Assembly (NCBI RefSeq): GCF_026210795.1
Contig: NC_089431.1
Span: 1,612,001-1,676,000, forward strand
DNA length: 64,000 nucleotides
Source of the DNA: Rhizophagus irregularis
Taxonomy: Eukaryota
Direction: 5' to 3'
Shown here: positions 1-64,000 of the stretch, piece after piece
Position numbering within the stretch: the first letter of the stretch is position 1
How the letters are laid out: each line of letters starts with the position of its first letter
Program-made: the position numbers and the translations under genes
Notes under the pieces: generated by a model
Seen by the model: the letters and a program-made list of their open reading frames with translations, nothing else
The model's database searches: none
What the model was told of the DNA's origin: nothing

Positions 1-2781
1 TAATTATGGAATTGAATTTATTATATAATATTCGTTCAATTTTTGATAATCAATTGCAAGCTAAGGTTAATAATTTTATAATTCAAATTAATGATCAAGG
101 AATTCTAGGAAAAATAATGGAGATTCATTTAGTAGATATTCAAAATAAACTACTTTTACCTTTCAATCCTTTAATTAATTTTCCTTTTTCTAATAAAGAT
201 TTAATCTTTATGGGTCAACATTTGCGAAATAATTTTATTATTAATAATTTATTATTAATGAAAAGTTATAATTTTAGTATAGAATTTAATAAACACAATA
301 TTGGGAAAAATAGTACTGTATTAGGAAGGGGTCGTCATATTATGGAAATTGTTGGAACTGAAAGTTTTTTGAAAAATATAAAAATTTTACGTATGAATAA
401 TTTATACTTTTTGGACCAATTTTTATCTCCTGATAACAAAACTCTTCTGACATGGTGGAATATAAAAAATAAGATATTTGCTCTTAGTAATAATAGAAAT
501 AGTAATGTAGTTAATACGCCAAATATATATAAAAAAATTCAGTCTTTAGTTACAACTAATGGAAAAAATTATAATGTTAAAGAGGAATATATAGATAATA
601 ATGTAGTGACAAATTTGGGTGGTTATGAATTTTTACCAATTAATATTCATATTAATAATATTATAACATCTTTTAATATGTTTCATTTTAAAAATATTTA
701 TGGAAAAATAATTGAAGAAAAGCCCTTTACATATATTTTTGAACATTTTAAAAGAATATCGAACACAAGTGAAATTAATTTGTTTATTAAAGTATGTAAT
801 GGTTGTGAATATAATATTGGTCAAATAGAGGGTAAATGTATAATAGAATCAATGAAAACTGAAATATATGAAGTGAGATATAAAAGACTTATTAAATGGA
901 AGGGATATAAGGCATATCTTCTAAAGGAAGCACAACATAATTATATGGAAAATATTATAAGATATGATCAATTTTTTAAACGAAACCCTTTATATTACTC
1001 TTCATATGATAATTATCAATTACGTTTTGATGAAAATAGTTTAGATATTATTGAAAAATATATAGATTTATCATTAGATAAACAGAAATTATTTGATTCA
1101 AGAAAAATTTTATATGATTCAAATGTTAAAGATTTTGTTTGGTATACAGATGGTTCAATTAAAGATATTACCAAAGAATATGTATCAGCTACTTTTGGAA
1201 CAACTTTTTATAATTTGTCCTTGCAAAAAATTTTGGAATTAATATCATCTTATAATAATTGGATTTCATCAACACGTGCAGAAATTTTTGCTTTATTAAT
1301 TACTTTGCTAATAGCACCTTCTAATAGTAATTTAACAGTTTATACAGATAGTGCTAGCATTATTAGTAATTTTGAAAAATTTAAATTTTATAATTTTACT
1401 TTAGTTACTAGACAAATTTTTAAAATTAGTAATAACAACATTCTTTGGAAAATAATTATGGATATTATTAAAGAAAATAATTTATCTGTTAATATATTTA
1501 AAGTTAATGCTCATACAGATGATGCTTTAAATAATTATGTCGACAATATTGTTTCTTTGGCACATAATGATCAAAATTTAGGAATTAATTTAAATTATAA
1601 TAATTTTTATGATCTTCCTTGGATTCCCAAATGGAATGGCATAGTTATAGAAAAATCTTTAAGAAAGTTAATTACATTAACAACCAATACGAAAAATTTG
1701 GAAAGGTTTTTAAATTTAAATAGAAATGATAAGTATAGAAAATGTGAAATAGATTGGTCAATTTTTTTTAATAATTTTTTGGGAGAAAAACAAAAATTAT
1801 ACACTGATTTCAAAGAATCAAAAATTAGAAGACGCAAAATTCAGTTGATGATTGAAGAACTTCCTTGCATTGAACAAATTAAAAGAACTTTATTTTCATT
1901 ATATAAAGAAAGGTTTTGTCCTATGTGTGAAGAGGATGAAGAAGATTTCAATCATATCTGGTTTTGTGAAGAAAGACGAGAGGATATGGATGATTTAATT
2001 TCAGGAGTACAAAATTGGCTTCTTTTAGAAATTAATAAAATTTTAGATCCTATTAATCATATTACTCTTGAACATATTAAAAATCTCAATGATATTTGGA
2101 AACTTGAAGTATCAGAGGATCACATAACTTTCATAGATTTAATTAAAGGTTTCTTTCCTTGTTCGTTAATTAATTTTTTTAAACAATTATTATCTATGAA
2201 ATCAAAAGTTGAAATTTTGTCATATAATTTTAGGAATGAAATTTTGGATAAATCTATGATTTTTTGGAAAGTGAGGTGTAATAAACTTAATGAAATTGAT
2301 AGAGGTTTGGGAATTGATAAAAATGTTAAAAAACAACATTTTGGTAAAGAGCAGTTTATTGACAAAACGCGTAAATCAAAAAATAAGAAATACTTTAATC
2401 TACAAAGTCTTCAAAGTCATATTTATTTTGGGGGTAATACAATAGATTACTATAATATTGTTGATTACGGTAGTGTTTCGTAGTATTATTTTTATTATCT
2501 TTTGATGTTGTAGTAGTAATTAAAGGAGTTGTGGTGAGTTTTTATATAACATTACCGAAGTCCATACGAATAGTAGTAGTTATGCGGATAGTTTAGTGAA
2601 CCTATTTGGGTGAGCAGGATGGTAGATAGTTCTTTTGAACATAAAATCTTAAGTCCCTATAATATTATAGTACTAGTTCGATCGTGTTCTTTACTAAATG
2701 TTATATAATGTAGATCTTTTCCTTTTTTGTAATTTTTCTTATTTCTAAATAAAGTTGACTTCGTTAAAAAAAAAAAAAAAA
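1..2781 (+). mobile_element. 3' portion of a non-LTR retrotransposon (LINE) with RNase H; 5' part outside the window
   Basis: Long ORF ending at 2483, ~280-bp 3' UTR, AATAAA at 2748-2753, 16-A tail at 2766-2781. Confidence 0.85.
6..2483 (+). CDS. LINE ORF2 C-terminal part: RNase H plus CCHC-type zinc finger
   Basis: RNase H motifs WYTDGS, TRAEIFA, VYTDS, VNAH...N..VD; downstream CPMC-x8-H-x3-C knuckle. Probably starts upstream of the window. Confidence 0.85.
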   Translation: MELNLLYNIRSIFDNQLQAKVNNFIIQINDQGILGKIMEIHLVDIQNKLLLPFNPLINFPFSNKDLIFMGQHLRNNFIINNLLLMKSYNFSIEFNKHNIGKNSTVLGRGRHIMEIVGTESFLKNIKILRMNNLYFLDQFLSPDNKTLLTWWNIKNKIFALSNNRNSNVVNTPNIYKKIQSLVTTNGKNYNVKEEYIDNNVVTNLGGYEFLPINIHINNIITSFNMFHFKNIYGKIIEEKPFTYIFEHFKRISNTSEINLFIKVCNGCEYNIGQIEGKCIIESMKTEIYEVRYKRLIKWKGYKAYLLKEAQHNYMENIIRYDQFFKRNPLYYSSYDNYQLRFDENSLDIIEKYIDLSLDKQKLFDSRKILYDSNVKDFVWYTDGSIKDITKEYVSATFGTTFYNLSLQKILELISSYNNWISSTRAEIFALLITLLIAPSNSNLTVYTDSASIISNFEKFKFYNFTLVTRQIFKISNNNILWKIIMDIIKENNLSVNIFKVNAHTDDALNNYVDNIVSLAHNDQNLGINLNYNNFYDLPWIPKWNGIVIEKSLRKLITLTTNTKNLERFLNLNRNDKYRKCEIDWSIFFNNFLGEKQKLYTDFKESKIRRRKIQLMIEELPCIEQIKRTLFSLYKERFCPMCEEDEEDFNHIWFCEERREDMDDLISGVQNWLLLEINKILDPINHITLEHIKNLNDIWKLEVSEDHITFIDLIKGFFPCSLINFFKQLLSMKSKVEILSYNFRNEILDKSMIFWKVRCNKLNEIDRGLGIDKNVKKQHFGKEQFIDKTRKSKNKKYFNLQSLQSHIYFGGNTIDYYNIVDYGSVS

Positions 2782-3329
2782 TATCAAAATACGATTTTCA
2801 ATATATATAATACAAACTTATTTTTAAGATGTAATATATGTATAAACCTGTTAATTTTACCGTAGTACATGATGATAGTAAGGCTTATTGGGTTTCAATC
2901 ACGGATAGAGATTTATATGCATCATCAGAAGCTTGTTTTGCTGCAAGAATAGCACTATATCGAAAAACTTCATATTCCGGAGTGGTGAAAGGTTTTTCTT
3001 TTTTATGTGTGCAAGATAAAAGTTACTGAACTAACTGAAGTGCTGTAATAGATAATCGATCAAATTCAATAGTACACAATGATATAATTGATGCCGTATC
3101 AACCAATAACTCTAAGTAACTTGCTTATATTTGTTCTAAATTTATTATGAATTTATTTGGTTAATTACATTGTAATATTTGACTATATTATTTTGATTGT
3201 AAAAAAAATCATAACACAATAAATCATATGATCCTTAAGTTTGAAATTTTATTTGCTTATTTTCATAGAATTTTTGATATCAGGTGTCAATAACGCGTAG
3301 CGCTCTTATAAAAAAACCCTTGTGTAGAG

Positions 3330-5470
3330 CTAATATCTTAAATCATATGGATAATCAACTATTTCTCCTTGTTCATTACAGTAATCAAAGCTAATTTTAT
3401 AATAATCAAATATAACTCCGATTATGAAAACTTCAGTTTTAGACCATATACGTTGATCAATTATAGGTTTTTCATGTCCATGAAAATATGTTGAAGCATG
3501 ATGATAAAGCCCACCCATACTTCTTTGAACATCGTCATACCTAAGAAAATTTTGGTGACATGCTCGCTCTACAGTATCAATAAAAGTTTTATCTTGAGAT
3601 AATAATTTAAGAGCTTTATCATATGGTTCATGAAATGAAATTGATTTACTTTTCGCTAAAATCTATTACAAAAACAAAAAAAAATTCTATTAACGTATAA
3701 AATCAGACAATAATAAATAAATAAATAATATAGAATTCTGTTACCTGAGCTCTTACAAATTCCAGAGTTCCGCGTACGTTAAGTAAATTTTCTTTTTGAG
3801 TAATTAACTTATCTTTATCTTTAATAATACTATTAAGTGTAGCCATTTCATTTGACATCTTTTGGTACTTATTTTCAAATATATCAATAATCTCCTGAAT
3901 TAGAGTTGATAATATTTCTTTCTCCCAATCAGCGAAAATTTCTTTTTTTTCTTTATTCCAGTCGTTCAATTTTTTATCCAACATATCTGAATTTATTAAA
4001 ATTTTATCAAATAATTTGATCATTTTATCATTTTGTGATATAATTAATTGAGCGGCTGTTTGATCTGGTCTTTCAAAATAATTATATAGACCTTTCTCGA
4101 TCGCTTTATAAATTGAGCGTGTTTGCTGAAAGTTCTAAGGATAATAATTTATTATAATTAATATACAGTACAATAACTTTCAGGATTTAAGAATATATAA
4201 AATATGATTAATTAGCTTAATACCAAAATTACAGGTGACTTGAACTTTTGAGATAAAATTGCATTTGATTCTTTAAACGCGTTAAAAGTATATTTTCCAA
4301 TACTTTCAGATATACTAGTGCGTGTTGACTAAAAATTTTACAAATAATTGATTAGTACAATTATTATTAAAAAAAAGTTTCGAATAATATCAGATATATA
4401 ATATAATTAGCTTACTTGACTATATGGCTAAGTATTTTACAAATTATAATTAATACAATTAATATACAAAAATTTCAAGAAATTAAAATATGATTAATTA
4501 AACCTACCAAGATTACAGAAGGTGTCTTCATTTTAATTGCATCAAGTAAGTGATTATTATATACTAGCTAAAATTTTACAAAATATAATTAATATAATTC
4601 ATATAAAAATATATAAAGTATAATTATTAACTTACTTGACTAGATGGAAAATCATTAAATGAACTAAAAGAAATTTTTCCAATACTTTTAAAATTACTGG
4701 TACATTGTGGCTAAAAATTTTACAAATTATAATTAATAAAATTACAATCAATATCTGATATACAAAAATTTCAAGAAATTAAGAATATATAAAATATTGA
4801 TTAGCTCACCAAGATTACAGAAGGCGTCTTGAGCAAATTGGTATGAGAACTAAAGGTCTTTTTAATTGTTTCAAGTAAGTTATCAATTATGTACTAACTA
4901 ATATTTTACAAATTAGAATATATAAAGTATAATTATTAGCTTACTTGACTTGATGGAAAAATATTAAACGAATTAAAAGTATTTTCTCCGATACTTTTAG
5001 TTAATGTAAAATTCCTATTACAATGTGGCTAAAAGTATTACAAATTATAATCAATACAATTAATATACAAAATTTCAAGAAATTAAGAATAAATAAAATA
5101 TAATTAATTAGCTTACCAAAATTACAGAAGGTACCTTGGGTAAAATAGTATGAGGACTAAAGGGCTCCCTTCTAATTGTACCAAATAAGTAATCATTATG
5201 TATTAACTAAAAATTTTACAAATTATAATTAGTACAGTTTATATAACTAATATATAAGATAAAATTTATTAATTAAAATTGCAAAAGATACATTGAATCT
5301 ATGAGATGAAATACTAATGTTATTTCTAGTCAATGGTGAGGGCTAAAATTTAACAAAATATATTTAATATCCTGTATAGAAATTTATATATAATCACTCA
5401 ATCTAGTAGTTACCGAAGTTAATCTTTTTGGAGGAAATCTTGCAACTAGGATTCTTGTAAAAGATGACAT
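3330..5470 (-). CDS. Multi-exon (~11 exons) hypothetical protein: Ser/Arg-rich, mitochondrial-presequence-like N-terminus, repeated micro-exons, coiled coil, conserved-looking C-terminal domain
   Basis: Hand splicing through GT-AG introns gives an open frame: MSSFTRILVARFPPKRLTS / PSPLTRNNISISSHRFN / LIHNDYLFG..PSVIL / PHCNRN..FPSSQ / ... / NFQQTR..LEFVRAQ / ILAKSK..GGLYHHASTYFHG..DLRY. This joins track ORFs 3703-4023 and 3330-3518. Confidence 0.7.
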
Positions 5471-5790
5471 TATTAAAGAACTTTATCTGTGTGTTGATTG
5501 AGAGGCAAAATTATTTTTAACAAGAATACTTGAAAATATAAAATTAAAAGAAAGGATTTTTATAGTTTTTTTAATAATAAGAATATCATAGTAATAAGAA
5601 ATTATATACTTATTTAATTATATATTTATTTAATAATAAAAAATTCTAATTTTGAATTTTTCTAATAATAAAAACATCCACATATATTTAATAATGTTTC
5701 TTTATATATTTATTCAATAATGAGAATTTCTGAATTGATATTTCTAATAATCATATTTCCCTAAGTAATAGGTCAATCTCTGCATCTGAT

Positions 5791-5983
5791 TTTAATAGTG
5801 AGAATATCTATATATAGTTAATAATAATAATAAAATGTTTATACTTATTTAATAATATATTTATTTAATAATAAAATTTTCTAATTTTAATAGTGAGAAT
5901 ATCTGTATATAGTTAATAATAATAATAAAATATTTATACTTATTTAATGATATATTTATTTGATAATAAAAATTTCTAATTTT
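5791..5983. repeat. Tandem duplication of a ~95-bp AT-rich unit
   Basis: tttaatagtgagaatatct.tatatagttaataataataataaaat... starts at 5791 and again at 5886. Confidence 0.7.
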
Positions 5984-6820
5984 ACATTTTTCTAATAATA
6001 AAATCATCCCATATATTTAATAATGTTTATTTAGTAATATATTTAATCAATAATGAATCGATATTTCATATTTATTTATAAATATTATTATTATATTTCT
6101 ATAAAAAGGTTTAAATTAATTTTATAATTAAATATACTTATACTAAAAAATTGGAAAATCAAATTTTAAATATCCTTTAAATAAACTGTTATGTCATTCT
6201 TCCGCAATCAATGGATGATGAATACAATTTTTAATCAGTTATCAAACTTGACGTAATTAAGGTATAATAAATATATTTAGATGTTAACTCTGCCAAATTT
6301 TTAAGGATATATATAGTTTTTTTAACAAAAAAAAATGTCTAATGCTAATATTTCCTAAATTATCAATTATGATACTAATAATAGTTTAATTGCCCGCTTA
6401 CCCATGGAATAACAGTATTTAACAGGCAAAGGTTAGATACTCAAGGTTAATATAAAAAAATTTGTAAATAATTATAATAAATTTTATCACAATATAATCA
6501 CAATATACATATTTTATTATAAATTTCGCGATATTAATATCAAAGTCATGTTTATAAACCAACCATACTTATTTATTCTCGTGATAATCTGATTTTATTC
6601 TGACTCTGGCCAGTTTGGCTTGCATTAAGTAAACAGCGTATCACCTGATTAGTTTCGATCATTGATTTTATTGAATTTTTAAATTTTTTTTTTAATTATT
6701 GGTAAGAGAAGTTTTACATAAATATTAAATGCTTCCTTTTTATTATTTTATTATTTTTACGAAAACTTATTCCTAAACTATTTATTAACTTATTCCTTTA
6801 CAAAGCTATTTATTAATATA

Positions 6821-6955
6821 CCATATTCATCGGAAAATAAGCAACCCCTCGAAAATAAGCAACATGGGCGGAATTATGGCATTTTTTGGCCCGCATTACT
6901 AAATCTTGGCCTGCATTACGTGCAAAAGTTGTTGCTTATTTTCGGATGAATACGG
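6821..6955. mobile_element. MITE, Tc1/mariner-pogo-like
   Basis: ~25-bp imperfect TIRs (ccatattcatcggaaaataagcaac / gttgcttattttcggatgaatacgg), flanked by TA on both sides. Confidence 0.7.
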
Positions 6956-9042
6956 TACTATTGCTGCAGTCCTGCGATAGGACCGTTTGGTTGTGATACG
7001 GTATGGTGCTATGCGCAATTTTCATGTCAGAATCCATATGAGAAAGTACAAGATTTTCAAAATGTGGTAAATCAATTTTTTGGAAAACAAGATTTTTTTG
7101 TCAGAAATAAATTGATCAAAATTTGAAATCAAATACTATTATTTAAAAAAAAACAACAAAAATACAATAAAGTTTACTTCGCACAAGTTAAACTAACTGA
7201 ATTAAATAAAGTAATTATTTTTTATTATATTAACTAAACCAAAAAAAATAAATTATTTCCAATGATTGGTATATATTTAGGGGTGGCAACGGTCGGTCAT
7301 GGTCAGTCATCGGTCGGTCATAACCGGTCAAGAACCTTTGACCGACCGACCGACCGTTGACTAACCGGTTAACCGACCGTTTGACCGACCAGTTAACTGA
7401 TCCTGAAAACGTTTGCGAAATGTATTTAATTGAAATACTTAATAAAAAATGTTTTCGCAACGTTTTCTATTAAAATAATTAAAAAAACGTTTGCGAAACA
7501 TTTTTTTTATTAAACAAGTTAACATTAAACATGGCAGGGAGCTATAGTCATAGTATAATTAGAACTATAATAATTCTGACTTTTTTTTAATTAAGTTGGT
7601 TTATACTACCATACAGTATCATAATTATGATAAATAGTTTTTAAGATTTAAAGAGAATTTCTAAATTTTAACTGGTGGAAAAATTACTGGTAGATCATGT
7701 GATTGTGTATTAAATATCTATGTGATTTATTATGATGATGCAATTTCATTTGGCTCGCTTCGCTCGCCGGGTTTTTCTAGCCAAACCATAACTTTCACTT
7801 TATTTGCAAAATTTTTTATTATATTTAACATATCTATAAAAAAAAATTTGAGAAAATTACTCTTAACTAGCTATTAACATAATTTTTTTCTCATTTGGTA
7901 AAGGATGATCATTTTCGGTTTATTTTGCTTGTTAATCATTTTTGGCTTAGTTATTTCACTTGTTAATCATTTTAAGGTTAATTATCTTGATTGTTGTTTA
8001 TTTTTTGGTTCAAAAATAAAAAAATATATATATCAGAATATGTGATTAACTTTAAATAATAATACAGAAAGATTGTTTATTACTTGATAAAGCATTATTT
8101 AAAATTTACTATCATCATTTTGGAATTATAGCTCTGGAAAAAAAATTTTCATGATTACATTGTAATAAAACAATTCTACTATCCGATTGTTGATCATTTT
8201 TAGTTCTGAAAAAATTACGATAACTGAACATCATAATAATAAGACAATGATAATTAAATTTTACCATTTGGTTGTTGTTTATTGTTTTGTTTCAAAATAA
8301 AAAATTACTTGATATAACATTTATTTAAATTTTATCCATCCAATTGTTGAGAAAAAAAAAATTTTATGATAACATTGTAATAAATCAACAATTATATTAT
8401 CCGATTGTTAATCATTTTTAGAATTACTATCCTGAAAAAATTTTCATGATAGCATTATAACAATAATGAGATGATGATAATGAAAATTTACCATTCGATT
8501 GTTGTTTATTTTTTGGTTTAAAATAAAAAAAATATGTATCTATATTTAAATAAGTAATACAAACAAATTGTTTATTTACATAATATTAAAATTTGTCATC
8601 CGGTTGTTGATCATTTTGATTTGCTAAAAATTTTATCCCACAATTTTTAAGCAAGAAAGAACATTCTATAAAAGTGCAATATCACCTTATGGGTGGGTGG
8701 GTGGCACGTCACGTTATTGTAATGACTTGAAATGATTGACATGTCATGATAGGTTAACGTTAACTTAACATTAACATAAGATTAGTTTTTGGGTGATTTC
8801 CATTTTAAGATGCTGATCCCCATCTTTGGTATTGATTTGCTGATTATATAAATACATTTCAAATCAAGCTTTTCTATTTTAGTATGATCGGCAACCAACA
8901 AATCTTTTAGTGTTTTAATTACATTTCGCAAACGTTTTTAGGATCAGTTAAACGGTCGGTCAAATGGTCGGTCAGAGGTCTTTGACCGACTGATATCAGT
9001 CACGGTCATGACCGGTCATAACCGGTTAATGACCGTGACCGT

Positions 9043-9535
9043 TGTTAACAGGTCCGTCTCAGACTCTGTCAACTATAACTAAACGTTAGGGAGTCAATAG
9101 CTATAACGTAGTTTATATCAGCAAGTCACGCAAAAACACAATACGCAAAATATAACACAATCACAGTTCATTTTTAATATAAGAGTTTATTAAATAGTTA
9201 ATACAAGTTAATCCCTAACTTATACTATCTATTTTCTATCTATCTGACACACTGACACACACTTTAATTTAAGAAAAATCAAAAGATATTTATATAAAAA
9301 TAAAATATAAATAAAATAATATAACTAAAATAAATAAAGTAAATAAAATAAATGTAATAAATAAAAGAAATAATAAAAATAATAAAAATAACATAAATAA
9401 TATAAATAACAAAAATAACAATTGTAACGTTAATCAGATCTACAAAATTATTTGATTACATAATGATTGATCTACTAATTAATCATCTGATTTTTGAATC
9501 ACGTGATTTTTACTGCGCCATAATCTTCGTTATCA
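9043..9535 (-). repeat. 3' LTR of Gypsy A
   Basis: Direct repeat of 28013-28505; two transitions seen by eye (at 9170 and 9258). Confidence 0.95.
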
Positions 9536-9550
9536 AATCTCCCTCACTAA
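9536..9550 (-). other. Polypurine tract of Gypsy A
   Basis: Minus-strand TTAGTGAGGGAGATT abuts the 3' LTR. Confidence 0.7.
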
Positions 9551-9929
9551 ATTTTGAGTTCCCACGAAAAATAATTAAAGCCAAATAAATTTTATCTTGT
9601 CTTTTCACTTCACTCCCAACCCGCTAGTAAATGAAAAAAACTGGTCATCCATGTAATACCAAAACAGTAGGCCCTCGAAAGGGACACGAACCAAAGTCCA
9701 TGTAAAGCTAAGGTATTAGCCTTCTCAAATGTGGCCATCAAATGATCAGGACACGGGTGACATCGATCCTGGGAAGAAATTCATTATCAATTTAAAAGAA
9801 AATCATGAATTATGGGATCGGGATGGGCTGGTAAATCATCAGAAAATTGTTGTAAGTTTTTTTCCATAAATGTTAAAAATCTGGTAACCTAATTAAGATT
9901 TTTCTCGTCTCCTTTCTTTTCTCGTCATC

Positions 9930-10637
9930 ATGGTATACAAGAAATACAATAACCAGAAATCTACGCCAAGAGAACGTATCAGACTAACTAAAAAGAAAAA
10001 TAAATGTAGTTCTCAAAAAACCCATAATAAGCGGTTTTTTGTTCGCAAATCTAAGAAAGAAAAAGAAGAAGGAAAGGAAACGCAAAAATTATCACAAAGG
10101 GCAGTTCGAGTGGCCTCTGAATTTTTTCTTCAAAACAGGGAACTTCGTGAAGAAATAATTCAACTACGTCAAGAAGTTCAAGAACTTCAGGAGGAAGTAC
10201 AAGTCCGAGAAGATTTTTCGATTATAAAATTTTCTCAAGAATCTCAGGTGCGACAAGAACTTCAACAACAAGTTCAACAACTGCAACAACAATTATCGTC
10301 GCTCCAGGAGCAACTCCAAGAAGCTTCGTCACGTGACGAATTAGTTGAACAACAACAAGCTCCTCCTCCTCCTCCTCTTACTAGTTCCGAACAGTATCAA
10401 CTAGTCGTCGAGAATGAAATTATGTTGAATGATATCCAGGAACGTGACGATTTCATTCAACGGCTTAAAAATGAGAGAGTAAATGAACATCTTGCTTTTT
10501 GTCGGCAAATTTCAGCTTTGAAGGAAGATTGCAATAGGTTGCGTCGGGAAAGAAATGCTGCACACCATAGGGCTGAAGGGATGATAGTTTTGCTTAGAAA
10601 TAGAGATAATTCTCGTAATCCTCCTTCTTCCGTATAA
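9930..10637 (+). CDS. Antisense accessory ORF of Gypsy A: basic (NLS-like) N-terminus, Gln/Glu-rich coiled coil
   Basis: 235-aa ATG-initiated ORF inside the LTRs; heptad-like Q/E/L composition and a poly-Pro stretch. Confidence 0.6.
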   Translation: MVYKKYNNQKSTPRERIRLTKKKNKCSSQKTHNKRFFVRKSKKEKEEGKETQKLSQRAVRVASEFFLQNRELREEIIQLRQEVQELQEEVQVREDFSIIKFSQESQVRQELQQQVQQLQQQLSSLQEQLQEASSRDELVEQQQAPPPPPLTSSEQYQLVVENEIMLNDIQERDDFIQRLKNERVNEHLAFCRQISALKEDCNRLRRERNAAHHRAEGMIVLLRNRDNSRNPPSSV

Positions 10638-10897
10638 TTTTCTTTTCTATTATGTAATCATCTTTTATTATTTTGTTATATAATAAATATAATATATATA
10701 TGATAAAAAAAAATTTTTTTTTTTTTTTTTTTTTCGTATAAAATTTTGTAAATTTTCTGGGGCATTGAGTCACATATTCATGCTGATCATTTTTGATCAG
10801 TTTGTTCAACATAAAAACTAATTTGATTTGTCGATCGTCATTGATTTCTAATTTTGTCAATCATTCACGATTAATTTATCGATTTTAAGGATTATCA

Positions 10898-11299
10898 TTA
10901 ACTAAATTCAGCTCCACATAATAATCGAAATTCTTGTGACTTTAACTTTTTCAACATCATAAAAGTTACTAATTTTGTTCTAAATATTTGTTCTACTCCT
11001 ATATTAAGAAAAATATGATAGGTCCTAATACATCCTTGATAAAAGTGTGTCGTCATTCTAGATCTAAATAAAGTTTTCTGAGCACGTGATAATATTTGAT
11101 TTTCTAATAATTGTCCAAGTTTATAAGCATAAAATAAAGTGTATTGTCTCCTTTTTAGTCGTGAATATCTTTGTAATAATTGATAGTATTGGATAAATTT
11201 TTGGTCTGATGATGATTCGTCATTTACAGGATCTACAGGAAAAATTATTTCTATTGGTTCAATTTCCATTAAATCGTTGAAAATATCTACTGGAGTCAT
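10898..11299 (-). CDS. Sense accessory ORF downstream of integrase in Gypsy A, unknown function
   Basis: 133-aa ATG-initiated ORF 30 nt after the integrase stop; protein-like composition (AYKLGQLL, RTYHIFLNIGVEQIFRTK). Confidence 0.65.
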   Translation of the reverse strand: MTPVDIFNDLMEIEPIEIIFPVDPVNDESSSDQKFIQYYQLLQRYSRLKRRQYTLFYAYKLGQLLENQILSRAQKTLFRSRMTTHFYQGCIRTYHIFLNIGVEQIFRTKLVTFMMLKKLKSQEFRLLCGAEFS

Positions 11300-11329
11300 T
11301 TTGAAAATTATTTCTTATTTACTGAACGT

Positions 11330-12610
11330 CTAGTCTTTTATATTATTTATAACAACCATAGGTTGCCAATTTTGTCGATCATGATATAATTTAAGTAACG
11401 TTCCATTAACTGGAGTTATTAAAACTCGTCCTTCCAAAGTTCTTAATTTGTATGATCCATTTAATAAAACTTGATGGATGTAAAATGGTCCTTTCCATTT
11501 AGGGTCTAATTTTCCAGACCATTGTTTTTCTTTAGCTGCATTAAAATAAAGAACTTTGTCTCCTATTTGGTAAGAAATATTTTTCTTTAATTTTGCGTCA
11601 TGTCGATCCTTTTGTTTCTGCTGTGATTTATTGATCTGCACACGTGCCTCTTCTCTGATTTGTGGTACATCATCAATTAAATGTTTGACACGTTTTAATA
11701 AAGTATCAGAATTATTACACAAATTATCATCATTATCTATTGGTAATTTTGCTGATCGTCCATATACTAAAAAGAAAGGTTCTATTTTTGTTGAAGAATT
11801 TTTACTGGTTCTATATGCAAATAAAATTGGTGCGATAAATAAATCCCATTCATCAGTATCTGTTGCAGTTTTTGCTAAAGCTTCGCATAGTGTTCTATTA
11901 AATCGTTCCACTAATCCATTTGTTTGTGGATGATAAGGAGTAGAAAAATGATGTTTAATTTGAAATCGCTGGGTAAGACTGTCGATCATTTTATTATTGA
12001 AATGAGATCCTCTATCTGATAAAATTCTTGAAGGACATCCATGTTGACAAATAATATTTTCATAAATAAAGGTAGCAACATTTTCTGCTGTAGCTTCTGA
12101 TAAGGCTTTCGCTTCAGGCCATTTTGTTAAATAATCTATTGCGACTACAATATATCTATTACCTTTTTTAGAGCGTGGTAAAGGTCCTACTATATCTATT
12201 CCAATTTGATAAAAAGGTTCAAAGGCAGGTATTGGGTGTAATGGTTCTGTTCTTTTATACTTTCCCCTTCTTTGACATTGATCACATGCTTGAACATACG
12301 CTCTTATATTTTCATACATTTGAGGCCAGTAATACCTGGAACGTATTTTCTCAAACATTATATCTGTAGCAAAATGTCCAGCTGTTGGATCATTATGCAT
12401 CATAAAAAGAACAGGTTCTGCTTCATAGTTTCTGATTACTCTGAGTAAATTGTTTTGTTGTCTTTTGTCTATTTTGTAGATAAAGTTATTTTTGATGATA
12501 AAATTTTTAGAAAAATTAATAAATTTGCGCTTTTGTTGTGTTGTTAAATTTGGTGGTAGTTGTTGTGATTGTAAATATTGATAAAGGTTTTGGTATTGTT
12601 GTAGTTCCAT
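11330..12610 (-). CDS. Gypsy A integrase (stand-alone ORF)
   Basis: HHCC (H..GH..CDQC), catalytic IGIDIVGP, ILSDRGSHF, NGLVERFN, and GPF motif; no chromodomain. Confidence 0.95.
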   Translation of the reverse strand: MELQQYQNLYQYLQSQQLPPNLTTQQKRKFINFSKNFIIKNNFIYKIDKRQQNNLLRVIRNYEAEPVLFMMHNDPTAGHFATDIMFEKIRSRYYWPQMYENIRAYVQACDQCQRRGKYKRTEPLHPIPAFEPFYQIGIDIVGPLPRSKKGNRYIVVAIDYLTKWPEAKALSEATAENVATFIYENIICQHGCPSRILSDRGSHFNNKMIDSLTQRFQIKHHFSTPYHPQTNGLVERFNRTLCEALAKTATDTDEWDLFIAPILFAYRTSKNSSTKIEPFFLVYGRSAKLPIDNDDNLCNNSDTLLKRVKHLIDDVPQIREEARVQINKSQQKQKDRHDAKLKKNISYQIGDKVLYFNAAKEKQWSGKLDPKWKGPFYIHQVLLNGSYKLRTLEGRVLITPVNGTLLKLYHDRQNWQPMVVINNIKD

Positions 12611-12731
12611 ATTGTTTTGATTGATTATTATTAAAGGTTTTGTTGTTTTAATTGGTTAATAATTGAATTGGATAATTATATAGATAATAAATAAATAATA
12701 ATAATAAATAATAAAATAAAAAAAAGAAAAT

Positions 12732-14036
12732 TTAATAAAGATGGGAAAAGAAATTAAATCGATATTTCCTTTGAGAGTGTTCCCAAAATGGTTCATTAAT
12801 TAAATATTCAGGTTTAAATTCAGGTTGAATAATGTTGAATTTCTTAGGAATTCTTTGTGGTCTACTATATCCATCATTTTGTACTTCATAAATATTCTTT
12901 TCTTCGCCAATAATTGCTAGAAAACATTCAGCTGAATTAATAGGTTCTTCTGTTGGATTAATTCTTGAGAGAGCATCTGCATTGGCATTGGCTTTTCCAG
13001 CTCTATGCTGAATAGTAAAATCATATTGCTGTAGTTGCATAATCCATCTCGCTCTCCTTCCAGTTGGAATTTTTGAAGTTTGTAACCATTTGAGGGCAGA
13101 ATGGTCAGTAACTACTGAGAAAGGTAATAATCCTAAATAATGCTGAAAATAATTAATTGCCCATACAATAGCCAAACATTCTAGGTCTGTTACAGCATAG
13201 TTTTGTTCATGTTTATTTAAACTTCTACTTGCATAAGCAACTACATATTCTTTTCCTTCTTTATCTTTTTGAGAGAGTACAGCTCCTAATCCTGTTCCAG
13301 AAGCATCAGTATATAAAATAAAAGGTTGTTCAAAGTCGGGATACCTCAAAATAGGTGCTGAGATTAATCTTTCTTTCAGGTGTTCAAATGCTTTCTGTTG
13401 CTTCTCTGTCCATTGAAATGGAGTTTCTTTTTGTAATAACTTAGAGATAGGCTTCGCAATTTTAGAAAAATCCTTGATAAATTTTCTGTAATAGGAGAAT
13501 AATCCTAAAGCCGATCTAATTTCAGTAACAGAGGTGGGTGCAGGAAAATTTCTAATCTTCTCTATTTTTGAAGGATCAACTCTTATACCATCTCTTCCTA
13601 CGATATGTCCAAGGAAAGCAATACTAGGAAGGCAAAAATAACATTTCTTCAGCTTAATTTTTAAATTAGCATTTCTGAGCGCTTGGAAAACTTGAGTAAT
13701 ATTATCCAGATGTTGTTCAAAGGTCTTTGAGTAAATAATTATGTCATCTAAATAAACAGCCACGAATTTTCCCAAAAACTCTTGTAATACATAGTTCATT
13801 AACCTTTGGAAGGTTCCTGGAGCATTCCTCAATCCAAAAGGCATGACGTTAAATTCATATAATCCAAAATCTGTTATAAAAGCTGTTTTTTCCTTGTCTT
13901 TAGGATCCATTTCCACTTGCCAAAAGCCACTAGCAAGGTCTAATGTAGAGAACCAATTAGCAGTTCTGAAGGATTCAAGCAAATCATCGATACGAGGTAA
14001 GGGATATGCGTCAGGTTTTGTAACTTTATTGAGCGG
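12732..14036 (-). pseudogene. Gypsy A pol, 3' part (RT-RNase H), cut by insertion of B
   Basis: LDLASGFWQV, MPFGL, VYLDDII, YTDAS, TDHSAL, NANADALSR. Joins 24948 onward in frame (RMCVDYRPLNKVTKPDAYPLPRID) once B and one TSD copy are removed. Confidence 0.95.
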
Positions 14037-15147
14037 TGAGATCCCCCAATTCCCTCTGTCATCAATTTACAGAGTTGCCACATCGAACGGGCATTCCCAT
14101 GGTCGAACGAACGAATAAACGAACGAACGAACAATTAAACGAGCGAGCAATTAATCAACAACATAATTAACAAACAATATAATCAACAAACAACACACAA
14201 CAACATATAACAGCAACATTCTTGGTTCACAACATAAATAACGTTAGTAATATAAAACGTCGAACGATATAAAATAAAATTTAACTTCTCTAAATTTTCC
14301 CCAAATTATATCCACTTTTACCTTTAATTTCAAACTTCGATAGCTCTCGCTACGAATTATTACTTTTCAAAAACGTATATTTAATTCATCTTAAATTTCC
14401 ATTTTATTCAATTAAAATTAATTAAGCAAACATTAATTAAAGTTTAGGGCGAACCTATTACCTTTAATTAATATTAAACTTCACTAATAAGTAATTAAAT
14501 GAAACTTATATTTTTATTGAGTTCTGTGGATGAGAACTATGGAATTACCTTGAATTCCGCTCTCTATATATACAATTTTTATGCTACTTTCTATTCTATC
14601 TATATACTATCTTTTATGTTCTTTTTACATATTATCTTTGAATTATCTTTCTAATATACTATCTATATTTTAAATACGCTATCTTTTAATATGCTATCTT
14701 TTAATATGCTATCTTTTTATATATGTTCTTTTTAATATATTATCTTTTACGTTCCATCTTTATACTATCTTTTTATATTATCTTTTACATTATTTTGTGT
14801 TCTTTAATCTTTCTGACATTATTTTATATGTTCTTTTAATTCGCTTTATGTGTTTTGCTTATAATCTATCTTTTGTGGCTTATAATTATTCTTTCTTATC
14901 GTTCTTATTGTTAAAGATCGCTAAGCCGCAATTGATCGACTCTATTTATCCTATTGGTTCTTTGTCAATCATTTGATAAATATTACATCATGTAGATCAT
15001 TACTCTTCCTAAATGTTTATCCTTTTCGGCTAATTATTTATCCATCTACGCCAATTCATAATCAATTTGTTCGTTCTTAATATTTGGCAATTACATTTGG
15101 TGATTGGATTTTATCATCTTTTCGTGCTTGATATTCGACCGTTTACA
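14037..15147 (-). repeat. 3' LTR of Gypsy B
   Basis: Direct repeat of 23833-24943; no differences noticed by eye. Confidence 0.95.
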
Positions 15148-15163
15148 TTATCCCCCTCTTCGC
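15148..15163 (-). other. Polypurine tract of Gypsy B
   Basis: Minus-strand GCGAAGAGGGGGATAA directly before the 3' LTR. Confidence 0.8.
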
Positions 15164-15223
15164 TATTTGTGACCTCACAAATAACTTTAATAGAATCGAA
15201 CTCGTGTCTTATCCATAATAATT

Positions 15224-16450
15224 TTAATCGAATCGAACTCGGGTCTTATCGAATACCTCTTTTCCTTTAATTACTATTTTTGGTGTAAATCCCCTTCGAT
15301 CATAAAATTTCTTTAACCATTCTCCATTTTGTGGTGTTTTTAGTATTCTTCCGTCTAATTCTTTGAGTTTATACGCTCCATTTCCAAATTCTTCGTGAAT
15401 TAAATATGGTCCTTTCCATTTGTTCTGCAATTTTCCAGACCATTGTTTTTCTCTCCACGCTTCGTATAATAATACTTTTTCTCCTATTTCAAATTTAGGT
15501 TTCCTAATTCCTCTTTTGTCATGTTGTTGTTTTTGTTTTTCTTGAGCTTCTTCCACGTTCTCTTTCATTTTTCTTCTTATTACTGGTAGCTCCTCAATTA
15601 GTATTTTTACTCTATCAGCTAACGTTATCTTGTTTTCATCTTTGTCTAATGGTAGTTTCGCTCTCCTTCCGTATGTTGCGTAAAAAGGTTTAATTCTTGT
15701 TGATGATTGCTTCTTTGTCCTATATGCAAATAATACGGATGGTATATGCTTATCCCAATTTTCTTTTCCTAATTTGGCTAATCCTTCGCATAAAGTTTTA
15801 TTGAATCTTTCGACTAAGCCATTTGTTTGTGGCCTATATGGTGTACTTAATCTATGATTTATTCCACATCTTTCTACTAATTCTTCCATCATTTTATTGT
15901 TAAAGTGAGTCCCTCTATCGCTAATTATTTTCTTTGGACATCCATGTCTACAAATTATGTCCCTCCAAATAAATTCTACTACCTCTTTTGCTGTAGCTTC
16001 TTTTAGTGGTGCGGCCTCAGGCCATTTTGTAAAATAATCCATTGCTACTACAATGTACTTATTTCCCTTTTCTGTCTCTTTTAATGGTCCAACTATATCT
16101 ATCCCGATCATTTCAAATGGTTCATTTACCTTTATTGGCATCAATTCGTTCTTTCCTCTTGGTTTTCCTCTCATTTGACAATTCCAACACGTTTTTACAT
16201 ATTCTTCTACATCTTCTTTCATATTTTTCCACCAATAATTTTCTTTTATTCTATCTAATGTCGCTTCTACTCCAAAATGTCCTGATAATTCGTTATCATG
16301 CATCATGTACATCAATCCTTCGTATTCATAATCCCTGATTACTCTAAATTTGTTTTGTCCTTTTACTCTATATAGAATTCCTTCTTTCAATTCATATTTA
16401 TTCTCCTTTTCGATATTGTCAATTATTCTCTTGTAATTATTTTCTTCCAT
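15224..16450 (-). CDS. Gypsy B integrase (stand-alone ORF)
   Basis: H..GH..CWNC zinc motif, IGIDIVGP, IISDRGTHF, NGLVERFN, GPY motif. Confidence 0.95.
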   Translation of the reverse strand: MEENNYKRIIDNIEKENKYELKEGILYRVKGQNKFRVIRDYEYEGLMYMMHDNELSGHFGVEATLDRIKENYWWKNMKEDVEEYVKTCWNCQMRGKPRGKNELMPIKVNEPFEMIGIDIVGPLKETEKGNKYIVVAMDYFTKWPEAAPLKEATAKEVVEFIWRDIICRHGCPKKIISDRGTHFNNKMMEELVERCGINHRLSTPYRPQTNGLVERFNKTLCEGLAKLGKENWDKHIPSVLFAYRTKKQSSTRIKPFYATYGRRAKLPLDKDENKITLADRVKILIEELPVIRRKMKENVEEAQEKQKQQHDKRGIRKPKFEIGEKVLLYEAWREKQWSGKLQNKWKGPYLIHEEFGNGAYKLKELDGRILKTPQNGEWLKKFYDRRGFTPKIVIKGKEVFDKTRVRFD

Positions 16451-16510
16451 AATACCTCTTTAATTGATTTCGCTTCTAAATTTGTTATTTTCGTTATGTG
16501 TTCTGTATTT

Positions 16511-18592
16511 TTAGTTCTGTGCTCTTCTCCATTTCTCCACCTCTTTAAATACTTTTCTCCAACTACTATTGTCATTTTTAACTTTTACTCGACTGTATCT
16601 TTTAGTATCTTTGTACACGCCCTGATTTTCTTCAAACATTCTAACCATGTCCAAATATTCATCCTTCTTTAATGTCGGATATGATGATTTTTCCGTTTTC
16701 TTTGTTTCTCTTCCAATGTAATTTTTCCAACATACGTCGCCATCTTTTTCTAAAAATATCACTATTGATTTATCTATTGTTTCTTTCAATCTGAATATTT
16801 CTTTTTCCATCTCATGATTTCCATGTGGAGTAATTAATCCTCTGTCAAAACTTTTCGTCTTTTGATAATAATATTCACAATATGGTGATTTGTCTAAAAT
16901 TATTATATCTGTATCTTCGTCATATTCTAGCATTCTTCTGTTTATTTGTTCCACTACTTCTTTTCTGAATTTCCATTCTGTCTCCATCTTTGATTCATAA
17001 AATTCATCTTTATCTTTTCTTCTTCTCTTATAAGTGTTGAATCTTACTTTTAATCCTTGCTTTTCCCATTCTTCAATTAAATTTTGTACTATACTTGTCT
17101 TTCCTAATCCATCTACTCCGTCGATTATTACTATTTCTGGTTGATCCTCTACTATCTTTAATAACCTACTTAATGCGTCGGCGTTCGTATTTTCTTTTCC
17201 CGACCTATGTATTACTTCAAAATTATATTGCTGTAATTCCATCACCCATCTTGCTCTTTTTCCTTTTGGTATCTTTGCATTCATTAATCCTTTTAATGCA
17301 CTGTGATCTGTTATTACTTTAAATTTTCTATCGATTAAATATTTATGAAAATGTTGAATTCCCCAAACTATTCCTAAACATTCCAATTCTGTTATCGGAT
17401 AATTTTCTTCTGCTGGTAATAAACTTCTACTTGCATATGCTATTACTACTTCTTTTCCTTTTTCATCTTTTTGACTTAATACTGCACCTAATCCTTTCCC
17501 TGATGCATCTGTTATTAATAAAAATTCTTTCTTCCAATCTGGATGTTGCAATATTGGATATTGTATTAACTTTTCTTTCAATTTTTCAAACGCTTCTTGT
17601 TGTTCTCTTCTCCAAATGAAAGGTATTCCCTTCTTTCTCAAATCACTTATTGGTCTTGCTATCTTTGAAAAATTCTTCACAAATTTTCTGTAATATGAAC
17701 AAAGTCCCAAAAATGATCTTACTTCTTTCACTGTTGTTGGTGCCTTCATTTCTTTTATCTTTTCTATCTTTTTATCGTCTGGCCTTAATCCATCATTTCC
17801 TACTATATGTCCTAAAAATTCTATATTTCTTTCCAAAAATCTACATTTCTTTAGTTTTATTATTAAATTATTCTCCTGTAACTTCTTTAATACTTTTTCC
17901 ACATGTTCCATATGGTCTTTTAAATTTTCTGAATATATCATAATATCGTCAATATATACTACTACAAAATCGTTTATGTATTCTTCTAATATTTCATCCA
18001 TTAATCTTTGAAATGTTGCTGGTGCATTAGTTAAACCGAACGGCATTACATTATACTCAAATAATCCTTTTGAACATACAAATGCTGTTTTTTCTTTGTC
18101 TTCTTCTTTCATTTCTACTTGATTAAATCCTGCCGCTAAATCTATACTTGAAAACCATTTTGCTTTTCTGTATTTGTCTAACAATTCATCCATTCTTGGT
18201 AAAGGAAAACTATCCATTATAGTTATCTTGTTTAACTTTCTGTAATCAATACAGAATCTATATTTTCCCATTTTCTTTCCTGCTAACGTAACCGGTGAAC
18301 TCCATGGACTTTTTGATTTCCTTATCCTTCCTTGTTTTAACAATTTATCCACTTCTTCGCTTATAAATTTTGCCTTTTCATCTGTTTCTTTGTATCTTCT
18401 TTGCTTTATTGGTTCTACCCCCTCTTTTATTTTTATCTCATGTTGCGCCGCTTTTGTTCTTCCTTCTATCTCTTCGTCATATTCCAAAATATCTTGGTAT
18501 TCTAATAGTAATTTTACCATATTTTCCCAAATTGGTTCTTCTACTTTCCCTATACTTAGTTTTTGCATAAATTTTCCACTTGGTTCGAGCAT
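16511..18592 (-). CDS. Gypsy B RT-RNase H fused to a C-terminal P-loop nucleoside-monophosphate-kinase-like domain
   Basis: YIDDI RT core and ITDAS/TDHSAL/NADALSR RNase H, followed by IVIIDGVDGLGKT (Walker A), IIILDKSPYCEYYY and VIFL motifs. Confidence 0.9.
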   Translation of the reverse strand: MLEPSGKFMQKLSIGKVEEPIWENMVKLLLEYQDILEYDEEIEGRTKAAQHEIKIKEGVEPIKQRRYKETDEKAKFISEEVDKLLKQGRIRKSKSPWSSPVTLAGKKMGKYRFCIDYRKLNKITIMDSFPLPRMDELLDKYRKAKWFSSIDLAAGFNQVEMKEEDKEKTAFVCSKGLFEYNVMPFGLTNAPATFQRLMDEILEEYINDFVVVYIDDIMIYSENLKDHMEHVEKVLKKLQENNLIIKLKKCRFLERNIEFLGHIVGNDGLRPDDKKIEKIKEMKAPTTVKEVRSFLGLCSYYRKFVKNFSKIARPISDLRKKGIPFIWRREQQEAFEKLKEKLIQYPILQHPDWKKEFLLITDASGKGLGAVLSQKDEKGKEVVIAYASRSLLPAEENYPITELECLGIVWGIQHFHKYLIDRKFKVITDHSALKGLMNAKIPKGKRARWVMELQQYNFEVIHRSGKENTNADALSRLLKIVEDQPEIVIIDGVDGLGKTSIVQNLIEEWEKQGLKVRFNTYKRRRKDKDEFYESKMETEWKFRKEVVEQINRRMLEYDEDTDIIILDKSPYCEYYYQKTKSFDRGLITPHGNHEMEKEIFRLKETIDKSIVIFLEKDGDVCWKNYIGRETKKTEKSSYPTLKKDEYLDMVRMFEENQGVYKDTKRYSRVKVKNDNSSWRKVFKEVEKWRRAQN

Positions 18593-18627
18593 CTTTTCCG
18601 TCTCTCTCTCTTCAGAGCCAAGACTTT

Positions 18628-19140
18628 CTATTTAAAATTCTGGTGCATTTTGAATACCTCTCCTTCATCGTTGCTTTCATATTCTTCGTCATCCTCGCTC
18701 TCCTCACTTTCATATATTGCTTCTCTTTCATATCCTACTGGAATCGTTATTATTTCTCCTTGTTCTTCTATTCTTAAGGTATGATCTTCAAAATTTATTT
18801 TTGCATTATACAGCTTCCATATATCATTTCCCAAAATTAGATCCTCTTCTTCTGAATCGATTACTTCAACTTCTTTTAGTATTTCTAATTCATCTTTGTA
18901 TCTCAAAGTTATATTTGCCTTTCCTAACGCTGCTATCTTTTGCCCATTTGCTATTGTACATCTAAATTTACTTTTTCCAAATATAGGTATATTCAATCTC
19001 CTCCTTAATTTGTCTGTTATCACACTTACTGCTGCTCCAGTATCTATTATTACATTCACTAATTGATCTTTAACTTCTAATTCTGTTCTCATTGCTGTAG
19101 TTCTTTTCTCTTCATTTTTCATAGTTCCCACCGAGTGTAG
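18628..19140 (-). CDS. Gypsy B aspartic protease segment, in frame with gag after a TGA
   Basis: IIDTGAAVSVI and LILGND retropepsin motifs. Confidence 0.9.
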   Translation of the reverse strand, partial: LHSVGTMKNEEKRTTAMRTELEVKDQLVNVIIDTGAAVSVITDKLRRRLNIPIFGKSKFRCTIANGQKIAALGKANITLRYKDELEILKEVEVIDSEEEDLILGNDIWKLYNAKINFEDHTLRIEEQGEIITIPVGYEREAIYESEESEDDEEYESNDEGEVFKMHQNFK

Positions 19141-22100
19141 TCAATTTTTCTCGTTTATGCTTCTTGGTCTATATGTTCCTTCTCTCAATTGTTTATGATA
19201 CTTAGTATTCTCATTTATCATTTGTCCAATTGTTATATTCGCTCTACAATTTTTCACGTCTTCCACAATATCGTAAGGTGGTATTCCATCAGTTAATCTT
19301 GGTCCATATTCTCTGGGCTTTCCTGTCCCTGATGGCTTTGTTCTAACCCAATTTCCAAATTCATCTTGCCGCATTCCAGGGTAAAATGCTTTGCCTTCTT
19401 TTGTGAACATTGGTTTATAAAATCTTCCATCTTTTGTCATGGGTCGCCGACCATAATTATAATCTTCTGGTCCTATTGGATTATCCCAATTTTGACTATC
19501 TTTGTATACATTATTTTGTTCTATCCTTTCGGGCGTATATCTTGGTGTTGTTGTTCCACTTGGTATTTCTCTATCATCCATTCTATTTCCCGCTTCTCTT
19601 AATTCTTCTTGTAAATTTCCTTCTTCACCATTATTTTTATATCCCACTACTGGATTCGTCCTTCTTGTTTGTCTTCTTGTCTTTACTGCGTTATCTTTTG
19701 CGTATAATTCATTATGATAATTTAATTCCCTATCTTCATAATCATCGTAATAACCTTGTGTATAATACATTTCACCGTATTGTGGTTCCTCATCTTCATA
19801 TCCATTATAATCATATTCTTCTTGATCATAATACTCGTCCATCATATTCACTCCTACATTCCTTCTTTTCTCTGGACACTCTCTTGAATAATGACCAGCT
19901 CTACCACATGTATAGCATGTCGGTACTCTTTTTTGGAATGACTGATTTCTTTGAATTGGTTGATTTCTTTGCATTGGTTGGTTTCTTTGCATTGGTTGGT
20001 TTCTTTGTGGCAATCGCCTATAGCTCTGACTCGCTAAATTTCTTAATCTTTCATTCTCATCTTCTAACATCTTAATTTGTAACTTCGCAAAACTGTCTGC
20101 TAATTCATCTACACTTACCCCTTTATTATTCCTTACATTCCCTTGAACAATAGGTTCTTGTCTTCTTTGTTCATCATTAATTCCTTTTGGTTGTACTTTA
20201 TCTGTTAATGCTTCTAAACCTCTTTCTACGTTTTTTGCTATCTGAAATGTTGCATTTAGATCTGCTGGATTTCCCATTACTACGTCTTTAGTAAAGTCCG
20301 GTTTTAATCCTCTAATAAAAATTCTCTTTTGCTGATTTGCTGCTACTGCTGCATCACCTCCCGCTCTCTTTAACATATATTTAAATCTCGTAAGGTATTG
20401 AGTTACATTCTCGTCTCCCTGTCTAATCTTTTCTAATTGTTCTAGCCATCTATCTTTAATTTCATCGCTTGCATACTTTCCAATTATTCTTACTCTTAAT
20501 CTTAAATTATGATCTCCATTAACATTCCAATCGACAATATTTACTCCTTCAGTCTTTAACCAATCTGCTGCTCCTCCCATTAATTTCGCTTTTGCTAATC
20601 TAAATCTCTGTGCGTCATCATTCCCTAAACCATTCGCTGTAAATGTCTCCTCAAATTTATCTGCCCATTCTTCTGGATCTTCTCCACTGGTACCATAAAA
20701 TACTGGTATTTCCACAATAGCTCCCCTATTTGCGTTTAAATTTTCTATTGCATTAGTATTCGCTTGAACTTCTCCTTGTAATCCTGTCAATGTTACTGGT
20801 GGTAATGCTAAATTGTTCCAATCTGCCCCAATATCATGATTATACATAGTATTCATTAGTGCTCTTAGATCCGCTCTGAGTTCATCTCTTGATGCTGCCA
20901 TTGTTATCTTTGGTTTTATTGGTGGTACTGGTATTATTGGTATTATAGGTGTTTTCTTCAATTCTTTGTTTTCCTTTTTGCTTTTTGATTTTTTACTTGA
21001 GCCAATTTCGGGTCCTTTTATATCCTCTTCCACTTCATCTTCATTATCTATTGGATTTTCTTTATCAATATCTTTTTCACATTCTATGCAAGTTTCTTTT
21101 CCAATTTTGAATTCTTTCTTTAATCTTTCAATTTCACATCTTTCACATTCTTTTGTGTTTTCAACTCTCCATTGTAATATTTGTTCATCTAATTCTTCAT
21201 CTTCAAGATTCCATATTGTTAAATATTTCTTCATAAATTCATATGTTGTTATTATCTTTGCGGTTACTCCAAATTTTCTTATTCTTTCAATTTCCGTTAT
21301 TTCTACATCATATCCCATTCTTTTCAAATCCATTCTAATTATTTCTTCGAATATCTTTGTTGTTTCTGTTTCTTCAACATTATTAGATTCAATAGATTCA
21401 TCAGATTCCTCATCTGACATTTCTTCATTTTTACTAATCGGTAAATTTCCTTCTTTCTCATCGTCTGTTTCTGTTATAGTATAGCTTCTTGGTGTATCAT
21501 CACTATCTGTTTCATCTATATTTAATTGTTCAAACCCTCTAATCTTATCATAAACTTTTTCAACTATCTCTTTTCTAATTCCCCAACCATGTTCACGAAC
21601 TCTTATGTGCATTGTGTGCAACATTAATCTAATTTTTTGTTTGAACGCTTCTATCTTTTCTGTTGACTCATCTTCTTTTAATTCAGCTTCTTCATATAAT
21701 ATATTTTTGTATCTTCTAATAGTGCTATCCTTACATTCTATAAAATCTGTTATAGCTTCTTTATACCATTCATAAAATTCCCCAAATCTTATATTCACAT
21801 CCCAATCTTCCAAAATATAACCATATCTTATTAATTCTTCATTCCCTATCAATCTGTCCATTGTTTCATCTTCTTTATCATTTTCTATACAATCTCTCAC
21901 GATTACTATTATTATTATCTTTAATCCTTTCTCTCTTAATACTGGTTGTTTCAAGTATCTTATCGATTCGACCATTACATCTAATGCATCTCTAGTCCTT
22001 CCTTTTGTATAATTATTTCTTTCTTCACTATCTATACTTAATAAATTTAATAACGCTCTTATAGTTTCTGCGTTATAATCTTTTATCGTATATTCAAATT

Positions 22101-22275
22101 TTTGCAATATTTTCCAAAATTTCTTGAAAACTTCTGGTGTATCTCTTATTGGATAACATATTTCACATGTTATATTTTCTCCTCTTAATTCGTCTATATC
22201 TATATTTCCGATATTTTCGTCATGTCTTAATTTGTGGTTCTCATAATCGACCCTCCAAGTTTCATACCATTCCAT
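19141..22275 (-). CDS. gag: Gypsy B Gag with a long (~450-aa) N-terminal extension, capsid-like region and CCHC knuckle
   Basis: FYGTSGEDPEEW retrotrans-gag motif, RQGDENVTQY, CYTCGRAGHYSREC. Confidence 0.9.
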   Translation of the reverse strand: MEWYETWRVDYENHKLRHDENIGNIDIDELRGENITCEICYPIRDTPEVFKKFWKILQKFEYTIKDYNAETIRALLNLLSIDSEERNNYTKGRTRDALDVMVESIRYLKQPVLREKGLKIIIIVIVRDCIENDKEDETMDRLIGNEELIRYGYILEDWDVNIRFGEFYEWYKEAITDFIECKDSTIRRYKNILYEEAELKEDESTEKIEAFKQKIRLMLHTMHIRVREHGWGIRKEIVEKVYDKIRGFEQLNIDETDSDDTPRSYTITETDDEKEGNLPISKNEEMSDEESDESIESNNVEETETTKIFEEIIRMDLKRMGYDVEITEIERIRKFGVTAKIITTYEFMKKYLTIWNLEDEELDEQILQWRVENTKECERCEIERLKKEFKIGKETCIECEKDIDKENPIDNEDEVEEDIKGPEIGSSKKSKSKKENKELKKTPIIPIIPVPPIKPKITMAASRDELRADLRALMNTMYNHDIGADWNNLALPPVTLTGLQGEVQANTNAIENLNANRGAIVEIPVFYGTSGEDPEEWADKFEETFTANGLGNDDAQRFRLAKAKLMGGAADWLKTEGVNIVDWNVNGDHNLRLRVRIIGKYASDEIKDRWLEQLEKIRQGDENVTQYLTRFKYMLKRAGGDAAVAANQQKRIFIRGLKPDFTKDVVMGNPADLNATFQIAKNVERGLEALTDKVQPKGINDEQRRQEPIVQGNVRNNKGVSVDELADSFAKLQIKMLEDENERLRNLASQSYRRLPQRNQPMQRNQPMQRNQPIQRNQSFQKRVPTCYTCGRAGHYSRECPEKRRNVGVNMMDEYYDQEEYDYNGYEDEEPQYGEMYYTQGYYDDYEDRELNYHNELYAKDNAVKTRRQTRRTNPVVGYKNNGEEGNLQEELREAGNRMDDREIPSGTTTPRYTPERIEQNNVYKDSQNWDNPIGPEDYNYGRRPMTKDGRFYKPMFTKEGKAFYPGMRQDEFGNWVRTKPSGTGKPREYGPRLTDGIPPYDIVEDVKNCRANITIGQMINENTKYHKQLREGTYRPRSINEKN

Positions 22276-23812
22276 CGTTGTAATCGTTCATCCAGAATCT
22301 TAACTAAAATCTCACCTCCTTTTATATATTTATACTTCACTCTTATCGTTTTTATTTTCAATCTTCTATGTTTCTATTTTCAATCTTCTATGTTTCTATT
22401 TTCAATCTTCTAAACATTCTTTCATCTTTAAATAGATTGCTTCTTTCAATCTTTAAATTTCAATTTTATATATTTACTACGCCATATTCTACTATTAATT
22501 TTTACTGCGCCTCAAAATTTCAAAAATTATTCTAAGTCCACAATCTCCTCAGGCTGTGGAGGTTTTTTACTGCGCCATAAAACTTATCTTTTATCACCGA
22601 TATCCATAATTTCACATGTCACAAACTCCAAAATTTTCATAACTTTTAGAGTTCGCGGATTTCCAATCTTTCTTATCGTCCACATAAATCCTTCCTACTA
22701 TATATTCTATATTATATAAATTAATCTATAGTACACATAATGTCGTTCTTTTCAGATAAATGTCCTTCTTTTCAAATAAATGTTCTTTTTCAGATAAATA
22801 TTCTTTTTCAAATAAATGTTCTTCTTTTAAATAAATGTCCTTCTTTTAAATAAACGTCCTTCTTTTCGGATTTTACTCTATTATTAAATACTGCACGTAA
22901 TGTTCATTATACGGCTCGTTAATGTGTAAATATCCTTCTATTTTATCTTCTTTTAACGGAACATTGTAATGAGAGCGTGAACTAGGACACTACACCAGGA
23001 ACCTTCGTCTGAAATGTAGCCTAGGACCTGTAACAATACAACGTATCCATTTTTCCTCCTTCGTTGGTCGACTTGTCTCTTAACGGGTGAATCTAACCTT
23101 CCAAAATCCAGTTTCAAAAGTCATCAGCTATCCATAAAACTCATCTAAACCAACTTATCTTTCCTCAAATTGGTGGACCTATACTGGGCTTATCTCTATC
23201 TTTTTCCCATTGGGTAAAAGCATGATAGTTTACAGGTTTGTCCCATTTTATCCATTCAATGTTTCTTGATAGTAGGTGTCTTTACAATCTTCATTCCCCG
23301 TCCCCAAAGCAATTTGCGCATTATTGAGCTGGGTATCCAGATTTGACGTAACCCATACGTTATAATCCTTAATGTCGAAGAATAAAAATTTTCCAATTTC
23401 GAGCATTTATCCAAAATTCAAACTCAGAGGTAACCCATACCACACAGATGAACCCCAGATAATACATTGGTGTTCTCCCATTATTAATCTTTATTCCAAA
23501 ACTCATCTTTCACTTCCACATCTCCTTATAAAATTTCTCAGGTACTTTATTCCCGAAAGAAATATTCTTGTGCTTTCTATCAATTAGGTGATTACTTGCA
23601 CAACAACAAACTTCAATCTTTCACCTTTTCAAGTTTTTTACTCAATTAAATCCTTATTGATTTATTGGTTCCTTTTGAACTCGTTAAAACCTGAAATCTA
23701 AAAATAAATTCTAAAATAAAATATTGATTAATAATACCTATCAGTGACTTACTAACGAAATTAAATTTTCATATTCATTATAATAATAATCATGTGATGA
23801 TGATCATTTCCT

Positions 23813-23830
23813 TTCTCGGAGCATGCACCA
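23813..23830 (-). other. Primer-binding site of Gypsy B, tentatively tRNA-Gly-like
   Basis: TGGTGCATGCTCCGAGAA 2 nt inside the 5' LTR; complementary to a tRNA ending UGCACCA. Confidence 0.65.
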
Positions 23831-23832
23831 TA

Positions 23833-24943
23833 TGAGATCCCCCAATTCCCTCTGTCATCAATTTACAGAGTTGCCACATCGAACGGGCATTCCCATGGTC
23901 GAACGAACGAATAAACGAACGAACGAACAATTAAACGAGCGAGCAATTAATCAACAACATAATTAACAAACAATATAATCAACAAACAACACACAACAAC
24001 ATATAACAGCAACATTCTTGGTTCACAACATAAATAACGTTAGTAATATAAAACGTCGAACGATATAAAATAAAATTTAACTTCTCTAAATTTTCCCCAA
24101 ATTATATCCACTTTTACCTTTAATTTCAAACTTCGATAGCTCTCGCTACGAATTATTACTTTTCAAAAACGTATATTTAATTCATCTTAAATTTCCATTT
24201 TATTCAATTAAAATTAATTAAGCAAACATTAATTAAAGTTTAGGGCGAACCTATTACCTTTAATTAATATTAAACTTCACTAATAAGTAATTAAATGAAA
24301 CTTATATTTTTATTGAGTTCTGTGGATGAGAACTATGGAATTACCTTGAATTCCGCTCTCTATATATACAATTTTTATGCTACTTTCTATTCTATCTATA
24401 TACTATCTTTTATGTTCTTTTTACATATTATCTTTGAATTATCTTTCTAATATACTATCTATATTTTAAATACGCTATCTTTTAATATGCTATCTTTTAA
24501 TATGCTATCTTTTTATATATGTTCTTTTTAATATATTATCTTTTACGTTCCATCTTTATACTATCTTTTTATATTATCTTTTACATTATTTTGTGTTCTT
24601 TAATCTTTCTGACATTATTTTATATGTTCTTTTAATTCGCTTTATGTGTTTTGCTTATAATCTATCTTTTGTGGCTTATAATTATTCTTTCTTATCGTTC
24701 TTATTGTTAAAGATCGCTAAGCCGCAATTGATCGACTCTATTTATCCTATTGGTTCTTTGTCAATCATTTGATAAATATTACATCATGTAGATCATTACT
24801 CTTCCTAAATGTTTATCCTTTTCGGCTAATTATTTATCCATCTACGCCAATTCATAATCAATTTGTTCGTTCTTAATATTTGGCAATTACATTTGGTGAT
24901 TGGATTTTATCATCTTTTCGTGCTTGATATTCGACCGTTTACA
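23833..24943 (-). repeat. 5' LTR of Gypsy B
   Basis: Copy of 14037-15147 with TG...CA termini. Confidence 0.95.
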
Positions 24944-24947
24944 GCGG

Positions 24948-26186
24948 TCTATAATCAACACACATTCGCAGGTCTCCTCCTTTCTTGTCTACTATTACTA
25001 CTGGTGCAGCCCATGGGCTCATGGATTTCTTTATCATTCCTTGTTGTTCCAACTTCTTTATTTCTTCTCTAAGGAATTCTTTCTTCTTAGGGTTAGTTCT
25101 GTAGGGACTTCTTGCTTGAGGTGCAGCGTCTCCAGTGTGGATTTGATGTTTAATTAATCCAGTTCTCCCAATATCAGTCTGGCTCTTTGCACAAATATCT
25201 TCATTGTTGTTCAATATTTGTTGGAATCGTGTCTGTTGATAATCTGTAAGCGGTCCAACATGTAGGTCTTTTTGGATATTCCACTCATTTCCTTTTTCTG
25301 CTTGAGCTAAGAATAGTGCAGGATTATCAGTTTTATCTTCATCATCTTCAGTTAGGTAATCATTTAAAATATCTTCTAATAAATTATATTGGTCAGGAAT
25401 TTCCTCCTTTTCATCCCAAGGGTTATAGTTTAGTGGTTGTTGATACCATTGTTCCCATATTTCTTCATCTTCACTTGATTCACTATTAAGAAGGTGAATC
25501 TCTTTTTCAATTAGGTCATCCTCATACTCATATTCATCAAAAATTTCGTCTATTTCATTGTCAATTTCTTCTTCTTGGAAAGATACATATCTGGGAACTT
25601 CTCCAATATGAATTGAAATAGGTGCAAGAATAGTTTTAGCTAGGAAAGTCAATTGAACTGATTTATTATTGAAATCAAGTACAGCTCTGGTACGCCTAAA
25701 CCAGTCAGTTCCTAAGAGTAGGGTTTCATCCTTTGAGTCAATAACATGGAAAGTGGTAGGGATAAGGAGAGTTTGAATTACTATAGGTACTTTTTCTATT
25801 TGTCCTAAGGCTCTGTTTCTTGTCCCATCCGCAGTGACTACAATAGTGTTGGAGGGTTTAGTGATTTCCAATCTCAACTTTCGAGCAAGAGATTTGGTGA
25901 TAACACAAACAGCAGCTCCTGAATCTAAAATTGCATAAACAGGATCTCCTTTAATTCTCACTGCACATTTCACAGCAGTGGTGTCTCTAGTATCACCTTC
26001 TTCCGAATCAGAGATTCTATCTACATAGTTAGTTTCTTGAGTCTTAGGTGGTCTTCTCAAAATTCTGGCAAAATCTTTCTTTTGGTCGTTATATTTCAAA
26101 AGTTGTCCAATCTTTGCTGAAGATGGCATATTTAATATGTCATCTGAAATGCGATAAGGAGGCATCTGTTCAATAATTGAGGGCAT
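24948..26186 (-). pseudogene. Gypsy A pol, 5' part (protease and start of RT)
   Basis: ILDSGAAVCVI, LLLGTDW, SPWAAPVVIVDKK, RMCVDYR; truncated by B. Confidence 0.9.
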
Positions 26187-27979
26187 TCTTGGGTTCTTTT
26201 AACAGTTCTTTTTGGTGGAACAGCAGGAGTCGCAGTTGTTTCAATAACTTCATCCATTGGAATATTGATATTTTGTCTTGGTTGAGGTCTTCTCAATCTC
26301 TGTTCTTGTTGTGATTCAGATGAAATAATATTTTCTACAGCTCTTGGTTGTTTAGGTTTTGGCCTATAGTTAGTGGTTGGTTGAGATCTAGAACGAGTAG
26401 TGACATAGGCTTCAGCTTCCTCATAATTGTCATCGTAATAATCTTGATAATATTCATCTTCATAATAATTATCATAAGAATCATAAGTTTCTTCATATGT
26501 TTCCAAATAATGAGCATCTCTTCTTTGAGGTCTTCTTGCATTTCTTTCTGACATACAATCTCTAGCGTAATGTCCTTTTTCTCCACATCTGTAGCATTCG
26601 ATATCTCTTATATCAGTTCTGGGTCTATTAGGTCTGAAAGTTTGGGTTAAATTATTTGGTTGAGTATATCTCGCAGGTTGGATTCTTCTAACAGGTTGTG
26701 GTTGAATGGGTTGAGTTTGAGCTAATAAAGCACTAGATAAATTTGCATAGTTAAGTGAAAGTTTCTGCATTTGTTGAGTTAATGCTTCAATTGCTTCCAT
26801 TTGAGGACTTTCAGTTTTTGCAGGTGTGGTTGATACAGTAGCTACTTTAGTAGCAATTCCAGTAACACTTGGTCCTAAATGTGCGTAATTTAATCCGATT
26901 TCAACTTTTCTTGCATTACCAATGACATCAGATAAAGTATTAGCATCTTGTAAATGTACCATAGGAGTGATAGTAGGAGTTAATCCAAAAAGGAACATTC
27001 TAATTTTCTGAGCATCAGGAATAGCATTGGTAGTATCGACTCTCTTTAATAACCTTTGGAATTTAGCGGCATAATCATCTACTGTTTCATTACTACCTTG
27101 TCTTAAGGTGAGTAATTCCTGATACCATTTATTTTTGCGAGTATCATTTGCAAAATATTTTTTAAAAAGGTCTGTAAAATTATTGCCAGTGTTTTGTCCA
27201 GATTCCCAGTGGTTACCTATTGTAGCAGAATTAGTATCATATCAATCAGATGCAGCACCTCTTAAATAAGAAGTTGCAACTGCTAGTTTTCTCTCAGGAG
27301 TAGTCCAACCATTAGTAGCAGCAGCCTTTTCAAAAATAGCTAACCATTCGATAGGATCTTCATCTTCTTTTCCAGAAAAGGGTTCAATTTTTGCAATATT
27401 ACTTCCTCTGCTCAAAAGATTGGCAGCATTATTACCAAAAACAGTTTGCAAAGCATTGGTGATAGCAGCTTCGTCAGCCATATTTTGATTATAAACAAGA
27501 GGGTTATCTATGAGATTATTAGGGTTATTATTTCTTTCAGTTTGGATATCAGTGTTAAGTTGAGCAACTAATTGAGGTGTAACAGGATTATTAAAATAGC
27601 TTGTTCTATGAGTAAGATTGAAGAAGAAAAATACTAGATTTCTGATAGGATCAGGTCTTTGCTGGTATCTAATACTAAAAAGTAGTTTACTAGATAGGAT
27701 TAAAACTTGGAGTCCTTTGATTCTATTGTTATCTAATTGAAATGCTTGACAGAAGATAGGTAAAGCCCTTATAGTGTAGGAGGTATAACTAACTGCAAAG
27801 AAGTAGTTACTAATCCAATTCCAGAAATTTTGAAAGGCAGATGGTAAAACAAGAGGTGGAGGATAACAGATACGACAAGAATGATCTACAGTAGTAGGTG
27901 GATTTATATTTGAAAGATGTTGAGCAGTATGGCGAGTAGTTAATTGTAATTGTTGTTCGAAATGATCTTGTATGGTCAT
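26132..27979 (-). pseudogene. gag: Gypsy A Gag with a premature stop
   Basis: FSGKEDEDPIEW; in-frame TGA at 27242-27244 where Trp is expected (B has AADW); frame continues to CYRCGEKGHYARDC. Confidence 0.9.
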
Positions 27980-27991
27980 AAATCTCTTATG

Positions 27992-28009
27992 ACCTGGCAG
28001 GAATCACCA
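27992..28009 (-). other. Primer-binding site of Gypsy A, tentatively tRNA-Val-like
   Basis: TGGTGATTCCTGCCAGGT 3 nt inside the 5' LTR. Confidence 0.6.
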
Positions 28010-28012
28010 CTT

Positions 28013-28505
28013 TGTTAACAGGTCCGTCTCAGACTCTGTCAACTATAACTAAACGTTAGGGAGTCAATAGCTATAACGTAGTTTATATCAGCAAGTCACG
28101 CAAAAACACAATACGCAAAATATAACACAATCACAGTTCGTTTTTAATATAAGAGTTTATTAAATAGTTAATACAAGTTAATCCCTAACTTATACTATCT
28201 ATTTTCTATCTATCTGACACACTGACATACACTTTAATTTAAGAAAAATCAAAAGATATTTATATAAAAATAAAATATAAATAAAATAATATAACTAAAA
28301 TAAATAAAGTAAATAAAATAAATGTAATAAATAAAAGAAATAATAAAAATAATAAAAATAACATAAATAATATAAATAACAAAAATAACAATTGTAACGT
28401 TAATCAGATCTACAAAATTATTTGATTACATAATGATTGATCTACTAATTAATCATCTGATTTTTGAATCACGTGATTTTTACTGCGCCATAATCTTCGT
28501 TATCA
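28013..28505 (-). repeat. 5' LTR of Gypsy A
   Basis: Copy of 9043-9535. Confidence 0.95.
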
Positions 28506-29068
28506 CCGTTGCCATCCCTATATATAATTACTTTAATCATGTGACTTACAACGATCAAAATTTTTCATTTTTTTTTTGTTAATAAAAAAAATTTTTTTTA
28601 ATTTTTTTTGCAAACAAATATAGAAATTTTTTTAAATTCTTTTATAATTTATTTAAATATTAAAAAATATATTCGCTGTTTAAAAAGAAAGCATTAACTA
28701 TAAAATTTTTTGCCACATTTAAATCGTAATTATTAATATAAGACTGATGATTGGCTAAATTAATCTTTTTTTTATCGAAATTAAAATAAAAAAAATGATC
28801 TACCTTATGAAAAGAAATGTCTTTAATAATTAATAAGAGTACAATAGAACAGATACTTTTTATTAAATATGACGGATTTTTTTTGCAAAATTAATATTAA
28901 TAAAGATTTTTTTTTTTTTGTCAATAATAACTTTTTATTTCAAAGTTAAACTAAAATAAATGATTTTTTTGAATGATTTATTAAAAAATACAATAGAGTA
29001 TTAATAAATTTAATAAATAAATAATAATCTAAGATTTTTTTTTTACCAAAAGTATAATCATTTGAAAT

Positions 29069-29212
29069 TAGGGATGGCAACGGTTATGATCATAACCGTT
29101 TAACCGACCGTTTAACTGACCGTTTAACCAATTTTTAACCAATTTTTAACCAATCATAACTGACCATTTAAATTGCTATAACCGATTATAACTGACCATA
29201 ACTGACCGTTGC
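29069..29212. mobile_element. Short remnant of the same hAT-like family
   Basis: TAGGGATGGCAACGGT at 29069, ACCG/GACC repeats, truncated inverted end GACCGTTGC at ~29204-29212. Confidence 0.6.
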
Positions 29213-29719
29213 GAGATCTTCTTTTCTTTGTTAGAAATAAAACTAAAAATCAACATCATAACAGGTACATAAAACTCAACCATATGCTTGCTACAGTATC
29301 ATTAGATTCACTATTCGCACCTGAAGTCCTGAACAAGCATATGTTACAATTAGTCATGCTAAAACATGGGACTTTTTAACTTTGACTGCACTTATGAAAC
29401 AAGTTATAATAGAATATTAGTGAAATAAATATAATATCGACATTTCTTATTACAATGTATAGTTATTTATTAATATTATTTATAACAATAAATGTTTAGT
29501 TATTCTAATTTCAAGTTATTGCCTCACATATAACAGTTTAGGACACCCTGTCAAGAACTAAGGCAACTAGTTATTATTTATAAATTACATCACTTTACAT
29601 AGGTTCTTACTGATCAAATTTTTAAATGAATCATCTCTATCTAGTCTCCATCCATTCAGGAAAACCTTTATATAAAATTTCAGAATTAAGTTTTAGTAAT
29701 AATAATGGTAAACTTCTTA

Positions 29720-31301
29720 TCATTTACTTTCATCGTCTTCTTCTAATGATTTTTCGTTGTCTTCTTCTAACAAACTAATATTGACGACATAATGTTTAAG
29801 GAATTCTTTTAAACCATTCAGTTCTAAATTGTCATATTTAAGATTTAATGATGTAGAATCCAGTGTCAACCTATCATTAAAAGTTTTCTTTGTTGTCCCG
29901 TTAAAAACATATTTATGCATAATTCCCCATGGCTTGATAGAGCTAACGCCTAAAAATAATTAATGTGTTATAAAGAGTAAATGTCTTTTCTGCAATAATG
30001 TATTAGTATATAATTACCAAATAGAAAGGCGTAAAATGTTAATAGTGCTCCTCCAATAGCCAGAACGTTAGAGATAACGGACAATGCCTAAATAATAAAA
30101 TAGTAAATACTACTGTATTAATAAAAAACCTGCTCGAGGCGGCTGATCGGCAAAAACAACCAATTTGGTTGGTCTGGTCAGATAATTACAAATGTTGTTC
30201 TTTAATTAATAAATTTACTTACATTCTTATTCCGTTGCTCAGTTTGATCTTCAAGTAAGAAGCTACTCGGGTCGAGCATGAAACCTGATGCAGCATCCGC
30301 ATACCATGAGGCGTTTCTCGTGGTTAAATCTAAAAAAAAACATTAATTATCAACGATATATCTTATCAATAATAGACTTTTTTACTTAATTTATTTAACT
30401 TACAAGCAAATGCTGTAATATATGTCAGCATTTTGCGTGTTGGAGGAAATCCGAAATCGTCTTTGGTGGATTCTATAATCGTTCTGGTGGTTTTCCTTGA
30501 CATTCAGACATGGTAGATCTAAAATATAGATATATAATTTTCATTATATTTAAATAACTTTATAACGATCAATGGACCATCACCCATATATCATCGTTAT
30601 TACTTACATAATTTCTCCCCAGAAAATATCTGTTTGTCCGGTAGATTGACGCAGAAAGAGGCGATGAATCGAAATAATATTTGTCATTAACTAGCGCCTT
30701 GTACATGTCCTGAGCCAATGTTTGATTTGTTGAGTCAAACATTTTGATTGTAAACGCAGGAATGTCACCATATATATAAACGTCGTTAGGGACGTTAAAT
30801 TTAAAAAGGATCCTTTTTAGCTAATAAGGCGTTTCATTCCTGGGAAACGCCAAATTATTTATCGGCGAAAATTTTTCGGTCTATTGACCGCTTTCTTCAT
30901 TAAATGTGGGTTAAGTTAAGTACTCCGAACAGTTGCTATGATCATCTATTAAATGGATTATTGAGTGAAATAAATATACAGTAAAGGGTAGCATGAATAT
31001 GATAATATATGGTCTTACCATAATAATCAAAAATCTGGAAATAGCACGTTATTGTAAAGTTGTTCTTAAGCTGAAACCCCACTATCGGGGCAGGAAATTC
31101 AGCCATTTCAGAATATCCATTGGTAACTGTTGACAAGTCATTATGTACACCAATTGAGAGAATGATTAAATAAGCCAGTAAGATAGTGCCAAATATTGCG
31201 ATAATAATCGCTTTACAGAAGTTGAGTGATTTTATCTTGAACATTTTTTTTTTAAAAAACTGTAACATTTTTAACATTTTTATTTTTAAAAACTGTAACA
31301 T
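29720..31301 (-). pseudogene. Multi-exon membrane protein with N- and C-terminal transmembrane segments; probably pseudogenised
   Basis: TM1 AIIIAIFGTILLAYLIILSIG; TM2 SVISNVLAIGGALLTFYAFLFG; IKPWGIMH; C-terminal LKEFLKHYVVN. Exon 2 has two in-frame stops (SEYLT*PTF, SGQ*TEK). Confidence 0.6.
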
Positions 31302-31965
31302 TTTTTTTTTTAATTAGAGATTTTTTTCGATATTATTAAATTGATGCAATTCTTACATGGATAGAACTTCATTGTCGTTTACTTTTTTTTAGACTTCTTT
31401 ATGCTTTCAAAATATTCTGAATTCGAATTTCAAATACATCGGGAAATTTTTTGGGGTGCAGAACTGCGGAGATCTGTAAAATTAGCAGATCTCCGCTTTT
31501 TTTTTGTCATTTTTTGTGTATTTCTGCGAAGTTCTGCAAACTTTGCAACTTCGCAGATAATTGAATATTTTTATCTATAAAATCAGTAAAATTCTGCAAT
31601 TTTGCAGAATTTCATTTAACAGAAAATTTAAAACATGCCAGTTTTGCGAAGTTCTGCGAAATAGCAGATCTTCGCTTTTTGTCCTTTTTTTTTGCGAAAC
31701 TCTGCGAAATTCTTTAACTCAAAATTGCGGGTTTATAATTGCGTTTAAACTTTGAGTAACTAACTAATTAAACTTTTCGATTTCAATTAGTAATTAAGCT
31801 TAATTAAGCTTTTCGATCATTTCCGTTGACAATTTATTTTCGCTAAAGTTTTTTAATAGTTTTTTTTTAATACTTTCGTTAAAGTTTTTCAACAAATTTA
31901 CAAATTTTATTTTTTAAACTTTCTGACTTTACTTTCGTTAAAGTTTTCCAGTTTTCCAGTAATTT

Positions 31966-34900
31966 TTAAAACATGTATTTATTTAACAAATAACGATTTA
32001 CTTTGCCAAACCTTGGAACTATATGAACTTTTTGGTTAATTGAACCGATTGGTATTGTGTTGTATTCTTTGGTGTAATACAACTGCGGACACCCGTACAG
32101 TTCGGGTTCCTCCGTAATAATATCAAACCAACGAACCAGAGCAAGTTCATATGGCTCTTTGAAAGAACCTCGGAAGAATTTAAATAATAACAACACCTTA
32201 TAAAGAAAATTGATTAATGACATACAACACTTTATCAATCTTAATCATTCACTTACTTTTCCATACCAAGCTCCCTCATCCGAATTGTATTGCTCTTGAT
32301 CTTCCGCAGGAGTTACCACAATATTACCGAACCATTCTTTACCTTGGAATTCTCCTGTCGTTCTTAAAATATGTCTATCTTCCAGGTGTACTGAATCATA
32401 AATTTTAATGTAAAATTCGTCACTTTCGGACTCCTGCGAAGATGTGTCCAGAAAGGTATCTAAAGTTGAAATTAATTGCGATAACCCTTCAATGAAGTTT
32501 GAATGTGGTGGATTTTCAGATTTTTTCAACGATTTTATTTTTTGGTCGATATTATCTAATGTTAGTTCCCAAAGTACTTTTCCAAATCCTTTGGCTTTAC
32601 GATGAATAACTTTTTTAGCAGAAGATGTCAATTCTTTGTGTTTTACCTATAAAAAATATTATTAAATGTATGTATATTTCAAAGAAATTGATTTCAGTCA
32701 TGTCGGATTCAACTAACAGCGTTCACCAATTGTCTCATTACGTCTTTTCTGTTTGATAACCGATATGGGGTTTTGACATATGATTTGTGGAGGGTTTCGT
32801 ACGTTTCCGTTGACAACCCATTCAATGCACCATATTTTCTAATAGCAGGCACTGAAAACAATCAAAATAAATTAGGATAAAATCATATACTGTATGTTTA
32901 CTAGCGTCCTACCTGCGTGATACCGCCAACTGTGTAACTTCGGAAAATTGCAGTCAGTAGTGGACAATGGAGAGAAGATCTTTTTGAAATCAATGCACCA
33001 ATCAATAATTGCTGACTATAATTGATAATCTTTAGTGTGTTGATGATTTCCAATGTGACTTTATGAACTTTGACTTACTTCAAAAATTTTCAGATCTTCT
33101 TCAGTGTACATTTCTTTCCTGCTCATTATGTACATCTTACTAAACTTTGCGTAAAGTTCGCAAAGTTCTTTACAGGTTATTTCGTTCCCTTCAAAAATTT
33201 CATCTAAGGCAAAAAGGGCAATTTTCATTATGTTACGATAGTCTGACGCAGTAAGTACGTTTAAATGTCCTAATTTATGTAAGAGTTTAAGACCCGGGAA
33301 GCGAGGAATCTGACGAAGTCGATCATCAAATTTTTTTTGTAGTTCTGTTCCTCCGACTGCCTTCAAAATATCTTGTGTAAATTCCAATTGGTATTTGAAG
33401 AGTCCAAGATCGATATGGTGCATACGGTCAGGAACGCAGGCTTCGTATATATTCAAATTTCTGAAACAAATTATACGTGCGTAAAAATTTACATCTTTGA
33501 AATTCATTACAGAAATATAAAGATATTTACGGAAATTTCCAGAAGGAATTTTCAACAGAATGCACAGAATACTCCTTTCCTTGGCCATCGTTGATTACTT
33601 GCTTCATATTTTCATGAGTTCTATGAGGTACGTTCTCTAGTTTAAGACTCATATTGTTCAGATCACTTTGCAAAACCATGCAAGTATGGCATGGCATTTT
33701 GCACCGCGCTCCTTTATATGTCGCAGTTATATCATCAGCTTCAAGCATATCTGCGAGAAAAAAGATATCCGTGCAGCGAAAGTAATCACTTGTCCATTAA
33801 TTCCAAAATATAGCGCTTCAGATTTTTCTAATAAAGGTTGGAGCATAATTTTGAAGCATTTATGATATACATCGCGCTGTAAGCTTCGAAAACTTTCTGT
33901 TGTTTTGATTCCTGTATCTTGGACTTTAGGGAGAAATCCTAAAAGAATTTTAGCCTCCGGCAAATTTCAAACACGATTTGGAATGTTACCAAGAGTTAAA
34001 AAAACTGGATGGCCTGATGATTTCCCAAGTCCATCGAAAGTTGTTGCGTCTGAGTATAAGATGATGGACAATAGTCGATTTAATGATGGAAGGTTCTTTT
34101 CGGTTTCTAACCACCAGTTACCTTCGAAAGGTTCGCCAAATATTCTTGTTTCACCTCTATCATCCTGAGAATATAAACAACTAAATAAGCATAAATAATG
34201 TAATTTATCATTGCAGACGGAAATCAAATTATTATACAGACCTTCATTTTATTTTGGATTCCTTTATGGACGAAGTTATTGGCTACTTCCGGTCGTTGCA
34301 GAAGAGCTTGAATAGCACGAAAAAGTGGGCGATAGTAGAGGGTAAAATTAATTTCATTATAGGTCGCAACAACCTTTTTTTTAAAGTCTATCAAAGGTGA
34401 ATTTATTTGATTAAGATAATCCTTGCCATTTTTCGTAGAACTTGGCAATGGTAATTTGTCTAAATTACTATGTTTGTTGAAAAACTTTATTATTTTATCA
34501 CCTATCTTATTAGAGATATTACCCTCTACTATCAACTCCAAAAAGTCGCGATATGCATTATTCGGCCATTTTACTATGCGCTCTGGTGTGGGTTTTCCAT
34601 CAACTACATCTATGGCATCATCTAATGACGCACCCTGAAGGTCTTCAGGATCAATGAATTCAGTATCTTCAAAGTTTACTAATTCTGATTCTGCTTCCGA
34701 TTCTTCAAAATTTGCTTCGACCCTCTCTTCTGACCGTAACCTTTTTTGCAAATGATAACGTGGTTCATCTTCTAACTCATCTGCAATATTTACTAAGTCT
34801 TCATCTTGAGATGAAGGTTCAAATTGCTTCATCTCATCATCATCATCCTGTGATGTAAGCTTTTCTTGCGAAGTAGTTGGGTTTGGCATAATAATTGACG

Positions 34901-35093
34901 TGCTCCAAAGTTCTGCATCATGTTCTGATCTTATCATTTCTCTTAATGGCTGCAACAAAGATCTTTGCTGTACTGGTGACTCATTTAGTTGGGAGGATCT
35001 CATTTTTCCGTGATGTTTAGCATTGGCATGTTGTTTTAAACCGCCGTAAGTTGAAAATTCTCTTTTACAAATTTGGCATTGATATCTAACCAT
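31966..35093 (-). pseudogene. Plavaka-type transposase (multi-exon) with N-terminal C2H2 zinc finger
   Basis: CQICKREF..LKQHANAKH; YSDATTFDGLGKSSGHPVFLTLGNIP; PCHTC; PDRMHHIDLGLF; PKLHSW; ETYETLHK; LALVRWFD. Nonsense codon at 33967-33969 and a frameshift near 33755. Confidence 0.85.
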
Positions 35094-35344
35094 TTTTATT
35101 TGAAGAACAATTTATGAGGATTTATTTGCGGTATAGTAAATATTTGGTTTTATTTGTTCTTTGCTAATTTTAAGCGAATTTTAGTGATTTTATTAATGAT
35201 TATTTAATTAATGCGAAATTATGAATTTTGTGAATTTGCGAATTTTAATGAAGAATTTGATATTTCTTTCGTTTGTGTGAATTCTCAATTTTTTTTTTAT
35301 TTTTTTTATTTTTTTACATTTTTGGCGCAGGGGTTCAATCATAT

Positions 35345-35555
35345 TAATTTACAGATTTTTAATCATTCTATTTTTAAATTTTAATCATTTTAATTTGCAG
35401 ATTTCTTAATTATTTTATTTAATTTTAATCATTTTAATTTACAGATTTTTAACTATTTCTATTTTTAAATTTTAATCATTTTAATTTACAGATTTTTAAC
35501 TATTTCTATTTTTAAATTTTAATCATTTTAATTTACAGATTTTAATCATTTTAAT
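35345..35555. repeat. AT-rich tandem repeats (~47-bp unit) between the divergent genes
   Basis: Repeated ttttaaattttaatcattttaatttacagatttttaactatttcta. Confidence 0.6.
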
Positions 35556-35699
35556 TAATATTTTTACTGATAATTAAATTATTTAATTTATAGATTTTGG
35601 ATTTTTTTATCGATTTCGGTAATCAATTTTTTATTTAAATTGTTTCGTAAATTTCAAGTATATTTTTTCCTATACAATTTTCTAAATTAGTTGTTAATA

Positions 35700-37505
35700 A
35701 TGTCAACGAAAAATACTAAGAAAAAAACTGGAAAAAATGCAAAGAAAAAAACGAAAGTTTCCCATAATAGTCCGGAAAAAAAAGATGAAGCTTCTCAAAA
35801 AACTGGAAATATATTATCTCAAATTTTATCAGGTACAGTCCGTCAAGGAATTGCATTTCTTACATTAATTTAATATTATAATTAATCTTCGCTTGTTCAA
35901 TCGACACCAACAGCTGATGATGTATCATCACAAGATACAGGAAATGTTGATGATAATGCTTCAGCTTCAACATCTTATACTGAAACTCGTACTGGCCCTG
36001 ATTACGATAATATTTTAACTTCAACACCCCATACCGAAGGACCGTTCGTGTTGGTTGTTCCAGATGAAATTCTCAAGTCTTCAACATCCAATAATCCTAC
36101 AAAAAGTATCAAAAGTGGCAAGCCAAAAAAAAATCGGGGTAGATCATTAACGCCCATTGTTGGTAATAATTCAACAAGAAATCTTGAAAATTCTCCAATT
36201 AAACCCGATGATGATTCAAACCGAAGAACTTCCACACCTATCAGAGCACCCACACCTATCAGAGCTTCTACACCTATCACACCTATGCAAATTGATGACG
36301 AATATTGTAACTTCGAAGAACGTGACGAACGTTACCTTACAATCGAGAAATTCAACTATACTATGAAATTATTAGACGAAAAATCACTTCAATATATCGA
36401 TTGTGCCGACGTATTAGTGAGCAACAACGATTAGATTCTCAAACGATACAGAGACTTGTGGTGGTCGACGAGCTTTCAGATGAATTTTGGAACGTAAGTT
36501 ACTTTAATAGATTTAGCAACTTTATTTGATCTCAAGATATTTAAAAATAACTGATTATCTTTACAGAGCGCATATAAAAAGGTGTCCAAAGAACTTATTC
36601 CGAAGATCCTATTTCCCTCAGATACGGAGTACCGTGAAGCTTTAGAGAAATATCTCGCTGAACATGCTAGTCATTATATTGAAAATCTTGGAAGAAATAC
36701 GTGGGTTTCCCTATTCGAATCAAAGTTATTACCGAAGTACGTGAAATCATTAATAATAATCAATAATAATAATAATAATAATAATCTGAAATTATTTGAT
36801 TATTAAGATAAAAAACAAATGCCGAAGCAAGCGAAATGATTTAGCGGCAAATATTCGAAATACTATGTTTTCTAACTTCGGTGAGCAGAAGTTAGAATGT
36901 GTGGATAGCAGTGCGTCCTCTAAAAAGATTGCCGAATGGAAAAAAAGTGCAAAAACGCGAGAAGCATATCGAGAACTTTTCGAAAATCAAGGTATTCTCA
37001 CGAAAATAACCTCTTCTGTTTTCAAATCATACGAAGGCAGTGAGCTTCCTCCAGAACACTGGGTTTATGTACTCACCATCTGCGATATTGTCTTAAATCC
37101 CAGTAGCCCTGGGATTAAATGCAACGACAAGTTAGTTTTAAAGAGAGTTGATTTTCTTATGGTAATAATAACGTTCATCAGTACTTTGAAGTTAAAAATT
37201 TTAAAATATTTCGCAAATATTAATGTATAATCAATTATCAGCAATCGATCAAAAATAAAGTTACTGTAACTCCGCGTTTGTTGCAGGAGTTAGCGGCGAA
37301 AGAAGATTCAGAACAAAGTCCAGAGATTTCGTCTATAATCGAAGAATCGAGCGATGCTGATGATGGTAATAGTAGTAGTTACGAAGAATTAGTAAGTCAA
37401 AGTTATTATCTGGTATATAATGATTTTTACACCGCGTTAATTTATTTTACTAATCTAAATCAAAAAAATTTACAGCTCAAGAGTTTAGATTCGAAATTCT
37501 CTTAA
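35700..37505 (+). CDS. Divergent multi-exon accessory gene of Plavaka 1, unknown function; may be frameshifted
   Basis: Track ORFs 35691, 36048, 36582, 36796 and 37278 are separated by short GT-AG introns. Basic N-terminus, acidic C-terminus. Homologous to the gene at 62809-64000. Confidence 0.6.
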
Positions 37506-40219
37506 CATTCGTCGAATTTCTTCGTATTACATTAATTTTCAGAATTCGGAAATTTGTATTTGAAATTCTTCAATTTTTTTTGAATATATTTTATTAAATA
37601 AATTACATATTAAATAAATTACTATATATAAAATTGTTTGTAATAATTGTGATGATCAGTGAAATTAAATATATTTGAATTATTTCGAATATTTATTTTT
37701 TAAAAATCTTCGCAGAATTTCGTTATTTGTTTTTTTATAATCTTCGCAGAATTTCATTATTTATTTTTTAAAAATTTTCGCAGAATTTTGTTTCTTGAAA
37801 TTCTGCGCAGTTTTTGATGAATTTTTTTTTCCAAAGACTGCCGACAGGGTCGCAGATCTGCGCAAAAATGTCACCTGCAGATCTGCGCAGATCTGCACCC
37901 CAAAAAATTTCCCGATGTAACCAATAGATTAAGAAATTGAAAAAACTGGAAAAGTTAAAAAATTCGATTGGATCGATAATTTGTGTACTGTACGACGGTC
38001 ATCTAGTGTGACATAAACCCTAACCTTATTCGCGATAGTATACTTTTAATGTGATAGTTATTGATGATCACTTTCCAAATAAATGTACTTTTTCGCTTAA
38101 TTTGGTATTTGTTGTGTGATCTTCAAGTATTTTTTCAGAAATTTGGAAGTGTGCAACGTGAACTTTAGAGTTCAAATTTATATATATATAATATGCATAT
38201 TGCATATTGCATATGCATATTCGCAATTTCAATAGTAATACATTATTTAATGCTAATATTTCAAAAAATATTGCTATATGCAAATATTGCTTCTTTTGAC
38301 ATCATTAGAATAAAATCATAAATTGGGCACTTCTGTGATACTCTTATTGCTTGTTAAGTTTAATTATCAAATAATAAACTTTTGTAAAAAAAAATTTTGT
38401 TGATCATCTTTTTTCTTTGATCATCGTCAAAGAGATAAATAAAAAAAAAATTAAAAAAAATTAAAAAATGAAAAAACAATTAAATTTAATTAACATTTAA
38501 TTAAATAATGAAGTTTTTACTAAAATTTATTAAATAAAAATAATATATTGTTTTAATTATTTTATCCATTACAATATAATTTTTATATTAAAAATTAAAC
38601 CAATAATACTAGTGCATTGATCATTTCAATGATCAAAACATTGAATAATAAAAAAGCTCCGAACAGTTCCAATTTTCAATTCTTTTTTAATTGGTCAGAA
38701 TTGTTTTCACGTAATAACTCACCATCCAGTGGTCATAGAAAGACGATTAAGAGCTCATTAGAATCCTCTTATCGAGAGCTTTCAAATGATGCCAAAATCA
38801 TCATTTTAGCATCGATAGATGGCGAGTTATTTTGACACATTATCAAAAAAAATAAAAATTGGAACCATTTGGCCAGAAGCTTTAAACAATACGCAAAATA
38901 ATATTATGTACTGATTATTGACATTTACTGAACATTATTCACTCAAGAATTGCTCATTGTATTGTTCAATACTATATTATTTTTTGTAGAATTATTTTAC
39001 TTTTTATTCAATACTTATCAATTTTTAAACTTCACAAAAAATTTAATACATATTTAATCAAAGGTCATCTGATTTAACTTCAAGAAACTTTCAGTTAGTA
39101 AAGTTAATCCAAAATTAAATTTTTCATAAAATTTTATCCATTTAACTTTTATAAATCTAAATTAAATATGTGTTATATGTTCAAATAATCCAAATTTATC
39201 AGAAAATAAAAAAATTTTTTTTATTATATTTAAAAATAAAGATAATAACCAATTTTTTTTTTCAATCACTTTTCAATCACTTTTTTGTTAAAAAAAATTA
39301 ATAAATATGAAAAGTGGTTATTTTAAACAGTAAGTAAAAAAAAAATTATTATTCATAAGAAAAAATTATTTTTTATTTGTTTTAACTTCAGTTCCCTACT
39401 TTTTTTTATATAAAATATTAAAAATATAAGCTATAATATAAGATTTTTTATTTTTTTTAAGTTAATAAGATTCTAAAATTTTTTTTTTGATAAGAAATGA
39501 TAACTTTATGTTAGTTTATGCAATTAACAAGTTCATTAATATCTTGGCATTCACATATACTAATCAAATGATTTTAAACTCATTTGAAAGGTAAGAATGT
39601 ACTTTATTTTAGCATTACTAGGCATGGTGATATCAACAATCAAAGATAAAAATTAAAAAAAAATATATTGAATGCATTTGCTTAGCAACCAGTGAATCAA
39701 TTCATTTGTTTTTGGATTCATTAGATAGGTCTTAATTTTCTCTTTTGGATGAATATAAATTCATCCATTTATCTTACATAGACATCAAGTTATTTGCAAT
39801 TTTGTTCCAAGAATTTTATAATGATTATTTAAATTTTAATAATGGTGTATTAAAAAAAATATGATTAACAATTTTATTCATAGATTATTATTTTGTGCAA
39901 CCGGTAATTTGGTAAAGTTTGTTTTTTAGAATCAAAAAGTGCTAATTCCAAAAATTGGCATATATGAACAAATGATATGCTTGGGGGACGAAGTCCCCCT
40001 TATTTAAGAAATAAATAAAGTTAAAAAAATTAAAAACATATAGATGATCATGCAGATCTTGTGATAATCAATTAAAAAAGTGTTAGACGAAATTTTTTTT
40101 CAAAAATTTAAAATTTTTTCTTTTTTTATAAAAACATCATAAAATTTTTTTTACATTTTTTCTATTTGTAAGATTAAATATTTGGATATTACATAATTAC
40201 AAATTAAAATTATAAGTGT

Positions 40220-40269
40220 AGCCGTTTATGACTAAATAATATAATTATATTATTTAGTTATAAACGGCT
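40220..40269. repeat. 50-bp loopless palindrome with one mismatch, followed by CTAAATAA-type short repeats to ~40600
   Basis: AGCCGTTTATGACTAAATAATATAA|TTATATTATTTAGTTATAAACGGCT. Confidence 0.9.
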
Positions 40270-41344
40270 TAGACTAGGTTATTTAGTAATAAAATAATCT
40301 AACTATAACTAAATAATCTAAGTATGACTATAAATAATCTAAATATAACTAAATAATCTAAGTATGACTATAAATAATCTAAATATAACTAAATAATTTA
40401 AATATATCTAAATAATCTAAAGTTAATAACCTAAATATGATTAAATACTCTAACTAAATAACCTGTTTGTGACAATTTTGTATACCTAGTTATTTTTCTT
40501 ACTATATTCCTTCCCTTTGAATCCGCTTTTCTTTAGCTTTTTCCCATTTATTATTTGTGATCATGTGATTAAATAACCTAAATATTACTGTTACTAAATA
40601 ATCGAAATGTACCTATTTTTGTTTGGTTCTCTGCGCCAATAATCATTTTCTAATATAATTTATGTTATTGGGGTTCTATGGTTGATTGGTTATTAAATTC
40701 TATGTTGGAGGTCCAGCCTGTCTGCAATTATTTGGATTCTAAGTTTTATGATGAAGTTTTTGCCATTCTGCGCCTCTTTGGTTGTCTGTTAAGGATTCGA
40801 GGGTGCTTTTCTTTTTTACCTATTTTGTTATCTATCAAAATGCTGAAATATGGTAAAAAAATATCATGTTAGGTGGTGCAGTAGATCTGCGATTAATTTT
40901 GGCCAGCACTATACCATAATTTTGGCCGATCTTTTGGGCATGTGATTCAAGGATCCAGCTTAGTACCATGATGGTGACTTGATAGTGTCCTGGAACTTCT
41001 GTGAAGCTGTCATGGAACTAGTGAGGAACCATCATGGAAGTGTTATGGAATGTCAGCTTGGATGCTGACTTCTTATACCCAAAGTTCTGACCAAAATTGT
41101 GGAATAATGCTGGCCAGTACTGCGCCAGATACGTGATACTGTTCCATCACCAGAACAGCCATTCATAGTTACGGGCTAGTAACGGGAACATTTCTGGAAC
41201 ATTTTTGGAATCCAATATATATGCATTTGTATCACATATTTTTGTATCCATATATTTCTGAAATCTTCCTAGCTCCAGTCTGGCGGATGGTTGGTTAGTA
41301 AAGAATTGGAGGTGCAATATGTAAACATATTTTTGAGATGGATT

Positions 41345-41750
41345 TCGTTCTAAAAATTCCATCCTAATTGTCTAAGTTATTGGGTCAACTAGGACGGGAA
41401 CTAGGATGGGTTTTGATATAGGAGAAAAGCTTTTTTCTTTGATCTAACTTGTTCTTATATACTATGTCCTAGTTGTCATAGTTGTCCTAGTAAAAAGTAA
41501 AGTTCTAGGAAAAACCGATTTTTTATATCTTATGCATGCTATGTATGTATGTTATATATGTATGCTATATATACCTATATGTAAAAAAATAAAAAAGTCT
41601 GGGATTTTGTGTTTTTTCTAGGACAACTATGACAACTAGGACGGGTATTCAAATTCCCTTTAGTTTGATTTGACAATGCCATTTAGCTATAATTTTCCAT
41701 CCTGGTTTCCGTCCTAACTCGTCCCAGTAAACTTGGACGGATTTTTCTAG
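41345..41750. repeat. Nested inverted repeats around an AT-rich core (origin-like)
   Basis: Perfect 25-bp IR GTCCTAGTTGTCATAGTTGTCCTAG (41466-41490 / 41618-41642) inside imperfect outer IRs (41345-41415 / 41690-41750); repeated CTAGGAC motif. Confidence 0.8.
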
Positions 41751-41773
41751 TAAATCCCAAAGGGATCGTGTCA

Positions 41774-42086
41774 CTAGTGACAAGTCGTATTATTTTTGTT
41801 TATATCTAAATTACCTACCAGTATCTCTGTCGAAGCCAACTTAGCCTGCTTTTTCTGATGATAATGTTCCCTTGATCTATGTTTTTTTGCATGCGTATCG
41901 CAATAGTCATATTTGGATCTTGTATTCTCTTTACACCCGGGTTCTTTGCAAAAAACTTGCCTAGAATTCCGATGGACTTTACATTCCTTTGGATCATAGC
42001 ATCTCCGATTGCACACTTCTCCAGTCCTAAGAATATATGGACAATAATAAAAATTCTAAGGTGTCAGCTTTTTTCTGCCTCCCATT
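41774..42086 (-). pseudogene. Small Cys/His-rich zinc-finger protein, one-base frameshift near the start
   Basis: MGGRKK/ADTLEFYYCPYILRTGEVCNRRCYDPKECKVH..CKEPGC..YCDTH (two CCCH-like units). Confidence 0.55.
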
Positions 42087-42191
42087 TGTATATATCAATT
42101 AATAATGTTGAGGAATTATTTTCATTTTAAACTTTTTTCTTGCGAATAATATACCTTGAGATTTAGTATAACTATAAATCTTTCGAAAAAA

Positions 42192-45100
42192 ATGGCCGAA
42201 CATTTCGAGCTTTCAGAGTTCCTCTCCTCCGACGCCCCGCCGCCCATACTATTGTGGGTTTAAAGCCTCCGATGTAGGTTAATACCGATATAAAATTCGT
42301 GATGATAGTGTTCAGCCAAGAAATTTCCTTGGCGCAGATAACGAGGACGAAATAGAGGCCATACTTGCAGAACGTGAAGGCCATTCCTTATACGAAATCA
42401 TCGATGGTGATGAACCACTCCGCCCTATTATAGATTTTGACTTACTAGTAGAAGCATTAAATGCTATTACCCCCAAGCTTTCAAGCGGTCAGGCAAAAAA
42501 TTTACTTTGTCGCGCCTTTAGAGATACTTGCCTAGAAATATTTCCAGAATGGGATAAAGAAACTATGTCTATTGCCGAAAGTAGTGATGAGAAAAAAATA
42601 TCTCTACATATCTTAACTTTCGGCATGAGACTTCCAAATATCGCTAAGGTTTCAGCTTTCACCGAACTTGTTCGCAAGAAACTTCCAGCAGGATTACAGA
42701 AAAAAGGGATAATTGATAATATAGCAAATATAGGTTCTTTCAAATCTTTCTCCTTACGGATGCTTGGAACGCCCAAATATGATAAAAAAATAGACAAACA
42801 TATTCGTATAAAAAAAGTTATTCGTCCAAAAGATGGATCTATCTTTGACTTTATAATTCGTCCACCCAATGATGATTCTAGAGTCATTGACAGTCCTCTT
42901 TTGGTTGTTCCAGAGTCAGAAGTTAACAGATGTTCGAAGGAAAATAATGATACAAGTAGCGAAACTACCCAGGCTGATTTCGATTTTGTGGAATCGTTAC
43001 TTGGGGGAAACAGTATCGAAGGGTATACTCTCTCATTCCCCTCAGATAACATTCCAGACTTGTTTCCATTAACTCGCAACTCCCCATCACATTGCCCAAT
43101 ATGTGATCGGGAACATGAAAGTGATAACGGATATATCTTACGAAATAAAAAAATATATAGATTTTATTGTCATCGTGCAAACCACGAAAGAGAACCTGGA
43201 ACTAGAAATCCCTCAGTAAAGCTTACCATTAGTGAAACTGCTTTGCAACGGGAACAAAAGCTTCCGAGTCCTATAAAACAAGACCGAAGCAGAATTTCAA
43301 ACCCAAAAGACCATTTCGTATGGTGGATTTAATACGTATGTGTACTTCGGGTAAGAAATTCTCCCGTGCTGAAGATTATGAAGCAATCCAATCAACCGTT
43401 GCTTATATTCAAAAGAAAATACCAATCTGAATATTAAAACATAAGGATCCAGAAAATGGGCTTTACTTCGATATGGGAGCTGAGCTAAAGCTTGCCAAGT
43501 TTGAGATTAAAATAATCGAATATGGGGGTGAATCGGTAAAGTTAAAATCATTAATAGACCAGGCAGTTATTAAAGGTCTAATTGTTTACGAAGATTATGA
43601 CTTCCTCCCATATCCCATAAGCGTTCCTCAACCAGATTCAGATTTCTTTAACCTTTTCCTAGGATTTTTAGCTAAGCCAGGGACAAAGGTTAATAAAGAA
43701 ATTATGGATCCGATTCTCTGGCATGTAAAGAATATAATTTGCAATGGGGATGAAAAACTCAATAAATATATCTGGAACTGGTGGGCATATTTGGTTCAGA
43801 AGCCAGAAAAGAAGCCTCGAACAATCTTAGTACTAAAATCCACTTTACAACAGTGCGGAAAAAATATTATCACTGATTTTATTGGTGATAAAGTTCTAGG
43901 AGAGCATCTTCATTATGCAGGATCGGATTTGGAAAAAATGCTTGGGCACTTTAATAGCGTCATCAGGACCCCGAAGAATACATATAATACTGGGATCCAA
44001 TTTTGTATAAACTTACTATGTAATTTCTTAATAAGTCATATGTTTGAAATTGTATAACCAAATAGCAGTTATGCAAAAAGTCAGATTTTTATTTGTATAA
44101 CAATAATGATTTTTACAATAAGTAAGATTTTCATTTTGTATAACGGATATTAGAATTTTTTTTTATATACGTTTAAAATTTTTTAAAGTTTTTTTTTATT
44201 TTTTGTTTAAGAAATTTTTAAGATATTTTTTAATAAAGAGTTTTTTTATTTGTTTTAAAAAACACTTGAAATATTTTTTAATAGAAATTGTTTTTTGTTT
44301 AAGAAGTTTTTAAGGGTTCGTTTAAAGACATTTTTTTAATAAAAATGAAGAAATTTTTTTAAAATTCATTTACAAAATTAAAAAAAAATACATTTTATTA
44401 TATATCTCAGCATCCAGTGATCATAGAGAAATGAAACACAGCTTATTAGAATCGTCTCAATACGATGAGTCGAATGGTGGTAGCTTCATATTTCTAGGCG
44501 CGATAGATGCCGAGTTATGTGATAAAATGTAAAAATGCACAGTAGACGAAAATACAAAGTGCCGATGTGTGGTATAGCTCATCATCTATCACACCTAGAA
44601 ACACGAAACTACTACCATTCGATTCGTCTTGTCAAGACGAATCCAACGAGCTGTGTTTCATCTTTTTACGATCACTGGGTGGTGAGATATATAACAAAAT
44701 GTATTTTCTTTTATTTTGTAGTATACACCCAAATTTTTGCATAAAACTTACTATATTATACATATTGGGCATCAATATCTATCGGGTATTTAAAATTTTA
44801 ACATGCAATTTTGTTTAAAAATTTTATTTAAGTTATTTTTTAATAATTTTTTTTAATAATTTTTTTTAAAAAAATTTTTTAAGTATTTGTTAGAATTTTT
44901 AAATAGTTTTTAATAATATTTATTAAAATTTTCAATAAAATTTATTTGAAATTTTTCTTTAAAAATTTTTTTTTTATATAAACTCAGATTTATAATTGTA
45001 TAATTTATAATAAAATTTGAACTTATGTGATGATTTTGTATAAAGCTTCTAATAAAATTAGGCATATAAAGTTATATTAAAATTTTGGGTCTGGATCTGA

Positions 45101-46529
45101 GTTGTATATGTATTCTTCGGGGTCCTGCGTCATCCAAGCTCGAAAACTTATTGTTATGAATGAGACTGGGATGTCTAGTGGAGAATGGCATAGATTTAAT
45201 GGGCATCTTAAATCTCTTATAACAGAAGGGAAGGTATCCATAGAACGCAAAGGTCTTGAAACTAAGAGATTAAAAGATTTTGCCAGATATATGGTTACAA
45301 GCAATCAGGACGCCCCACTCAAAATAGATATAGGAGATTCCCGTGTAGTTTGTTTTAATGTCTCTACATGCTGTAGAGGAAATACAAAGTATTTCAAAAG
45401 ACTAGGAAATATACTTGACCATTCTGATGCGCCTGGCGTAGTTATGAAATATCTTCTTAGTCTAGATATCTCAGATTTTGATCCACAAGAAATTCCTGCA
45501 ACTAAAATGAAAGTAGATATAATGCGCGACCAGCTTCCTAATCCCATTTGATTTTTAATTGATCATATTACATCTTGGGTTGAGGATAAAGTAGCCAACC
45601 CAAGTCGTACATCATTGTATCAGAATTATCTTGAATGGTGTGGAGAAAACGGTGAAAAGATATTCCCTAACAACATTTTCGGTAAGAAGTTATTAGAGAA
45701 AAATATTATTGAATGCAAGAGAGCAAGTAGTGGAATAAGAGAATGGCAATATATTCTCGACCGCTCCAAGATCGTAGCTAAGCTCCGTGAATCTGGCCTA
45801 GGTGATATGGAAGAATTTTCCGATATACCTCAAGACGACTTGCCCGAAAATGAGACTACAGACATACCCATATTCAATGTGCCAGAAACGGTCCTAGAGG
45901 GACCAACTATTCCACAGAAAATAATCCCACCTCAGCCAGAGCGCCATAACAGAGTAGCCGATAGAAAGAATAAGCCTTCACCTAATACCAGTAAAGATAA
46001 GAAGGCCAGTAATCAGGATGATTCGACTCAGGCACTTTTCGACTATATGGCAGAAGATACACGTGCTCCGGTCGCCCCAACATCTGGTACATCCGAGACT
46101 TCTAAAAGACCTGAACCAGTAATCGATGAACCAGAGACTTGTAAGTCACCCAAATCTATTAAATCTAGTAACGAAGTATTATCTACCATACTTCTGGCTA
46201 GACAAGAGCGAGAAGAGTGCCTCAGGAAATGGGCTATTGATTATGGCCAAGATCCAGACGTATTCGTGACCATCACAGAAAAAGATATCAGACTATCTCA
46301 TGAATATAGGGACAGAATGATGTCGGACGCAGATGCCATCGATTTCGCGAAAGAAGACGGTATGAATGTAAACGATATATTTTATATGTCTAGGAGAGAA
46401 AGGCTAATAAGTGAAGAAATATATCTCTGCAACTTCGAGAATGCATGTAAGCTCCGGACATATGTTTATGATGATGAGGAGTGGCAAAAGGGTATTAGCA
46501 TACTTCAAGAGAACGGTCACCTATGGTAG
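42192..46529 (+). pseudogene. AEP primase-polymerase + zinc finger + SF3 (D5-like) helicase fusion, disrupted by frameshifts, stops and a MITE
   Basis: YEIIDGDEPLRPIIDFD (motif I), ISLH (II), IIDN (III), SLRMLGTPK; CPICDREH..DN..YCH zinc finger; FNLFLGF, QQCGKN (Walker A), LIVMNE (Walker B), MVTSN (motif C); LYQNYLEWC wHTH-like tail. Confidence 0.85.
43964..45127. mobile_element. Non-autonomous TIR (foldback-like) element inserted in the helicase
   Basis: TIRs CAGGACCCCGAAGAATACATAT / ATATGTATTCTTCGGGGTCCTG. TSD is CGTCAT (6 bp) or GCGTCATC (8 bp, if the ends are AGG/CCT). Removal restores HFNSVIQARKLIVMNE. Confidence 0.9.
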
Positions 46530-46923
46530 GTTTGATATCGACAAGAAATGACAAAAAATATAAGTATACTCAGCGCAAGCGCAGAGAATGGTATGCTTTG
46601 GTAAAGAGTGAATAGAAGTGGGTTATGAAATATTAGTAGGGATGGGACTTTTGTTCTTTACAATTAGGCAATATAAAATCCCAAATTATTATTATTTTTT
46701 TCGCATATCCTATCTACCCGCAATTTTCAAATATATATAAAAGATATTCTGGCCGGAGCTTGTGACCTCATAGAGAGCCCGCAATAAGTTATAATATTCT
46801 TTTTGCCTACCGACCATGGATGTCAGAATAATTATTTATTTTTTCGAATTGAACTTTCTCCGCATAGTATATACCAAACAACCTAGGTATAATCAAATAT
46901 CTTACATATTACCAAATAATAAC

Positions 46924-48077
46924 ATGGCTGGCATCGCTACTAGATATGTAACAGAAAACGAGCTCAATATCGAGATAAGTATCGAAGAGCTTAGTAACCA
47001 CGCTCCGGCATTGGATATCCTTTTGACGGATAAAGTTAAGAGGGATCAGGCACGACAACGTCTCCAAAAGGGATATAACTTTAGCAAAGAACAGGTATTT
47101 GCATTAATTCCTAAGCAAACAGCTGGTCGAAAAAAAGGAGGAGCCTTACCCAATGCTCCCAATGCTCCTGAAACTCCCGATATCACCCAAGAAGCAGAAC
47201 CGGACGCAGTGAATACATGTCAAATTTCACCGAAAGAGACTATTAGAGATTTGGCCCAGCGTATCATTCGGGATAATCTTGGTGAAGCAGAAATAAAAGT
47301 TATAGCTAATACCTTAGCTAAATCCGCCTCTAATGCTAGCGCTGGTTCATCACGCCTTACTAGACTTCGAAGAGAGATGAGAGCCCTCGAGGCTTCAGAA
47401 AAAATAGTCTCTGATACAAAGATTCCAGACACAACCCGTTCAGCTAATAAAATTCAAAAGGAGAATAGATTGTTACATGAAAATGAAGGAATCGATTATC
47501 CAGACCACTTCTCATTAGAATCGGTTAAGGAAAGACTGGATTTATATGATGTGTCCAATATACCTGATAAACAAGCCCTAGCCGATGTAATGATAATGCT
47601 TTGTATTCGCCCTGCTAAAATTAAAGACTTACGCATATCTAATGAAAGCGTAACTGAGTATGGAAAAAACCGGGGACAACAAGACATTCCCTGGGTATTC
47701 AGATCACTAGAGAAGAATGAGGAACGGGCGAAGCAATTGCTTATATGGATTCAGGAAGCAATTTCTTCTGGACAGTTAAAAGACCCAGGAAAGCCAGGTG
47801 TATTATGGTTCAATACATTCCTAAAAAAGGATGAATTCCTCCCTAAAGTAGGCAAACCACTACTTCCTAGTTCTTTGCGCAAAATAGGGCAGTATTTGCA
47901 GTTGTAGCTCATGGAGCGAAGAATTTATCGAAAGCTGAGACCATTGCTAGTGAAGCACTTCGCCACAGTCCCGACAACCATGCCTCTCCTGCAAAAAACT
48001 ATACTATAGTAAATTATCGGTTAAGAGGGGAACCATATAATCAGGCAACGGTATTCAAGCTCTCCGGTGAAAACTAA
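46924..48077 (+). pseudogene. Tyrosine-recombinase-fold protein (protelomerase / telomere-resolvase-like); one-base frameshift near 47890
   Basis: Candidate catalytic series MLCIRP (R), GKNRG (K), SLRKIG (R), then in the shifted frame EALRH (H) and SPAKNY (Y), ending at TAA 48075-48077. Confidence 0.6.
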
Positions 48078-48770
48078 TCACATATAAGGTTAGAAGACCA
48101 GAGTATTCAATAATATTCTTGGTGTTTAGCTTCCAATTTATTTCTCTATAATTCATATGCAGGAATCAGCTATACAATATTTCTTCCACCGATCATGAGC
48201 AGGTCCTAATTGGGAATTTTATTTTTTCTCTCGAGGCAAGATCTAGCATATAGAATATATTACGAAAATGGTAGCTGATCAAAAGTATTCATCTGATCCA
48301 GCGAGCAGGAAGTTATCAGATATACAGAGAAATTAGCCCAGTTATTAGGAACAGATAAGCAGAATGCAGAGGTATATATTACGCTTTCTGACGAAAATAG
48401 GGTGCTAAAGAAACAGTTGGAAGAATATCATTCCCAACATAACACTTTAGAAAGGGGGTAAAAAGGTTAGAAAGGGATGTAAAAGATCTGGACGAATGCG
48501 TGGATAGGGAAACTGTGGTCGACTTAATACAAAAAATAGTCCCCTCGCTGGTTAGAGAAAAAAGCCCAATAAAGAATAATCCTTCTTCCTGGCTCTTCGT
48601 CTGACTATTAATCTGATTCTGATATTGATGAAATAGTAAAAATGATTAAGCATCAAAGGATTCGAATCAGATCCGGGAGCGCCAAGTCCAAAGGAAGGTT
48701 TCAGAAGAAAAATGTATATCATCCAACTAGTCTGGACCAGTTATCACTCCGCGCTATAGCTAACCGATAA

Positions 48771-49235
48771 ATGCCAGTTTGCAGTGATAGAAATTTATTT
48801 TTTATATTTGGATATTATATATGCCATAATAAAAATGATATTCGTGAATTGTGTAATCGAAGAAACCAGCCCAGCCAAGCAGTACTCGATACAGGCGCTG
48901 ATGTAAGTTGTGTTAGCCAAAAACATATTGGTGAATTAGGAATTACATATCACAGTGAAAGCAATAGCATTGTAACTCCGGATGCATTCTATTCCACATT
49001 AGGAAAAGTCAATCTGCATATTGGTTTTGAAGATGGCGAGAAGCATAAAAGCACACCCGTTGAATTCATAGTTTCTGGACCAGATTGGCCTGATTATTTT
49101 CCTGACTTAGTATTGGGAGGGCCATGGTTTTGAGAAAATGGTGCAACTTTGGATATATGCGATTCAAAACTATTATTAGATGATAATTTTGCGATCCCAT
49201 TCAAAGAAGTAAAAAATGAACCTAATGCAAAATAA
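48771..49235 (+). pseudogene. Retropepsin-like aspartic protease with an internal TGA at 49131
   Basis: VLDTGADVSCVS and DLVLGGPWF; the frame continues past the stop (ENGATLDICDSKLLL). Confidence 0.75.
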
Positions 49236-50517
49236 CAATTATCCGAAGCAGTGGTCATCAATATATGTAATTTTGCAAAGCATCTTAACGGCTATTTTTT
49301 TATTAAAGATACAGCATATATTATCCATGGCACATTCTAGCGATATTAATATACCAGAACTATTAGAGCAGATTCTATATTTCCTAGCGGTAGAAAAATC
49401 CCTCTACCCCGCTCTATTTGTTTCCCGATTGTGGTACAGATGTGGTGCCTCTTTTCTATGGGAACGCATTGAGCTAAAGGGGAATGACCTGAAATATGGC
49501 CATCATTTCCCAGACGATTATACTTATCATAAGAGAGACTGTACTCGATGTAAAAGATTTATAAAATTAATAAATGAAAAACATAAGCCAGCTTATGTCT
49601 TGAATACAACCCACCTAGAAATTACTTTTTGCCATTCACTTTCAGATAAAAAAATAAGAAGTATTGTGGAAATGTTCCCAAATATAGTTCATTTAGATTT
49701 CAAAGATAGTATAGGTTTTGGTGATAAATCAGCGGAATCATATCCTAATTTAAGATATCTCAATTTGTGGGATGCTCAAGCAATAACCGATAAAGGCTTA
49801 TGTGCAATCATAGGATCATGCCGTAAATTAGAACATCTAAATATTTCTTACTGCGAAAATATTAGCGATAAATCTTTGTTTGCGATCACAGAAAATTGCC
49901 GTGATTTACAAGAGTTCCATTTTGCCAAAGCGCGTTGGATTACAGATAAATCTATAAGTTGCATCATAAACTCATGCCCAAATTTACGAAATCTTGATAT
50001 TGCATGTAGTAAGGGGGATGTCAAAGATGCTAGTATGTTAATACAGAGATGTCTCAGCATAGAGTATCTTGACTTTAGTGGGGCTATGGCTTTGTGGAAT
50101 GATGAATTGATTATAGCCATCATCAAAGGATCTCCGAATTTAAGACACTTAGAGATCGATGGTAATGATATCACTGATAAGGTTACTGAAGCACTGGCCC
50201 ATTCTTGTCATAAATTAGAATATCTCGATCTGGGTTGCTGTGATTTTGTTAGTGAACCATCAATTTGTAATGTTATACGTTCCTGTCTAAAGCTCCAACA
50301 TCTTAACCTTAGTCACTGTAATATTACCAGTACGACTATCAAAGAAATTGCTCGCTCATGTCTCAGTTTAAAAATTCTAGATTTGGAAGGATGTGAAAAT
50401 ATTAGCAAAAAAGCTATGGACCAGCTAAATCCAAATATTAATATCGAAAATTTTGATGAAGATTACTGTTCCGATTCGGAATCTTCTAGCTCTGAAACCG
50501 AATCAGAGTCTGAATAA
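49216..50517 (+). CDS. F-box / cysteine-containing LRR protein (FBXL/AMN1-like), intronless; likely start 49327
   Basis: [22 protein letters not shown]-box-like motif; repeated LxxLxLxxCxxITD LRR units; acidic tail. Confidence 0.85.
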
Positions 50518-50689
50518 TCTAGCTAGTCCGGAGCGGTGATCACTTCGCTCGAAAGAAGAATTTGCTGGGCCACTCCTGTGCGACAGAAAAATAAGTGGAT
50601 CATCAGTCAGGTCATGTGCAACATAATTTTCGCATATACTGAAAAGAAGCTATGTACGCTACCAGTACTTTATTTTTTATTAAGTATAA

Positions 50690-51094
50690 TTGATCTACAA
50701 TATTAGCAAAATGTTTGATGAGGATATAGATGCTGAGAAGGAGAAAGCCTTCGATGAATTTACCAAAGAATATGGACAGAGAGAAGAGGATTGGACTATT
50801 TATGATGATTGGTATGACTGGGATGACCTTTTTTGTGAAATTAAGACCCATTGGAACACAAAAGCTGTCAAGTATTGGAGAGAGAAAATACTTAAGCGAT
50901 TTGTATATAGTCTACCCAGTGTAAGTAATCCAACGTCATTATTCCATGTACTCTTACAATCCAATGTTATTTATCTCCCACAAATAATAAGTCTAATAGA
51001 ATTGCCATATTATCCACTTGAACTTCGATCAGAAATATGGGGTCCCTCCAGGACCTGGCCGGATGGTATATATTGGTCAGTCCGAGGTCAGTGA
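50690..51094 (+). CDS. Hypothetical protein with an acidic, Trp-rich N-terminus; likely start 50711
   Basis: Intronless ORF between two copies of a conserved intergenic repeat. Confidence 0.45.
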   Translation: MIYNISKMFDEDIDAEKEKAFDEFTKEYGQREEDWTIYDDWYDWDDLFCEIKTHWNTKAVKYWREKILKRFVYSLPSVSNPTSLFHVLLQSNVIYLPQIISLIELPYYPLELRSEIWGPSRTWPDGIYWSVRGQ

Positions 51095-51663
51095 TCTGGT
51101 CCTCTTCAGCTCGAAAGAATTTGCTGAGCCACAGATTGTGTGACAGAAAAAGGCCGATCACCAGGCAGGGTTTGTGCGACATATTAATTTTCACATATAT
51201 ATTCGAAAAAACATATTAACCTTTATTCTTTATTTTTTTCCCGAACAAACATGAGAAAATGTGAAAGAATGTCTACAAGCAACACAGGACCAACTCTAAA
51301 AGTAAATAGCGCCGGCAAAAGCATATGTTATGAAGGGCTGAGGGACTCACAATTTTGAGATCGCCAGGCGTAAAACCAACTATAGTCTCTCCGGTAGATC
51401 TACATGTGAAAAGGTATGAGATTTCCGTTTGCATGCGCTTTCATAGGACTCTTGGCATCAGACGACAGTACTAATTACGCCTCATACCTTCTTAACTCTT
51501 TCCCAGCAAGATATAAAGCATGTAGGAGTATGTAGAAGTTCAGCCAACTTTCCGCAAAAAACTTTCTCGTAAAATAACACAAAATAAGGTATGTATATGC
51601 CCTAAATTATGTATGTATGGGAGCGAGTTTTCTCACTATGGGTCTTATATTTAGGAAAACAAA

Positions 51664-51954
51664 ATGGACGAAATCACTCTCAATTGTCTTATCGTTCCTA
51701 TAGGAAAACTTATGAATATCCCTTGCGTTAAAGTAATGCAGGCGATTAGAGTTGAAAAAGATGAAAATTATATCATGCTCGAAGCTACAATTCAAAGCAG
51801 ATTGGATGTTGAGATCCCACTCAAATTATGTATAATTCAAGCCGGAAGCAATAGTGAAAAGGTAATGGATAGTAGTACCCCTATTTCCGATTATTTTACT
51901 GAGGAGCCTAAAGCAGAGCACTTTCATATTACTGTATACCCCCGGTCAGAATAA
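51664..51954 (+). CDS. Stand-alone Crinkler (CRN) N-terminal ubiquitin-like domain protein
   Basis: ITLNCLIVP N-terminal strand; ISDYF..EP..EHFHITVYP matches the CRN HVLVxxP terminal motif. Confidence 0.7.
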   Translation: MDEITLNCLIVPIGKLMNIPCVKVMQAIRVEKDENYIMLEATIQSRLDVEIPLKLCIIQAGSNSEKVMDSSTPISDYFTEEPKAEHFHITVYPRSE

Positions 51955-52269
51955 TCTTCTGTATCATGTAGCGCTATAGTCGCAATTTTATGTATTGTAG
52001 GCCGAGTTCCGGCAACGTTTTTTTTATTTCTTAAATAAAGCATATATTACGTTCTTGTCGTAAATCTTGAAAAATATCACGTGTAATGATGTAATATAAT
52101 CGCCTGACAATTCTGTACTACATCTTAATTGCATATATATTGGGCAAATGCATTATGAATCGATACAAAAAAATCTATCATTTCTCCCGAGCGCTTTTTA
52201 TATCCATAAACAAGCTTTACCTGTAACTGCATATTTTTTCGCAAGCACAAACTCACATATATAAAAACC

Positions 52270-53455
52270 ATGTCTTCACAAGCTTCTTCACCCGCTTCAC
52301 CCGCCTCAATAACGGAAGAAATATCCACTAGAACAATGTCAGACGTGGTTAGGGATTTTAATACAGAGGAGCTTATCGAATATTTGGGGAGGAAAGACTT
52401 GAAGCTCAAGGAGTCTCACTTTAAAATTTTACGCAAGGAAGAAATAACCGGTCGCTCTTTCCTCAAATTAACCGAAGAAAAACTTGAACGTTATGGTATG
52501 AAAGGAGGACCTGCAACAGTTCTTGTAGAATTTATTGAAGGCCTCAGTCAGAAATTACGAAACTATTCCTCGCTTAAAACTCTCGACGACCTGAAGGAAA
52601 TGTTACGTAGAAATAAGGTCAATGGGGAGGATATAACAAACATCAAGCAGTTTACTCCCGGTAGGTAATTAATTATTTTTTCGAAAGTGACTAGATAGCT
52701 ATATTAACTTTATTTTTTCTGTAGTCTTCGAGGAGATTAGTGATGATGATAAGGCATTCAAACACTGTATGGAGGATATTATTTTAAAACTTTCGAACGT
52801 GGAAACCATGACCGATGCTAATGAGGCGACGCGCTGTGAATTTATTTCAGCAATATTACATGCATCTATCGCGATAGCTAAAAATCTCACCTCTCAAGAC
52901 ATATTTATAGTTTTGCAGAAAGACGTTTCCGGTGAAGATGCCACTGGCCGAGTAGACTACGCGATCAAAAGTTTGGAAGACCTACTTTGTATAACTGAGG
53001 GGAAACCACGCAATATCAAGATTGGATATGCGCAGGTAAGACTACTACTCAAATTTATGTTTTTAGAGCACCAAGCCGAAAGAGAATCAATAATATTAAC
53101 GCATTTTATTTCTTAGAATCTGGCGCAACTTGAAAGTGCATTTCAGACAAATAAAAAGAAACGGACTGCGGATCAAGCATTTGGGAACGACTATTTTGAT
53201 TATATATATGGTATTGTGACTACAGGCACAGAGTGGCATTTTATCATATATACTCCTGATGGTATATACTCTACGAGCGGTAGTGAATATCAGATCAATC
53301 TCACGAAGTCCGCAGTTAAAGATAATCCCGAATTACTTCGAAGCAATGTGAAAAGGGTAATCGGCATAATTGTAGGGTTATTGAAGGATCGGGTTAGTGT
53401 AGATAGTTCCCCAACTAGCAAGAGGGCTAGGATCGAAAAAATTATTAAAAAATAA
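52270..53455 (+). CDS. SAM-like domain + PD-(D/E)xK restriction-endonuclease-fold protein (CRN C-terminal type), 3 exons
   Basis: EEITGRSFLKLTEEKLERYGMKGGPA (SAM); NEATRCEFI, GRVDYAI, ITEGK, GYAQ/NLAQLESA, YGIVTTGTEWHF; two short GT-AG introns. Confidence 0.75.
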
Positions 53456-53624
53456 TATGTATCCTGGGCTACATCCCGAACATTTGTATTTATTTTTCGC
53501 ATATATTAATAAAAAATTTTTCATTTTTTTCTTGGCAAATTTCGCTTACGGGCCGTAAGGGAAAAACATGTGATATATTTTTTTATTTTGAATGCTTATA
53601 TACATTGTATTAGTTATATAGATC

Positions 53625-55208
53625 ATGTCATCCGAGCTTGAATCATTGAAACAGCGTATCACTGAACTTGAGGCTGAGAATGCAGAGCTTAGGAAGGAGA
53701 ATACTGAGATCCGCGATCTTAGAATCAAGCTCTTGGTGTCTGATGCTGAAATAGCTGAACTTAAGCATAGGAATAACGAGTTTCTAAGAGCGAATGCGGA
53801 ATATAATGAGAGGCGTGATGCTGAAAATGCCAAACTCAGGGCCGAGAATGTTGACTTTAGAGATAGACTCACGAAAGTGGAACAGAATCAGACTCTACAA
53901 AACGCCTTAACGGCAAATGATAATTCTTTTAACAACAATTCATCTAACTTTGCTTCAGCGCCTTCGGCCAATTTGGTTGCAGAGCCAACGGTAACACAAC
54001 ATGAGAAACCGTCAGTGGATGAGGAAATGGATACTTCATTACCTGAAGAACCGATACCAGAGGAGTTGACAGAGGTAATCATATCAGCTGTTAATATGTC
54101 TGTTATGGACCAATGTGATCAGAAATCCTTGGAAGATAAGGAGACGGTTGCTTTCTTGGATGAAGAATACAAGAAAAGGGTTAGCGATGAGATCAGACAG
54201 CGCAATAGAGAGAAAAAGCTTCGAGACTTGGGTTTACCTGGTACTTCTGATATCCCTTCGTCAGAATCATCCACAAGTTCGCATCCTATCCCTAATAACC
54301 CAGTCTTATCAGAACAAAATGCTAAAATAAAAGCACCTGAAATAGATATACAGCTTTTGATACAAGAATTGCTTATAGAACCTTCGGAAGAAGATTGTGT
54401 TAAGGTTGTTAATGTGGAGGAGAGTGATCAATCGCCTGCAATCGAATTAGCACATCTATATGAAAAAACGAAATTTGCTGAAATTAGGACTATATGAGCC
54501 AAACAAGATGAAATCATGAGCTGGTATTGCTATAGAAGGTATTTTAAAAAAAGACATAGTGAGATTTTACCTGGAATTCTGGAGAATGGAGTTATTACGA
54601 ACAAAAAAGCCTATGAACTTGCGAGTGGGCAGATTTATGATGAAATGCTACAGTATCTTTCAGGAGTCTCTTGTGTAAACTTGCGCAAAAAAACCCAGCT
54701 AACTAAGCCTATATATATGTTAATTAACGAAATTGGAGAAGATAAGATTATGCGAATCAAATCTTATAGTGCAAACAAACTCTCAAAGTTAACTGACATG
54801 CAAATCGATACTATTAAAAATCATCTTACTACACAGCGTGAAAAAAATTCACGCACTCACGTGACTTCAGAAATAATCACCGGTGATGCAACTGCGCCTG
54901 TTGAATCTATGGTAAGCGTTCCTAATTCTTTAGGTGATTCCAAAGTAATCGGTCCAGATAATTCACCACCTATTCCACCAGCGCCATGCGTAAGCGCCTC
55001 CGGCCAAGATTCACATGTTCCTATCAAGATATCTAAATTCCCTGAAGATAGGAATATCATCTATGAAGCTGTACGTAAACGTTTCCCTTTCTTATCATGG
55101 ACTAAATCAATTACAAAATATCGAGATCATTTCGAATATACCAACTCTGAAGCCAAGTGCCCAGCATGTACGAGCATTCACACACATCGAGGCATATGGG
55201 GTGATTAG
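53625..55208 (+). pseudogene. Coiled-coil protein with a conserved helical domain and a C-terminal CxxC..H motif; in-frame TGA at 54495
   Basis: ORFs 53625-54497 and 54516-55208 are in the same frame across one TGA; LKQRITELEAEN heptads; NLRKKTQ..IY.LINEIGEDKIMRIKSYSANKLSKL. Confidence 0.6.
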
Positions 55209-56360
55209 ACTTGCCAAAGTAAAGATAATTTCTATTATCTTATGTGTCCCTGGGATATTCATTAAAACAAGAAAGTCAAAATTGCTACACAGGTTTGCTA
55301 GATCGATCATCTGGCCGAAGGCACTTAACGCAAATGCGCAGAAGATGATAAAGGACTGAATCATCATCGTATCTTTTTTTCGACTCACGTGGGTGGCTTA
55401 GATATCGTGCACAGTAAAACGTCATCTGCAATAATACGTCACTGGCTCATGCGCAGTAGTGTGGTCGCAGTCGTTATTTTTTAGAGAATCTATTAATAAC
55501 CCCGGCCAAGAGCAATATTTTGCGTTACTATACTTATGAACATTCTCCAAAGTTCCGGTATGTTCTATCTCACTTGTTACGCAGTTCTAAATTACTAATA
55601 AAAAAACAGATCCTGATTTACATTGCGGATCGTAAGACAGGGCGCTGTTAAAAAGAGAATCAAAAATGAAAATAGAGCCGATTAGAATCTATGATTTACA
55701 GATCCTCAGATAAACGGTATATTTTTATTATCCTACTGACGTTTAGCGCATTCAAATTACGTATACAGGTTAATCACATATTAATCCGTTTTTTGAATAG
55801 GAATTAGTTGTACATGTGTGATTCGTCATCTACGGATCTCGATCCATGATGAACAAATATTCCGATTTTTATTCTTACAATTGAAATAGGGGTAGGGTAA
55901 TAATAACTATTCTACATAACGAACTTCCTTTTTTGGGAAGGCTGTGAACTTAAACAAAGATACCCACATGCGATCTTCTGTTTTGCAAGAGATCTTAGAA
56001 GTAAACGGAAAATTTTGAGATACGGCATTGCTCCATTAGTGTTACATTAAGTTGTCGGATTTACTTTTAAGCTGTATTGTTAAATTCAGGGAGGAACATT
56101 TGTTATTATTAGACGAGATCCAGGCCGTTATAATTGCTTTAGCTGAAAAAATATAATTACATCAGGAAATTTTATAGCGCGAAAAATTGCGTAAGTTTAC
56201 GATTTTGTAAGTTTATGAAAGTTTATGGCATAATATTTTGAAAAATTTCAAAATATTACGTAAGTTTACAATTTCGTAAGATTTATGTGATATTACGGTT
56301 AAAATATTACGTAAGTTTACAATATCGTAAGATTTACGCAATATTACGGTCAAAATATTC

Positions 56361-56830
56361 TGCAAATTTACGAAACTGTAAACCTGCATAATATTACAGT
56401 TGAAATATTTCGAAAATTTACGAAACTGTAAACCTGCGTAATATTACGGTTAAAATATTTCAAAAATTTACGAAACTGTAAACCTGCGTAATATTACGGT
56501 TGAAATATTTCGAAAATTTACGAGACTGTAAACCTGCGTAATATTACGGTTAAAATATTTCGAAAATTTACGAGACTGTAAACCTGCGTAATATTACGGT
56601 TAAAATATTTCGAAAATTTACGAAACTGTAAACCTGCGTAATATTACGGTTGAAATATTTCAAAAATTTACGAGACTGTAAACCTGCGTAATATTACGGT
56701 TAAAATATTTCGAAAATTTACGAAACTGTAAACCTACGTAATATTACGGTTGAAATATTTCGAAAATTTACGAGACTGTAAACCTGCGTAATATTCCGTT
56801 TCGAAAATTTACGAGATTGTAAACTGCGTA
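56361..56830. repeat. Subterminal tandem array, ~9 copies of a 50-bp unit
   Basis: cgaaaatttacga(a/g)actgtaaacctgcgtaatattacggtt(a/g)aaatattt with 50-bp periodicity. Confidence 0.9.
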
Positions 56831-57104
56831 TGCAGTAGAACGTATACAAGGGGCATGTGATACTATTGAATAATCAAAAATAATATAAACACCTTTTCTT
56901 TTATATAAACACCTTTTTTTTTAAGTTTGGGAAAGCAAATTTATTTTTATTTACGAATTTTTTATTATTTACAATTTTTATGTTAAAAATTAAAGTAAAT
57001 TCTAATTTTTATTATAACTTAATAAAAAAATATACATTTGATACTTGTTCGCTACTATTTTATAAAATAGTACCCAGGCTGTACGGCGTGGACATCAGTA
57101 TCAG

Positions 57105-57834
57105 TCACAGCCCAAAAAAACGTGAGTCTCCAGCCGATATTTGGTACGGACTGGGCCTAGCTACTCACTTAATAAATAAAAAAATAAAAATAATTATCTT
57201 TTACGATACGTAGGTAAGTTTCTCCTTCTCTTACGATCGTCACGCGTATCTAAAATTGATCAAATTTATCAAATTTAAAATGTGAACGTAAAATAGAATG
57301 TAATATTAATTATAAAATTTTATTATAGTATAATTACCCGGCCTCTCACAAAATCTTGTTCTAAATTCGCGATAATATCTTTGGCCGGTACGCGTCCACA
57401 GCCGCCACCCAGGCCGATCAGGGGTACCATTACGATAAAGGACATAGTTCTAAATATCAAAATCAGTTTGAATATTCAGTAAATACATTTAATTTATATG
57501 AATGTAATTTTATTTATTTACTTACATGGTAATCCCTGATGAGGTTCCTCCACTTTTGGCTGCACTGTTGCCCGGAAACCCTCGTTCGAAATATTCTATT
57601 TATTCTGATTCAATTAAATGGATTGGTTAATTTGAATTTAAATTCTTTCTTAAAGAAAATTATAGATATTAGTCATATGAACCTATTGGCAACAGAGTCC
57701 CAAAAATCATGGCGGCTTCTACCATTAATATTATGGTAGGCGCGGTTTCTGTCGCGGCGTATGTCGACAAGTTCGTCCATCATAGCCCAGTTCCAATGGA
57801 CGTTATAGGAACGATGACGTGTTTGGCGAGGCAT
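57105..57834 (-). CDS. Small multi-exon Myb/SANT-like (trihelix/MADF-type) DNA-binding protein; 3' end approximate
   Basis: Spliced: HWNWAMMDELVDIRR..DFWDSVANR/INRIFRTRVSGQQCSQKWRNLIRDYH/NYVLY..; W..W..QC..KW.NL pattern. Confidence 0.7.
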
Positions 57835-58643
57835 TATTAGATTTGATTTGATTTTTATAATTTGATTTTGGGATGAGTAAAAATTTGAAAGAAAGTCGTA
57901 AAATGTCACTTTAAATAAAATTTGAACAATACCTCTTTGGTTTGATTTTATTTCTCGTTTCAATTAAAATTTAATTTATTAGACTTTTCATCATTAAACA
58001 TATTAATTAAATCTCATGCGGATATGGATTATCTAAATATAAATATCATGATTCTAAATATAGATATAAATCACTTAATTTATTTTAATTTTTTTTTAAA
58101 AAAAAATCTTAGTTTGATTTCAATTAAAAATAATTAAAAATCATGTACATGTTTTGGTTATTTAAATATAAATATCAATATATTATATTTAAAAATAAAA
58201 CAATTTATTATTAGCACATTCTATTGAATTTTAAAAAAAAATCATCAATATATCATATTTAAAAATAAAACAATTATATTCTGATTAAATATTTTGCGTA
58301 CATTTCTTAAAAAAATCATAAAAAAAATCTTGTACGTCGTACATGCAATTACTAAATATCATCCCCTTGTGATAAATAAAAAATTACGCAACACAAATTC
58401 AACACAAACTCAACACAAATTTAACAAATTTAACGAAATTTGGCCAAAATTAACAAATTTTTTACTAGAATTATCAACACAAATTGAACACAAATTTCAG
58501 TCACGATTTATTTATATCACGCCCGTGTTGTTAATAATTAAATAAATAAATCTGCATTTTATTTATGATATGGAAAACGTGACCATAAATTCTTTTAAGG
58601 ATATAATTTTATTAAAATAAATCAAAACTCCTATATCAAGTGA

Positions 58644-61600
58644 CTAAAAAATATATTTATTTACGAAATATTCATTTTGTTTATCAAATCGGGGTACTAT
58701 GTGAACGACACCATGTATAGACTCTATAGCTACAAAGTTATATAATTCTATCAATTTTAAGTGAGGACATCCATATAAATATGGGTTCCTTTTAGATTTA
58801 AAATCGTACCATTGAATTAATGCGAGATTTAGTGGTGGGTCTGTTAATACTTCTGCTAACAATAAGGCCTATAAATAATAAATATTTATTAATACTTTTA
58901 TAATAAATTATTACATAAATTGGAAAAATACCTGTCCATAACAAAGTCCTTTGTCTTATATATAATCATTTGATTCTTCAGAATCCATTGAAATAGCTAT
59001 GTCGCTAAACCATACTTTATTATGATACCTGTTTGTGGCACGCATTATGGCACCATTTTCCAGTGTTACCGATCCGTATATGTTTATTCGGGTTTCACCA
59101 ATAATTGTGAAACCATCAAGTAAATCTAGATATGAATCCAGACAACTTATAAATCTAGCAAAACCAATCTGCATTTTATTGTCTACGGAATCTTTTTTTT
59201 CATTAAAAAATGTATTTGCATCTTGTAAAGAGAATTCAAAGAGTCTTGCAGAAAATTTACAAGTGCGAGGTGTTTTTGCCGGATTCACTGAATGTTGAGA
59301 CATTCTAATAGATATTGCTTGACGTTTTATCTATTAATTTAATTTCCATCTTAAGTTATATAATAAATATATACAATAAATAAAATTTTCAAATACTTAC
59401 AGTTCGTAAAATCTGAGATTCGACATCTTTTTTATTGCTAATTCGGTAGGGTATTTTAATGAAATATTTGTGAAGACTTTCGTAAGTTTCTGTAGTATAG
59501 CCATTTATTGCGCCATAAGATCGTATTGAGTCAATAATATGATAAACCCATGAATGCAATTTAGGTAACTTCAAATTGGAAGGAGAAACAAATTTAAAAG
59601 CCTTGACAAACATCCGGGCCCATCTATGTATTGCATTCTAAAACTTAAATGTTAATTTAATTTATTTAATTTAAATTTTCAATTTTACTAAAATTTTAAT
59701 ACATACATTAAATTTCTCCAAGTCACTTTCACTAAATTCTTCATATCTACTTAAAATATACATTTCATTCCAATATTCGTACAATTTCGTAAGATCATCA
59801 TTATTTACAAAATTATCTACTTCATTGTTATTTTCATCATATAAATTATCAATAACAAATATCATGACTTTCATCAAACTTCGATATTCATTAGCAGTTA
59901 ATCTTGCAATTGACTGCAGTCCATTGGAAAAAATTTTAATGGCGGGAAAACGTGGGATTGCTGCTAGATGGCGATCTACTTCTTCAACTAATTTATTACC
60001 ATTAACATGTTGCAATTTTAAGATATCGCACGTGAAGATAATTTGATAACGAAATAAACCTAAATCTAAATGATGCATTCTGTCAGGAACAGTAGCCAAG
60101 TAGATATTTATATTCCTTGATAATATAAATATTTATAATTAATAGATATATATGTTATTATAATTATTTCTACTTTTGCATACTTACGGTAAATCCCAAA
60201 AAAAATTATGTACAGATTCTATGCAAACAGATCTTTGTGTATCATTTTCAAAATGTTTACGCATTTCATCATGAGTTCTTAGTATTACATCGTTAACCGA
60301 TAAGTCTATATTTGCAAGATTTTTCCTTTTAACTAAACAGGAGTGACATGGAAGGTTTGAATTGGAGGATTTATAAACTAAACAAAAACTTGCGGCTTCC
60401 GGCCAATCTGCAATAATAGTTGAAACTCTAGGATAAAACCAGGTATTTTCATTATTTATAAAAAGGTCTATACCATCTTTTAATAAAATAATAGGTTCTA
60501 ATAAATGACGTAAAGATTTATGAAAGGTATCACGAACCAGATCTTTATTTGCAGCTTCTAAAATTGGTAAATATCCCAAAAGTTGCTTTGCATCCTGTTT
60601 ATTACGACGCCATATTGGGATATTACCTAATGTAATATATATTGGATGCAATTGACTTTTTCCTAATGTATCTGTAGTTGTTGCATCTGAATATAAAATA
60701 ATTGATAATAATTTGGAACCAGTAGGTAAGGATTCTTGCGTAGTTTTCCACCATTTTCCAGTGTTTTGTTCACTGTAAATACTTTCTCTATTATACTATA
60801 AAATAATATAAATAAATTAAAATAAATATTATTTAAATTATTGAATTAACTAATATTTACTATTTACCTTATAGTTTTCGTAAGATAGCACAAAATTTTG
60901 TGTTATGTCAGGAACAGTTAAAATATTTTTGATGCACTGTATTAAGTTTTGATAATAAAGAAAATAATCTTTATCTTTATGTTTTGTTATAAGAACTTTA
61001 CTAAATTCTAAATTAGAAAACTTCATATTATTCATAAATGCTCGTCCCTGTTCGATATTTTTTGGTAATGGTGATTCTGTAAGATTTGAATGTTTATTAA
61101 AAAAACGTATTATTTCATTACCACCTTTATTATTTATTTTATATTTCGTTACTAATAACATTAGATCTTTATAAGCATCATTAGGAAATTCTGTGCAAGT
61201 TTTGGTATTGAGATTTTTGGGTTCTTCAAAAATTTCAGGCTCTTCAGAAATTTCAAGCTCTTCAGATGAATCTAATATATTTTCAAAGTTACTATCTTCA
61301 AGGCTCATCTCTGATATTGCACTTCCAATACTGTCAAATGACATATTTTGTACATCATTATCATCATCCACCTAAAATTATAAACCAAATGAGTTAGTAT
61401 AATTTGAGCTTTTTTCTTAAGAGCTTTAAAAAGAATAATCTGGAATAACATAATTACCTCAACTTTATCATTTTCATATTCACTACTTAGATTACTTCTT
61501 GTATCCATTTCACTGCTATATTTTTCACTATCATTATTATCATCATCTTCTTCTACTTCTAATTCTACATTTTTTAAGCATTTTTGGGCGTGTTGAGTAT

Positions 61601-61652
61601 ATGCAAAGCGTTGACTGAATATTCGCATACAAAGGGGGCATTTGAAACTCAT
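58644..61652 (-). pseudogene. Plavaka-type transposase 2 (multi-exon), nearly intact; TAA at 58956
   Basis: CPLC..F..YTQH..C zinc finger; YSDATTTD, HPIYITLGNIP, IIADWPEA, PCHSC, PDRMHHLDLGLF, PKLHSW, ETYESLHK, LALIQWYD. Confidence 0.85.
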
Positions 61653-61807
61653 GTTGCTAAATTAACGCGTCAAATTTGATGAAAAGTATCAATTCACTAT
61701 TCAATTTATATAAGATTTTGTGTGCTAATAAAATTATATTGCAAATTTATTGTAAAAATTTAATGAATTATTGAATGGATTACAATTGATTGAGTTATTT
61801 GAATAGA

Positions 61808-62074
61808 TACAACTACGCAAATTTACGCATTAATGAACTGTAAGAATCTGATGGCTAATGTCACGGAATAATTCGCAAATTTACGCATTATAGCAAAATT
61901 CAAAATATGCGAAACACTCAGCAATTTTGCTGCCAGTACAACTACGCAAATTTACGCATTAATGAATGGAACTGGCTGTAAGAATCTGGTGGCTAATGTC
62001 GCGGAATAATTCGCAAATTTACGCATTATAGCAAAATTTAAAATATGCGAAACACTTAGCAATTTTGCTGCCAG
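61808..62074. repeat. Tandem duplication of a ~130-bp unit in the divergent-promoter region
   Basis: tacaactacgcaaatttacgcattaatga...gcaattttgctgccag occurs at 61808 and 61937. Confidence 0.85.
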
Positions 62075-62808
62075 GAACTTGCCGAGTTCGTGAGCTGGCA
62101 AATTTTGAATTTGCTGTAACGGGCTGTAAGAATCCGGATGGCTAATACGGCTTATTCAATCGGCTAATCATCTGATAATCAGCCACAAATTTATTGGCTT
62201 AACACATTTTACAATAATGGACGGATGATCAGCCACAAATTTATGCGATAATCAGTTATAAGCGTTCAAGATCACTATCAATCTAATCAGCCAAATGAAT
62301 TCACTCGCTGCAACTTTTTTTTGCCATGCATACAAGCCCCAACATGTGTAACATGTTATTTTTTTATAAATGGATGTTGATTAATACTTCAATTGTACTA
62401 TATGCTTTTACGAGAGTTTTTTTAAAAATTCTCTCATGAAAGTGTTACAATTTTTTTTTCATAATATCACAATGCAAAATTTTTGCATTAGTTCATTCAT
62501 TTTTCGTAATATTTCGCATTAGTTCATCCATTTTTCGCAATATTTCGCAAGTTTTTTTTCTTTTTTAGTATAGAATGGCGGAAATGACGTTATGACAACT
62601 TGCCTCCTTTTTCTGAACCTCTGGTTCATGTATTCCCCCTTTTTCGTATTTTTAGTTCCTCATTTTCAAATTTCTGATTCATGTCTTTCCCCTTTTTCTC
62701 ATATTTTTCTCCTTTCGTATTTCTAGTTCCTCTTCAAATTTCTAGTAATATCTTTTTCTCCCTTTCGAGTTTAGTTCATATTTCCTCCCTCACATATTAT
62801 CCCGATAG

Positions 62809-64000
62809 CTACAAAACGTGGTGAAAAACGAAATATTGATGATAATGAAAGAATCTCAAGACGTAATACTGAGAAGAGTAGTGAAGCCGAGAAACGAATA
62901 AGATTATCAGACGATAATGTTGAAGGTATATATGACATGATATGTATCATATTTTTTATAAGAAATTATATAATATATAGTAATTATATTTTATTGTTAA
63001 AGTTAATAAAAAAACAATAGAAAAACTATTAAGAACCAATTCGCAGATAATTTCTAAGCTTGAAGTTCTTATTACCAGACAAAAAAATCTTGAAACCCGT
63101 CTCTCGGGTATAGAAAAAAAGCTCAACGATGATAACAAAAATAATAATACAATAGATCCGGAGTATATAAAGGTAATAAAGATGAATATTATTTAATGTA
63201 AACCTGAAATGCTAACCTCATTTGATTAGGAGCTTGTTAAGAAGGTGTCAAAAATTTTATTTGAAAATTTTGTTTATCCTTCGCAAGAAGAGTACAGACT
63301 TGCTACCGAAAAATATTTAAAAGATGAAAATCCAGAATTTATACGCCAGTTCAAAAAAAATCAATGGATTCTTTTTTTCGAAAAAAAAAATTGCCCAACT
63401 GTAAGTTAAAGCAATTATGAATTTTATTAAATTTCATACTAATATTTTTTTTAATAGTTAGTACAACAACATAGGAGTATAAGAGGGACGTTCACGTCCA
63501 GAGTAAAAGATGTAATGTATTCCGTTTATGAAGCAACTGGGCATAAATTACCGTCCATTAACACTCAGGCTAGTCCGTCAAAGATTCAGGAATGGAAGAG
63601 TAAGCCGGAGGTGAAAAGATGTTACAACATCCTATTTAAAAAGGTTAAAGATGGACAACCTACGACATATATGTCGCTGATAATTGATAAGTTGCGAAAA
63701 GATAATAAAAATCCCTCAAAAACACAAATAGCGTATGCGATTAGCATATGTGAAACGTACTTAAATCCTAATAATCAAAACATTCAAATGAGTGAAAGTA
63801 TAATGAAGTCGAAGATAATCAACAACTTAGTAAGTTTTTAATTTACAATTTGCAAAATGTGAATTATTTGAATTACAGTTTATTTATTTATTTGTTGGTT
63901 TTTAGCAAAAGTTGGAAAATAGGGATAAATTTACACATTCGGACGATGATTCTCATGATGGTAATGATGTAGATGATGGTGGTAATGGAGCAGCTGACGA
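62809..64000 (+). CDS. Divergent multi-exon accessory gene of Plavaka 2 (start uncertain, runs off the window)
   Basis: KLPSINTQASPSKIQEWKSKPEVKRCYNILF..ICETYLNP aligns with KLECVDSSASSKKIAEWKKSAKTREAYRELF..ICDIVLNP of element 1. Confidence 0.6.

Follow-up and report, generated by a model that had tools for sequence, protein, structure and literature searches.

A predicted nucleotide-kinase-fold domain joined in frame to reverse transcriptase and RNase H in Ty3/Gypsy retrotransposons of Glomeraceae

Results

Nested Gypsy elements in the window

The window, by which we mean the whole 64-kb stretch of Rhizophagus irregularis DNA that was analysed, contains two nested Gypsy retrotransposons on the minus strand. 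Element B, a 10.9-kb Ty3/Gypsy LTR retrotransposon (14037-24943), is inserted within the reverse transcriptase (RT) of element A. Their features, including those of a domain resembling thymidylate kinases (TMK) and deoxynucleoside kinases (dNK), are as follows (window positions).

9042-28505, minus: element A, a Gypsy element without the kinase-like domain; LTRs at 9042-9535 and 28012-28505, a 494-bp match, 99.6% alike
14033-14036 and 24944-24947: GCGG, the 4-bp target duplication of element B
23833-24943, minus: 5' LTR of element B, 1111 bp, TG...CA, 100% identical to 14037-15147
23813-23830, minus: likely primer-binding site of element B, with its TGG start 2 nt past the 5' LTR
19141-22272, minus: gag ORF of element B, 1043 aa, with a long unassigned N-terminal part, capsid and a CCHC knuckle, and with a TGA-CTA stop context at its end
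18628-19140, minus: aspartic protease ORF of element B, behind the gag stop and in the same frame as gag
17165-18631, minus: RT and RNase H part of the RT-RNase H-kinase ORF (Pfam RVT_1, E 8.5e-45; RT_RNaseH, E 3e-37)
16511-17155, minus: 214-aa P-loop domain of predicted TMK/dNK fold, continuing the RNase H frame and ending at the stop
17096-17134, minus: beta1 strand and Walker A of this domain, IVIIDGVDGLGKT (GxDGxGKT)
17018-17038, minus: N40 and the basic K43-R44-R45-R46 patch, at the position of the dNK catalytic Glu and the TMK REP motif
16865-16900, minus: DKSPY[CS]EYYYQ motif, ILDKSPYCEYYY, corresponding to DR...S..AYQ of TMK and DRS...D of dNK, but with Lys for Arg
16762-16751, minus: VIFL strand, in the extension
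15224-16459, minus: integrase ORF of element B, separate, with its ATG at 16450, an H2C2 zinc finger, rve and an SH3-like tail
15148-15167, minus: polypurine tract of element B, immediately ahead of the 3' LTR
14037-15147, minus: 3' LTR of element B, 1111 bp

Element B has the paired TG...CA LTRs and short target duplication of a Ty3/Gypsy LTR element, and its Pfam domains follow the Ty3/Gypsy order (gag, protease, RT, RNase H, integrase), spread over four ORFs. The complete identity of its 1111-bp LTRs bears out an earlier note on this DNA, which had proposed recent transposition; element B is intact and young. No tRNA genes for matching to the primer-binding site were found in the 64-kb window.

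The ORF of interest (16511-18631, minus strand; first ATG at 18592; 693 aa) encodes RT, with the motif YIDD at 17956-17945, followed by RNase H and the extra domain. RNase H ends with NADALSR (17185-17165), from where the reading frame stays open to 16511, and the Walker A motif, the later motif and the VIFL strand that the earlier note had described in this extension are all located in the ORF. None of 20000 shuffles of the 642-base extension was free of stops (longest open run, 129 codons), and the base composition of the domain is that of the rest of element B. The integrase has an ORF of its own, which makes the kinase-like domain the C terminus of the RT-RNase H ORF and not an internal part of a single pol polyprotein. 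Among the matches listed, no contig piece crossed the RNase H-kinase junction by 31 letters on each side.

The RNase H ORF of element A ends without a kinase-like domain. This absence had been taken to mean that element B acquired the module; the absence itself stands, but the acquisition is not secure at that level, because the RT-RNase H tree does not fix the place of element A among the kinase-bearing elements (p-AU 0.57), and element A may have lost the domain.

The domain is conserved and selected in Glomeraceae

The nearest database protein, also labelled Rhizophagus irregularis, is 99.5% identical over the domain. Overlapping protein searches returned 38 proteins of 381-1213 aa, 73 of 117-375 aa, 48 representatives and 19 longer ones. 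All named matches come from Glomeraceae (R. irregularis, R. clarus, R. diaphanus and Glomus cerebriforme), many of them automatic gene models; the others are metagenome records, including soil. The domain is present in 159 of the 164 proteins collected. It follows RNase H in the same chain in 46 of these (the window's included), precedes an integrase without RNase H in 7 and comes after a Nudix domain in 10; free ORFs and fragments make up 95, and the one left over is an odd model.

Metagenome searches gave 33 loci, comprising 24 true members and 9 weak P-loop matches (L025-L033) that were left out. Seventeen loci are Gypsy-type: RNase H lies upstream in 8 (fused in 4, a separate ORF in 4), integrase lies downstream in 11, and one locus is too short, with one or both of these neighbours present in 16 of the 17. 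Wherever its neighbours are visible, the domain sits between RNase H and integrase, whether as a free ORF or joined to either of them. These counts indicate that the slot is fixed while the state of fusion varies, and the free or integrase-fused forms in sister lineages show that the domain can do without fusion to RT. The junction seen in the window, with the kinase domain directly after RNase H, recurs in 15 other proteins and, as one ORF, in the raw metagenome contigs L001 and L002.

Nei-Gojobori dN/dS between the window's domain and the Gypsy-type loci ranged from 0.03 to 0.28 in 17 of 17 comparisons, ratios that are rough because dS is near saturation in most pairs. Against L001, dN/dS was 0.055 for the domain, where 60 differences are synonymous and 27 non-synonymous (Fisher p 3e-32), and 0.045 for RNase H. 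Against L002 the domain gave 0.033, compared with 0.018 for RT, 0.059 for RNase H and 0.108 for integrase. On these ratios, constraint on the domain matches that on the core enzymes RT, RNase H and integrase. The objection that the fusion might be confined to a single copy without purifying selection therefore fails: this is a real, lineage-wide, selected cargo domain of Glomeraceae Gypsy elements.

Distances in the kinase and RNase H parts correlate weakly (Spearman 0.21, p 0.096), and two proteins, P0013 and P0014, fall in different clades in the RT-RNase H tree and the kinase tree (a quick tree), suggesting module swapping or chimeric gene models.

Predicted fold and family

The AlphaFold2 model of the domain, made with 47 aligned relatives, has a pLDDT of 92.9 and a pTM of 0.89, and a P-loop kinase core, an acceptor lobe and a LID are all present in it. 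The top Foldseek rows were Giardia deoxyadenosine kinase, bacterial TMKs and human dGK (TM about 0.6-0.68), and among viral proteins dNK and TMK ranked similarly. VIA-align placed S. aureus TMK (Z 16.3, rmsd 2.8, 179 residues aligned) and human dCK (Z 16.0, rmsd 3.3, 199 aligned) in a tie. All three methods agree with the earlier proposal of an NMP-kinase fold, and a TMK/dNK (NMP-kinase) fold is well supported as a prediction.

The best profile library-wide was PHROGs phrog_761 'thymidylate kinase' (E 3e-14, residues 8-209), for which no curated cut-off exists and which matches 47 of the 47 aligned members. An ESM Atlas feature search returned unnamed phage clusters and TMK-like clusters (0.95-0.96). 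The Pfam Thymidylate_kin match (PF02223) is sub-threshold (E 9e-4; 19.5 bits for the domain and 20.8 for the whole ORF against a gathering score of 27). For the dNK family PF01712 (gathering score 27), P0001 had no match at E up to 1, and the distant relative L020 scored 22 bits. FtsY and PPR matches in PDB sequence searches were set aside as P-loop-only or chance.

No other single sequence from outside the family matches its profile as well as P0082, a true dNK from a metagenome (38.5 bits, positions 3-180); P0082 was taken out of the dNK profile comparison because its presence on both sides would be circular. Without it, the small phage TMK-like set reached 98%, TMK 97% and dNK 81-90%, the sets holding 5, 6 and 7 sequences and being partly picked by likeness to the kinase family. 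The phage set in particular was found using the kinase family as query, so its closeness is biased upward.

Active site

The comparison with TMK and dNK drew on residues of known role: the DR-motif Arg, catalytic in both families; the REP motif of TMK; and, in dNK, the catalytic Glu after beta2 and the RxxxRxR of the LID. Residues were counted in 40 Gypsy-type members of the family. The P-loop D15, an acidic residue of the TMK type (GxDGxGK), and the Walker A K19 are kept in 40 of 40, and T/S20 and the Mg-site D88 in 39 each. The position of the dNK catalytic Glu is occupied by N40 (40/40), the TMK REP motif is absent, TYK aligning there, and the DR Arg position is K89 (39/40). The dNK LID pattern is reduced to N145, at the first Arg position (39/40), and R149, the sole remaining LID Arg (40/40). 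New in the kinase family, and invariant or close to it, are K43-R44-R45-R46, F63-R64 and E94. These residues set the domain apart from canonical TMK and canonical dNK alike. The parallel drawn earlier with the DRx(2-3)S..Y motif of both families survives in part: a counterpart of the motif is present, but its DR is DK.

Since the dNK general base is Asn, and the invariant KRRR, R64 and R149 face the acceptor site of the model, we infer that the acceptor is already phosphorylated; loss of the base together with gain of basic residues fits such an acceptor. The Lys in place of the DR Arg and the single LID Arg mean, in turn, that the domain may be slow, altered or non-catalytic.

Nudix relatives and origin

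The distant relatives of the domain (33-42% identity) are Nudix-kinase fusions, 10 proteins in all. In five loci (L018, L019, L020, L023 and L024) the Nudix-kinase gene is followed by an ORF for an Mrr-like nuclease of the PD-(D/E)XK type, called by Pfam Mrr matches in L019, L020, L023 and L024 and by likeness to L020 only in L018. A Gypsy integrase comes next in L023 and L024. In L020, Ty3-like RT-RNase H and gag-like ORFs are present, and the ORFs scanned there included no integrase. The phage TMK-like look-alikes whose neighbours were examined adjoin dUTPase/MazG-like, thymidylate-synthase or dCMP-deaminase genes in 5 of 5 cases. This recurrent pairing of a pyrophosphatase with a kinase favours nucleotide metabolism.

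In other subfamilies a linker of 40-60 residues ahead of the kinase is in register with the last strand and helices of Nudix. The hhalign probability is 4% (E 0.01), and 1 of 8 Nudix proteins scored above all 50 shuffles, so that a Nudix remnant is only suggestive.

The earlier note had called for a viral, endobacterial or host donor to be sought, and none was identified. No close prokaryotic or viral relative appeared (5 weak P-loop matches among genome contigs and 5 among viral contigs), phage tblastn with the window protein gave no close individual sequence (best E 0.3), and P0082 as a query had no match among viral contigs. The phrog_761 family is broad, with matches in all 14 control genomes, and thus points to no donor.

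Discussion

We tentatively propose a role for the domain, as an ATP-dependent dNMP kinase, in supplying dNTPs to the element's own reverse transcription, a reading that we consider quite possible though short of probable. The P-loop domain, if its predicted fold is catalytically active, would use ATP to phosphorylate a deoxynucleoside monophosphate acceptor, and the dNDP product would then be converted to dNTP by host nucleoside-diphosphate kinase. The benefit would arise where host pools are low, for example around non-dividing nuclei. The module may have originated as a phage-like pair of a pyrophosphatase and an NMP kinase, which would persist as the Nudix-kinase fusions, the Gypsy lineage having presumably dropped the Nudix half. 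In the window's subfamily, fusion to RT would bring the kinase into the particle.

Non-primate lentiviruses carry a dUTPase in the interval from RNase H to integrase, and this enzyme is important in non-dividing cells (PMC4531489), which supports the analogy. Counting against the supply of precursors is yeast, where de-repression of ribonucleotide reductase did not bring a rise in Ty1 cDNA (PMC3002893).

A dNMP kinase yields dNDP, which is not an RT substrate, and tethering to RT is dispensable, as the free and integrase-fused forms show; both observations count against the supply reading. So do the Pfam scores short of the cut-offs, K89 together with the lone LID Arg, the upward bias in closeness to the phage set and the weak correlation between kinase and RNase H distances.

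The domain might instead act on nucleic acid, as a polynucleotide-end kinase or as an ATP-binding clamp on the tRNA primer, on RNA or on cDNA ends, with KRRR binding the backbone. The invariant basic patch and the lost dNK base would suit such a role, as would the position of the domain beside RNase H and integrase, which both handle ends, and there are weak matches to KTI12/PSTK-like and polynucleotide-kinase proteins, which share its fold. However, the polynucleotide-kinase matches are limited to the P-loop region (E 0.004 or worse), whereas TMK, dNK and phage TMK-like proteins match best over the whole domain, in structure as in profile, and we regard this role as unlikely.

Pool editing or counter-defence appears similarly unlikely to us. 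Here the kinase, with a Nudix partner, would clear or recycle a nucleotide signal or non-canonical nucleotides (dUTP, oxidised or modified dNTPs); alternatively, it would guard against the linked Mrr-like nuclease. The PD-(D/E)XK-type ORF after the Nudix-kinase gene in five loci, the place of the phage look-alikes within pyrimidine-handling clusters and base-site residues unlike those of TMK and dNK are consistent with this possibility; yet in element B and the 17 Gypsy-type loci neither Nudix nor Mrr adjoins the kinase, and the kinase is nevertheless under selection. An extended version of this idea, which we offer as a long shot, is that a phage-like nucleotide-editing module (Nudix, NMP kinase and Mrr-like nuclease) was taken up by retroelements of arbuscular mycorrhizal fungi, that its kinase, whose base pocket is altered, moves a non-canonical nucleotide into the element's cDNA or out of it, either marking self or countering defence, and that this kinase became joined to RT in the window's subfamily.

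A dNK-like salvage kinase, phosphorylating the free 5'-OH of deoxynucleosides, is improbable. It would account for P0082 being the best outside sequence, for the longer alignment to human dCK than to TMK, and for an acceptor lobe of dNK length without the TMK insert, but it is difficult to reconcile with Asn at the catalytic Glu position in all 40 members, the TMK-type P-loop Asp, the reduced cluster of LID Arg residues and, once P0082 is taken out, a dNK profile that is the lowest of the three sets. Finally, a neutral passenger, a piece of a host gene or a chimeric assembly confined to a single copy is an exceedingly improbable reading, for although many of the database proteins are automatic models and some (for example P0013 and P0014) may be chimeric, the same junction is found in 15 other proteins and in two raw contigs, dN/dS is far below 1 and the base composition matches the rest of the element.

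Precursor supply by a dNMP kinase, if the domain is active, would mean that nucleotide supply limits retrotransposition in R. irregularis, and that retrotransposons can carry their own precursor enzyme, as DNA viruses do. Throughout a Gypsy lineage of R. irregularis, the main mycorrhizal model fungus, a domain of predicted kinase fold is kept under RT-like selection in the slot of the lentiviral dUTPase. The domain, small and soluble, would define an uncharacterised kinase family between TMK and dNK. The nucleotide-metabolism enzyme known from retroelement pol genes is dUTPase.

A kinase domain in a retrotransposon is apparently undescribed. In searches of paper listings, no description of a nucleotide kinase in retroelement pol was found. 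The main texts of PMC6431247, PMC5408684 and PMC3248453 do not contain the word 'kinase', and those of two papers on R. irregularis transposable elements (PMC11075540 and PMC8647823) hold no relevant passage. Automatic annotation already calls some fragments 'thymidylate kinase', without the retroelement context.

Comparison with known systems

The domain shares with TMK (PF02223; S. aureus 4QG7, Aquifex 2PBR) the predicted fold, the P-loop Asp and the spacing of the D..........YQ motif. It differs in falling below the Pfam cut-off, in having DK for DR and no REP, and in an acceptor lobe about 18 residues shorter, at about 11-16% identity. With dNK (PF01712; human dCK 2NOA, Giardia dAK 8PUU, Mycoplasma dAK 2JAQ) it has in common the fold, a colinear acceptor lobe and one LID Arg; unlike dNK, it has Asn for the catalytic Glu, Arg at the base-contacting Gln, DK, a reduced LID Arg cluster and a TMK-type P-loop. 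Phrog_761 resembles it in a D[RK]xxxSEY-like motif and in the pairing with a pyrophosphatase, which is MazG/dUTPase-like in phages and Nudix in the fungal relatives.

Among retroelements, passages in PMC4531489, PMC5408684 and PMC6431247 place a dUTPase between RNase H and integrase in non-primate lentiviruses and between protease and RT in Ty3/Gypsy elements of basidiomycetes, rotifers and planarians. PMC5408684 describes dUTPase as rare in retrotransposons, and PMC9289625 says the same of the fixation of extra domains in LTR elements. The AlkB/2-ODD cargo of orchid Gypsy elements (PMC9289625) is likewise a lineage-wide conserved extra enzyme domain in Ty3/Gypsy, but of another enzyme class, and the domain of element B is fused in frame to RT-RNase H. 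The retroelement dUTPase is similarly an accessory nucleotide-metabolism enzyme in pol, and the lentiviral one occupies the same slot between RNase H and integrase. In contrast to this hydrolase, element B carries a predicted P-loop kinase, C-terminal in the RT-RNase H ORF and with the integrase separate.

Putative expression signals and ORF layout in elements A and B

The gag ORF of element B, the Ty3/Gypsy element that carries the kinase-like domain, ends in TGA-CTA-CAC-TCG-GTG-G (19143-19125, minus strand), with the protease in frame. UGA-CUA is a readthrough context. This gag-end stretch is identical at 372-395 of L002, a metagenome relative with RNase H and kinase in one ORF, despite near-saturated synonymous sites between the window and L002. 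The protease/RT junction is also conserved at the nucleotide level (element B 18640-18595, minus strand, versus L002 880-925), and its layout in both sequences is TTTTAAATAG followed by a 9-pair hairpin of -10 kcal/mol, in which comparison of the two revealed no covariation. The conserved junction at the protease stop is likely a -1 frameshift signal.

Integrase occupies an ORF of its own in element B (16459-15224), in element A (12655-11330), the Gypsy element lacking the kinase-like domain, and in the relatives L002, L006, L007, L009 and L010. Since its ATG in these elements often overlaps or adjoins the upstream stop, the arrangement suggests that integrase may be made by re-initiation or from a separate mRNA.

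Both window elements also have a long, unassigned stretch upstream of the capsid (22272-20900 in element B and 28003-27242 in element A, minus strand). The two stretches share a C..CYP....F..FW-like motif, and a Pfam search of them returned no meaningful match. Element A has extra ORFs, one of them antisense and coiled-coil-like.

Extra ORFs of element A, between integrase and the 3' LTR
10898-11314, minus strand, ORF
9897-10637, plus strand, ORF

Kinase loci in metagenomes

In the distant Nudix-kinase clade, the kinase is followed at several loci by a nuclease, and in L023 and L024 a Gypsy integrase lies directly 3' of this cassette.

Cassettes of kinase, then Mrr_cat_2 nuclease
L023, 135-2103
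L024, 3-2433
L019, 64-1870

A 14-kb contig of the same clade (L020, 1-13947) encodes a Ty3-like RT-RNase H, RS-repeat gag-like ORFs, a Nudix-kinase, an Mrr-like nuclease and several ORFs without known likeness; its RT ORF, like the sequence behind the element B gag stop, follows a stop and starts with LHS. A scan of its ORFs gave no integrase, and terminal repeats were not seen in the contig, which is possibly an undescribed large retroelement. L025, where a 5-hmdU DNA kinase helical-domain gene adjoins a TMK-like gene (2-1805), is an unrelated bacterial-type locus that matches the kinase family only weakly.

Other features of the window

A tandem array with a 50-base period, in about ten overlapping registers, lies at 56237-56910. 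Broken ORFs at 42283-46529, which we take to resemble primase and D5-like helicase, adjoin further ORFs without known likeness, and the region to about 55200 is possibly one large DNA element. Other broken ORFs, at 33061-35111 (with inverted repeats 31435-31476 and 37878-37919 on either side) and 59671-61371, are presumably of the Plavaka-like transposase type.

Follow-up and report, generated by a model that had tools for sequence, protein, structure and literature searches.

A candidate hairpin-telomere replicon integrated in the genome of Rhizophagus irregularis

The window analysed here, 64,000 nucleotides of Rhizophagus irregularis DNA (contig NC_089431.1, positions 1,612,001 to 1,676,000), contains a block of about 15 kb that is a member of a multi-copy family found across Glomeromycota. 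The copies are many and diverged, and the family is very probably mobile in one way or another. The block has a primase-helicase gene followed by a gene for a predicted protelomerase, or hairpin telomere resolvase (below, the resolvase). It likely represents an undescribed mobile element that lacks a capsid and multiplies as linear DNA with hairpin ends, and the reading we lean towards is a hairpin replicon of the N15 kind that resides in the fungal nucleus as an integrating element. No description of such an element was found in the literature searched; the protelomerases found there came from bacteria, phages and some giant viruses, with no case linked to a transposon or nuclear plasmid of eukaryotes.

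Structure and decay of the block

The features are as follows (positions in the window).

40220..40269, no strand: 50-bp zero-spacer palindrome, 25-bp arms with one mismatch; candidate telRL-like resolution site and likely left end
40292..40600, no strand: tandem 40/19-nt repeats with the core motif of the 40220..40269 palindrome
40880..41130, no strand: imperfect long inverted repeat (z -4.98, 0 of 100 shuffles)
41360..41750, no strand: nested inverted repeats with a reiterated short motif, candidate origin (z -8.38, 0 of 100 shuffles)
41774..42055, minus strand: small Cys/His zinc-finger-like ORF from the ORF list, divergent from the replicase
42192 (ATG)..46529, plus strand: pseudogene for AEP primase, zinc ribbon and NrS-1/D5-like SF3 helicase
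43965..45126, no strand: non-autonomous TIR element (MITE) of 1.16 kb inside the helicase, not part of the element proper
46924..48077, plus strand: protelomerase-like gene, frameshift near 47890
about 48268..48770, plus strand: small broken coiled-coil ORF, the most constant downstream neighbour
48771..49230, plus strand: retropepsin-like aspartic protease, internal stop at 49131 (Pfam E 6e-4)
49213..50517, plus strand: F-box/LRR protein (Pfam)
50543..51199, plus strand: ORF 50690-51094 between two direct repeats of about 100 bp (75% alike), no family match
51655..51954, plus strand: Crinkler N-terminal-like small ORF (Pfam PF20147 E 0.034, below cut-off)
52270..53455, plus strand: SAM domain (E 1e-5) and putative restriction-endonuclease-fold gene with two GT-AG introns
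53622..55208, plus strand: coiled-coil protein with helical C-terminal domain, internal stop at 54495

The ORF list and Pfam matches bear out the gene order and domains given in an initial annotation. The interval it proposed, 40880..55400, holds a real block, but the left end of the element is probably near 40220, 660 bp further left. The ORFs had been described as mostly intronless; the SAM gene has two introns. As that annotation had said, no pPolB, capsid, packaging ATPase or DDE gene occurs among block ORFs of at least 80 aa. It had also called the copy decayed, and we regard the window copy as dead because of its frameshifts, its stops and the 1.16-kb MITE. In the primase-helicase gene alone, the MITE insertion comes on top of frameshifts near 42240 and 43325 and three stops (42280, 43428 and 45549). 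The MITE has 36-nt TIRs and an 8-bp target duplication (43957-43964 and 45127-45134). Sequencing runs were compared with the window as assembled contigs, and the insertion-free joint 43956>45127, lacking the MITE, was present in runs X8 and X10.

The window is a dense nest of transposable elements, with flanking ORFs that look Gypsy- and Plavaka-like by eye. Neither a right end, a second palindrome of the 40220-40269 motif nor a continuation of the interrupted left flank was found within it. No repeat links the two ends of the block, and no long terminal inverted repeats were found in the window, where the right end is not delimited. A 50-bp array at 56180-56830 was rejected as the right end, its motif being different. 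Among the 15 of 180 contig joints listed, none skips the whole block. Run X21, with no cover over the core, was not counted as an empty site because the flanks were nearly absent too and the run may be RNA.

The primase-helicase matches DUF5906 (E 8e-13) and Pox_D5 (E 4e-4) in Pfam, and its helicase part matches PDB 6k9c (E 1e-10). The N-terminus resembles the AEP_C962R and UL52 clusters (0.97). There are 30 longer homologues, and every named one is from Glomeromycota. In one relative the AEP is fused to a UL9-like SF2 helicase in place of SF3. In one Gigaspora rosea gene model (P0151), a family B polymerase is joined to the start of the primase. The replicase of the block is an AEP with a DUF5906 helicase, and not the HUH Rep-PIF1 that is the hallmark of Helitrons.

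The predicted resolvase and the palindrome at the probable left end

A first structure model of the whole protein, from 35 rows, gave pLDDT 58 and no structural match. The domain of the homologue in the 12.8-kb locus L024, modelled from 86 rows, gave pLDDT 92. Re-alignment of Foldseek's own candidates only yielded Z-scores of 14.3 for TelA, 13.2 for TelK and 9.4 for ResT, compared with 7.1 for lambda Int, the best integrase, and 6.8 for Cre. The TelA and TelK alignments covered 252-253 of 263 residues (rmsd 4.7 A, 12-13% identity). TelA filled the top five Foldseek rows, with a weak best E of 5e-3, and Cre and lambda Int came next. A language-model search of ESM Atlas returned ResT-TelK_cat in 19 of 30 matches (at 0.95), and a coccolithovirus resolvase was at rank 2 in BFVD (E 0.04). 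Among sequence profiles, PF16684, to which the language-model search alone points, had no match up to E 1 in 14 resolvase homologues, none of those from Pfam, PHROG and PDB matched the family, and no DUF3504, Crypton-type or DUF3435 recombinase was matched by Pfam in 14 homologues. Because of the fold evidence (Z 13-14 for TelA and TelK, about 7 for lambda Int and Cre), the predicted product of 46924..48077 is better read as a protelomerase than as an integrase. The YR fold of the initial annotation stands as a recombinase fold, with this refinement.

Catalytic-type residues R-K-R-H-Y are conserved in 87-100% of the alignment rows that hold a residue (R 72/82, K 79/79, R 73/84, H 74/77, Y 71/73). 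Matched by order and spacing, without residue-level superposition, they follow the TelA series R255, K286, R366, H394 and Y405, given as catalytic in the available text of PMC3558466. No conserved histidine three residues ahead of the second arginine (HxxR) was found in the alignment. The dN/dS values of 0.11-0.34, about 0.2 (18 of 21 pairs computable, 7 intact ORFs), indicate that the resolvase gene is under purifying selection.

The palindrome at 40220-40269 is the strongest one and lies outside the previously annotated interval; its arm is 25 bp, compared with a best arm of 14 in 100 shuffles of 38001-42200. The inverted repeats that had been claimed upstream of the replicase also exceed chance (40880-41200, z -5.0; 41340-41770, z -8.4; 0 of 100 shuffles each). 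In runs X8 and X3, contigs from other copies of the left-hand repeat diverge from the window sequence at 40216-40220. The palindrome at 40220-40269, the candidate resolution site, therefore lies at a breakpoint against the flanking repeat. It was seen whole in the window copy only, and in none of the 80 loci does the sequence upstream of an SF3-type replicase extend so far. The first 240 bp of L024 contain two looped hairpins but no zero-spacer palindrome. In other copies, contigs join the palindrome region inward to the core: joints connect the 40292-40600 segment to 40537-40620 and then to 40855/40893, diverged contigs cover the 40880..41130 repeat in 4 of 4 runs, and one X15 contig (41097-42142) connects the 41360..41750 repeats to the zinc-finger ORF. 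That ORF has a homologue in L024 (30% over 80 aa, E 4e-12) and related ORFs in L003, L013, L051 and L077. The ORF upstream in these four loci was also tried as a relative of the L024 SF2 tail; the match was not significant, and no family was assigned to it. An IMG/VR search with one palindrome pattern found no relatives.

The same element might instead use its protelomerase-fold enzyme as an integrase, so that a circle would be excised and re-inserted at the terminal palindrome in the style of Cryptons or Polinton-like viruses (PLVs), with no hairpin form. We consider this unlikely. In its favour, the enzyme is the sole recombinase in the block, yet the copies are chromosomal; one homologue is named 'Tyr recombinase domain-containing' in UniRef, the structural matches that come next are Cre and lambda Int, and the PLV 'end module' in the accessible text of PMC11296320 likewise runs from inverted repeats through a primase-helicase to a tyrosine recombinase. 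However, TelA and TelK align at Z 13-14 over the entire model including its helical domain, while integrases reach at most 7.1, and the HxxR histidine is not conserved. A zero-spacer palindrome is also more apt for a resolvase site than for an att or lox site, which bears a spacer. Cryptons, including Glomhopper of Glomeromycota (DUF3504), and Starships (DUF3435) are likewise fungal elements with a tyrosine-nucleophile enzyme, and Starships carry cargo; they have no primase-helicase, which is mentioned 0 times in PMC13465315, and the fold of the block resolvase is closer to TelA than to Cre.

Relatives and accessory genes

The primase-helicase lies directly upstream of the resolvase in several genera, for example in the adjacent accessions PKY56850/51 and GBC54095/96 of R. 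irregularis and RHZ84963/65 of Diversispora. Eight of 309 proteins compared are read-through models from helicase to resolvase (R. clarus, R. irregularis, Gigaspora rosea, Scutellospora, Glomus cerebriforme and one further record), and the helicase is upstream in 10 of 23 informative metagenome loci. This order is conserved across Glomerales, Diversisporales and Entrophospora, and the co-occurrence of the two genes elsewhere, on which the initial annotation had staked its proposal, was thus found. In D. epigaea, identical resolvases occur under three accessions. On the resolvase tree, labels of the upstream module are no more clustered than in shuffles (9 changes against a shuffled mean of 9.9), although short contigs blur them; this is compatible with replicase swapping. 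No relatives were found in prokaryote genomes. A divergent resolvase had no match in phage records, and a homologue search with its clade returned only 3 of the clade's own members.

The downstream genes had been called a cargo array, with the suggestion that it might vary between copies. They are semi-conserved in order rather than freely variable, and protease, F-box/LRR, Crinkler-like and nuclease-like genes travel as an accessory module. Of 42 informative loci, 27 have the small coiled-coil ORF after the resolvase and 7 have an F-box/LRR gene downstream, on the same strand in 6. A retropepsin-like gene has the equivalent position in L029, L036, L039 and L055. A homologue of the Crinkler-like ORF, itself a weak match, adjoins a truncated resolvase in L050. 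The last exon of the SAM gene has a homologue downstream of the resolvase in L035; its SAM domain stands, and the nuclease call comes from a PD-(D/E)XK-like motif seen by eye where Pfam gave nothing. In L024 a RING-fused gene lies downstream of the resolvase, and the C-terminal domain of 53622..55208 is 32% alike to it (E 2e-9).

The block might also be what remains visible of a larger Polinton-like virus, namely its replication end, if the genes for capsid, ATPase and integrase lay beyond the stretch or had been deleted; we think this improbable. Polintons are reported in these fungi. Available parts of PMC11296320 note abundant distant primase-helicase homologues in R. irregularis, which may hold primase-helicase Polinton-like elements, and the block shares with the PLV end module the order inverted repeat, primase-helicase, recombinase as well as replicase swapping; replication-module swaps are described as common in PLVs in the accessible part of 10.64898/2026.06.19.733378. 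At locus L075, 8-10 kb downstream of the resolvase, there is an A32-like ATPase gene interrupted by a stop (Pfam E 0.002), as well as an ORF that by eye looks like the C-terminus of a Polinton integrase. These genes are on the opposite strand, beyond an AT-rich spacer of about 1.1 kb, and may belong to a separate Polinton next door. The defining genes of PLVs are those for capsid proteins and the A32 ATPase; no capsid, ATPase or integrase gene was seen among the ORFs of the 15-kb block, the window flanks or L024, and an A32-like gene was seen near one homologue, L075, at a distance of 8 kb. The protein-primed PolB and rve integrase of Polinton/Mavericks are likewise not among ORFs of the block or L024. 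The word 'protelomerase' does not occur in the accessible text of PMC11296320. Three protein scans of IMG/VR, which depend on conserved peptide patterns, found no relative.

Passive spread of old giant-virus fragments by segmental duplication or other transposons, with unrelated MITEs as palindromes, is very improbable: the AEP_C962R clusters are of Nucleocytoviricota, relatives carry a 2-cysteine-adaptor-like ORF (E 0.001), and the P0151 fusion and the transposon nest would fit, but the conserved order across three lineages, the dN/dS, the identical D. epigaea resolvases and the contigs tying palindromes to the core argue against it. The primase-helicase is the only Nucleocytoviricota core gene in the block, where a giant endogenous viral element has several, spread over a long region. 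No connection was seen between the block and the giant endogenous virus reported from Rhizophagus; according to the available text of PMC10640383, no D5 was detected in that virus.

Proposed replication cycle and implications

We propose that the element replicates outside the chromosome as hairpin-ended linear DNA and then re-inserts. The primase-helicase would open and prime an origin located among the inverted repeats that precede its own gene, and synthesis would be performed by its own PrimPol domain or by host polymerases. Copying around the hairpin end would give a palindromic junction, for which 40220-40269 is the candidate. A resolvase dimer would cut this junction and reseal it to hairpins, as TelN does in phage N15. 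A protelomerase by itself leaves insertion unexplained. Entry into the chromosome at or beside the 40220-40269 palindrome, either through the resolvase working backwards or through host repair of a hairpin that has been opened, is proposed because no second integrase was seen. Chromosomal copies would then decay.

The N15 system consists of the RepA primase-helicase, the TelN protelomerase and telRL. N15-type linear plasmid prophages share with the block a primase-helicase, a protelomerase-fold enzyme, for which TelK is a top structural match, and a palindrome of about 50 bp; telRL is a 56-bp inverted repeat in the available text of PMC13236599. The block differs in its eukaryotic nuclear host, its integrated state and its AEP-SF3 replicase, no partition or virion genes were seen in it, and identity is 12-13%. 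No free or hairpin-ended molecule was observed among the assembled contigs compared here. The same text reports fold-back reads at a telRL-like site for the telomere resolvase of a phaeovirus, a eukaryotic virus. The endogenous phaeoviruses of Ectocarpus are likewise integrated eukaryotic DNA with a telomere resolvase and such a site, but they are complete viruses that form capsids and excise by means of a separate tyrosine recombinase, whereas the block has about 15 kb and one recombinase-fold gene.

What would be new is the element class; its replication logic is already known from N15. Quite possibly, if tentatively, there is a class of eukaryotic mobile DNA of this kind: capsid-less hairpin-telomere replicons with a protelomerase as sole recombinase, swapping replicases (AEP-SF3 or AEP-UL9-like SF2) and bearing F-box, protease and Crinkler-like genes, which has colonised Glomeromycota and has distant relatives in other hosts. 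About two-thirds of R. irregularis repeats are unclassified in the accessible text of PMC11075540, and 'helicase-primase' genes were filtered as transposon-related and assigned to no element in that of 10.1101/2021.03.30.436303. The family would account for many 'highly derived D5-like helicase-primase' annotations, and it is a candidate vehicle for the expanded accessory genes of a key plant symbiont. The resolvase and its palindrome are a directly testable enzyme-site pair. If our proposal is true, free linear molecules may still exist, and hairpin-telomere replicons would be a route for the amplification of accessory gene families in these fungi.

Genes and ends of the block

The ORFs of the block were found at the places assigned to them in the initial annotation, and GC content is about 37% in the block versus 20–30% in its immediate flanks; by eye, flanking ORFs look Gypsy- and Plavaka-like. 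The primase-helicase gene starts at 42192. Two frameshifts and three stops disrupt it, as does a MITE insertion; the gene's AEP motifs (DxD, sxH, D), zinc ribbon and Walker A/B motifs were recognised by eye. MITE-free contigs are present in sequencing runs X8 and X10.

43965–45126, MITE inside the primase-helicase; TIRs of 36 nt, target duplication of 8 bp
46924–48077, recombinase (resolvase) gene, with a frameshift near 47890 and the expected residues spread over two frames

The MITE contains a 350-bp internal foldback (44371–44720), and a segment at 38714–38830 is 72% alike. In the cargo, one ORF is flanked cassette-like by two direct repeats of about 100 bp (50543–50638 and 51104–51199); the metagenome locus L037 has a single related copy, and in each of the four runs compared the adjacent bin 51081–51720 ranks with the deepest. 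A contig of run X21 links 53033 to 53115 (window 53036–53116), reflecting either splicing of the intron, since X21 is perhaps RNA, or a paralogue that lacks the intron. Cargo paralogues are covered in this run and the core genes are without cover.

The longest palindrome of the window lies at 40220–40269 and has 25-bp arms; the best arm reached in 100 shuffles was 14. In X8 and X3, contigs that represent other copies of the left-hand repeat depart from the window at 40216–40220 and carry mutually similar sequence beyond, so the palindrome starts at a breakpoint. Tandem repeats of its core motif follow, and contigs from two to four runs join them to 40537–40620 and then to 40855/40893. Overlapping diverged contigs cover 40435–42400, and one X3 contig has a variant palindrome centre. 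None of the 24 listed of 455 loose ends gives the palindrome a different left flank, which leaves a common end at unrelated sites hypothetical. For the right end, the window was searched for a matching motif, a TIR and a continuation of the flank, and none was found; other elements start near 56150. A 50-bp tandem array at 56180–56830, with about three units inverted relative to ten and a 28-bp palindrome at 56231–56258, is probably the end of another element. The window also holds a Plavaka-like element (31435–37919) ending in 42-nt inverted repeats (95%), another set of Plavaka-like genes at about 58600–63900, and nested Gypsy-like LTR elements (9042–28400) with 99–100% identical repeats at about 9042/28012 and 14037/23833. 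The inner Gypsy-like pol ORF (16511–18631) appears by eye to end in a nucleotide-kinase-like tail.

Fold of the recombinase

Sequence-profile searches of the recombinase homologues against Pfam, PHROG and PDB gave no match. In the ESM Atlas, 19 of 30 matches fell in ResT-TelK_cat clusters, at 0.95. The 263-residue core of the homologue in metagenome locus L024 was modelled from 86 alignment rows (pLDDT 92, pTM 0.82), and Foldseek placed TelA first (E 5e-3, TM 0.56) and Cre next; among viral models the best match was an integrase, followed by the telomere resolvase of a coccolithovirus, both of them weak. When 476 chains were re-aligned to this model, Z was 14.3 for TelA, 13.2 for TelK and 9.4 for ResT, and at most 7.3 for integrases and Cre. 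The family conserves R127, K146, R209, H238 and Y250, in the same order as R255, K286, R366, H394 and Y405 of TelA (PMC3558466, available portion), and the position occupied by His in integrases is variable. A divergent resolvase clade (P0221, P0230, P0259, P0274, P0275 and P0281; from ENA, JGI and Logan, on contigs of at most 22 kb) retains the same catalytic-type residues. The recombinase looks like a protelomerase, its activity being a prediction, and of the two names in the label first given to it (tyrosine recombinase/protelomerase-like) the modelled fold favours the second. The main alternative is that this protelomerase-fold enzyme acts as an integrase, which we consider possible but unlikely.

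The module and its cargo in Glomeromycota

Of 278 pattern matches in the metagenome scan, 141 were confirmed, and 80 loci were kept. At least 500 bp precede an intact resolvase start in 23 of these, although five matches are self-hits because several queries were drawn from the same loci. An SF3 helicase tail lies upstream on the resolvase strand in 10 of the 23. Four, among which L051 and L077 appear to be a single locus, have an unassigned ORF and a zinc-finger gene, seven a 2-cysteine-adaptor-like ORF, once also with a zinc finger, and one no recognisable gene. The remaining locus, L024, has a zinc-finger gene and a replicase in which an AEP is joined to an SF2 helicase of the UL9-like, origin-binding kind (Herpes_ori_bp, E 5e-12); its AEP is a relative of the one in the window (E down to 3e-11). 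This replicase module (984–3650) is flanked by 65-bp direct repeats at 324–388 and 4404–4472.

At least 300 bp follow an intact resolvase end in 42 of the 80 loci. The next gene is a small coiled-coil ORF in 27 and an F-box gene in one; six show a second arrangement and eight no recognised gene. The window-type protease occurs downstream in 4/42 and F-box/LRR in 7/42, and L024 also has a protease and a nuclease-like ORF, along with a gene related to the last one of the window. The cargo is thus semi-conserved, its order included, and not freely variable.

The recombinase query returned 400 proteins from 2635 candidates, and all named ones among the 120 listed are glomeromycotan; 549 representatives (50% identity) were found with its profile, of which 150 were listed, and the primase query gave 30 longer proteins. 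All named homologues are from Glomeromycota, which points to Rhizophagus irregularis or a close relative as the host. In two R. irregularis assemblies the helicase and recombinase have neighbouring accessions, and in Diversispora epigaea their accessions differ by two. Of 309 fetched proteins, 8 are models in which the helicase reads through into the recombinase, and five species in four genera account for seven of these; such a run-through is also visible in P0130 (alignment A2). Together with the 10 of 23 upstream-informative loci, this bears out the expected pairing of the two genes elsewhere. In D. epigaea an identical resolvase (P0105) stands under RHZ85035, RHZ85036 and RHZ85049, so the copies may be recent or in tandem.

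A proposed hairpin replicon and its alternatives

The replicase of N15 is a primase-helicase. By analogy, the combination of primase-helicase, protelomerase-fold enzyme and zero-spacer palindrome would be the component set of an N15-type hairpin replicon. The candidate palindrome would be the counterpart of telRL, described in the accessible part of PMC13236599 along with a phaeovirus precedent for a telomere resolvase. We lean towards a mechanism in which the element would copy itself extrachromosomally as hairpin-ended linear DNA, and this DNA would insert into the chromosome at the palindrome.

That the block is part of a larger Polinton-like virus seems improbable; this reading was prompted by metagenome locus L075, where 8–10 kb separate the resolvase from an A32-like gene and from an integrase-like ORF. 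In L075 (1–521 and 9051–11019), the resolvase that is intact in L024/L020 is cut by a hairpin-bearing insertion, and the A32-like ATPase and Polinton-integrase-like ORF are downstream on the opposite strand. In Gigaspora rosea, gene model P0151 combines the N-terminus of the primase with a DNA polymerase of family B; it may be mis-joined or a neighbouring element. Passive viral debris is the least probable reading, and very unlikely. Resolvase dN/dS could be computed for 18 of 21 pairs, several of them near saturation, and is 0.11–0.34; intact full-length ORFs occur in 7/80 loci, many others being cut by contig ends.

Summed contig depth of the core, which is not a copy number, is several times single-contig depth in X3, X8 and X10, consistent with many copies. 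The nearest earlier remark is in PMC11296320, whose available text notes that primase-helicase homologues abound in R. irregularis and puts forward the PLV end module; Glomhopper is DUF3504 (PMC13465315, available part). Our literature search found no paper on a protelomerase in Rhizophagus, and no description of the element in, for example, the accessible portions of PMC10640383, PMC11075540, PMC13533422, 10.1101/2021.03.30.436303, 10.64898/2026.06.19.733378 and 10.1101/2025.04.19.649669; a Repbase or subscription-paper entry is possible. The block very probably belongs to a mobile family, and this family is real, widespread and apparently undescribed.
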